Positions 1 through 43,135 of a stretch of DNA of 43,135 nucleotides are shown here, piece by piece. Under the pieces are notes generated by a model. It searched no databases, was not told the origin of the DNA, and saw only the letters and a list, made by a program, of their open reading frames with translations. Within the stretch, counting starts at the first letter, position 1; every line of letters begins with the position of its first letter. Both the position numbers and the translations under genes were made by a program. Origin of the DNA: Octopus bimaculoides (lineage: Eukaryota); assembly GCF_001194135.2 (NCBI RefSeq), contig NC_069007.1, forward strand, positions 20,420,411 to 20,463,545, read 5' to 3'.

Positions 1-520
1 TTACAATTATCGAAGAAGGATTTCCCGCAAATTTCACAGTGAAATGTTTTTTCCCCATTGTGAATTCGTTCATGTCTTTTTAAATCATCATTATTAAAGT
101 AAGATTTCCCACATATTTCGCAGTGGAATTCTTTCTTTCCAATGTGAATTATTTTGTGCCTTGTTAAATTACTGTTTGAGGAGAAATATTTCCCACAAAT
201 ATCACATTGAGAGGGTTTGTCTCCAGTGTGTACCCTTTTATGAGCAACAAGTAAATAATTATTTAAGAAGGACTTGCCACATATTTCACAGTGAAATGGT
301 GTTTCTCCAGTGTGAACTCTCTTGTGACCAACGAGTATAGAATTATTTAAGAATGATCTTCCACAGATTTCACAGGTATAACGCTTTCCTTCGGTGTGTA
401 ATCTTTTGTGGACTCCAAGAGAATATATATTGGCAAATAATTTCCCACATGTTTCACAGTGATGAGATTTTTCCGCACCGTGAGTCCTTTTGTGTTTTGT
501 TAAGAAACTCTTATACGCAT
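1..520 (-). CDS. C2H2 zinc-finger gene Z0, internal fragment (5' part in or beyond gap 521-620, 3' end off the window)
   Basis: Missed by the ORF track. Manual minus-strand translation is open: AYKSFLTKHKRTH-GAEKSHH-CETCGKLFANIYSLGVHKRLH-...[75 protein letters not shown]. Five complete and two partial fingers. Confidence 0.9.
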
Positions 521-1271
521 NNNNNNNNNNNNNNNNNNNNNNNNNNNNNNNNNNNNNNNNNNNNNNNNNNNNNNNNNNNNNNNNNNNNNNNNNNNNNNNN
601 NNNNNNNNNNNNNNNNNNNNAATCCAATCTGGCAAAGTTTCTACAGCTGGATGCCCTTCCTAACGCCAACTTGGAATTTTCCTTCCAACTTGGAAATGAG
701 AATTCCTTGAGAACTGCTTTGAAAGTTTTAGTGACCCTCCTTGAGCTGCTTTAAAATTTTGAACTGCCCTCCTCAAACTATTTTAAAAGTTTGACTGGCC
801 CTCCTCAAACTGTTTTAACTCTTTAACATTCAAATTATTCTTTTTAATGTAATGCTCATTTAATCAGATTATTTTAAATCGATCAAGCATTACCTCATTG
901 TTTTTGAAATTTTGATGATGTAGGATAGGTTTCAGAGGGTGAATCTGGCTGGTTTGAGTAATAGATGGATAGAATATTTTGGCTGGATATTGTCAGTTTA
1001 AATACTAAAGGGTTAAAAGTTTGAATGGCTCTCCTCTCTCTACAACCATTGGACAATTGTATAACAGGGTGGACTGGTCATATGCTGTACATCATTTGAA
1101 AATACACACCTCTGAAATTCATCTCTTGTGAAAGCAGAGACATTCTCTGATACAAGGATATGTCTGGAGGTCATGAGAGGGAAAACAAATCTAAGGTTTC
1201 CTCCCTTTGGTTGATAGAGAAGTTAAAATGTCTCTAAGAAAAACTTTAATACATTTGAAATAACAAGCACC

Positions 1272-1434
1272 CACTACACTCTTGGAGTGGTTGGTGTTAG
1301 GAAAGGCATCCAGCTGTAGAAACGCTGCCAAATCAGATTGGAGACTGGTGTAGCCATCTGGTTTCACCAGTCCTCAGTCAAATCGTCCAACCCATGCCAG
1401 TATGGAAAGCGGACGTTAAACGACGATGATGATG
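1272..1434 (+). mobile_element. Non-autonomous SINE-like repeat, 3' end with (GAT)n tail (AGGAAGGGCATCCAGC family)
   Basis: Same sequence family recurs at about 621-670, 1600-1930, 23463-23815, 25455-25700, 37330-37810 and 38822-39045. Confidence 0.75.
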
Positions 1435-1599
1435 AACAATAAAAATTATTTTCCCCAGAAATGGTTCCATATGACTTTTATGTAGAGGTATCCATGTGTC
1501 AGAAGTTTCTTCCAGAGGAGTGATGGTCAGCACTTTATCCATTTCAGCTTCTAATATGGGTTTCTGTCAAAATTCATTCTTGGTCAAACTGCTAAGTCA

Positions 1600-1930
1600 C
1601 AGGGATGTAAACAAACTAATACTGGTTGTGGTGCCACCTAAAAAGCACCATTCGAGTGTGGCTGATGCTAGTGTCACCTGGCTGGCTCCCATGCCGGTGT
1701 CAAATAAAAAGCACCATTTGAGTGTGGTTGAAGCCAGTGCCACCTGACTGGCGCCTGTGCTGGTGGCACATAAAAAGCACCATTTGAGCGTGGTCAATAG
1801 CAGTGCCGTCTGACTGGCTCCTGTGCCACCTGTGAAAAGCACACACTTCACTCTCGGAGTGGTTAGCGTTAGGAAGGGCATCCAGCTGCAGAAACCTTGC
1901 CAAATCAGATTGGAGCCTGGTACAGCCTCG
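1600..1930 (+). mobile_element. Same SINE-like family, 5' part with three ~65-bp tandem subunits
   Basis: Repeated unit AAAAAGCACCATTTGAGTGTGG...GTGCCACCTGACTGGC, followed by the AGGAAGGGCATCCAGCTG core. Confidence 0.7.
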
Positions 1931-3275
1931 TAATATACCCAACAATACCATCGAAAAAGCATCGGGACGCGTTTGATATCCGGTAGGTGAGCTTCTTATG
2001 TTAACTTAGGCCACTTGTAAGGACGTGAAGTCGCGAACCAGTCTTTAAATTTTGTTCATCCAATGATCAGAGCATCCACACACAAACTATTGAAACTCCT
2101 GTAACTAATCGTTATCTACACCATTCTGAAAAGTATTTATAGAAAATTTGATTTTAAAAAATAACCATTTTTCTTTCAGTTATGAGAAAACAAAGTCACC
2201 AAACAACTGAGCAATCAGTATAGTTGGACCACTGTTTATTTTTCTTATCAAATTTATTTCTACGAAAAGTAGCGACGTCTAGAAGTTAATGATTTGGAAT
2301 TACTGTGAGTTAATCTCAGAATACGGCAGATTGTCTATGCTGGGGGCCCAATCAATTCTTGCATAAGCAGATGGTAAAATCTTGGTCGCTAATATTAAAA
2401 TTACTAGCCAAAGAGACAGACTCTCCGGACTCCAACTTAACGGTAAACAAACTTTCCAAACGTAATCCGACTATATTAGATCATTTCGTTTATAATGTGT
2501 AAATGGTGGTGAAAAAAAAAAAAATCATAGATTTTCAAAATTCTTTTGTCTTAAAAAGATGCTCCCCCATCATGCGAATTTCTCTCTTTTGGTAAATATC
2601 GCAGTATTTCTGTCTTTCTGACACATCAACTACTTTCATGTGGTGAAATTTTTTTACAAAGCAAGAAATAACTAAATGTTCGCCTAGCAACGTGTAAGGG
2701 AGGTAATTCGTTAAAAATATCGTCTGCTGAAGCTCTTTAATGAAAGAGGATATAATACACTGGCGCACTTGCTAACGGTGAATTCTGTTGTTGTCTCTTC
2801 CTCTGTTTACAGTTTATGGAATTACCTCACACGTTCCTATTTTTCTCTAATCCTTCCCTCATTTTTACATCTCTCCGTTGATATAATACTGAGCTTATGG
2901 AATCCTTATTCAATATGCTGATCCACATACTTGGCTAGTCTAGAAACAGCTTCCAGAGACTGTATGTTCATATTTTCTATCTAAATTAAATGTCCTTTTT
3001 AAGTGATGCCAAACGTTTTACTTTAATCTATAGCTTCTCATAACTTTATCCACAATTACTAACGTAGATATAAGTCTTGTCTACAATATGTGCCGCCTAA
3101 AGATGTCCCAGCCAGCAATAAACATCCTAGGTGTTATATAGAAAATATATCTACATTGCATATTTTCTCCACCTGTAAAGAGAGTCCCATGGTATAAATA
3201 TCATAATCCAAGAGATTGAACCATAATACAATATAACCAGAGACATTAGTTTTGAAGAATTTATCCAGAATTAAT

Positions 3276-4256
3276 ATGGAAGATGGTAATGACTCGGACA
3301 CTTTTGACAGTATAGATTCAGTTAAACAGACATCCGGCGATGAGAAACCAGCATCACCCAGTAAGAAAACTTTATCTCGTAAAGAACAGTCATCAAAGAG
3401 AAATCTTTATTGTGAAATATGTGGAAAATCATTTACTTACAATTTTTGCCTTATTATTCACAAACGTACTCACACTGGGGAAAAACCCTTCCACTGTGAT
3501 GTATGTGGAAAATCATTTGCCGATAAAAGTTGCTTACCGAGTCACAAAAGGATTCACACTGGAGAAAAACCTTACCATTGTGATACATGTGGGAAATCTT
3601 TTGCTAGGAATACTGCCTTAAAAATTCACAAAACAATTCACACTGGAGAAAAACCATTCCAATGTAATATGTGTGGAGAATCGTTTAGCACCACTAAGTC
3701 TGTTCGAGTTCACAAAAGAAAACACATTGAAGGAAGTCTCTATAATTGCCAGATATGTGGACAATCTTTTTTGATGAAGTCTCATCTCGCTAAACACAAA
3801 ACGATACACACCGGAGAAAAACGGTTCCACTGTGAAATCTGCGGAATGTCATTTGCCATTAAGGGTTCTTTAACAAGTCACAAAAGGGTTCACACGGGAG
3901 AAAAACCTTTCTTTTGCGATATATGTGAGAAATATTTCTACTGTAAGAGTAATTTAACAAGGCACAAGCTACAACATATTGGGGAAAAGGCCTTTCACTG
4001 TGATGTATGTGGAAAATCTTACTTTAATAATTGTGATTTAAAAAGACATAAAAGAATTCATGATGGAGAAAAAACATTTCACTGTGAAATTTGTGGGAAA
4101 TCCTTCTTTGATAATTGTAATCTTATAGCCCACATTCGTAGTCACACTGGAGAAAGGCCCTATCATTGTGATGTCTGTGAGAAATCGTTTACTTATAAAA
4201 GTCACTTGAATACGCATAAACAAAAACACACTGGAGATAGTCCCCTACTGTTGTGA
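3276..4256 (+). CDS. C2H2 zinc-finger protein ZA, 10 fingers, single coding exon
   Basis: ORF 3252..4256; first ATG (MEDGN) at 3276; ten CxxC-x12-HxxxH repeats with TGEKP-like linkers. Confidence 0.93.
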   Translation: MEDGNDSDTFDSIDSVKQTSGDEKPASPSKKTLSRKEQSSKRNLYCEICGKSFTYNFCLIIHKRTHTGEKPFHCDVCGKSFADKSCLPSHKRIHTGEKPYHCDTCGKSFARNTALKIHKTIHTGEKPFQCNMCGESFSTTKSVRVHKRKHIEGSLYNCQICGQSFLMKSHLAKHKTIHTGEKRFHCEICGMSFAIKGSLTSHKRVHTGEKPFFCDICEKYFYCKSNLTRHKLQHIGEKAFHCDVCGKSYFNNCDLKRHKRIHDGEKTFHCEICGKSFFDNCNLIAHIRSHTGERPYHCDVCEKSFTYKSHLNTHKQKHTGDSPLLL

Positions 4257-6329
4257 AATATGTGGAGAAATCATTTGTCTGTCGTAGTAATTAGAACAAA
4301 AACACAATGGAGACAATATTGAAATGATTTGTTTGAAACATTCTCTAGAAATAGAAGCAAAAAGAACAAATTACTGAGAAATTTAAGTAAAAATTTGTGA
4401 TAAAATTTTTACTTTTTTCAGTCACTGAACTGCAACCTTGCTGGAGCCACCACCTTGCAGGGTTTAATCAAACAAATCAGCCCGAACTTATTATATTAGT
4501 CAGTCTTTGCTGAACTGCTAAGTTACATGGATGTAAACAAATTAACACTAGTCAAATAAAGGAGGGTGACAAACACAAAGACACAAATCCCTAAAAGGGA
4601 TGAAAGTGCTAAATGAATACACATTGTTGATTGGTTAAAATTACCCAAATACAACAACTTTAACACAAAATAACTTCTAAAATACAAAATTTTATCTAAA
4701 ATGTTGAAAGTAAACCGTGTTCAGCATGAGAAATTACACCAGTATATGAAGTTTCAAACTGTTTAGTTAAAATAATAAGTAATTAAATAATCTGTGAGTG
4801 AAACTGAAGAGACCCCAAAACCCTTTGTGTTTCAGGCATAAGGAAGGAAGCAGTCTGGGAAATGTCCACTAAGCTTACACCAACATTTGGAGAGTGGCTA
4901 CTAACCTAACGCCAAGGAGTTTGAGTAACAGAATCGGTGTAACTGGACATTTCCTGGACTGCTCTCTTCTGGGGATGAACCTTTGTGCCAGAAATATAAA
5001 GCTTTTTGTAAAACTTTCTTCATTGTTAGAAGATTTCCTTTTCTTTTCCTCCTTCAGAAGTACAATGCTTCAAGCAAACTACAATGTTCTTATTCCATTC
5101 TTCATATTTAATCCTTCTGTTACCATATTTCTGTAGAAATACAGACTTTGTTTTAATTAATTTTGAAAATAAAGGAGAATTTAATGATATACTTTTGTCA
5201 TTATTAAGCTCGTGTTTGGGACATGAATTAATATGAAATTTTGAAGGAAGCTTTTTTTTTTTTTTGTTTTAATTTAAATCACTTTTAAGCTGAAAGTTTG
5301 TATCTTAGAACCAGGAATAGTCTGAACTGGTTTGATGTCAAAAAGGTTTTTATGTAGTTTTGATATTTTTGTCATTTGTTTCACATGCATATATAGAAAT
5401 AGCAACCCAAATGTTTTTAAGTCAGATCCCAATGCTGGATGTTCAAGAACCAAATGAAGGGCAAATTTTCAATGCTGGGATCAACCGGATTCTAAAAAGG
5501 TATAATATGTCTCTGTAGAGCAAACGTAGACTGAGATACAGGGGTCCCAGACAGACAAGATTTTGCTTTTATTAATATAGATATAGAGAAGTATACGGTG
5601 ATATTCATACAGATGTGTTGGACATACCGGGCGTACGATTAAAACAAACTTCACACAAATAATTTTTTAAAATACCAACATGGAGCAAACGAAACGCACT
5701 ATGATATTGAATGTGTTCTCATTCGTTTTTGTCAAATTTATGCAAGTTTAAAGTGTCTTTTGGTGTTTTTGTAATAACCTTTCCGNNNNNNNNNNNNNNN
5801 NNNNNNNNNNNNNNNNNNNNNNNNNNNNNNNNNNNNNNNNNNNNNNNNNNNNNNNNNNNNNNNNNNNNNNNNNNNNNNNNNNNNNNNNNNNNNNNNNNNN
5901 NNNNNNNNNNNNNNNNNNNNNNNNNNNNNNNNNNNNNNNNNNNNNNNNNNNNNNNNNNNNNNNNNNNNNNNNNNNNNNNNNNNNNNNNNNNNNNNNNNNN
6001 NNNNNNNNNNNNNNNNNNNNNNNNNNNNNNNNNNNNNNNNNNNNNNNNNNNNNNNNNNNNNNNNNNNNNNNNNNNNNNNNNNNNNNNNNNNNNNNNNNNN
6101 NNNNNNNNNNNNNNNNNNNNNNNNNNNNNNNNNNNNNNNNNNNNNNNNNNNNNNNNNNNNNNNNNNNNNNNNNNNNNNNNNNNNNNNNNNNNNNNNNNNN
6201 NNNNNNNNNNNNNNNNNNNNNNNNNNGTTTTTCTTTTCACATTCGATATATCCAGCGTTTAATACATATTAAAAAACATTTAATCTGAACGTAAAGAGAG
6301 GTGTGTGTTTTAAAGAAATTACTTTCTCA

Positions 6330-6690
6330 TTTCAGGAAGACCAAGTTAACTTTAGTATTTTCCATTATTGCTATTCCCAATTTGAATCACATCGTTTCCT
6401 GCTATATTTCCTCGCGATATTTATTTTGGTAAATGATGGATCTTTGATTTACCAACGGCTTGAAAACTGTTTCTGTCTGTATTAAATTATGTCAGGGACA
6501 TTTCTGTCACATCACCGGTAGTATCATTGAGGCGAGAGAAAAATCATCAACGGTTGACTCATTATATGTCAGGTAATTTAATTATATTATGTGTAGTAAT
6601 TAACTCAGGAACATTAATGTTTTTAGATAGCTTAAAGCAACCGATATGATGTATCAGACTCGGCGTTCGATCCCCGGGATGATTAAATAT
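6330..6690 (+). promoter_or_regulatory. Conserved 5' module of ZB: AAGTTAACTT motif, TATTAAA, short exon, donor at 6573, intronic hairpin element
   Basis: Same block precedes ZB-ZI, always in gene orientation. CAG|GTAATT donor at 6572/6573; matching acceptor TTTACAG|TTGTG at 7881/7882. Confidence 0.65.
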
Positions 6691-7389
6691 TTCCTTTTCA
6701 TTATAAATACGTTACGTCGTTAATTGATTGTTCCTTAATTGATAACAGTGTCTCCAATTAAAGTATTTTATTATTCTCCTTATTGTGTCTTCTTAGACGT
6801 GTGATCTCCCGGTGCGTGGATCATAATTAAGATTGGGATCCCCTGTTTTACAGGACAGCTGAAATGTGCTTTAATCAACAACTAACGAGTAATTAATTAA
6901 CTTTGCTTGATTCTTCCTTACTTTTCAGGTTATATTTAAGTTTAAAGTATATATCTGTATTGCTGGATCTTGTTAAATTTCTTTCAAATTACCTGAAGTT
7001 TTTCGAATTTCCACGAGAGTATTTTCAAAACATGTCGTTCTGATGTAGTTTTCGATGCTGTCGGCGAATATTGCATCAATTTTTTTTTCCTCAGATTAAT
7101 CTCAAAAAACCTTACAAGCATTTAAAATTATGTAGTTTTAACCAATTGCAATATATATCGCTGGACATACCAGGAAACATGACTGTTTGTCTTCATGGAA
7201 CAGCATACACGACGTCTTTACATGACCACTCGACCTGCTAGAAATAGCAACCAAATCTTTCTTAAATCATAACATTTAAAAAAACAAAATGATAATGCAT
7301 TGTACTACAACACTGTTTATTTCTTCACTTGAGGCAGACCCAGGTGGTTTCAGCTTAGTGAGTTGCTCTTATTATATTTAAATTAATGT

Positions 7390-7475
7390 TTAGGCGGCGA
7401 GCTTAGTGGCGTTTCGTTCGTCTTTACGTTCTGAGTTCAAATCCCGCCGAGGTCGACTTTGTTTTTCATCGTTTT
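7390..7475 (+). mobile_element. tRNA-derived SINE head fragment in the ZB intron
   Basis: GGCGGCGAGCT...GAGTTCAAATCC (B-box-like)...GTCGACTTTG; same family as 28905-29095 (-). Confidence 0.65.
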
Positions 7476-8151
7476 GGGTGCATAACTTCCAGAAAAACGG
7501 ATACTTTTTAACGAATTTTTCAACAAATTATCGCTTAGATCCTCTAGATTTAGTGTATGTAAAAAGATTTGTTGGAAAAAAATTGGGTGGGGGAGTTTCG
7601 GTAAATTCACACGTTCCGACATTCCCCCCCCCCTCATACCTTTCTGGAAAATAGGTATTTTTTAATGAAATTTTGGCTATCTTTCGATTTGATGTGAGGA
7701 AATGTCAAGTGAAAGGCACATGGGTTTCTTTACATCTAATCGGCCTGCAGTCTCATGATCACTTGTAACCAAAGAGGTCTTGACCCTTTACTAAGTGTGT
7801 GTGATCAATTGTTATTTATTCAGACTTGATATACTTTGACCAACATTTGTCTTATACAGTCATATTTTTTTTCTTTTACAGTTGTGCTGAATGTTCCATT
7901 ACAAACTGTCATATAAAAATACCAGTTCCACCAGAATATTTGCTACCAGTTATTTATGGATACCCTCTTTCTCTAAGTCTTCAGCCTACATAACTTCTTT
8001 TCACTATATCTGCAATTATTAATGTAGTCTTTTTGTCTACAGTGTGTGTGCCACGTAGAGATGTCCCAGCCAGAAACAAACATTCTGAGTGTTCTGCAGA
8101 AAATAAATCTATGTTGAATATTTTCTCCACCTGTAAACAGTGTCCCATGAG

Positions 8152-8184
8152 ATGGATATCATAAGACAAGAAATTGAACCATAA
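8152..8184 (+). other. Upstream ORF MDIIRQEIEP* (exemplar; homologues before all nine genes with a visible 5' end)
   Basis: ATG GAT ATC ATA AGA CAA GAA ATT GAA CCA TAA, followed by TAG; out of frame with the main ATG and ending 49 nt before it. Confidence 0.55.
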
Positions 8185-8233
8185 TAGATTATATCCACAG
8201 ACATCAGTTTTCAAGAATTCTTCCAGAGCTAAT

Positions 8234-9550
8234 ATGGAGGATGGTAATCACTCAGACACTTCTAACACAAATGTTTCCGATGATACAGATTCTGTTAAAC
8301 AGACATCCAACGTGGGGAAACCATTATCTCATAAAGAAAGGTTGTCAAAGAAAAATATTAATTGTGAAATATGTGGAAAATCTTTTGTGAATTCCAGTAA
8401 TTTAACAAAACACAAAAGATTACACACTGGGGAAAAACCATTTCAGTGTGAGATTTGTGGTAAGTCTTTGAATCAGAAATACCACCTTATTGTCCACAAA
8501 CGTAGCCACACTGGAGAAAAACCCTATCACTGTGATATATGTGGAAAATCATTTGTTGATTATACTTATTTAACAAGTCACAAAAGAATACATACTGGAG
8601 AAAAATCTTTTGTCTGTCAAATATGTGGAAAATCATTTACTCATAATTCTCGCCTTGTTGCCCATGTACGAAGTCACACAGGAGAAAAACCTTTCCACTG
8701 TGAAATATGTGGAAAATCCTTTGTCAGTAATAGTTCTCTAAGAAGTCACAGCAGAATTCACACTGGAGAGAAACCATATCAGTGCGTTATATGTGGCAAA
8801 TCATTTATTAGTAATAGCGCTTTAAAGATTCACAGAAGAATTCACACTGGGGAGAGACCTTATTGCTGTGATATATGTGAAAAATCTTTTGTCAATAGCA
8901 GTTGTCTAACAATTCACAAAAGAATTCACACCGGAGAAAAGCCTTATCACTGTGAAATATGTGGGAAAGCCTTCATTAACAGCTCAAAACTTGTTATCCA
9001 CGTGCACAGTCACACTGGAGAAAAGCCTCACCGCTGTGAAATATGTGGAAAATCATTTATTAGGAATTCCCGTCTTCTACTTCACAAAAGGGTACACACT
9101 GGAGAGAAGCCTTATTATTGCGAGATATGTGGAAAATCGTTTATTAATAACTCACATCTCATTGGTCACAGAAGAATACATACAGGAGAAAAACCATTCC
9201 CTTGTGAAATTTGTGGGAAATCTTTCTATTCTGGCAGTAATTTAAGAAGACACAATATAATACACACTGAGAAAAAAGAATTCCACTGCGAAATATGTGG
9301 AAAATCTTACTTTAATAATTGTGATTTAAAAAGACACAAAAGAATTCATGATGGAGAAAAAACATTTCACTGTGAAATTTGTGGGAAATCTTTCTTCGAT
9401 AATTGTAATCTTATAGTCCATGTCCGTAGTCACACTGGAGAAAGGCCTTGTTCCTGTGAAATATGTGGTAAATCATTTATTTGTAAAAGTCACTTGAATA
9501 GCCACGTTCGAACACACAGTAAAGAAAAACCTTTGAATTGTGATTCATGA
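8234..9550 (+). CDS. C2H2 zinc-finger protein ZB, 14 fingers
   Basis: ORF 8174..9550; ATG of MEDGN at 8234; 14 tandem fingers; ends SKEKPLNCDS. Confidence 0.95.
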   Translation: MEDGNHSDTSNTNVSDDTDSVKQTSNVGKPLSHKERLSKKNINCEICGKSFVNSSNLTKHKRLHTGEKPFQCEICGKSLNQKYHLIVHKRSHTGEKPYHCDICGKSFVDYTYLTSHKRIHTGEKSFVCQICGKSFTHNSRLVAHVRSHTGEKPFHCEICGKSFVSNSSLRSHSRIHTGEKPYQCVICGKSFISNSALKIHRRIHTGERPYCCDICEKSFVNSSCLTIHKRIHTGEKPYHCEICGKAFINSSKLVIHVHSHTGEKPHRCEICGKSFIRNSRLLLHKRVHTGEKPYYCEICGKSFINNSHLIGHRRIHTGEKPFPCEICGKSFYSGSNLRRHNIIHTEKKEFHCEICGKSYFNNCDLKRHKRIHDGEKTFHCEICGKSFFDNCNLIVHVRSHTGERPCSCEICGKSFICKSHLNSHVRTHSKEKPLNCDS

Positions 9551-10149
9551 GAAATGCATTCTTTGTAACTCTTTGTAACTTACTTTCTTTAGTCTACTGA
9601 CTTGTATTCACCGAAGATTTATCATTGTGAATTCTAGAAGGCTGGAGATTATCTCAGCTAACAACAAACAAGATCAGGACAAATATCTGCTAAATGTAAA
9701 TAATGATTTATTTATAAGAGTATAAATAAAATGCATAAATGAATAAACAAATCAATTAATTGTTGTTANNNNNNNNNNNNNNNNNNNNNNNNNNNNNNNN
9801 NNNNNNNNNNNNNNNNNNNNNNNNNNNNNNNNNNNNNNNNNNNNNNNNNNNNNNNNNNNNNNNNNNNNNNNNNNNNNNNNNNNNNNNNNNNNNNNNNNNN
9901 NNNNNNNNNNNNNNNNNNNNNNNNNNNNNNNNNNNNNNNNNNNNNNNNNNNNNNNNNNNNNNNNNNNNNNNNNNNNNNNNNNNNNNNNNNNNNNNNNNNN
10001 NNNNNNNNNNNNNNNNNNNNNNNNNNNNNNNNNNNNNNNNNNNNNNNNNNNNNNNNNNNNNNNNNNNNNNNNNNNNNNNNNNNNNNNNNNNNNNNNNNNN
10101 NNNNNNNNNNNNNNNNNNNNNNNTTTTTGGAGTTCCTTTAAAATTTGAA

Positions 10150-10163
10150 TGGAATATATATAT

Positions 10164-10226
<63 letters not shown>

Positions 10227-10240
10227 TATATATATATCAG
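10150..10240. repeat. (TA)n/(CA)n microsatellite; similar tracts at 10580-10660, 14510-14660, 18440-18470, 19825-19855, 26119-26148, 31825-31870 and poly-A 38426-38460
   Basis: Direct inspection. Confidence 0.9.
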
Positions 10241-10610
10241 CTGAAACATTGTGTTAACAACAAACAAGATCAGGACAAATATCTGCTAAATGTAAATAAT
10301 GATTTATTTATAAGAGTATAAATAAAATGCATAAATGAATAAACAAATCAATTAATTGTTGTTATAGTATATATCAAAATACAGGTGAGGATATAAACCT
10401 TGGAGGGATAGAGATATCCAAGATTAGACTGGTTAAATTCCTAACAATATAGGAACATATATATATATTATTATTATAAATACCAAGTGATGAATTGAAA
10501 CAAATGTAGGTCTGGTCTTGTCAATGTATTAATAAACTTTTATTAATCTTATCTCCATCTTCTCTCTTGGTTTTTATAATATCAATAATATATATGTATA
10601 TATATATATG

Positions 10611-10641
<31 letters not shown>

Positions 10642-10654
10642 TATATATGTATAT

Positions 10655-10850
10655 AATGTGTGTGTTTGTCCCCCACCAGTGTTTGATAACTGGTGTTGCT
10701 GTGTTTACGTTCACATAACTTAGCGGTTCGGTAAAAGTGGCCAATAAAAAGGTGCCAGGCATAAAAAAAGAACTGGTGTCAATTTCTTCGATTAAAATTA
10801 TTCAAGGTGGTACTCCAGCGTGGCCGCAGTCTAATGACTGAGAAAGATAA
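10655..10850 (+). mobile_element. 3' half of a tRNA-head SINE (family of 34696-35282)
   Basis: GTTTGTCCCC...TAACTTAGCGGTTCGG...TCCAGCGTGGCCGCAGTCTAATGACTGA shared with the other copies. Confidence 0.65.
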
Positions 10851-11439
10851 ATGAATCGCTAAATTCCTTAGTAAAACCTAGAGCTCATGGAGAGCCCTCT
10901 TGTATTTCTCACAGTCGCTTTCCCTGCTACGAATAGCAACTCAAATGCTTTTAAATCAGATCTCAATACTGGATGGTTTTGGTTTCTATTTCTAGCAAAT
11001 TTACGACTGTTAATTACAAACAGCATAAAGGGAGATGAATAAAAACTAATAACCAGTAAAAAGGAATGCAAAACCTAACTTGGCTTTACTGAAACGAATA
11101 TGTAAAGCATACGGAATATAATTCAATATATCATTAGTTTTAAGACTAGATAAATTTTAGAATATAGTTCATAAATATGATAAAGACGTTCTCATATTAA
11201 GGCGACACTTTGTGTTAGAAATCCATTCATATTTTCTGAAGATGCCATGTTATATATGTTTTAAATAAATGTAGGAGACAGAAAATAAATTTTGAAAATG
11301 CTGTTTTATTTTCGTTTTTGTTTTTCTTTTCCCATTCGATTTATCCAGCGTTTAATACATATTAAAAAAACGTTTAATGTGAACATAAAAAACAGGTTTC
11401 TGCTGAACGTATTACGCGTGTGTTCTAAAGAAATTCCTC

Positions 11440-11745
11440 ATTTGAGGCAAGCCAAGATAACTTTAGCATTTTCCGTTATTGCTATTCCCAGTTTAAATCA
11501 CATTGCTTCTTGCTTATATTTCCTCGTGATATTTATTTTGTTAAGCGATCGATCTTAGATTTACGAACGGTTTGAAAACTGTTTCTGCCTGTATTAAATT
11601 ATGTCAGGGACATTTCAGTCACATCACCGGTTGTATCATTGAGGCGAGAGAAAAATCATCAACGGTCAACTTATTAAATGTCAGGTAATTTAATTATATT
11701 ATGTGTAGTAATTAACTCAGGAACACTTATGCTTTTAGATAGCTT
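11440..11745 (+). promoter_or_regulatory. Conserved 5' module of ZC (intronic hairpin element deleted)
   Basis: TATTAAA 11592; donor 11684/11685; acceptor 12494/12495. Confidence 0.6.
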
Positions 11746-12782
11746 CAGACGTGTGATCTCCCGGTCCGTGGATCATAATTAAGATTGGGGGCCGCTTTTT
11801 TACAGGACAGCTGAAATGTGTTTTAATCAACAACTAACGAGTAATTAATTAACTTTGCTTGATTCTTTTTCACTTTTAATGACATTTAAATTTAAAGCCC
11901 ATATTATCTGTATTGCTGGATCTTGTTAAATTTCTTTCAAATTACCTGAGGTTTTTCGAATTTCCACGAGAGTATTTTCAAAACATGTTCTGATGTAGTT
12001 TTCGATGCTGATAGCGAAAATTGCATCAATTTTTTTTTTTACTCGGATTAATCTAAAAAAAAACCTTACAAATATTTAAAATAATATAGTTTTAACTAAT
12101 CGCAATATATATTGCTGGACATACCAGGAAACGTGACTGTCCCCATAGAACAGCATACACGACGTCTTTACACGACCACTCGACCATATTTCGCGTTACT
12201 CCAGTTCACTCAGCTGTAGAAATGATTTGCGATATCACTGGTGCCAAGCTGCATTGACTTTTGCTTTCCCTTGGATAACATCGGTGGCGTGTGGAGGAGA
12301 GACTGGTATGTGTGGGCAACTGTTGATCCGTAAACAACCTTGCCTTGACTTTAGGTGCAATCTCATGGTCACTTGTGACCAAGGTGGGGTCTTGACCCTT
12401 TACTATGTGTGTGTGAACAATTGTTATTTATTCAGACTTGATATACTTTGACCAACATTTGTCTTATACAGTCATATATTTTTCTCCTTTTCAGTTGTGC
12501 TGAATGTTCCATTACAAACTGTCATATGAAAATACCAGTTCCACCAGAATATTTGCTACCAGTTATTTATGGATGCCCTTTTTCTTCAGCCTACATAACT
12601 TCTTTTCACTATATCTGCAATTATTAATGTAGTCTTTTTGTCTACAGTATGTGTGCCACATGTTGCATATTTTCTCCACCTGTAAACAAAGTCCCATGGG
12701 ATGGATATCGTAAGACAAGAAATTGAACCGTAATAGATTATATCCACAGACATCAGTTTTCATGAATTCCACTGGTGTTGAT

Positions 12783-13835
12783 ATGGAGGATGGTAATCAC
12801 TCAGACACTTCTAATACAATTGTTTCTGATGATACAGATTCTGTTAAACAGACATCCAACGTGAGGAAACCATTATCTCATAAAGAAGGGTTGTCAAAGA
12901 AAAATATCAATTGTGAAATATGTGGAAAATCTTTTGTGAATTCCAGTAATTTAAAAAACCATAAAAGATTACACACTGGGGAAAAACCATTTCAGTGTGA
13001 TATATGTGGAAAATCATTCAATCAGAAATACCAACTTATTGTCCACAAGCGTAGCCACACTGGAGAAAAACCCTATCACTGTGATATATGTGGAAAATCA
13101 TTTGTTGATTCCACTAATTTAACAAGTCACAAACGAACACATACTGGAGAAAAATCTTTTGTCTGTCAAATATGTGGAAAATCATATACGCATAATTCTC
13201 GCCTTGTTGACCATGTACGAAGTCACACAGGAGAAAAGCCTTTCCACTGTGAAATATGTGGAAAATCATTTGTCACTAATAGTTCTTTGAGCTATCACAG
13301 AAAAATCCACACTGGAGAGAAACCATATCAGTGCGTTGTATGTGGGAAATCTTTTATTATTCATAGTGCCTTGAAAATCCACAGAACAATTCACACTGGA
13401 GAGAGACCTTACTGCTGTGATATATGTGGAAAGTCTTTTCTCAATAGTGGTTCTTTAACAAATCACAAAAGATTTCACACTGGAGAAAAGCTTCATCACT
13501 GTGAAATATGTGGAAAATCATTTATTAGGAAAGCTTGTCTTGTAGTTCACAAAAGAGTACACACTGGAGAGAAGCCTTATTATTGTGAAACATGTGGAAA
13601 ATCGTTTATTAATGTCTCAAATCTCATTGTTCACAGAAGAACACATACAGGAGAAAAACCATTCCATTGTGAAATATGTGGAAAATCTTTCTGCTCTGGC
13701 AGTGATTTAAAAAGACACACTATTGTACACACTGAGAAAAAAGAATTCCACTGTGAAATATGTGGAAAATCTTATTTTAATAATTGTAGTTTAAAAAGAC
13801 ACAAAAGAATTCATGATGGAGAACGAAACATTTAA
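12783..13835 (+). CDS. C2H2 zinc-finger protein ZC, 11 in-frame fingers, C-terminally truncated by a frameshift
   Basis: ORF 12723..13835; MEDGN ATG at 12783, with an in-frame ATG at 12762. A 1-nt insertion (GGAGAACGAAACATTT vs GGAGAAAAAACATTT in ZE) ends the protein at HDGERNI*. Confidence 0.85.
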   Translation: MEDGNHSDTSNTIVSDDTDSVKQTSNVRKPLSHKEGLSKKNINCEICGKSFVNSSNLKNHKRLHTGEKPFQCDICGKSFNQKYQLIVHKRSHTGEKPYHCDICGKSFVDSTNLTSHKRTHTGEKSFVCQICGKSYTHNSRLVDHVRSHTGEKPFHCEICGKSFVTNSSLSYHRKIHTGEKPYQCVVCGKSFIIHSALKIHRTIHTGERPYCCDICGKSFLNSGSLTNHKRFHTGEKLHHCEICGKSFIRKACLVVHKRVHTGEKPYYCETCGKSFINVSNLIVHRRTHTGEKPFHCEICGKSFCSGSDLKRHTIVHTEKKEFHCEICGKSYFNNCSLKRHKRIHDGERNI

Positions 13836-14013
13836 CTGTAAAATTTGTGGGAAATCCTTCTATAATTGTAATCTTAAAGTCCATATTCGTAGCCACACTG
13901 GAGAAAGGCCTTGTTCCTGTGAAATATGTGGTAAATCATTCATCTGTAAAAGTCACTTGAATACCCACATTCGAACACACAGTAAAGAAAAACCTTTGAA
14001 TTGTGATTCATGA
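13827..14013 (+). pseudogene. Out-of-frame last two fingers of ZC
   Basis: ORF 13813..14013 encodes [61 protein letters not shown]. The first finger is also one codon short relative to ZE (SFFYNCSL). Confidence 0.85.
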
Positions 14014-14394
14014 GAAATGCATTCTTTGTAACTCTTAGTCTACTGACTTGTATTCACCGAAGATTTATCATTGTGAATTATGTTGGAATTGTTTCTCTTT
14101 GAGATCTTGTATTGCAGTTTAAAATGTATTTTGATATGTGATAGACTTTTTTACAAACACAGTTGGGAATTATAAACTTGTGTATGAAAAGATACAGAGG
14201 AAATAAAAGCATTATTCTAAATACATAAACCTGGTATTTTTTGCTTTACTTTTCTTGTCCACTAATGCATCCTGGAAAAAAAAAATCATTTCTCCAGTGT
14301 TATTTATCATAACGATTTCTTACAGACACTGTCTTATTAAGCATGATTGGAAAACAAAATTATATTGACATGAAATTTCTAGAGAAATACAAAG

Positions 14395-14500
14395 CATGGG
14401 TTGGCCCGAGGCTATAGTAGAAGACAATTGCTCAAGGTGCTACATAGTGGGACTGAATCCAGAACCATGTGGTTGTAAATTGTTTTACCACACACAGATG
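14395..14500 (-). mobile_element. 5' fragment of the tRNA-head SINE family
   Basis: GGCCCGAGGCTATAGTAGAAGAC...GGGACTGAATCCAGAACCATGTGGTT matches 35175-35250. Confidence 0.65.
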
Positions 14501-14524
14501 CCTGCACCTCTCTCTCTCTCTCTG

Positions 14525-14568
<44 letters not shown>

Positions 14569-15229
14569 CATATACATACATAGATATATTACATACATAC
14601 ATATACATGCATATATATATATAGATATATATACATATATATATATACACATATATATATGTTATTTTATTTGCTAATATAAAGTCAGAAACCGTGGTCC
14701 AGGAGATGGATAGTAAATGTTTTTATTTTTCATTCCCTTCGAAATTTATCTCTAATAGTAGCTTGGGATTTGGCTATTCCTTCTAGCGTGCCAGGTATCC
14801 TATGATGGATACCTCTTATGTGTTTAAATGTACACTGTATTTATATGAATAATATATAGTCTATTGACTAATTTTTCTACACCTGCTTTTTAATCAGATT
14901 CCAATACCAGATGGTTTTGGTTGCTATTTCTAGCAGTTCTACAACGATGTAACCGCTTGTTAATTACAAACACACTTAAGACTAAATAAATTTTAGAATA
15001 TAGTTCATAACTATGATAAAGAGGTTCTCGTATAGAGCCGTCACTTTGTGTAAGAACTCCATCCATATTTTCTGAAGATGCCTCGGAAATGCTGTTTTAT
15101 TTTCGCTTTCGTTTTTCTTTTCCCATATATCCAGCGTTTAATACATATTTTTAAAAAAATATCTAATCTGAACAAAAAAAGAGGTCTGTGTTGAACGTAT
15201 TACGCGTGTGTTTTAAAGAAATTACTTTC

Positions 15230-15593
15230 TCATTTCAGGAAAACCAAGTTAACTTTAGTATTTTCCATTATTGCTATTCCCAATTTGAATCACATCGTTT
15301 CCTGCTATATTTCCTCGCGATATTTATTTTGGTAAATGATGGATCTTTGATTTACCAACGGCTTGAAAACTGTTTCTGTCTGTATTAAATTATGTCAGGG
15401 ACATTTCTGTCACATCACCGGTAGTATCATTGAGGCGAGAGAAAAATCATCAACGGTCGACTCATTATATGTCAGGTAATTTAATTATATTCTGTGTAGT
15501 AATTAACTCAGGAACATTAATCTTTTTAGATAACATAAAGCAACCGATATGATGTATCAGACTCGGCGTTCGATTCCCGGGATGATTAAATAT
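15230..15593 (+). promoter_or_regulatory. Conserved 5' module of ZD
   Basis: AAGTTAACTT 15246; TATTAAA 15383; donor 15475/15476; acceptor 16459/16460. Confidence 0.65.
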
Positions 15594-16811
15594 GTCTCCA
15601 ATTAAAGTATTTTATTATTCTCCTTATTGTGTCTTCTTAGATGTGTGATCTCCCGGTGCATGGATCATAATTAAGATTATATTAATTTTTGGAGCCAAAT
15701 GAGTGTTTTAAGGATCGTGAGTTTGAGGTAAGTTTACATCTGCAGAGATTGACTTTAAATGTTATTAGTACACTTAACAAGCTGAAAACATTGGGCCTGC
15801 CTTAAGCAAGGAAATAAACAGTGTAGGGACACAAAGCATCATCTTTTACATTTTTTTTTCTTAGACTTCTTGGAAGATATCGCTGCTATTTTTAGACCTC
15901 AAGGAAGATTTAGCTGCTATTTCTAGCAGGTCGACAGACTGCGTAAATGTTTCAATGCGGCTGTTCCCACTGGCAGAAGCAGTCATGACTTTCGGTGTGT
16001 TTGGCATTATAAGCTGCCAATTAGTTAAAATTAGGAAATTTTAAATGCTTGTAACTTTTTTTAAAGAATTTTTAAAAAGGGAATAAAATAGAGTGCCTTG
16101 ATCAAGAACACAAAACACACAGGTCTATGTATTGTGTTCTTGAGCAACACACCTTATTTCACGTTACTCCAGTTCACTCAGCTGTAGAAATGATTTGCGA
16201 TGTCACTGGTGCCAAGCTGTATCGGCCCCTTTGCTTTTCCCTTGGATAACATCAGTGGTGTGTAGAGGAGAGACTGGTATGCGTGGGCAAATGTTGGTCT
16301 TCCATAAACAACCTTGCCTGGACTTATATCTCGGACGGTAACTTGTAACCAAGGTGGGGTCTTGACCCTTTACTATGTGTGAACAATTGTTATTTATTCA
16401 GACTTGATATACTTTGACCAACATTTGTCTTATACAGTCATATATCTTTTCCTTTACAGTTGTGCTGAATGTTCCATTACAAACTGTCATATGAAAATAC
16501 CAATTCCACCAGAATATTTGCTACCAGTTATTTATGGATACCCTCTTTCTCTAAGTCTTCAGCCTACATAACTTCTTTTCACTATATCTGCAATTATTAA
16601 TGTAGTCTTTTTGTCTACAGTATATCTGCCACGTGGAGATGTCCCAGCCAGCAACAAACATTCTAAGTGTCCTGCAGAAAATAAATCTATGTTGCATATT
16701 TTCTCCTCCTGTAAGCTGTGTCCCATGAGATGGATATCATAAGACAAGAAATTGAACCGTAATAGATAATATCCACAGACATCAGTTTTCAAGAATTTCT
16801 CCAGAGTTAAT

Positions 16812-18044
16812 ATGGAGGATGGTAATCTCTCAGACACTTCTAACACAAATGCTTCCAATGATACAAATTCTGTTAAACAGACATCCAACGTGGGGAAACC
16901 ATTATCTCATAAAGAAGGGTTGTCAAAGAAAAATATTAATTGTGAAATATGTGGAAAATCTTTTGCGAATTCCAGTAATTTAACAAAACACAAACGATTA
17001 CACACTGGGGAAAAACCATTTCAGTGTGAGATTTGTGGAAAGGCATTCAATCAGAAATACCAACTTATTGTCCACAAACGTAGCCACACTGGAGAAAAAC
17101 CCTATCACTGTGATATATGTGGAAAATCATTTGTTGATTCCACTAATTTAACAAGTCACAAACGAACACATACTGGAGAAAAATCTTTTGTCTGTCAAAT
17201 ATGTGGAAAATCATATACGCATAATTCTCGCCTTGTTGACCATGTACGAAGTCACACAGGAGAAAAGCCTTTCCACTGTGAAATATGTGGAAAATCGTTT
17301 GTCAGTAATAGTGCTTTAAGCAGTCACAACAAAATCCACACTGGAGAGAAACCATATCAGTGCGTTATATGTGGAAAATCATTTATTAATAATAGTGCCT
17401 TAAAAATTCACAAAAGAATTCACACTGGAGAGAGACCTTATTGCTGTGATATATGTGGAAAATCTTATCTCCATAATGATTGTTTAACAAATCATAAAAG
17501 AATTCACACTGGAGAAAAACCTCATCACTGTGAAATATGTGGAAAATCATTTATTAGGAATTCTTGTCTTCTAGTTCACAAAAGAGTACACACTGGAGAG
17601 AAGCCTTATTATTGTGAAACATGTGGAAAATCGTTTATTAATGTCTCAAATCTCATTTTTCACAGAAGAATACATACTGGAGAAAAGCCATTCCCTTGTG
17701 AAATTTGTGGGAAATCTTTCCGTTCTGGTAGTAATTTAAGAAGACACAATATAATACACAGTGAGAAAAAAGAATTCCACTGTGAAATTTGTGGGAAATC
17801 TTACTTTAATAATTGTGATTTAAAAAGACACAAAAGAATTCATGATGAAGAAAAAACATTTCACTGTGAAATTTGTGGGAAATCTTTCTTCAATAATTGT
17901 CATCTTATAGTCCATGTTCGTAGCCACACTGGAGAAAGGCCTTGTTCCTGTGAAATATGTGGTAAATCATTTATTTGTAAAAGTCACTTGAATACCCACA
18001 TTCGAACACACAGGAAAGGAAAACCTTTGAATTGTGATTCATGA
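16812..18044 (+). CDS. C2H2 zinc-finger protein ZD, 13 fingers
   Basis: Intact ORF from MEDGN; 13 fingers; ends RKGKPLNCDS. Confidence 0.95.
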   Translation: MEDGNLSDTSNTNASNDTNSVKQTSNVGKPLSHKEGLSKKNINCEICGKSFANSSNLTKHKRLHTGEKPFQCEICGKAFNQKYQLIVHKRSHTGEKPYHCDICGKSFVDSTNLTSHKRTHTGEKSFVCQICGKSYTHNSRLVDHVRSHTGEKPFHCEICGKSFVSNSALSSHNKIHTGEKPYQCVICGKSFINNSALKIHKRIHTGERPYCCDICGKSYLHNDCLTNHKRIHTGEKPHHCEICGKSFIRNSCLLVHKRVHTGEKPYYCETCGKSFINVSNLIFHRRIHTGEKPFPCEICGKSFRSGSNLRRHNIIHSEKKEFHCEICGKSYFNNCDLKRHKRIHDEEKTFHCEICGKSFFNNCHLIVHVRSHTGERPCSCEICGKSFICKSHLNTHIRTHRKGKPLNCDS

Positions 18045-19439
18045 GAAATGCATTCTTTGTAACTCTTAGTCTACTGACTTGTATTCACCGAAGATTTATC
18101 ATTGTGAATTATGTTGGAATTGTTTCTCTTTGAGATCTTGTATTGCAGTTTAAAATGTATTTTGATATGCGAGAAACTCTTTTACAAACACAGTTGGGAA
18201 TTATAAACTTGTGTATGAAAAGATACGGAGGAAGTAAAAGTGTTATTCTAAATATGTAAACCTGGTATTTTCTGTTTTACTTTTCTTGTCCACCAATGCA
18301 TCCTGGAAAAAAGAAATCATTTCTTCAGTTCTTTTGAAGTTGGCGTGAATTGGAAGTATTGATGTGCACGTTTTTGTGTGAGAGAGGGAGAGTGTGTGTG
18401 TGTAGGTGTGTGAGGCAGAATGTGAAGTGCATTTGTTAGTGTGAAGAGAGAGAGAGAGAGAGAGAGAGAGTAATGTTGCTGGTGTGTGTGAGAGAGAAAG
18501 ATAACTGAATTTTTTTATTCACTTTTTGTAGTGAGGGATCTTTTTGGTTTGACGGGCAACATTTTTTTATGTAGTGTTTTTGGTACCGAAACACTTTCAA
18601 ACTTCGTATACTTGTATATTTTGTGGTATAGAACAGATAAAAGATTTTGTATTCGAAGTTATTTCACGTTAANNNNNNNNNNNNNNNNNNNNNNNNNNNN
18701 NNNNNNNNNNNNNNNNNNNNNNNNNNNNNNNNNNNNNNNNNNNNNNNNNNNNNNNNNNNNNNNNNNNNNNNNNNNNNNNNNNNNNNNNNNNNNNNNNNNN
18801 NNNNNNNNNNNNNNNNNNNNNNNNNNNNNNNNNNNNNNNNNNNNNNNNNNNNNNNNNNNNNNNNNNNNNNNNNNNNNNNNNNNNNNNNNNNNNNNNNNNN
18901 NNNNNNNNNNNNNNNNNNNNNNNNNNNNNNNNNNNNNNNNNNNNNNNNNNNNNNNNNNNNNNNNNNNNNNNNNNNNNNNNNNNNNNNNNNNNNNNNNNNN
19001 NNNNNNNNNNNNNNNNNNNNNNNNNNNNNNNNNNNNNNNNNNNNNNNNNNNNNNNNNNNNNNNNNNNNATAGCAACCGAAATGTTTTTAAATCAGATCCC
19101 AATACTGGATGGTTTTCGTTGCTATTTCTAGCAGTTCTACAACGATGTAACCGGTTAGATACCTTTTTGTATTTCTCACTGGTGCTTTACCTGCTAGGAA
19201 TAGCAACCGAAATGTTTTTAAATCAGATCCCAATACTGGATGGTTTTCGTTGCTATTTCTAGCAGTTCTACAACGATGTAACCGCTTGTTAATTATAAGC
19301 ACACACACACTTAAGACTAAATAAATTTTAGAATATAGTTCATAAATATGATAAAGAAGTTCTCGTATAGAGCCGTCACTTTGTATAAGAACTCTATTCA
19401 CATTTTCTGATGATGCGACGTTATATAGCGATAGATCTT

Positions 19440-19685
19440 AGATTTACCAACGGCTTGAAAACTGTTTCTGCCTGTATTAAATTATGTCAGGGACATTTCA
19501 GTCACATCACCGGTAGTATCATTGAGGCGAGAGAAAACTCATCAACGGTCGACTTATTAAATGTCAGGTAATTTAATTATATTATGTGTAGTAATTAACT
19601 CAGGAACATTAATGTTTTTAGATAGCTTAAAGCAACCGATATGATGTATCAAACTCGGCGTTCGATCCCCGAGATGATTAAATAT
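19440..19685 (+). promoter_or_regulatory. Conserved 5' module of ZE (upstream palindrome segment missing)
   Basis: TATTAAA 19475; donor 19567/19568; acceptor 20533/20534. Confidence 0.62.
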
Positions 19686-19821
19686 TTCCTTTTCATTATA
19701 AATACATTACATCGTTAATTGATTGTTCCTTAATTGATAACAGTGTCTCCAATTAAAGTATTTTAATATTCTCCTTATTGTGTCTTGTGAGATGTGTGAT
19801 CTCCCGGTGCGTAGTGTGTGT

Positions 19822-19857
<36 letters not shown>

Positions 19858-20928
19858 ATATTGCTGCTGTGTGTGTGTGAGAGAGAGAGATAAGTGAAAT
19901 GTTTTATTCACTTTTTGTAGTGAGTGATTGACAGAGAAAGAGAGAGAGAGAAACAGGTTATGTATGTATGGCTTCAGTGAAACACGCACGCAGTTTATGT
20001 ATGTATGCATGTATGTATGAATGTTTAAAATTATAATTTAGGGTATCTAAGAGACACCACCACGCTGAAAATAGCAGTCAAAACTTGACTCTAAAACCAC
20101 AATAAATGTTCATATAGCACCAGGAGAGAAGACAAAGAGACAAAATAAACTAGCAAAAATTACTGGATAATTCCAGATCCCGGATTTCTGGTTTTGCATA
20201 AGAAATGCTTTGCCTCATCAGTGGAATATACACAGAAAACCTTTTCTGTGTATATTCCATTGATGAGGCAAAACCCTTTGCTTTCCCTTGGATAACATCT
20301 GTTGTGTGTAGAGGTGAGACTGGTATGCACGGGTGGCTGTTTGTCTTCCATAAACAACCTTGCCTGGACTTATATCTCGGAGGGTAACTTTCTAAGTGCA
20401 GTCTCATGGTCACTTGTAACCAAAGAGGTCTTTACACTTTACTAAGTGTGTGTGAACAATTGTTATTTATTCAGACTTGATATACTTTGACCAACATTTG
20501 TCTTATACAGTCATATATTTTTCTCCTTTTCAGTTGTGCTGAAGGTTCCATTACAAACTGTCATATGAAAATACCAATTCCACCAGAATATTTGCTACCA
20601 GTTATTTATGGATACCCTTTTTCTCTNNNNNNNNNNNNNNNNNNNNNNNNNNNNNNNNNNNNNNNNNNNNNNNNNNNNNNNNNNNNNNNNNNNNNNNNNN
20701 NNNNNNNNNNNNNNNNNNNNNNNNNNNNNNNNNNNNNNNNNNNNNNNNNNNNNNNNNNNNNNNNNNNNNNNNNNNNNNNNNTAAGTGTCCTGCAGAAATA
20801 AATCTATGTTGCATATTTTCTCCTCCTGTAAACAAAGTCCATTGAGATGGATATCATAAGACAAGAAATTGAACCGTAATAGATTATATCCACAGACATC
20901 AGTTTTCATGAATTCCACTGGTGTTGAT

Positions 20929-22245
20929 ATGGAGGATGGTAATCACTCAGGCACTTCTAATACAATTGTTTCTGATGATACAGATTCTGTTAAACAGACA
21001 TCCAACGTGAGGAAACCATTATCTCATAAAGAAGGGTTGTCAAAGAAAAATATTAATTGTGAAATATGTGGAAAATCTTTTGCGAATTCCAGTAATTTAA
21101 TAAAACACAAAAGATTACACACTGGGGAAAAACCATTTCAGTGTGAGATTTGTGGTAAATCATTCAATCAGAAATACCAACTTATTGTCCACAAACGGAG
21201 TCACACTGGAGAAAAACCCTATCACTGTGATATATGTGGAAAATCATTTGTTGATTCCACTAATTTAACAAGTCACAAACGAACACATACTGGAGAAAGA
21301 TCTTTTGTCTGTCAAATATGTGGAAAATCATATACACATAATTCTCGCCTTGTTGACCATGTACGAAGTCACACAGGAGAAAAGCCTTTCCACTGTGAAA
21401 TATGTGGAAAATCATTTGTCACTAATAGTTCTTTGAGCAGTCACAGCAAAATTCACACTGGAGAGAAACCATATCAGTGCGTTATATGTGGGAAATCTTT
21501 TATTAATAATAGTGCCTTAAAAATTCACAAAAGAATTCACACTGGGGAGAGACCTTACTGCTGTGATATATGTGGAAAATCTTTTCTCAATAGTGGTTGT
21601 TTATCAAATCACAAAAGAATTCACACCGGAGAAAAGCCTCATCACTGTGAACTATGTGGGAAATCCTTCATTGATAGCTCAAAACTTGTTATCCACGTGC
21701 ATAGTCACACTGGAGAAAAGCCTCACCGCTGTGAAATATGTGGAAAATCATTTATTAGGAATTCTTGTCTTGTAGTTCACAAAAGGGTACACACTGGAGA
21801 GAAGCCTTATTATTGTGAGATATGTGGAAAATCGTTTATTAATATCTCAAATCTCATTGTTCACAGAAGAATACATACAGGAGAAAAACCATTCCCTTGT
21901 GAAATATGTGGGAAATCTTTCTGTTCTGGCAGTGATTTAAAAAGACACACTATTGTACACACTGAGGAAAAAGAATTTCACTGCGAAATATGTGGGAAAT
22001 CTTACTTTAATAATTGTGGTTTAAATAGACACAAAAGAATTCATGATGGAGAAAAAACATTTAACTGTGAAATTTGTGGGAAATCTTTCTTCTATAATTG
22101 TAGTCTTAAAGTCCATATTCGTAGCCACACTGGAGAAAGGCCTTGTTCCTGTGAAATATGTGGTAAATCATTTATTTGTAAAAGTCACTTGAATAGCCAC
22201 GTTCGAACACACAGGAAAGGAAAACCTTTGAATTGTGATTCATGA
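20929..22245 (+). CDS. C2H2 zinc-finger protein ZE, 14 fingers
   Basis: ORF 20869..22245; MEDGN ATG at 20929, with an in-frame ATG at 20908; 14 fingers. Confidence 0.95.
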   Translation: MEDGNHSGTSNTIVSDDTDSVKQTSNVRKPLSHKEGLSKKNINCEICGKSFANSSNLIKHKRLHTGEKPFQCEICGKSFNQKYQLIVHKRSHTGEKPYHCDICGKSFVDSTNLTSHKRTHTGERSFVCQICGKSYTHNSRLVDHVRSHTGEKPFHCEICGKSFVTNSSLSSHSKIHTGEKPYQCVICGKSFINNSALKIHKRIHTGERPYCCDICGKSFLNSGCLSNHKRIHTGEKPHHCELCGKSFIDSSKLVIHVHSHTGEKPHRCEICGKSFIRNSCLVVHKRVHTGEKPYYCEICGKSFINISNLIVHRRIHTGEKPFPCEICGKSFCSGSDLKRHTIVHTEEKEFHCEICGKSYFNNCGLNRHKRIHDGEKTFNCEICGKSFFYNCSLKVHIRSHTGERPCSCEICGKSFICKSHLNSHVRTHRKGKPLNCDS

Positions 22246-22729
22246 GAAATACTTTGTTTGTAATTCTTAGTCTACTGACATGTATTCACCGAAGATTGAT
22301 CATTGTGAATTATAGAAGGCTGGAGATTATCTCAGCTAACAACAAACAAGATGAGGACAAATATCCGTCAAATGTAAATAATGGTGAATTATGTTGGAAT
22401 TGTTTCTCTTTGAAATCTTGTATTGCAGTTTTGAATGTGCTTTGATATGTGAGACACTCTTTTAGAAACAGACTTGAAAATTATAAACTTGTGTATGAAA
22501 AGATACAGAGCAAATATAAATGTTATTCTGGTATTTTCTGTTTTACTTTTCTTGTCCACTAATGCATTCTGGGAAAAAAAAATCATTTCTTCAGTGTTAT
22601 TTATTTATAATGATTTCTTACAGAGACACTTTTATGAAACATGATTCGAAAACCCAAACGTAAAATTATATTGACATGAAATTCCTTGAAAATTATTCCC
22701 ATAAAAGAAACAAATATATATTTCCTCAG

Positions 22730-23345
22730 AGTAAATGGTTTGGGCATACTTCTTGCAGAGAAATGGGTGAATAAGGTCATAGAGGTAGCTAGAGTTTGCA
22801 ATAGACTACTTAAGCTCAGGTTAATTTTGCAGAATGGTATAGCTACAATTATATCTTCCTACACCCAACAAGCAGACCTACCAAATGGACAGAAGGACCA
22901 CTTTTATGATATCCTTCTGCAGGCTACCTCAAAGACATAATAGGTATCAAATTGTTGGATCAGGTGATGAAAGTTACGGAGAGTCATAACCCAACTAATT
23001 AGGTAGAGAGTTAGTCTAGATGAGATGCAGTTTGGGTTTGTGCCAGAGAGAAGGGCTACTGGTGCTATATTTCTGGTAAGGCAACTGTAGGAGAGATACT
23101 TAGCCAAAGATGCTTGGCTTTTGACAGGGTCCCCGATCCCTTATCTGGTGGTCAATGCAGAAACTAGGGATAGATGAGTGGTTGGTGAGAGCTGTACAAG
23201 CCTTGTACAGGGACGCTACCAGTAAGGTAGATGGCCAGACATGATTGAGGAAGATTTCCAGAGGCTTAACATCACCTTGGAGGATACAGAGGAGCTGGCA
23301 CAGGACTGCCAGCGATGGAGAGCTCTAGTAGACCTTGTCAGCACT
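22730..23345 (+). mobile_element. Decayed, internally deleted RTE-clade LINE (AP-endonuclease and RT fragments)
   Basis: GLGILLAEKWVNKVIEVARVCNRLLKLRLILQNGIATIISSY resembles APE. It is followed by IKLLDQVMKV...DEMQFGFVP...AIFLVRQL...AFDRVPRSLIWWSMQKLGIDEWLVRAVQALY, which resembles RT, with stops and frameshifts. Confidence 0.85.
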
Positions 23346-23462
23346 ATGTATGATGATGCTTCTGGGACAACTAACTTGGAGTGACCCCAGCCCCATCAAG
23401 CAAGAGTATGAAGCCAAACCAAGCCATATATGTGTGTGTGTATATATATATATATATCATCA

Positions 23463-23815
23463 CCATCATCATCATCGTTTAACGTCCGCTTTCCATGCTA
23501 GCATGGGTTGGACGATTTGACTGAGGACTGGTGAACCAGATGGCTACACCAGGCTCCAATCTGATTTGGCAGAGTTTCTAGATGCCCTTCCTAACGCCAA
23601 CCACTCCGAGAGTGTAGTGAGTGTTTTTACGTGCCACCAACACGAAGGCCAGTCAGGCGGTACTGGCAACGGCCACGCTCAAAATGGTGTATTTTACGTG
23701 CCACCTGCACAGGAACCAGTCCAGCGGCACTGGCAACGATTTCGCTCGAACGTCTTTACACGTGCCAGGCAGGCGACGCTGGGCATAGGTGCCATCACGA
23801 TTTCGCTTTCGCTTG
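23463..23815 (-). mobile_element. SINE-like repeat (AGGAAGGGCATC family) with (CAT)n tail
   Basis: Reverse complement of 1272-1434 plus the tandem subunits. Confidence 0.75.
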
Positions 23816-24644
23816 CCCCAACAGGTCTTATATATTTCAATAATAATAAAAGGGTAAAATTAATTAAATAATTAATAATTCTACCAAGTAGTTTGGTATG
23901 TTAAAATAACCTTTATAGGTAAAATTATACAAATATTCTATAATTATAAACATAATTATCATCAGGAGTCAGCTAAATAGCGAAAGTAAAGAATACGTAC
24001 ACCCGGTGGTCAGGGTTTTTTGTTATGCCGAAAACGGGTGGTGTACGTATTCTTTACCTCCGCCAATATAAAGAAAATAACAAGAAGAAGAATGTTAGAC
24101 TCCAGCTAAGAAGATCTGAAGAAGGAATTGTAATTCCGAAATATCATCGGACTATAGATAACCAAATTTCAACAGGTATATAGTCCATTTATTGTTTTAT
24201 AGTGCATTGTTGTACCATTCTAAACTTTTTTATTCTTTATAACAACAATAATAATCTTTTCTTTATTGGTTACAAAGACCGAACACACAACGAAAAGGAT
24301 AATAAAAAAACGAGGGACGAGTTGGTTCTAACACAAAAACACACATAAACAATAAAATAATAACAGTTAACAATAAAATTTAATACACAGTGTAATTATG
24401 TTAAGATTAAATAAAGAGCCTATCGCATAAAACCCGACAATATATGTACTTTCTCAACATAGCGTGCTTAGAATGTTAAGTAAAATGGAAGGGACAAAGT
24501 ACATTTCGAAAGTTCTCTTTTTTTTTTGTTTTTTGCACAGACGGAATGTCCAATAGTCAAAATATAAGAATCCAAATCCAATTTAAATAAGGTAAACAAG
24601 TTAGTGGTGAATGCATGTTTCACCATATTTTGTTAAAAGTTTCT

Positions 24645-25056
24645 TACTCGTTTCAGAAATGCTAAGTTAATTTTTTTGTATTCGTCATTTTCACATGTTC
24701 CCACTTTGAATTTTCCCTGTTTTCTCTATATTTACCAGCAATATTTATTTAAACGACGATAACTATTTGGTTGAATAATGTATTTTTGATTTATACCATA
24801 GACAGGATATAGATCAAAGAATAAGGGTGTTACCGACTGTATTAAATTATGTTAGGGACATTTAATTTATATCACCGGTAGTATCATTCAAACGACAGAA
24901 AAATCAATAACAACCCGGCCAACAGAGTATATTTCAGGTAATTTAATTATATTATGTGTAGTAATTAAGGTGAACGTTGATGTTTATAAATAGCAACTTA
25001 AAGCGACCGATTTGATGTATCGAAGTCGGTGTTCCATCACCTGGATGATTAAATAT
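24645..25056 (+). promoter_or_regulatory. Conserved 5' module of ZF (diverged)
   Basis: TCGTTTCAGAAATGCTAAGTTAATTT near 24650; TATTAAATTATGTTAGGGACATTT 24840; donor 24937/24938; acceptor 26034/26035. Confidence 0.62.
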
Positions 25057-26118
25057 ATATTTTTTTCATCACAAACGACGCTACATCGTTAATTGGTTAA
25101 TTTTATTTATACTTAAATATATACATAAGAGTTAGAAGAGAAAAAAAAATTAATAATTCACCAGCTTAGGTTGAAAATTTTGGGGCGCTGGGAAACCTCT
25201 CTAATGACTTTTGGTGCACGCGTGCAGCCATGGCAAGACTAATGCGCTGGAACAACCAAGCGCCGTCACGAACTTCATTGGTTGTTCTCCGCTTTACAGA
25301 ACTGCTGAAACATATTTTAATAATCAAATGTGTCATCGGCTTCTTAACTTTTCACGTTATATTTAAATCTAAAATGCGTATTATTTGTATTGCCATCACA
25401 ACAGACATTGTAAACTTTTATACCATATGTTAACAATCTTCATCATTACTCATCATCATTATTTAATGTCCGTTTTCCATGCTGACATGGGTTGGACGGT
25501 TTGTCAGGAGCTGGTTTCACTGTCTGTCTTGGCAGGGTTTTTACAGCTGGATGCCCTTCCTAACACCAACCGCCCAGCGGAGTGAACTGAGTGCTTTTTA
25601 CGTGGCACCAGCACCGGCGAAGTGTGTTTTGGCATAGATCTTATAGCTGGATGCCCTTCCAAACATCAAACACTTTTCACTGTGGACAGGATGCTTTTTT
25701 TATGTGGCATGTCACCAAGTAACTTGCAAGACAAAGACCCTTTGAGAAGGGAGTCGGAATTGGAGGAGGTGATCCTGTGCCAGGTGATGAAAAGTTAGAG
25801 TGTGACAGAGAGACAGGAAGAGGTGTCTTGCTGTAAAGGAGAGACATGGTTATCCCGTCAGAGTGAGAAAGCAAGAGAGAGTGAGAGTGCAAAAGAAAGG
25901 AAGGGTGAGTGAGAGAGAGAAAGATGGTGACGATGTGCCAGGGCATATCTTTGTGTGTTTATGCATATTATATATACGCACATTTCCTTTCTCCAACATC
26001 TATCTTACACAGTCATATATTTTCTTCCTTTCAGTTGTGCTGAATGTTCCATTACAACCTGTCATACGAAAATACTAACTTCACCAGAACATCTGCTACC
26101 AATCATTTATGGACATTT

Positions 26119-26152
<34 letters not shown>

Positions 26153-26479
26153 TCTTGCAGTTTACAGCCTTCACAACTCCCATTAACTCTATCCACAATA
26201 ATTAACATAGGGTGCTACTTTGGTATGCGATTTGCCAAATAATTGGCTGTGTAGATCACATACCAAAGTGGTACCTAACATAGATATAAAAGTCGTTCTG
26301 TCTACAGTATGGGTACCACTTGGAAATGTCTCAACCAGCAACAAATACTCTAAGTGTTGTGTAGAAAATATATCTGCATTGCATATTTCCTACATGTGTA
26401 AACAGAGTTCCATGAGATGGATATCATAAGACAGGAAATTGAACCATAATAGACTATATCCACAGACATCAGTTTTAAT

Positions 26480-27619
26480 ATGGAGAACGGTAATCTGTCA
26501 GACATTTCTAACAAAACTGTTTCTGACAATATAGATTCAGTTAAACAGACATCCGGTAGTGAGAAACCACTGTCTCATAAACGAAGTTCATTACAGAAAA
26601 ATATTCATTGTGAAATTTGTGGGAAATTATATACTTACAAGTCTCAACTTATTGTCCATAAACGTAGTCACACTGGAGAAAAGCCATCTCACTGTGACAC
26701 CTGTGGAAAATCGTTTGTGAATAATAGTTCACTGACGAATCACAAAAAAATTCACAATGGAGAAAAGCAATACCACTTTGAAATATATGGGAACTCAGTT
26801 GTCAACAATGGTTATTTAAGAATCCATAAAAGAAAACACTTTGACAAAAAACTGTTTCACTGTGAAATATGTAGAAAATCTTTCATGAACATTGCTAAAC
26901 TTGTTACTCATAGACGTCTTCACAGTGGAGAAGAAACGTACTGCTGTGACATATGTGGAAAATCATTCATTAGCAATTCTCGTTTTGTAGGTCACCAACG
27001 AAAACACACGGGAGAAAACCCCTTTCACTGCAAAATCTGTGGTAAATATTTCATTAATAATTCCCATCTTGTTGCTCACAAAACAGTACACACTGGAGAA
27101 AAACCATTCCACTGTGAAATATGTGGGAAATATTTCTCCTGTAGGAGTAATTTAAGAAGGCACAATATAATACACACTGGGAAAAAAGAATTCAAATGTG
27201 AGATATGTGGGAATTCTTTTTTTTATAAATCACTTCTTGTTGGTCATGAAAAAGTGCATACTGGAGACAAACCCTCTCATTGTGATATATGTGGGAAATA
27301 TTTCTATTCTAGCAGTAATTTAAGAAGACACAAAATAATACACACTGAGAAAAAAGAATTCCACTGTGAAATATGTGGGAAATCTTATTTTAATAATTGT
27401 GACTTAAAAAGACATAAAAGAATTCATAATGGTGAAAAAACATTTCACTGTGAAATTTGTGGGAAATCCTTCTTCGATAATTCTAACCTTATTGTTCACA
27501 TCCGTAGTCACACTGGAGAAAGGCCCTATCATTGTGACGTATGTGATAAATCATTTATCTGTAAAAGTCATTTGAATTGTCACAAACGAACACACACCAC
27601 AAAGACAATATCATTGTGA
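26480..27619 (+). CDS. C2H2 zinc-finger protein ZF, 12 finger units (unit 3 degenerate)
   Basis: Intact ORF starting MENGN; the third unit reads FEIYG in place of CEICG. Confidence 0.93.
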
Positions 27620-27950
27620 CATATGTGATAAATCATTTATCTGTAAAAGTCATTTGAATTGTCACAAACGAACACACACCACAAAGACAATGTCATTGAG
27701 ATGATTTGTTGGAATGCTTTTCTCTACAAATAAAGGTAAAAACAGAATAAATTGCTGTAAAATCTTATCAAGTAATTTCTAATAAAATATTCACATTTCA
27801 GAAAACTGAAATTTTATTTCATAAACAACTTAGAAAAATTTAAATTATAATCACATTGTATATTTCGGAGTGTCCAAGAACAAACGATCCTCAAGAGTGA
27901 ACCGCAACACAATGTTGTTTATTAAAATTGTCTTAATACAGGGCTTAGAC

Positions 27951-28100
27951 CAGTGGTTCTCAATCAGGATTCATCTGGCCCCTGGGGGGGTCCATATGAC
28001 CCTTATAGGTCCATATAAGATTTTGTTTGTTAAAAATTGTGTGCAATAAATCAGTTTTACTTCTACAATACACAAAATATTTTAATTTCTTTTATACAAT
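27951..28100. mobile_element. hAT-like MITE, left part, interrupted by a SINE
   Basis: Begins CAGTGGTTCTCAA, similar to the CAGGGGTTTTCAA TIR at 37367; internal GGGGGTCCAT motif shared with it. Confidence 0.55.
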
Positions 28101-28103
28101 TCC

Positions 28104-28470
28104 TGGCCCAGTGGTTAGGGCAGTGGACTCGCGGTTTCGATTCCCAGACCGGGCGTTGTGAGTCTTTATTGAGCGAAAACACCTAAAGCTCCATGAGGCT
28201 CCGGCAGGGGATGGTGGCGAACCCTGCTGTACTCTTCCACCACAACTTTCTCTCGCTCTTACTTCCTGTTTCTGTTGTGCCTGTAATTCAAAGGGTCAGC
28301 CTTGTCACACTGTGTCACGCTGAATCTCCCCCAAGAACTACGTTAAGGGTACACGTGTCTGTGGAGTGCTCAGCCACTTGCACGTTAATTTCATGAGCAG
28401 GCTGTTCAGTTGATGAGATCAACTGGAACCCTTGATGTCGTAAGCGACGGAGTGCCAACAACAAGCAACA
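28104..28470 (+). mobile_element. Near full-length tRNA-derived SINE
   Basis: A-box-like TGGCCCAGTGG, B-box-like GGTTTCGATTCC, (CAA)n tail, TTCCT repeated on both flanks. Confidence 0.75.
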
Positions 28471-28488
28471 CTTCCTAATATTTCATTA

Positions 28489-28646
28489 TATTGGGTTGGT
28501 GCATAATTATTGCTGCTTTTTTTCAACAAATTTTATTCCACAAAAACAATAACAACATGTAACAAAAACATCTTTAAATGGTTATTCCGGAGCATAGTCA
28601 CCATCTACTTCAATTACTGTTTCCCATTTGCTTGGCAGACGGTCAG
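28489..28646 (-). mobile_element. Mariner transposon 3' end (TIR plus transposase C-terminus)
   Basis: TA-TTGGGTTGGTGCATAATTATTGC resembles Hsmar1-type TIRs; the minus strand encodes DRLPSKWETVIEVDGDYAPE*, similar to the mariner C-terminus. Confidence 0.75.
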
Positions 28647-28904
28647 ACCGTCATTTAAAGATGTTTTTGTTAAATATTGTTATTGTTTTTCTTGGTTGGC
28701 CAGAGGCTATAACAGAAGACACTTGCCCAAGGTGTCACACAAGGAGACTGAACCTGGAATCATGTGGTTGGGAAGCAAACTTCTTACCATACAACAACGA
28801 TGTTATGGTAAATATCGAAAGTGGACTGAGGAATGAGATAGAAATAAGAGGCAGCTTAGAGACATTTTTAAAGGGGTATTATTAAAAAGTGTTAAATATA
28901 TTGG

Positions 28905-29095
28905 TTTCAGATTTTTGCACAAGGCCGGCAATTTTAGAGGAGAAGGTGAGTTGATTACATTGACCCCAGTATGCAACTGGTACTTATGTTATCAACCCCA
29001 AAAGGATGAAAGGCAACATTTGAACTCAGAACACGAAGCTGGATGAAATGCCATGAAGCAGTTTGCTTGGAATGGTAATGATTTTGCCAGCTTGT
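28905..29095 (-). mobile_element. tRNA-derived SINE (family of 7390-7475)
   Basis: Reverse complement: ...GTTCTGAGTTCAAATG TTGCCTTTCATCCTTTTGGGGTTGATAACATAAGTACCAG... Confidence 0.7.
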
Positions 29096-29461
29096 CATAA
29101 TTTAACAGCTTGGCAAAAGAGACTGATAGAATAAGAACCAGGCTTCAAAAGAAAAAAGTCCTAGGGTTGATTCATTAGACTAAAAAATCTGCAAGGCGGT
29201 GCCCCAGGATGGCCACAGTCTAATGATTGAAACAAAGAAGTACTATAACTGCTTTCACTAAAATTAAGCTACTGGAATGTTCTAACTACCTGAGAGAAAT
29301 GAGAACCAATGTCTTCAAGGTTTGTGTAAATTATGTATGGAGATAATTTTATTAAATAATATTTTGTTACAGAAATTATTTTGAAAATATCATTAACAAA
29401 TTTTTATTTAAAATTTTATAAGATGTTTTTATGAAACAATTGAATTTACACTTCAACTTAA

Positions 29462-29770
29462 AAGTCTCTTGGATACCACTTGGTAACTGCACAAGTCCAT
29501 CTTGCAACATGTCCAGCCCAGTGGAACTTGTGCTTTTGGTATTCTGCGATCACATCATTCACTCTGCTCCGTTCTCGAATTATCTCATTTCAAACGTGCT
29601 CTCTTAATCCTAACATGGATCTTTACATGGCCTTTTGCATTTGACCCAATCAATGTCCTGTCCTCTTCACAGTAGCCCATGTCTCACTTGCATATAAGAG
29701 CATAGGAACGATGATGCTATTGAAGAGTCTGACACTTATGGCATTGTCTAGCTCTGTTTGGAGTACATTC
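29462..29770 (-). mobile_element. RTE-clade LINE 3' fragment, decayed
   Basis: Minus strand reads RLFNSIIVPMLLYASETW...NEIIRERSRVNDVIAEYQKHKFHWAGHVAR...WYPRD, a typical RTE post-RT region, with stops. Confidence 0.8.
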
Positions 29771-29819
29771 TTTATTGAGTTAAATATAATACTGTTTCTT
29801 CACATAGTTTTGAATTAAA

Positions 29820-29970
29820 AATACGTTCTCTTGTAGCTTCAAGATTTCAATGAAGGTGTTTGTTTATTTTTAGAATGACAACATAGGGTAGGTGTTTGAG
29901 GCTGGATCTGGTGAGTCTGAACATAAAACAGATAGAATATTTGGGCCAGATGTAGCTCATTTAAAAGCTA
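29820..29970. mobile_element. MITE-like repeat fragment (related copy at ~930-1016 ends in AAAGGGTTAA)
   Basis: Shared GATAGAATATTT(T/G)GGC...GAT...TTTAAA...CTAA block; the TTAA-CCC terminus at ~1010 suggests a piggyBac-like element. Confidence 0.45.
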
Positions 29971-29972
29971 AT

Positions 29973-31163
29973 TTAAGGCTTCTCTCCTGTGTGTATTCGC
30001 TTGTGCTTATTTAAGTAAGTTTGATAGATGAATGATTTTCCACATATTTCACAGTGCCATGGCCTGTCACCAGTGTGGATACGAATGTGACCTCTAAGAT
30101 TAGATTTATCAGAGAATGATTTACCACATATTTCACAATGGAATGGTTTCTCTCCGGTGTGTACTCTTAAGTGACAAACAAGTACACCATTATTAAGGAA
30201 CGCCTTTCCACATATTTCACAGTGGAAAAGTTTTTCCCCAGAATGTATTTTTTTATGAACTACAAGACGAGAATTGATAATGAACGATTTCCCACATATA
30301 TCACAATGATAGGTTTTTTCTTTGCTATGAATCTGTACATGTGTAACAAGTGTTGATTTATTGATGAAGCATTTTCCACATATTTCACAGTCAAACGGTT
30401 TGTCTCCAGTGTGAATTCGTTTGTGAATTGTTAAATAGCCATTACTGGCAAAAGATTTCCCACAGATTTCACAGTAGAAAGGTTTTTCTCCTGTGTGAAT
30501 CCTTTTGTGACGTGTTACATCACACTTATACACAAACGATTTTCCACATATATCACAGTGGTAAGGTTTTTCATCAGTGTGGAATTTTTTGTGAATTGTT
30601 AGACAACTATTATTGACAAAGGATTTCCCACAAGTTTCACAGTGATAAGGTTTTTCTCCAATGTGGATTCTTTTGTGAGCTGTTAAAGAACTATTACCAA
30701 CAAATGATTTTCCACATATTTCACAGTGGAATGGCTTTTCTCCAGTGTGTCTACGGATGTGGAGAACAAGTTGAGAATTATGGGTAAACGAATTTCCACA
30801 TATCTCGCACTCAAAAGAATTTTCTCCAGTGTGGATTCTTTTGTGATTTCGTAAATAACTATTATCCGCAAATGATTTTCCACACGTTTCACAGTTGTAG
30901 GGTTTTTCTCCAGTGTGACTACGTTTGTGGACGATAAGGTGAACATTCTGATTCAATAATTTTCCACAAATTTCACATCGAAATGGTTTTTTTCCTGTAT
31001 GTAATCTTTTGTGCGTTGTTAAATTACTTCTGTTCGCAAAAGATTTTCCACAAATTTCACATTTAATATGTTTCTCTAATGGACTTTCTTTACATGATAA
31101 TATCTCACCACTGGATGTCTGTTTAACTGAATTTATAGTGTCTGAGTAATTACCATCCTCCAT
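29973..31163 (-). CDS. C2H2 zinc-finger protein ZG, 13 fingers
   Basis: ORF 29973..31187 (TTG start called by the track); MEDGN ATG at 31163; ends TGEKP*. Confidence 0.94.
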   Translation of the reverse strand: MEDGNYSDTINSVKQTSSGEILSCKESPLEKHIKCEICGKSFANRSNLTTHKRLHTGKKPFRCEICGKLLNQNVHLIVHKRSHTGEKPYNCETCGKSFADNSYLRNHKRIHTGENSFECEICGNSFTHNSQLVLHIRRHTGEKPFHCEICGKSFVGNSSLTAHKRIHIGEKPYHCETCGKSFVNNSCLTIHKKFHTDEKPYHCDICGKSFVYKCDVTRHKRIHTGEKPFYCEICGKSFASNGYLTIHKRIHTGDKPFDCEICGKCFINKSTLVTHVQIHSKEKTYHCDICGKSFIINSRLVVHKKIHSGEKLFHCEICGKAFLNNGVLVCHLRVHTGEKPFHCEICGKSFSDKSNLRGHIRIHTGDRPWHCEICGKSFIYQTYLNKHKRIHTGEKP

Positions 31164-31837
31164 ATTAACTCTTAAGAAATCTCTCAAAACCGATGCCTGT
31201 GGTTATAATCTATTATGGTTCAGTTTCTTGTCTTATGATGTCCAAACATGGGACTCTGTTTACATGTGTAGGAAATATGCAATGCAGAAATACTTTCTAC
31301 ATAACACTTGCAATGTTTGTTGCTGGCTGGGACATCTCCAAGTGGCACACATATTGCATACAAAAAGACTTGCAGATCTACATTAATATTTATGGATAGA
31401 GTTAAGAGAAGTTATGTACACTACAAACATATAAGGATCCAGAAACTATTGGTAGCAGGTATTCTAGTGGAATCAGAATTCTTGTACGACAGGTTGTAAA
31501 GCAACATTCAGCATAACTGTAAAGGAAGAAAATATATGACTGTTATATAATTGTTGTTGGGAGGGAAATGTGAGAGAGTATTAGAATAGTATTAGAATAG
31601 CTGTCCATTCAAAGTTTTATACTTAAAGCGAATGGACAGAGAGAGACAAAATGTAAAATATATAGAAATTTTAGGAAATAAAAATAATTTCAGAATTGCG
31701 ATTGTTGTCTGAATCAATGGATGAGTACAAGAAGAAAAAAATGCTCAAAGTAAGAAGAGAAAGGAGACACTGGAGGTTCAGATATTCGAAGACTCTACTG
31801 GGTATGTCTATGTACACACGCAAAATATGTGTGTGTG

Positions 31838-31874
<37 letters not shown>

Positions 31875-33315
31875 TTGTTTAAAAGATTTCCAACACTGTC
31901 TGTTTTCTATGTTTTATTTATATTCCTGCAGAACCAATGTGGGGTATAGAATATGGAATATACAATATATAATATAAAATAAAAATGGATGGCACCATGA
32001 AATAAAGTATTGAATGTAGATGAAATATTGAGTGTTCAATATAAAGGATCAAATATATAAATATATAAATATAAATATATAAAGGCGACTCGAGTTTCAG
32101 GGCTATTTCCCNNNNNNNNNNNNNNNNNNNNNNNNNNNNNNNNNNNNNNNNNNNNNNNNNNNNNNNNNNNNNNNNNNNNNNNNNNNNNNNNNNNNNNNNN
32201 NNNNNNNNNNNNNNNNNNNNNNNNNNNNNNNNNNNNNNNNNNNNNNNNNNNNNNNNNNNNNNNNNNNNNNNNNNNNNNNNNNNNNNNNNNNNNNNNNNNN
32301 NNNNNNNNNNNNNNNNNNNNNNNNNNNNNNNNNNNNNNNNNNNNNNNNNNNNNNNNNNNNNNNNNNNNNNNNNNNNNNNNNNNNNNNNNNNNNNNNNNNN
32401 NNNNNNNNNNNNNNNNNNNNNNNNNNNNNNNNNNNNNNNNNNNNNNNNNNNNNNNNNNNNNNNNNNNNNNNNNNNNNNNNNNNNNNNNNNNNNNNNNNNN
32501 NNNNNNNNNNNNNNNNNNNNNNNNNNNNNNNNNNNNNNNNNNNNNNNNNNNNNNNNNNNNNNNNNNNNNNNNNNNNNNNNNNNNNNNNNNNNNNNNNNNN
32601 NNNNNNNNNNNNNNNNNNNNNNNNNNNNNNNNNNNNNNNNNNNNNNNNNNNNNNNNNNNNNNNNNNNNNNNNNNNNNNNNNNNNNNNNNNNNNNNNNNNN
32701 NNNNNNNNNNNNNNNNNNNNNNNNNNNNNNNNNNNNNNNNNNNNNNNNNNNNNNNNNNNNNNNNNNNNNNNNNNNNNNNNNNNNNNNNNNNNNNNNNNNN
32801 NNNNNNNNNNNNNNNNNNNNNNNNNNNNNNNNNNNNNNNNNNNNNNNNNNNNNNNNNNNNNNNNNNNNNNNAAGGGTACTACTAAAGCAGAGTGGTCCCG
32901 AACGCGCAGTCGCGCGTCCGCGCTAGCTAGTCGTGAGTGGTCGATCCTATTATTTTTAAACTTCAAACTTCATTTGTTTTCTATTTTGATAAATTCTCTC
33001 TGTTGAAAATTATATTTTTATATTTTAAATAATTTGCAATTTCATGAAATATGTTTTTATATTAAATTTGCGTTTTCTAATTTGATAAATTCTACGGACA
33101 CAAACAGAGGTGAACGAGTGAGAGAGAGAGATAGTGAGATAGACAGACAGTAGCCAAAGAATCAACTCAAACCAGCAGTAACGTTCCTTGTCAGTTCTAC
33201 TTTCAATTCTGACAGTGCCGAAAATTATTATTTGATGATTAAAATATATTTTAACCATCCCCTAATGTAAGGAACAACCAATTAACGATGTAGCGTAATT
33301 TATAATGGAAATAAA

Positions 33316-33710
33316 AATATTTGATCATCCAAGTGACGGAACAACGACCTCGATACATCATATCAGTCGCTTTAAGTTACCTATATTATAAGTCGCTTTA
33401 AGTTACCTATATTATAAGTAAATTACCTGTAATTATTACTAAGTGTCACTGATAATTTTTCTCTCGCCGCAATTATGATAACGGTCATGCAAGTTAAATG
33501 TCTCTAACATAATTTAATACAGTGAGAAACACCATTTCAACTATATCAATTTATTCTTTCATTTATATCCAGTCTATGGTATAAATAAATATACATCAAC
33601 CAGCAAAATGATTAGTGTGGTTTAAATAAACTTCGTGGATAAATGTGGCAGAAAACATTAAAATTCAAAGTGAGAAGTTTGGCAAATTTAAGAAGTTAAC
33701 TGGCAATCTT
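33316..33710 (-). promoter_or_regulatory. Conserved 5' module of ZG
   Basis: Reverse-complement copy: TATTAAA 33519-33513; donor CAG|GTAATT at 33427/33426; acceptor at 31517/31516; 26-bp tandem duplication at 33365-33416. Confidence 0.6.
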
Positions 33711-34144
33711 ACGTGTTGTACCGAAAGATCACCTAACTACTGAGAAGTTGTGTCAAAATATATTTATATGCCAATTAAAAGACGTTAAAACAATGATAGT
33801 GATGATGGTATGTTATAACATTTGGTACGATACATAACCACAAATGCAATGTCCGTATTTTTCGTAATTGGGAAAGGGTCGCCCTGTGTATGATTGGTGT
33901 TAATATATTTGGAATATAGTTCTGAAATGTGATTAGGAGCTTCTCATATAAACCCCCAACACCTACGTGATACATGTTTTAAATAAAATGAGAAAGGGAC
34001 TAAAAAAGACAATAAAATTTGAAAGTTTGTTTCCACAGTCGGAATATCCAATATTAAAAAACAAAGAAATTCCAATCGCTTCTTGACAAGAATAAAAATA
34101 AAGACGTTTGAGATGAATTCATGACTTACCCGTTCTAAAGAATT

Positions 34145-34576
34145 TACCTATTCGTTTCAGAAAAGCAAAGTTAACTTTTAACATTCACGATTATTGCTGT
34201 TCCCTATTTAAATTACAATTTCCCCCATGTTTTATATGCAATAATTAATTAGTTGAGTGATTGTGATTGTATATTTAGTTTATACTATAGACTGGATGTA
34301 AATGAAAACACTAATTGATATAACTGTAGGACGTTTCTAACTAAGCGTATTAAATTATGTTAGGGACATTTAAGTTATGTCACCGGTAGTTTCATTCAGA
34401 CGAAAGAAGAATTACCAAATTCTTAATGATCCTGACCAACTTCTTATATTTCAGGTAATTTATATTATGTGAAGTAACTAACTCATGTTATAGTGAACTT
34501 TAATGTTTATAGATAACTTCAAGTGACTGATATGCTGTATCGAAGTCGCTATTCGATCACCTGGAGGATAGAATAT
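34145..34576 (+). promoter_or_regulatory. Conserved 5' module of ZH
   Basis: AAAGTTAACTTT 34167; TATTAAA 34348; donor 34454/34455; acceptor 35552/35553. Confidence 0.62.
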
Positions 34577-34695
34577 TTTATTTCATCGTTAATTGGTTGT
34601 TCCTCGTTTTACAGAACAGCTGAGACGTGTTTTTAATCACCACCTAATGAGTAATTAGCTTTCCTGTTGTGTATATATATATATATATATACATA

Positions 34696-35282
34696 CTCTT
34701 TTACTTGTTTCAGTCATTTGACTGCGGCCATGCTGGGGCACCGCCTTTTAGTCGAGCAAATCGACCCCAGGACTTATTCTTTGTAAGCCTAGTACTTATT
34801 CTATCGGTCTCTTTTTTGCCGAACCGCTAAGTTACGGGGGACGTAAACACACCTGCATCGGTTGTCAAGCGAAGTTGGGGGGACAAACACAGACACACAA
34901 ACATATACATACATACAGGCTGATGAGGAATAGACANNNNNNNNNNNNNNNNNNNNNNNNNNNNNNNNNNNNNNNNNCGTTTTTGGTATGCTGCTATATT
35001 TCATGTTGAGAACAATTTAGGTCTTAATAGACACAAGATGTGATCTATTTCTAGCGCATTAATTGTCCACGTTAGTGGTCGACGTTATTTTTTAAAATAT
35101 ACATACATATATATATACATATATACGACGGGCTTCTTCCAGTTTCCGTCTACCAAATCCACTCACAAGGCTTTGGTCGGCCCGAGGCTATAGTAGAAGA
35201 CACTTGCCCAAGGTGCCACGCAGTGGGACTGAACCCAGAACCATGTGGTTGGTAAGCAAGCCACTTACCACACAGCCACTCC
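34696..35282 (-). mobile_element. Near full-length tRNA-head SINE in the ZH intron (contains gap 34937-34977)
   Basis: Reverse complement starts GAGTGGCTGTGTGGTAAG (A-box-like), then GGGTTCAGTCCC (B-box-like), and ends GACTGAAACAAGTAAAAGAG. Confidence 0.8.
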
Positions 35283-35912
35283 AGGTGTGCCATGCATCAG
35301 GTGTGAAAGTGATTGCAGAACAATAAGAGATGAAGTGTTTTGTTCAAAAACGCAACACACTACCTGGTCTAGGAATTGAAATCACAATTGCTAGATCGTG
35401 AGTGCAAGATCCTAACCACTAGGCCATGTGCCCTATATAAATATAACATACACACACGTATCTATAACATATATATATAGCATACACACATCTACACACC
35501 TGTTTTTTTGTCTCCAACAGGTGTTTTACATATATATTTTCTTCCTTTACAGTTGTGCTGAATGTTCCATTACAACCTGTCACACAAAAATACCAATTCC
35601 ACCAGAACACCTGCTACCAGTCATTTATGGATGCTCTCTCTCTCTCTATGCTTGTAGCCTACGTGACATCTACTAACTATATCCACAATTATTAATGTAG
35701 GAAGAAGTCTTTATGGTTACAATATGTGTACCACTTGGAGATGTCCCAGCCAGTAACAGGTATTCTAGTGTTACATAGAAAAGATATCTACATTGCATAT
35801 TTTCTACACAAGTAAACAGAGTCCCATGATTTGGACATCATAAGACAAGAAACTGAACCATAATAGATTATAACCACAGGCATCAGTTTTCAAGAATTCC
35901 TCCAGAGTTAAT

Positions 35913-37299
35913 ATGGAGGATGGTAATCACTCAGACACTTCTAACACAAATGTTTCTGACAATATAGATTCTGTTAAACAGACATCTGATGGAGAGAGAT
36001 CATTACTGTGTGAAACATTTACGAAACGGAAATCATTACAGAGAAATATTAATTGTGAAATATGTGGGAAATCTTTTGTTAACAGAAGTAATTTATCAAA
36101 ACACAAAAGATTACACACTGGAAAAAAACCATTTCATTGTGAAATTTGTGGGAAATCTTTTAATCAGAAAACTCATCTTGTTAATCATATACGTAATCAC
36201 ACTGGAGAAAAACCTTACCATTGTGAAATATGTGGAAAATCATTTGTTGATAATAGTTATTTAACGAGCCATAAAAGAATGCACACTGGGGAAAACTCAT
36301 TNNNNNNNNNNTGTTGATAATAGTTATTTAACGAGCCATAAAAGAATGCACACTGGGGAAAACTCATTAGACTGTGAGATATGTGGGAAATCTTTTCCTT
36401 ATAACTCTCGCCTTGTTATCCATATGCGTAGTCACACGGGAGAGAAACCATTCCACTGTGAAATATGCGGAAAATCATTTGTCGACAATAGTTATTTAAC
36501 GAGTCACGTAAGGATTCACACTGGAGAAAAACGCTATCATTGCGAAGTATGTGGAAAGTCTTTTATCAAGAATTCCAGTCTTGTCACTCACATACGAAGT
36601 CACACTGGAGAAAAGCCTTATTCTTGTGATTTATGTGGCAAATCATTTGTCAATAATAGTTATTTGACAATTCACAAAAGGAAACACATGGGGGAAAGTT
36701 TGTTTCATTGTGAAACATGTGGGAAATCTTTCCCAAATAACTTGAAATTTGTTACCCACATGCGTATTCACACTGGAGAAAAACCTTACCACTGTGAAAT
36801 ATGTGGTAAGTCGTTCATTAAAAATTCTCGTCTTGTCATTCACCAGAGAATACACACGGGAGAAAAGCCATATAATTGTGAAATATGTGGGAAATCTTTT
36901 ATTAATAATTCTCGTCTCGTTACTCACAAACGAGTACACACTGGAGAGAAACCCTACCACTGTGACACATGTGGGAAATCTTTCTTCTCTAGCAGTAATT
37001 TAAAAAGACACAAATTACAACACATTGGTGAAAGGGCCTTCCATTGTGAAACATGTGGGAAATCCTACTTCAATAATAGTGATTTAAAAAGACACAAAAG
37101 GGAACATGGTGGAGAAAAAACATTCCACTGCGAAATCTGTGGCAAATCCTTCTTCGATAATTCTAATCTTATAGTTCACATCAGGAGTCACACTGGAGAG
37201 AGGCCCTATCATTGTGACGTCTGTGAGAAATCATTTATCTGTAAAAGTGACTTGAATAAACATAAACGGAGACACACCGGTGAGAAACCTAGTAACTGA
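35913..37299 (+). CDS. C2H2 zinc-finger protein ZH, probably 14 fingers, split by an assembly gap
   Basis: ORFs 35913..36317 and 36346..37299 are separated by 10 N, flanked by an identical 57-bp sequence (36245-36301 = 36312-36368). Collapsing the overlap gives one ORF. Confidence 0.88.
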
Positions 37300-37366
37300 G
37301 AAATACAAAAATCCCTTGTCTTCATCATCGGTTAACGTACTCCTTCCTTGCTGGCATGGGTTGGAT

Positions 37367-37645
37367 CAGGGGTTTTCAAACTTTTTGACTTGCGGACACC
37401 TTTATATTTCAGGCTTTACCTTAGGGACCCCCTTATAAACGCTTATGAAATTTATACATAAATATTTACTTAAAATAACATATATTTTTACATTTATTTA
37501 TTTAACAGTATTTAACAAATAGGTTTATTGTCAATTAAAAGATTTCGATTAAAAAACATATATAAAATCAAATTGCCCATAAAAAGTATTTGCTGCCCAT
37601 GGACCCCCTGTCTTGTCTTTGCGGACCACAGTTTGAAAACCCCTG
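37367..37645. mobile_element. hAT-like MITE, 279 bp, perfect 16-bp TIRs
   Basis: CAGGGGTTTTCAAACT (37367) ... AGTTTGAAAACCCCTG (37645). Confidence 0.85.
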
Positions 37646-37814
37646 GGTTAACGTACTCCTTCCTTGCTGGCAGACAGAAGCCTGCACCATGCCCCTGTGT
37701 TTGTTTTGGCATGGTCTTTTACCAAACACTCTGCAAAGCTGATTGTTTTTTACATGGCACAAGCACAGGCGAGGTCAGTTTTAGCATGGTTTCTACAGCT
37801 GGCTGCCCTTCCAA

Positions 37815-38125
37815 ATGCCAACCAGTTCAGTCCCACTGCATAGTAACTTGGGCATGTGTCTTCTACTACAGCCTTGGCCCAACCAAAGCCTTGCGAGTGG
37901 ATTTGGAAGATGGAGACTGAAAGAAGCCTCTTATGTCTGTGTTTGTCCCCATGTCCACTTGACAACTGGTGTGTGTTGGTGTGTTTACATCCCTGTAACT
38001 TAGCATTTTGGCAAAAGAAACTGATAGAATAAGTACCAGGCTTTAAAAAAACAGTACTGGGATCAATTCAAAAACTCTTCAAGGTAGTGCTCCAGCTTGG
38101 CCACAATCTAATAACTGAAACAAAA
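37815..38125 (+). mobile_element. tRNA-head SINE copy, inverted relative to 34696-35282
   Basis: GTTCAGTCCCACTG...TTGGGCATGTGTCTTCTACTACAGCC...GCCTTGCGAGTGGATTTGG...CTGAAACAAAAG. Confidence 0.75.
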
Positions 38126-38424
38126 GAAAAACAATATATAAACAAGATAATCTTTTACAAATTTTTTCATCACTGAAATCATTATTTGTAACAAAATATT
38201 GTTTAATAAAATTGTCTCTGTACTTAACTTAGACAAACTTAAACACATTGGTCCTCATTTTTTGATACATCCGAGGTGGATAATATTGCATGGATGTTGG
38301 TTACTTAACAGCATGGTTTTAATTTCAGTGTGTAGTAATATATGTTTACAATATTTTATTATAAGGGCACTAAAATAAGAAGAAGAATAAAACTGAAGTG
38401 AAGAATGAATGTGTGTTTATTTGA

Positions 38425-38462
<38 letters not shown>

Positions 38463-38489
38463 ATCTTCCTGAAATACAACACACTATTT

Positions 38490-38790
38490 CACATCAGGAA
38501 CTTTGCAAAACGAATAAATAAATGTAATGTTGAAAAATATCGATGAGCATGCTCTTGATTGATCTGCGTCTCTGTCAGGTGCACGTGCCACTCGAAACAT
38601 TGCGTACCAGCCATTGCCTCACTGCTGTAAGCTTCTTGAAGTATGCTCAATGTCTCTGTAGCAGACTTCCCAAGGTTAATGCAAAATTTCATGTTGGCTC
38701 TTCTAACTTCTTCTCCATGACAGAAATTGCAGTCTGCAACATACACAAATTTCACAACTTATGTATTTTTAGTAAAACTGCTAGAATTCC
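38490..38790 (-). mobile_element. Internally deleted mariner/Tc1 transposase relic
   Basis: RRANMKFCINLGKSATETLSILQEAYSSEAMAGTQCFEWH matches the mariner N-terminal HTH. It is followed within ~20 nt, in another frame, by IKSMLIDIF, similar to the catalytic-domain strand. Confidence 0.8.
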
Positions 38791-38821
38791 GTAGCATTTA
38801 ATAAGAGGGGGTCTTGTATAT

Positions 38822-39045
38822 CATCATCATCATTTAACGTCTGCTTTCCAAGCTGGCATGGGTTGGATTGTTTGACTGAAGGCTGCACCAGATTCCAATC
38901 TGATCTGGCAGAGTTTCTACAGCTGGATGTCCTTCCTGATGCCAACCATTCCAAGAGTCTGAGAGTGTAGTGGATGCTTTTTACATGTCACCGGCACGGG
39001 AGCTAGTCAGGCGGCACTGGCAACGACCACACTTGAATGGTGCTG
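38822..39045 (-). mobile_element. SINE-like repeat (AGGAAGGGCATC family)
   Basis: (CAT)n-TTTAACGTC...TCCAATCTGATCTGGCAGAGTTTCTACAGCTGGATG, as at 23463. Confidence 0.72.
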
Positions 39046-40087
39046 TAAAGTCTTACATAATATGATTTCTAATCTGATATGTAGAAACTATTTATGTTTT
39101 GTTGATTCCATTTCGGTGTCCTATATATAAAGTCGGATGAATATTACACGCTTTAATGCACTGGAAGCTTTTCCTTCTTGAATATATGCTACTGAAATTA
39201 GGTTCTTTTAATATGTCTGTGTGTCTTTTATGCCATCAAATACAGTAAGTTCGTTTTGCTGATTGCATTTCAGTGTCAGTATTTTATTTATAGTTTATAC
39301 TATTCTTGATTTCAGCTTTTACTTGTACCCAACTGAAATAGGTAACTGCTTTTCTTGATATATACATCGAAATAATAGCGGAGTGATCACTGGAATTATT
39401 TATTTATTCATTCGTTTTAATGGAAATATAAACCAAAATGATGTTGTTTAGTTCTAAATCACCCATATCGGACGTTGTCAAAAGCGCTCTAGCTGTGACC
39501 AACCAGGTTTTTATGTATACCTGGGGCTACAGTATTAAAAGTCGTTTTCTTTACAGAGAGTCGGGGTTTATTCAAGATGGATTTGGTTACTATTTCTAGT
39601 ATGTACAACCGTATCGATGCTATTGCATTGATACAAAATAATATAACAGAATGTTTTCAACAAACCATCTCAATAGTATTTGCCTCCTTTATATATTTGT
39701 TTGTTTAACTTCATGACTTTCTAATGAAAAAATAATTTTTGAAAAACTTCACATCTTCCTGACTTTTTTTAATCATGTTTAATGAGACTGTGTCTCTGTA
39801 AGACAATAGCACCGAAGAGATTATTTTAACAGGTGTATTTGTGGTTAACAAAGAATAGAAAGAGAATGGAATCCAACATATTTCACAATAATAGTTTTAT
39901 TTCCTCCACTCAGTATTCACCAGTTTATATTTGACAGACGTTTTTGTACAAAGGCTTCTTCTCAAATGAAATTTCTGGATTGCAACATGAGAAATCAATG
40001 AGAAATAATCCCAACATATTTCACCATAAATATTCTCCAATGTAGACATGTTGGTACTCTGTGACCTTAGATTTACACAAGATTTTC

Positions 40088-41487
40088 TCATGTTTCACAG
40101 TCCAAAGGCTTCCCTTTACTGTGTGTTCGTTTGTGTTTATTTACATCACTTTTACAAATAAATGCTTTCTCACAGATTTCACACTGATAAGGTCTTTCTC
40201 CAGTATGGGTACGGACATGAACTATAAGGTTAGAATGATCGAAGAATGATTTTCCACAAATTTCACAGTGAAAAGTCTTATCGCCCTCATGTCTTCTCTT
40301 GTGTCTTTTTAAATCACTGTTATTCACATAAGTTTTCCCACATATTTCACAACGGAATGCTTTTTTCCCCATATGTAATAACTTGTGTCTTGCTAAATTA
40401 CTGCTCGAGTAAAANNNNNNNNNNNNNNNNNNNNNNNNNNNNNNNNNNNNNNNNNNNNNNNNNNNNNNNNNNNNNNNNNNNNNNNNNNNNNNNNNNNNNN
40501 NNNNNNNNNNNNNNNNNNNNNNNNNNNNNNNNNNNNNNNNNNNNNNNNNNNNNNNNNNNNNNNNNNNNNNNNNNNNNNNNNNNNNNNNNNNNNNNNNNNN
40601 NNNNNNNNNNNNNNNAAAGGTTTTTCGCCAGTGTGTATCCTTTTATGAACTATAAGTTGACATTTCTGGATGAACGATTTCTTACAAATTTCACAATGAT
40701 ATGATTTTTCTCCGGTGTGAGTTTGTACATGGGTAGTGAGCTGTAAGTTAGTCATGAAAGATTTTCCACATATTTCACATTGGAACTGTACTTTTCCCCT
40801 GTGAATCCGTTTATGATTGGTTAAATAGCTATTATCAACAAAGGATTTCCCACATATATCACAATGGAAAGGTTTTTCCCCAGTGTGGCTACGATTGTGA
40901 ATAACAAGGTGAGACTTTTGAATAAACGATTTCCCGCATATCTCACAGTGATATGGTTTCTCTCCTGTATGTAACTTTTCATGTGTTTTTAGATTACTCG
41001 AACTCATAAAAGATTTCCCACATATTTCACAATTGTACAGTTTTGCTCCAGTGTGAATATTTATGTGTTTAACAAGGTTCGATCTCTCATTAAATGATTT
41101 ACCACACATTTCGCAATGATATGGCTTTTCTCCCGTATGGATTCTTTTGTGACTTTTTAAAGAGCTGCTATTGACAACTGACTTTCCACATATTTCACAG
41201 CGGAAGGGTCTTTCCCCAGTGTGACTACGTTTGTGGACAGCAAGATGAGACCCCTGATTACATAACTTTCCACAAATCTCACATTCAAACGGTTTTTCCC
41301 CAGTATGTAAATTTTTGTGGATTCGCAAATTACTGGAATTCACAAAAGTTTTCCCACATACCTTACAATCAAAATTTTTCTCTAATGATCTTTGTTTAGT
41401 AGATGCTTCACCTGTTAAACGTTTACCTGTATCTATACTGTCAGAAACAGTTGTGTTAGAAGTGTCTGACTGATTACTGTCCTCCAT
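40088..41487 (-). CDS. C2H2 zinc-finger protein ZI, 13 visible fingers plus about 2 in the gap
   Basis: ORF 40393..41487 has 9 fingers and runs into gap 40415-40615. The frame resumes as FYSSSNLARHKLLH and continues through ORF 40088..40372, ending SKGKPLDCET*. Confidence 0.88.
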
Positions 41488-42417
41488 ATTAACTCTGGAG
41501 AAGTTCTAACGTCTGTGGTTATAATCTATTATAGTTCAGTTTCTTCTTTTATGAAAAGCATGGGACTTTGTCTACAGGTGGAAAAGATATGCAATGTAGA
41601 TATATCGGTCTTTGCCTTTCCCTTGGATAACATCGGTGGCTGGTTTGCATGAAGATATTCTGGTGGAATCAGTATTTTTGTGTCATACGTTGTACTGGAA
41701 CATTCAGCATAACTGTAAAGAGAGGAAATATACGACTGTAAAAGATAGAGGTTGGAGGGAACGAATGAGTTTGATGCATTTAAAAACTTAATCTAGTATT
41801 TAGTAGAAATGCCTTGTACAGTTTTTTTAACGACTTATACCATTCGAGCACTGTGCTTATAAACTGTGTCTCCGCAGATAAAACGATGTTATGAGAGCTG
41901 TCGATTTAGTTTCGAGATGTCTGTGTAAACATAGTATAAAAGTTTACAATGTTAATATGAACAATAAGTACTTTAGATTCAAATAACCCCTAAAATGCCA
42001 AGAAAGCTAAATGCCTGTTAGTTGATGATTAACCCTCATGAGACACCCGGGCCGACTGATTGGCCCAAGTGATAGATACATGCTGAAAGGACTTTCAGGC
42101 CGATCCATCCACCCGATGAAACAAACGTTTCGAAGTGTAATAACCAATTAGAGATCGTCTTTAAGTAGATATAATATAAAATTATACAACATCTATAGTC
42201 TTAAATAGAAATTGAAGAGTTTTATTGCATTTTATACATTATTTTTTACGTGCACCCATCAGTTTCAGTTTCAACAGAGAACATATTTTGGTCTCTTTGG
42301 CTACCAAAATACCGTGCGTCTCCAAAGTGTCTTTTAAAAACATTTCCGTTGTCTGGTAGAGCGAGTAACAAGCAATTGACGATGTAACATAGTTTATTAT
42401 GAAAATAAAATAATAAA

Positions 42418-42835
42418 ATATTTAATCACCCAAGTGATGGAACACCGACCCTATTACATTATATCAATCGATTTAAGTTGAATATAAGCATCGTCGTTCA
42501 CCTTAACATGAGTTAATTACAACACTTAATATAATTAAATTACCTGAAATACACCAAGGTGGTCCAGTCGTTGGTAATTGTTCTCTTGTTTCAATGATCG
42601 TAACCAGTGATATGAGTTAAATGTCCCTAACATAATTTAATACAGTCACAAACACCTCTCAAACCGATCGTAAATCAAAGATACATCGCTAAATAAAAAT
42701 AAAGGACAGTAGTTTCGGGGATTGGGTAAATCGATGACATCGACAACACTGATCAATTGAGGAAATGTGACAAAACGGCGTAATTCATATGGGAAATACA
42801 AAAAGTTAACTCGGCTTATCTGAAACGAATATGTA
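42418..42835 (-). promoter_or_regulatory. Conserved 5' module of ZI
   Basis: Reverse-complement copy: AGTTAACT 42804; TATTAAA 42642-42636; donor 42544/42543; acceptor 41713/41712. Confidence 0.62.
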
Positions 42836-43135
42836 CAAAAGCATTTTTTTTTTTCTGTTCTTAAGACCGGATTTTAATTTCTGTGTTTTGAGTGTTAAAT
42901 ATTCCAGTGAGCAAGTAGAAAGCAAAAATTTCGAGAATTTTATATCTTTGTCTCTCCTCTTTTACACACACACACACACACTCAGCTACCTTTAGAAAAC
43001 ATAATTTTGTATAAAACCCAACAATCTCTTAAGCTTTATAAGAAAGACTATAAATTGATTTCTTCTTAAAGAATAATTACCATATTTACTCGTGTTCGAA
43101 TCACACTATTTTAAAGTAGATTTTCGATTTCGAGT

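Follow-up and report, generated by a model that had tools for sequence, protein, structure and literature searches.

A recurrent ten-codon upstream reading frame in an octopus zinc-finger cluster may be an incidental feature of a duplicated leader

Nine tandem C2H2 zinc-finger genes of Octopus bimaculoides carry, shortly upstream of the main start codon, copies of a ten-codon mini-ORF element that we regard, with about even confidence, as an incidental chance frame in a duplicated AT-rich non-coding leader and not as a unit selected from start to stop. The first-pass annotation had proposed a shared, selected translational brake or switch for the whole cluster, which found no support, as the ATG is variable, a codon signature is absent, conservation peaks past the stop, and other upstream ATGs (uATGs) are better kept. 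This reading builds on the sequences and their lineages, on how substitutions are distributed and on the annotated coding starts; the exon-intron layout and any effect on translation we infer.

Results

Organization of the zinc-finger cluster

The window, a 43,135-nt stretch of O. bimaculoides chromosome CM046627.1 (about 20,420,411-20,463,545), holds nine C2H2 zinc-finger paralogs (ZA-ZI) and a tenth, partial one; with nine units within 43 kb, the genes qualify as tandem paralogs. The 7.2 kb surrounding ZG are identical to O. bimaculoides assembly GCA_001194135.2 (CM046627.1), to which look-ups of ZE and ZG map consistently. Intact copies encode 9-14 fingers each. The main ORF of ZB (8234..9550, + strand) encodes 438 aa with 14 C2H2 fingers from a start in the context AAT ATG G, and its Pfam domains are zf-C2H2 and zf-H2C2_2, with no other domain. 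The main ORFs of ZA and ZG are intact and multi-fingered, as is that of ZH except for an assembly gap. Both coding sequences examined in the NCBI annotation are single exons, starting for ZG at the main ATG identified here and for ZE 21 nt upstream of the main ATG, at another one in frame with it. Further long ORFs at 5711-6262, 9752-10267, 18531-19262, 32103-32966 and 40246-40704 were rejected as artefacts of N runs.

Across the leader and 300 nt of coding sequence, ZB, ZC, ZD and ZE are 93-96% identical, and the other copies 63-81%. Judged from these alignments, ZB-ZE are one young clade and the cluster amounts to about six independent lineages. Exact-product look-ups for ZB, ZD, ZA and both forms of ZC matched no record, and those for ZG and ZE matched the genome assembly only and no transcript contigs. 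A search for relatives with the full ZB protein was swamped by vertebrate zinc-finger proteins. In a cephalopod C2H2 study (PMC12513265), the words 'exon', 'UTR', 'intron' and 'promoter' are absent.

Sequence of the mini-ORF copies

All nine copies lie where the first-pass annotation had placed them and read as it had given them, and each of its statements about the sequence was confirmed. The canonical form, ATGGATATC...TAA, is found in five of the nine copies (ZB-ZF). ZB (8152..8184, + strand) reads ATG GAT ATC ATA AGA CAA GAA ATT GAA CCA TAA, specifying MDIIRQEIEP and a stop from an ATG in a strong Kozak context; the same product is specified by ZD (16730..16762, +), ZE (20847..20879, +) and ZF (26417..26449, +), and MDIVRQEIEP by ZC (12701..12733, +). 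ZG (31213..31245, - strand) begins with TTG GAC in place of ATG and keeps the remaining nucleotides, while the CCCATG before it starts another frame, of nine codons (MFGHHKTRN). ZH (35831..35863, +) also has TTG, with the upstream CCCATG leading to MIWTS, and ZA (3194..3226, +) begins with ATA AAT, with CCCATG leading to MV. A 5-nt deletion in ZI (41529..41561, -) joins CCCATG to the frame, which then reads MLFIKEETEL. The stop position is invariant in all copies, followed by TAG (TAATAG) in 8 of 9, the exception being ZA with TAATAC. CCATG is likewise present in 8 of 9, replaced upstream of the ZE mini-ORF by CCATTG, and synonymous variants (GAT/GAC, CAA/CAG, GAA/GAG and CCA/CCG) occur among the copies.

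In every copy the frame closes at an in-frame stop upstream of the main start and does not overlap the main ORF. Seven copies place this stop 49 nt before the main ATG; a 19-nt deletion reduces the spacing to 30 nt in ZF, and an 8-nt deletion reduces it to 41 nt in ZI. The two start codons are 82 nt apart, the mini-ORF being in frame +1 with respect to the main one, and all three frames upstream of the main ATG are closed; together with the non-triplet deletions in ZF and ZI, this indicates that the region is not an N-terminal extension, as the earlier reading had also held. The mini-ORF frame itself is open for at most 15 codons. Seven motif matches were observed, compared to none expected in shuffled sequence, and the motif is repeated so far beyond chance only because the nine gene units are paralogous.

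Retention of the start codon

Since ZB-ZE are a single clade of 93-96% identity, the canonical ATG is present in just two of about six independent lineages. Describing the uORF as 'family-wide' had therefore counted copies, not lineages, and AUG retention among homologous genes (five of nine copies) falls short of that expected for a regulatory uORF. The canonical ATG is missing from ZA, ZG, ZH, ZI (through its 5-nt deletion) and the single relative found in O. sinensis, all of which keep the nucleotides downstream of it. It is the fastest-changing part of the element, and differences between copies may reflect gain or loss. Where present, in ZB-ZE and ZF, it has a strong context with G at -3 and G at +4. 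Each leader contains 6-10 uATGs, compared to 3-6 expected from base composition, and is not depleted of them. Three are retained in more copies than the mini-ORF ATG (ZB positions 7891 and 8147, each in 8/9, and 8061, in 7/9). With many uATGs upstream of it, the mini-ORF would not offer the first AUG to scanning ribosomes.

Conservation of the leader block

The mini-ORF sits in a conserved, nearly indel-free leader block, which spans 8105..8204 (+ strand) in ZB. Its parts are a pyrimidine tract that includes AG (8120-8140), a stretch rich in purines, TTGAACCATAATAG and CACAG (8196-8200), the last of which is invariant. Fitch steps per site were 1.0 plus a deletion for the mini-ORF ATG, 0.67 for the rest of the mini-ORF, 0.53-0.74 for its flanks and 0.84 on average for the leader, and the nearly invariant TAATAG reached 0.17. 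Among 33-nt windows of the leader, the mini-ORF ranked at the 20-29th percentile of conservation. The best-conserved 33-mer, 8168-8200, runs across the stop codon as far as the invariant CACAG. The peak of conservation is thus offset from the mini-ORF by 16 nt in the downstream direction, and within the block conservation is lowest where the mini-ORF starts. Conservation was therefore neither co-extensive with the ORF nor raised above the surrounding leader, as would be expected for a conserved-peptide uORF. Special conservation of the 100-nt block as a whole was rejected, being no more than marginal in a permutation scan (P = 0.06-0.10). The block is almost free of indels, whereas its flanks carry indels of 8-170 nt; this and the near-invariance of TAATAG make some function of the block plausible, the uORF stop being one candidate.

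Substitutions were spread over the three codon positions of the mini-ORF as 7/6/8 Fitch steps, with no third-position excess, compared to 0.61/0.86/1.51 for the finger coding sequence in the same alignment. Changes in the mini-ORF comprised four synonymous and seven non-synonymous ones (expected synonymous fraction 0.19, P=0.14), although about six lineages and ten codons leave such tests little power. Amino-acid-level purifying selection was not detected at this low power, and the codons evolve essentially neutrally, a pattern that the first-pass annotation had named as telling against its own proposal. The block also gave no sign of RNA structure, with a consensus fold lacking covarying pairs and a single-sequence fold at z = 0.05 relative to shuffles. 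No known RNA families or tRNA/SINE remnants were matched in the window by Rfam or ARAGORN, and a metagenome scan with the core motif returned no match.

Splice-like signals and layout of the gene unit

Two further conserved blocks lie well upstream of the mini-ORF. A 25-nt box, GTATTAAATTATGTYAGRGACATTT (6479..6503, + strand), recurs upstream of eight genes without mismatch, apart from two variable positions, and is a probable promoter or first-exon element. A conserved splice-donor-like site, CAG/GTAATTTAATTATATTATGTG (6570..6593, +), probably marks the end of a short non-coding exon 1. Closer to the genes, a strong, conserved 3' splice-site-like signal (7861..7910, +) consists of a T-rich tract and ACAG/TTGTGCTGAATGTTCC...; the alignable leader begins at this signal in 8 of 9 copies, ZA having an analogue, and it is probably the start of the 5' leader of the coding exon. 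The acceptor at 7881 scored a mean of +5.4 bits (8/8 copies) and the exon-1 donor 8.9 bits, and a scan of the copies with position weight matrices (PWMs) found no good conserved donor inside the leader. This layout, which rests on conserved motifs resembling splice sites and on a crude PWM, favours retention of the mini-ORF segment in the mature mRNA.

A C-terminal protein query returned only distant zinc-finger proteins of O. sinensis and O. vulgaris. Among the loci around five such proteins (L001-L006), a leader-like block was present in L001/L002 only. The homologous O. sinensis block has no ATG but retains TAAGACAAGAAACTGAACCATAG; to align it with the copies of the window, a gap must be opened in the 5' part of the mini-ORF. 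The block is flanked by ATG/GTAAGT and CTACAG/ACATT, and the position homologous to this GTAAGT is deleted in ZC and ZI.

Discussion

In the layout that we favour, each gene unit would open, about 1-2 kb upstream, with the conserved box and a short exon 1 that is non-coding and ends in CAG/GTAATT. An intron would follow, closed by a strong 3' splice site ~350 nt upstream of the start codon, and after it the AT-rich leader and a single coding exon starting AAT-ATG-GAG-GAT-GG. The ten-codon frame would be one of 6-10 AUG mini-ORFs arising by chance in this leader, and its likeness between copies would reflect inheritance through duplication. Mild nucleotide-level constraint appears to act on the ~100-nt block, with a core (8168-8200) that overlaps only the last codons and stop of the mini-ORF, and most plausibly concerns leader or splicing signals rather than a peptide or ORF. 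If the leader is kept in the mRNA of ZB-ZE and ZF, the AUG would capture scanning ribosomes and lower translation of the main ORF, with partial reinitiation 49 nt downstream (30 nt in ZF), an ordinary inhibitory uAUG effect in some copies. The optimal ATG context in ZB-ZF and a spacing compatible with reinitiation sit uneasily with a chance origin.

Several other readings of the block were weighed. It is possible, if doubtful, that the mini-ORF is never translated and belongs to the 3' end of a short intron closing at the invariant CACAG, with TTGAAC or CTGAAC (8174-8179) as branch site 23 nt upstream, the TAG at 8185-8187 being too near the branch for use, and with a weak conserved donor CCT/GTAAAC at 8133 (a 68-nt intron) or one further upstream. 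The AG at 8199-8200 and the GT at 8133 occur in 9/9 copies, conservation falls at once after the best 33-mer, the interval 8133-8200 is nearly constant in length (63-68 nt) next to flanks with large indels, and both the bracketing of the O. sinensis block by splice-like sequences and the undepleted uATGs would suit an intron. Ahead of CACAG, however, the pyrimidine tract is poor (PWM mean -7.9 bits) and the branch-like motif imperfect; the donor at 8133, the only conserved donor-like GT, averages 3.0 bits against 8.9 for that of exon 1, ZC and ZI lack the position of the O. sinensis donor, and 320 nt further upstream there is a far stronger acceptor. The segment resembles a 3' splice-site region in its invariant CAG (8198-8200), in YTGAA 23 nt upstream and in conservation ending at the AG, and differs from one in its poor pyrimidine tract and in that the leader offers no strong, conserved donor to pair with it. 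A core promoter or transcription-factor site, with transcription starting near 8206 and the mini-ORF upstream of the transcript, is very unlikely. Here TAATAG or TTATAT would be TATA-like and CATCAGTT initiator-like, its TCAGTT matching the arthropod-type initiator consensus. TA-rich motifs do lie 12-26 nt upstream of TCAGTT, TAATAGATTA is a TAAT-NN-ATTA palindrome and conservation stops a few nucleotides past ~8206, but the TATA-like motif stands too close to the initiator (first T at -24), ZG (TCGGTT), ZA (TTAGTT) and ZI carry altered forms of the initiator-like motif, the leader of ZF would be 11 nt and the annotated ZE start lies at -21. The separate upstream box, donor and acceptor, moreover, already resemble a promoter, exon 1 and intron.

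In the remaining readings the frame is, or once was, coding. We consider it unlikely that the ten codons are a selected regulatory uORF, translated to the TAA(TAG) stop and followed by poor reinitiation 49 nt on, with damping across the cluster. The strong Kozak context of five copies, the invariant stop with its largely retained TAATAG, the four synonymous variants, the absence of frame-breaking indels from the block and the recovery of a ten-codon frame by ZI through a neighbouring ATG all speak for it. Against it, the ATG is missing in four of about six lineages and in the O. sinensis relative with the downstream nucleotides still conserved, the synonymous excess is not significant and comes without a codon-position signature, conservation does not follow the ORF, and many other uATGs precede it. 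A narrower version, in which the mini-ORF would function only in the youngest, still-duplicating ZB-ZE and in ZF, damping the dosage of new duplicates through inefficient reinitiation 30-49 nt downstream, is also unlikely; the older ZA, ZG, ZH and ZI would then have lost the ATG, and paralogs would differ in translational control, not in transcription alone. Least credible, and highly improbable, is a relic of an ancestral N-terminal coding exon that carried a SUMO-type motif like IKQE/IKEE and would now be separated off by a stop and a frame shift. Most copies do read I-R-Q-E, and ZI I-K-E-E, a resemblance to psi-K-x-E, yet the short open frame does not share the frame of the main ORF and has no codon signature, no donor follows it in most copies (CCG/GTAATA occurs only in ZC-ZE), and an N-terminal profile search returned no useful relatives.

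Regarded as a chance frame in a duplicated leader, the mini-ORF can be set beside known upstream frames. uAUGs and uORFs are ordinary in animal 5' leaders, transcription-factor genes are a class rich in uORFs, and yeast GCN4 and mammalian ATF4 exemplify uORFs of the reinitiation type. The octopus mini-ORF shares with these its ten-codon length, an end ~50 nt before the main AUG, a strong start context (in five copies) and a position upstream of a transcription-factor gene. Unlike them, it has a start codon that is not conserved among paralogs, is known from genomic sequence alone, and is the last of 6-10 uATGs rather than part of an ordered series with known regulatory logic. Conserved-peptide uORFs, such as that of AdoMetDC (MAGDIS peptide) and the fungal arginine attenuator peptide, are under amino-acid purifying selection over deep divergence. 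The string MDIIRQEIEP is similar in several octopus copies in the manner of such peptides, whereas its substitutions are even over codon positions, and the similarity results from recent duplication and from nucleotide conservation that continues past the stop.

A genuine uORF common to the whole family would suggest that a fast-expanding family of octopus transcription factors shares a post-transcriptional control of dosage. The case calls for caution with tandem arrays, where copies made identical by recent duplication lend any short ORF of an AT-rich leader the look of being "conserved". A more useful by-product is the putative structure of the gene unit, from the upstream box through a short first exon and an intron to the strong acceptor and the leader. 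Lineage-specific tandem expansions of C2H2 zinc-finger genes in octopods were reportedly described in the octopus genome paper, and the present cluster resembles them in its nine poly-C2H2 paralogs within 43 kb, its single-exon coding sequences and its shared flanking non-coding blocks. The leader, the upstream box and the splice-like signals that the copies have in common are no more than parts of the duplicated gene unit.

Retention of the mini-ORF across copies and lineages

The 10-codon mini-ORF (MDIIRQEIEP*) upstream of the finger ORFs was re-read in all nine C2H2 zinc-finger paralogs (ZA to ZI), and every sequence statement made about it in the first-pass annotation was correct. The canonical frame (ATGGATATC...CCRTAA) is found in ZB (8152-8184), ZC (12701-12733), ZD (16730-16762), ZE (20847-20879) and ZF (26417-26449). 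The first codon is ATA in ZA and TTG in ZG and ZH, which also have GAC and ACT in common, and a 5-nt deletion in ZI brings the adjacent CCCATG into frame, giving MLFIKEETEL*. Both TAATAG at the stop and CCATG are present in eight of the nine copies, and 49 nt separate the mini-ORF stop from the main ATG of the finger ORF in all copies but ZF (30 nt) and ZI (41 nt). As the mini-ORF lies in the +1 frame relative to the main ORF and every frame is closed further upstream, the earlier exclusion of an N-terminal extension stands.

A family-wide uORF, as previously proposed, did not survive grouping of the copies by descent. For the nine paralogs, a neighbour-joining tree and identity matrix built on the leader together with 300 nt from the start of the CDS placed ZB, ZC, ZD and ZE in a single young clade (93-96% identical), with ZF, ZG, ZH, ZI and ZA at 63-81% identity to this clade and among themselves. 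Recent descent thus makes four of the five copies with the ATG almost a single sequence, and the canonical ATG occurs in 2 of ~6 lineages, having been replaced in ZA and ZG/ZH and removed in ZI. Without it, ZA and ZG have intact multi-finger main ORFs (that of ZH is broken solely by an assembly gap of 10 N), and NCBI models ZG as a single-exon CDS from the main ATG (MEDGNYSD...), which argues that the zinc-finger gene does not need the mini-ORF ATG.

Substitution pattern of the leader

Fitch parsimony on the neighbour-joining tree of the paralogs was used to count steps per site. Finger third codon positions and the intron-like sequence 5' of the leader both gave about 1.5, the whole leader 0.84 and the block surrounding the mini-OR​F (8105-8204 in ZB) 0.65. 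Within this block, values were 1.0 plus one deletion for the mini-ORF ATG, 0.67 for its other nine codons, 0.17 for TAATAG and 0.53 for 8188-8204. Constraint at the amino-acid level was not observed among the nine paralogs: steps at mini-ORF codon positions 1, 2 and 3 numbered 7, 6 and 8, and its 11 distinct substitutions comprised four synonymous and seven non-synonymous changes (expected synonymous fraction 0.19, P = 0.14). Finger CDS in the same alignment gave 0.61, 0.86 and 1.51 by codon position, as expected of coding sequence.

Nor was conservation co-extensive with the mini-ORF when leader windows were ranked. As a 33-nt window the mini-ORF falls in the 20-29th percentile, and the most conserved 33-mer (8168-8200) covers its last five codons, the stop and 16 nt beyond, terminating at an invariant CACAG; across 15-nt bins of the block, conservation is lowest around the ORF start. 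The block is nearly indel-free, with flanking indels of 8 to 170 nt, and its conservation exceeds that of the remaining leader only marginally (permutation scan statistic, P = 0.06-0.10). No conserved RNA structure was found in the block, and neither Rfam families (Rfam) nor tRNAs (ARAGORN) were matched in the window.

Upstream signals and a putative exon structure

Three signals are common to all copies except ZA. A 25-nt box, GTATTAAATTATGTYAGRGACATTT, lies 1-2 kb 5' of eight of the nine genes, with zero mismatches once two variable positions are allowed and always in gene orientation (6479-6503, 11591-11615, 15382-15406, 19474-19498, 24839-24863 and 34347-34371 on the plus strand; 33496-33520 and 42619-42643 on the minus strand). 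Within surroundings diverged by 20-30%, conservation of the box greatly exceeds that of the mini-ORF, and it is probably a common promoter or first-exon element. A diverged counterpart lies at ~15530-15560 of L001, an O. sinensis locus described below. About 66 nt 3' of the box is a donor-like site, CAG|GTAATTTAATT (longer form CAG|GTAATTTAATTATATTATGTG), recovered by pattern at six of eight sites (6570-6593, 11682-11705, 15473-15496, 19565-19588 and 24935-24958, plus; 42523-42546, minus), the ZG and ZH versions having diverged; this suggests a short non-coding exon 1. In the conserved upstream block, GGCGTTCGATCCCCGGGA (6662-6679) resembles a tRNA B-box and may be a SINE remnant; neither ARAGORN nor Rfam identified a tRNA or RNA family there.

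The third signal, an acceptor-like T-tract-ACAG|TTGTGCTGAATG, lies ~350 nt 5' of the start codon, where paralog homology starts (7875-7910 in ZB; 12488, 16453, 20527, 26028, 31523(-), 35546 and 41719(-) in paralogs); its ZA counterpart is TTTACAG|TTTATGGAAT. Just after it the leader evolves most slowly, at 0.25-0.42 steps per site, in the stretch CTGAATGTTCCATTACAAMCTGTC, which is conserved as well as anything close to the mini-ORF. With a crude splice matrix built from our own approximate frequencies, this acceptor scored +5.4 bits on average and the CACAG at 8200 -7.9 bits, and the sole conserved donor-like GT within the leader, CCT|GTAAAC at 8133, scored 3.0 bits compared with 8.9 for the exon-1 donor. 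The simplest model would have a short non-coding first exon, a single intron and a final exon that starts near 7882 and spans the leader before continuing into coding sequence.

Under this exon model each leader contains 6-10 upstream ATGs, where base composition predicts 3-6. In ZB coordinates, the ATGs at 7891 (8/9), 8147 (8/9) and 8061 (7/9, MSQPATNILSV-type) are kept in more copies than that at 8152, which stands out only as the last of them and for its strong context, with G at both -3 and +4. A second upstream mini-ORF, starting GAGATGTCCCAGCC (MSQPATNILSV...; 8061-8117 in ZB and paralogous sites), is present in all seven copies retaining its region, with a stop position shared by ZA, ZF and ZG, and looks as 'conserved' as the one originally flagged.

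An O. sinensis relative and interpretation of the block

One relative of the leader was found, in two near-identical O. sinensis loci (L001 and L002, CM016885.1), whose exon-1-like and leader-like blocks share 70-76% identity with the window copies (E about 1e-7 to 1e-10). The leader-like block (15958-16109) retains TAAGACAAGAAACTGAACCATAG and CTACAG|ACATT and lacks the mini-ORF ATG, the alignment being gapped in the 5' part of the ORF; here, once more, nucleotides are conserved without the ORF. It lies 1.45 kb 5' of a zinc-finger ORF of a different subfamily (17561-18427). A 135-aa product annotated at the locus seems to be a chimeric gene model across two zinc-finger units. Exact-product look-ups found no transcript contigs for the cluster genes, an N-terminal profile search no protein relatives sharing the finger genes' N-terminus, and a metagenomic search no matches to the mini-ORF core motif.

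We favor, at about even probability, the reading that the mini-ORF arose incidentally in a non-coding leader that is AT-rich and inherited, and whose block is under mild nucleotide-level constraint, leader or splicing signals being the probable target. On this reading, and if the leader is part of the mRNA, the strong-context AUG of ZB-ZE and ZF would have the usual inhibitory effect of a uAUG, with partial reinitiation; the mini-ORF may be such a uAUG in one clade. The main competitor of this reading, which we consider doubtful, is that the segment is intronic and ends at the poorly scoring CACAG: the O. sinensis block sits between a consensus donor, ATG|GTAAGT, and CTACAG|, and the block could then be the last part of a short intron.

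Transcription-factor genes are often preceded by short uORFs, and the first-pass annotation, right in rejecting an N-terminal extension, had proposed a conserved regulatory uORF. Such uORFs retain their AUG and are conserved co-extensively with the ORF, and peptide-dependent ones show amino-acid-level constraint, whereas the mini-ORF has none of these properties and shares with them only the trivial feature of terminating in frame upstream of the main AUG; genuine selection as a uORF is accordingly unlikely in our estimate. We give still less credence to a promoter-proximal DNA element, and least of all to a fossil N-terminal exon.

Gene cluster and annotation

The window is AT-rich eukaryotic DNA with numerous assembly gaps. 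Around ZG it matches Octopus bimaculoides assembly GCA_001194135.2, chromosome CM046627.1, at every base and in its runs of N, and look-ups of ZE and ZG place the window at about 20,420,411-20,463,545 of this record. Its nine paralogous ORFs in 43 kb encode tandem C2H2 zinc fingers only (Pfam zf-C2H2/zf-H2C2_2 and no other domains in ZB), with 9-14 fingers per intact copy. A tenth, partial zinc-finger gene (1-503, minus strand) is cut by the window start; its 5' side is broken by a gap at 521-620, and a leader motif was not found there. ZC (12762-12764) and ZE (20908-20910) carry an extra ATG, in frame and 21 nt ahead of the family start (MNSTGVD-MEDGN...), and NCBI starts its single-exon ZE model (445 aa) there. 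ZF (26480-27619) is an annotated, open 379-aa frame in which several fingers lack zinc ligands (e.g., HFEIYGNSV); its leader also has a 19-nt deletion, and the gene may be decaying. Runs of N (5786-6226, 9769-10123, 18673-19068, 20627-20781, 32112-32871, 36302-36311 and 40415-40615) yield artefactual long ORFs and break up ZH, ZI and the ZE leader. The gap at 9769-10123 is flanked by a perfect 110-nt direct repeat (9659-9768 and 10255-10364) that looks like an assembly artefact.

What the first reader, a model, noticed from the sequence alone, without database searches (positions are those of the whole stretch)
9203..9550. Variable-plus-constant design: an almost invariant C-terminal four-finger cassette behind diversified fingers
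Z0 (as far as visible), ZA-ZF, ZH and ZI end with the same series: F..xSNLxRH, then an atypical linker (TEKKEFH or IGEKAFH), SYFNNxDLKRH, another atypical linker (DGEKTFH or NGEKTFH), SFFDNxNLIVH(I/V)RSH, TGERP, and [11 protein letters not shown]. Upstream fingers differ in number and helix residues between subfamilies. Conservation includes the base-contacting positions (for example N-1, D3, R6 and D-1, N3) and the non-canonical linkers. Two models fit: a common DNA anchor combined with variable specificity fingers, or a protein-interaction module, as known for the C-terminal fingers of Ikaros-family proteins, acting in place of KRAB. ZG lacks the first two cassette fingers and ZC loses the last two, so both are natural controls.
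Basis: partly seen in the sequence, partly recalled or inferred. Interest (0 to 1): 0.75.

Follow-up and report, generated by a model that had tools for sequence, protein, structure and literature searches.

The report
Conserved end fingers, octopus ZNF cluster
Ten neighbouring octopus zinc-finger genes share the same last three or four fingers, kept by ordinary purifying selection, but their first four fingers are kept just as well, so this is the signature of one tandem gene family rather than a unique constant cassette.

Summary
The window is a tandem cluster of ten effector-less C2H2 poly-zinc-finger genes. It is octopod, closest to Octopus bimaculoides. Coordinates 9203-9550 are the last four fingers plus the stop codon of one gene (ZB).

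The series C1-C4 is real. It sits at the C-terminus of 9 of 10 window genes. C1-C2 are also present in all four genes of a second O. bimaculoides locus, where arrays range up to 24 fingers (10-14 in the window).

Conservation is not due to gene conversion. Synonymous divergence between lineages is as high in the cassette (pS 0.40-0.52) as in other fingers.

"Almost invariant" is overstated:
- Only C2 and C3, and the base-contacting residues of C1, are well kept.
- C4 is poorly kept and is probably not one orthologous finger.
- The N-terminal fingers F1-F4 are equally constrained (pN 0.121 against 0.103; the bootstrap interval spans zero).
- Recent duplicates (ZD, ZE) change cassette contact residues freely.

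The real design is a constant N-block, a middle region that turns over by whole fingers, and a constant C-block. The conserved positions favour a shared DNA-reading anchor over an Ikaros-like interaction module. Neither model is tested. The finding has modest interest.

The parts
9203..9550 (+). ZB cassette, the finding itself. C1 9203-9286, C2 9287-9370, C3 9371-9454, C4 plus tail and stop 9455-9550.
8234..9550 (+). Gene ZB, one coding exon. Leader MEDGN...SVKQTS 8234-8362, then 14 fingers at a strict 84-nt period. F1-F4 (8363-8698) are the equally conserved N-terminal block.
1..206 (-). Z0 cassette: C1, C2 and the start of C3. It runs off the window edge.
3915..4256 (+). ZA cassette C1-C4. 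This is a 10-finger gene that lacks F1-F3. A degenerate extra finger lies after the stop.
13668..14013 (+). ZC cassette. C1-C2 are in frame up to a stop at 13835, caused by a 1-nt insertion. C3 (3-nt deletion) and C4 are intact in another frame.
17697..18044 (+). ZD cassette C1-C4. C3 contact residues have changed to N,C,H,V.
21898..22245 (+). ZE cassette C1-C4. Contact residues have changed in C1, C2 and C3.
27281..27619 (+). ZF cassette C1-C4. An internal C1-like duplicate lies at 27113-27196. An out-of-frame 82-nt tandem copy of C4 starts at 27615.
29973..30137 (-). ZG: only divergent C3-like and C4-like fingers, with no C1 or C2. The N-terminal block F1-F5 is intact.
36961..37299 (+). ZH cassette C1-C4. 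This 14-finger gene is collinear with ZB.
40088..40414 (-). ZI cassette. C1 is partly hidden by a 201-N gap. C2-C4 follow, with a tail SKGKPLDCET like that of the ZB clade.

Best explanation
The cassette is the C-terminal conserved block of an octopod-specific family of tandemly duplicated Krüppel-type poly-zinc-finger genes.

Shown:
- Each gene is one coding exon. It encodes a short acidic leader ([20 protein letters not shown]) and 10-24 fingers, with no KRAB, SCAN or BTB domain.
- C1-C3 are inherited from the family ancestor and kept by purifying selection on the protein, not by gene conversion.
- They are one of two conserved blocks. The other is the leader plus F1-F4. The middle changes by gain and loss of whole 84-nt finger units.
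- C4 is less conserved and is probably a mixture of two ancestral terminal fingers.

Inferred:
- In C1, and less clearly in C2 and F1-F3, selection falls on the base-reading helix positions.
- In F4, F5, C0 and C4 those positions vary most.
- The most likely role of C1-C3 is therefore sequence-specific DNA reading of a subsite shared by the paralogues. The two terminal blocks would act as common anchors. The middle fingers and C4 would set individual specificity.
For: Architecture: for the finger arrays; one search finds only C2H2 Pfam families. Indels of 8 and 19 nt just upstream of the ATG show that the leader ATG is the translation start.

Family beyond the window: the leader profile finds 7 proteins among 1.84 billion, and every one that carries a species name is from O. 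bimaculoides. Locus L001 (O. bimaculoides CM046627.1) carries four more genes. All four have C1-C2. C3 is visible in LA, LC and LD, and C4 in LC and LD; elsewhere the sequence runs into assembly gaps.

Not gene conversion: pS is 0.40-0.52 in C1-C4 and 0.41-0.56 in F1-F5.

Purifying selection: pN/pS is 0.13 for C3, 0.23 for C2 and 0.29 for C1.

Contact-position identity: 0.94 for C1, 0.72 for C2, 0.70 for C3 and 0.80 for F1, against 0.29-0.41 for F4, F5, C0 and C4. For C1, only 2 of 126 position subsets reach the observed value.

DNA-binding geometry: all linkers keep 7 residues. The best solved relatives are DNA-bound arrays (ZFP568, Aart, PRDM9, CTCF).
Against: - C1-C3 are not significantly more constrained than F1-F4.
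- The contact-position enrichment is nominally significant only for C1.
- In the young ZB-ZE clade the contact residues of C1-C3 differ between copies (C3: DCNV, YCSV, NCHV) with pN/pS up to 0.61. This is odd for an obligatory common anchor.
- The linkers after C1 and C2 lack the Thr and Pro of TGEKP. C1 has I/L/V at +9 where the other fingers almost always have Arg.
- No binding, expression or cross-species data were available.
- The AlphaFold model (pLDDT 80, pTM 0.45) is uninformative on finger arrangement.
Confidence: 0.55

Rival explanations
1. Positional (edge) effect with no special function. Unequal crossing-over between 84-nt repeats adds and removes interior fingers, while terminal repeats are spared. 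The end fingers then simply survive by descent under the same generic purifying selection as every other finger.
For: - Both ends are conserved alike, and pN does not differ significantly.
- Differences between genes are mostly whole-finger indels in the middle.
- Recent two-finger and one-finger tandem duplications are visible in ZF and in LC.
- Each block can be lost: ZA and ZF lack F1-F3, and ZG lacks C1-C2.
- Recent copies change cassette contact residues.
Against: Conservation in C1, F1 and C2 is concentrated on positions -1, +3 and +6. In F4, F5, C0 and C4 those positions are the least conserved. A purely mutational edge effect does not predict this. C3 has the lowest pN/pS of all fingers (0.13).
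Confidence: 0.25
2. Protein-interaction module. The C-terminal fingers mediate self-association or recruit a cofactor, as the C-terminal fingers of Ikaros-family proteins do. This would substitute for the missing KRAB-type effector domain.
For: - No effector domain is present in any gene.
- The linkers after C1 and C2 are degenerate.
- C1 carries hydrophobic I/L/V at +9 in all lineages.
- C3 is conserved over its whole surface, including the hairpin.
- C2H2 fingers are known to mediate dimerisation in other proteins (PMC12774644, abstract seen).
Against: - The cassette is contiguous with the array at the canonical 84-nt period, not set apart by a spacer.
- The conserved residues are the polar, basic DNA-reading type (S/N/D/R/H).
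- In C1 the non-contact helix surface is the variable part (0.38 identity).
- The model shows four separate fingers and no compact unit (pTM 0.45).
- The conserved acidic leader is an alternative candidate effector, analogous to FiNZ.
Confidence: 0.12
3. Concerted evolution. The cassette looks constant because gene conversion between neighbouring paralogues keeps homogenising it.
For: Two finger pairs have low synonymous difference: ZB-ZF in C1 (1 of 14 sites) and ZB-ZA in C2 (2 of 13.8). The run test gives P=0.0005 for ZB-ZA.
Against: Pooled pS in C1-C4 is 0.40-0.55, the same as in other fingers. Fourfold-site differences are 0.49 in C1-C4. Equally low run-test P values appear between genes of the two different loci, so the test mostly reflects uneven constraint.
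Confidence: 0.03

Closest known systems
Lineage-specific C2H2 zinc-finger expansions of octopuses (octopus-specific expansion clusters in Holzinger et al. 2025, PMC12513265; first reported with the O. bimaculoides genome, cited from my own knowledge)
   Same: Tandem clusters of many-finger C2H2 genes that are octopod-specific. The leader is found only in octopus proteins where a name is given.
   Different: That paper treats whole genes and their expression. Its text holds no occurrence of 'linker', 'C-terminal' or 'motif'. The finger-level layout described here is not in it.
KRAB zinc-finger gene clusters of tetrapods (for example the 8q24.3 cluster, PMC2865497)
   Same: Tandem paralogues with all fingers in one exon, duplication and deletion of fingers, degenerate fingers, truncation by in-frame stops, and purifying selection on arrays.
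   Different: The octopus genes have no KRAB, SCAN or BTB domain. They carry only a 34-47 residue acidic leader.
FiNZ zinc-finger genes of cyprinid fish (Wells et al. 2023, PMC10547256)
   Same: A large lineage-specific family defined by a short, acidic, otherwise unknown N-terminal sequence in front of a finger array.
   Different: The sequences and the host lineage are unrelated. No conserved terminal-finger blocks were mentioned in the passages I read.
Ikaros-family C-terminal dimerisation fingers
   Same: A conserved C-terminal finger set shared by paralogues.
   Different: From my own knowledge, the Ikaros pair is separated from the DNA-binding fingers by a long spacer and has atypical helices. 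Here the fingers are contiguous, the linkers have canonical length, and DNA-type contact residues are conserved.
ZFP568 and CTCF long arrays bound to DNA (PDB 5V3J, 5V3M, 5WJQ; 5T0U)
   Same: These are the best sequence and fold matches. ZFP568 contains linkers as degenerate as those after C1 and C2, yet it is solved on DNA.
   Different: The match is at the generic finger level only (TM 0.41-0.49, about 45% identity). It says nothing about this cassette's target.

Membership tests
Krüppel-type C2H2 poly-zinc-finger proteins | C-x2-C-x12-H-x3-H fingers repeated in tandem | tested here: met
   119 fingers in the window at an 84-nt period.
Krüppel-type C2H2 poly-zinc-finger proteins | Pfam zf-C2H2 and zf-H2C2_2 above their gathering scores | tested here: met
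   ZB scores 250 and 363 bits against cut-offs of 25 and 40.
Krüppel-type C2H2 poly-zinc-finger proteins | Seven-residue TGEKP-type linkers | tested here: met
   The length is always 7. The sequence is canonical in most fingers and degenerate after C1, C2 and F3.
KRAB, SCAN or BTB zinc-finger proteins | N-terminal KRAB, SCAN or BTB effector domain | tested here: not met
   No such Pfam match in ZA, ZB or ZG. The region upstream of the ATG is non-coding, shown by 8-nt and 19-nt indels.
Octopus-specific C2H2 expansion family (leader-bearing) | Shared N-terminal leader MEDGN..SVKQTS | tested here: met
   Present in 9 of 9 visible N-termini. The profile finds O. bimaculoides XP_052833117.1 at E=4.5e-12.
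Octopus-specific C2H2 expansion family (leader-bearing) | Tandem genomic clustering | tested here: met
   10 genes in 43 kb of the window and 4 genes in 24.6 kb of L001.
Ikaros-type C-terminal dimerisation fingers | Finger pair set apart from the DNA-binding fingers by a non-finger spacer | tested here: not met
   C1-C4 continue the array without interruption.
Ikaros-type C-terminal dimerisation fingers | Mediates homo- or heterodimerisation | not testable with these tools
   This needs yeast two-hybrid, co-IP or a multimer model. The single-chain AlphaFold model gives no information on it.
FiNZ zinc-finger genes | The 28-residue FiNZ sequence at the N-terminus | not tested
The resemblance is functional only: short and acidic.

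The most novel reading that the evidence does not exclude
An octopod-specific, effector-less zinc-finger family uses two conserved terminal finger blocks (F1-F3 and C1-C3) as a bipartite clamp on a common DNA element, for example one transposon family or satellite. Interchangeable middle fingers read the variable part. The short acidic leader, or the C-terminal block itself, recruits the silencing machinery in place of KRAB.
Probability: 0.15. Interest if true: 0.6.

Novelty: new member of a known kind. Interest (0 to 1): 0.3.

Why it matters
Octopuses carry one of the largest C2H2 zinc-finger expansions among invertebrates, and almost nothing is known about how these proteins are built or what they bind.

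Subfamilies can be recognised by a leader plus conserved terminal fingers. This gives a practical handle for three tasks:
- Sorting and re-annotating the genes. Public models are poor: XP_052833117.1 is a frameshifted chimera.
- Choosing short constructs (C1-C3, F1-F2) for binding assays.
- Asking whether paralogues share part of their target.

The result is descriptive. It fits what is already known of tandem zinc-finger gene families and changes no general view.

Tried and rejected
- Protein searches with the cassette, the whole ZB protein and a profile of the last eight fingers were swamped by generic poly-zinc-finger proteins. Nothing exceeded 64% identity to the query (57% for hits covering 60% or more of it), so no count of cassette-bearing proteins was obtained.
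- Exact look-ups of seven window proteins and of P0006 failed, so the source record of the window was not found.
- Species was not settled. Window and L001 genes are at most 84% identical, while shared interspersed repeats are 92-94% identical. I take this as the same or a very close genome, without proof.
- The O. sinensis locus L002 holds a broken gene of the sister subfamily. It ends after one C2-like finger ([21 protein letters not shown]) and has no C1, C3 or C4. The age of the cassette is therefore unresolved.
- The run test for conversion tracts is confounded by uneven constraint.
- AlphaFold plus Foldseek did not discriminate between the functional models.
- Rfam found nothing in the window.
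- I derived a tentative recognition-code target for C3-C2-C1 (roughly NAC-GCA-GAN) from my own knowledge. I did not pursue it, because such predictions are unreliable and no target set was at hand.

Full report
WHAT THE WINDOW IS

- Z0: 1-520, minus strand, runs off the window edge.
- ZA: 3276-4256.
- ZB: 8234-9550.
- ZC: 12783-13835.
- ZD: 16812-18044.
- ZE: 20929-22245.
- ZF: 26480-27619.
- ZG: 31163-29973, minus strand.
- ZH: 35913-37299.
- ZI: 41487-40088, minus strand.

Each gene is one open reading frame. It encodes a 34-47 residue acidic leader ([20 protein letters not shown]) followed by 10-14 fingers at a strict 84-nt period. Pfam finds only C2H2 families, with no KRAB, SCAN or BTB domain. 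The sequence just upstream of the ATG is conserved but carries 8-nt and 19-nt indels and an in-frame stop. The leader ATG is therefore the translation start.

ORIGIN

A profile of the nine leaders was scored against 1.84 billion representative proteins. It found seven proteins. Every one that carries a species name is from Octopus bimaculoides, including XP_052833117.1.

The gene for that protein lies on chromosome record CM046627.1. The 24.6 kb fetched around it (L001) contain four more family members: LA, LB, LC and LD. Genes of the window and of L001 are at most 84% identical, while shared interspersed repeats are 92-94% identical. I read this as a paralogous cluster of the same or a very close genome. 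The exact source of the window was not found.

THE OBSERVATION

Coordinates 9203-9550 are exactly the last four fingers, the tail and the stop codon of ZB. It does not occur among the other fingers, apart from duplicate copies in ZF.

In L001, C1-C2 are present in all four genes. C3 is present in LA, LC and LD, and C4 in LC and LD. LA and LB run into assembly gaps after that point. The arrays there reach 24 fingers. The cassette is therefore a real family signature that persists while finger number varies from 10 to 24.

ZG has only divergent C3-like and C4-like fingers.

ZC is not a clean control. A single inserted base in the C2 linker shifts the frame, and C3 has lost one codon. Both C3 and C4 are otherwise about 96% identical to their paralogues. 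This is a very recent lesion or an assembly error.

GENE CONVERSION OR SELECTION

I computed Nei-Gojobori proportions of synonymous (pS) and non-synonymous (pN) differences per finger. I used one representative per lineage (ZB, ZF, Z0, ZA, ZH, ZI, ZG, LA, LC, LD).
- pS is 0.40, 0.48, 0.52 and 0.49 for C1-C4, and 0.41-0.56 for F1-F5.
- Differences at fourfold sites of conserved codons are 0.49 in C1-C4 and 0.45 in F1-F5.

The cassette is as diverged at silent sites as the rest of the array, so wholesale homogenisation is excluded.

Two finger pairs have few silent differences: ZB-ZF in C1 and ZB-ZA in C2. A run-length permutation test flags ZB-ZA (P=0.0005). The same test gives similar values between genes of the two different loci, so it mainly reflects uneven constraint. 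At most one short conversion tract is plausible.

IS THE CASSETTE SPECIAL?

pN is 0.117, 0.110, 0.069 and 0.157 for C1-C4. It is 0.118-0.151 for F1-F5 and 0.190 for the finger before C1, which I call C0.

In the four lineages that have both ends (ZB, ZH, LA, LC), pN is 0.121 for F1-F4 and 0.103 for C1-C3. A codon bootstrap gives a 95% interval for the difference of -0.044 to +0.069.

ZB and ZH are collinear 14-finger proteins. Their per-finger pN ranks as follows:
- Lowest: C3 (0.058), F1 (0.068), F3 (0.077) and C2 (0.085).
- Among the highest: C1 (0.174) and C4 (0.192).

F1-F4 are recognisably the same fingers in ZB-ZE, ZG, ZH, LA, LB and LC, and in part in ZI. F3 also has a degenerate linker.

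The correct description has three parts:
- A conserved N-terminal block (leader plus F1-F4).
- A conserved C-terminal block (C1-C3, with C0 and C4 weaker).
- A middle region that differs mostly by whole-finger gains and losses.

Either block can be lost. ZA and ZF lack F1-F3, and ZG lacks C1-C2.

C4 is probably not one finger. LC carries two terminal fingers, C4a and C4b. The C4 of ZA, ZF and ZH is closer to C4a. The tails of the ZB clade and of ZI match the tail of C4b.

WHERE THE CONSTRAINT FALLS

Across lineages I compared pairwise identity at the four base-reading helix positions (-1, +2, +3, +6) with identity at five other variable helix positions:

| Finger | Base-reading positions | Other helix positions |
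|---|---|---|
| C1 | 0.94 | 0.38 |
| C2 | 0.72 | 0.57 |
| C3 | 0.70 | 0.67 |
| F1 | 0.80 | 0.60 |
| F4 | 0.33 | 0.64 |
| C0 | 0.29 | 0.45 |
| C4 | 0.41 | 0.66 |

For C1, only 2 of the 126 possible sets of four positions are as conserved as the contact set. For the other fingers the enrichment is a trend only.

The conserved residues are of the DNA-reading kind:
- C1: S, S, N, R.
- C2: N, x, D, R.
- C3: D, x, N, V.

All linkers keep seven residues.

The nearest solved sequences and folds are DNA-bound arrays (ZFP568, Aart, PRDM9, CTCF). ZFP568 has comparably degenerate linkers. The AlphaFold model shows four ordinary fingers (pLDDT 80) without a compact arrangement (pTM 0.45) and does not discriminate further.

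This pattern favours a shared DNA-reading role for C1-C3, and likewise for F1-F3. It argues against a protein-interaction surface and against a purely mutational edge effect.

Two points weigh against an obligatory anchor:
- The youngest clade (ZB, ZC, ZD, ZE) differs at exactly these residues. C3 reads DCNV, YCSV or NCHV. C2 position +3 is D, G or S. pN/pS reaches 0.61.
- C1 has I/L/V at +9 where the other fingers almost always have Arg.

COMPARISON WITH WHAT IS KNOWN

Large octopus-specific C2H2 expansions in tandem clusters are established. The recent survey of cephalopod C2H2 genes does not address finger-level layout.

Finger duplication and deletion, degenerate fingers, truncation by stop codons and purifying selection on arrays are standard features of tetrapod KRAB-ZNF clusters.

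The closest analogue of the leader is the short acidic FiNZ sequence that defines a cyprinid ZNF family.

The Ikaros comparison fails on anatomy, because the cassette is contiguous with the array. Function cannot be tested here.

I file this as a new member of a known kind: a subfamily signature within the octopus ZNF expansion.

VERDICT

The cassette is real and extends beyond the window. It is not almost invariant as a whole, and it is not unique in being conserved.
Gene conversion is excluded. The claim of excess constraint over other fingers is not upheld against the N-terminal block. The DNA-anchor model fits best, with moderate confidence.
- Interest is 0.3.

Noticed in passing
window, the ~200-450 nt upstream of each ATG plus the leader (e.g. 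7780-8362, 12330-12911, 16360-16940, 26030-26608, 31062-31550 minus, 35460-36053, 41368-41760 minus): The 5' module is conserved at the nucleotide level far more than the finger arrays. The 200 nt before the ATG are 77-87% identical between lineages (ZI is lower). The 200 nt after the stop are at the shuffled baseline. Silent differences in the leader are 0.07-0.08, against 0.45-0.49 at fourfold sites of fingers. The cause could be a promoter or 5'UTR constraint, gene conversion of the 5' end, or extra silent change in fingers through micro-conversion. Two polypyrimidine-CAG sites suggest splice acceptors.
   Followed up: partly
window 8363-8698 and the equivalent first four fingers of ZC, ZD, ZE, ZG, ZH, ZI; L001 LA, LB, LC: There is a second conserved block at the N-terminus. 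F1 is SF.N.SNL..HKRLH, F2 is [14 protein letters not shown]3 is SF.DN.YL..HKR.H with a degenerate linker (TGEN.F.), and F4 is SFPHNS.LV.H.RSH. It is as constrained as C1-C3.
   Followed up: yes
window 27113-27280 and 27533-27704: ZF carries a two-finger internal duplication (C1-like plus C0-like). It also has a nearly identical 82-nt tandem copy of C4 that is out of frame and creates its odd tail TTKTISL. ZF finger 3 (26777-26860) has lost both cysteines.
   Followed up: partly
window 4257-4330; L001 17659-17826: The terminal finger comes in two kinds. LC has C4a followed by C4b, and ZA has a degenerate extra finger after its stop. The tails SKEKPLNCDS (ZB clade) and SKGKPLDCET (ZI) match the C4b tail TKGKALNSET.
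   Followed up: partly
window 6435-6817, 11532-11745, 15338-15593, 19430-19812, 24828-25098, 33264-33540, 34347-34582, 42370-42703: An interspersed repeat of about 270-380 nt occurs in both orientations between the genes, at 73-98% identity. Other repeats are shared with L001 at 92-94%. None matches an Rfam family.
   Followed up: no
L001 10001-14608 (O. bimaculoides XP_052833117.1): The public gene model for LB is a frameshifted chimera. It reads part of the array out of frame and skips C3 and C4 across assembly gaps. Annotation of this family is unreliable.
   Followed up: partly
L002 10001-11450 (O. sinensis CM016873.1): This is a broken gene of a sister subfamily. Its leader is MEDVNYLES... 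and its first finger is CENCMKVFSSEHELFTHQEMH. It ends after a single C2-like finger, [21 protein letters not shown]. A C2-type finger may therefore predate the split of the two octopus species.
   Followed up: partly
window 9659-9768 and 10255-10364: A 110-nt stretch is exactly duplicated on either side of the 355-N gap. This is probably an assembly artefact at a scaffold join.
   Followed up: no
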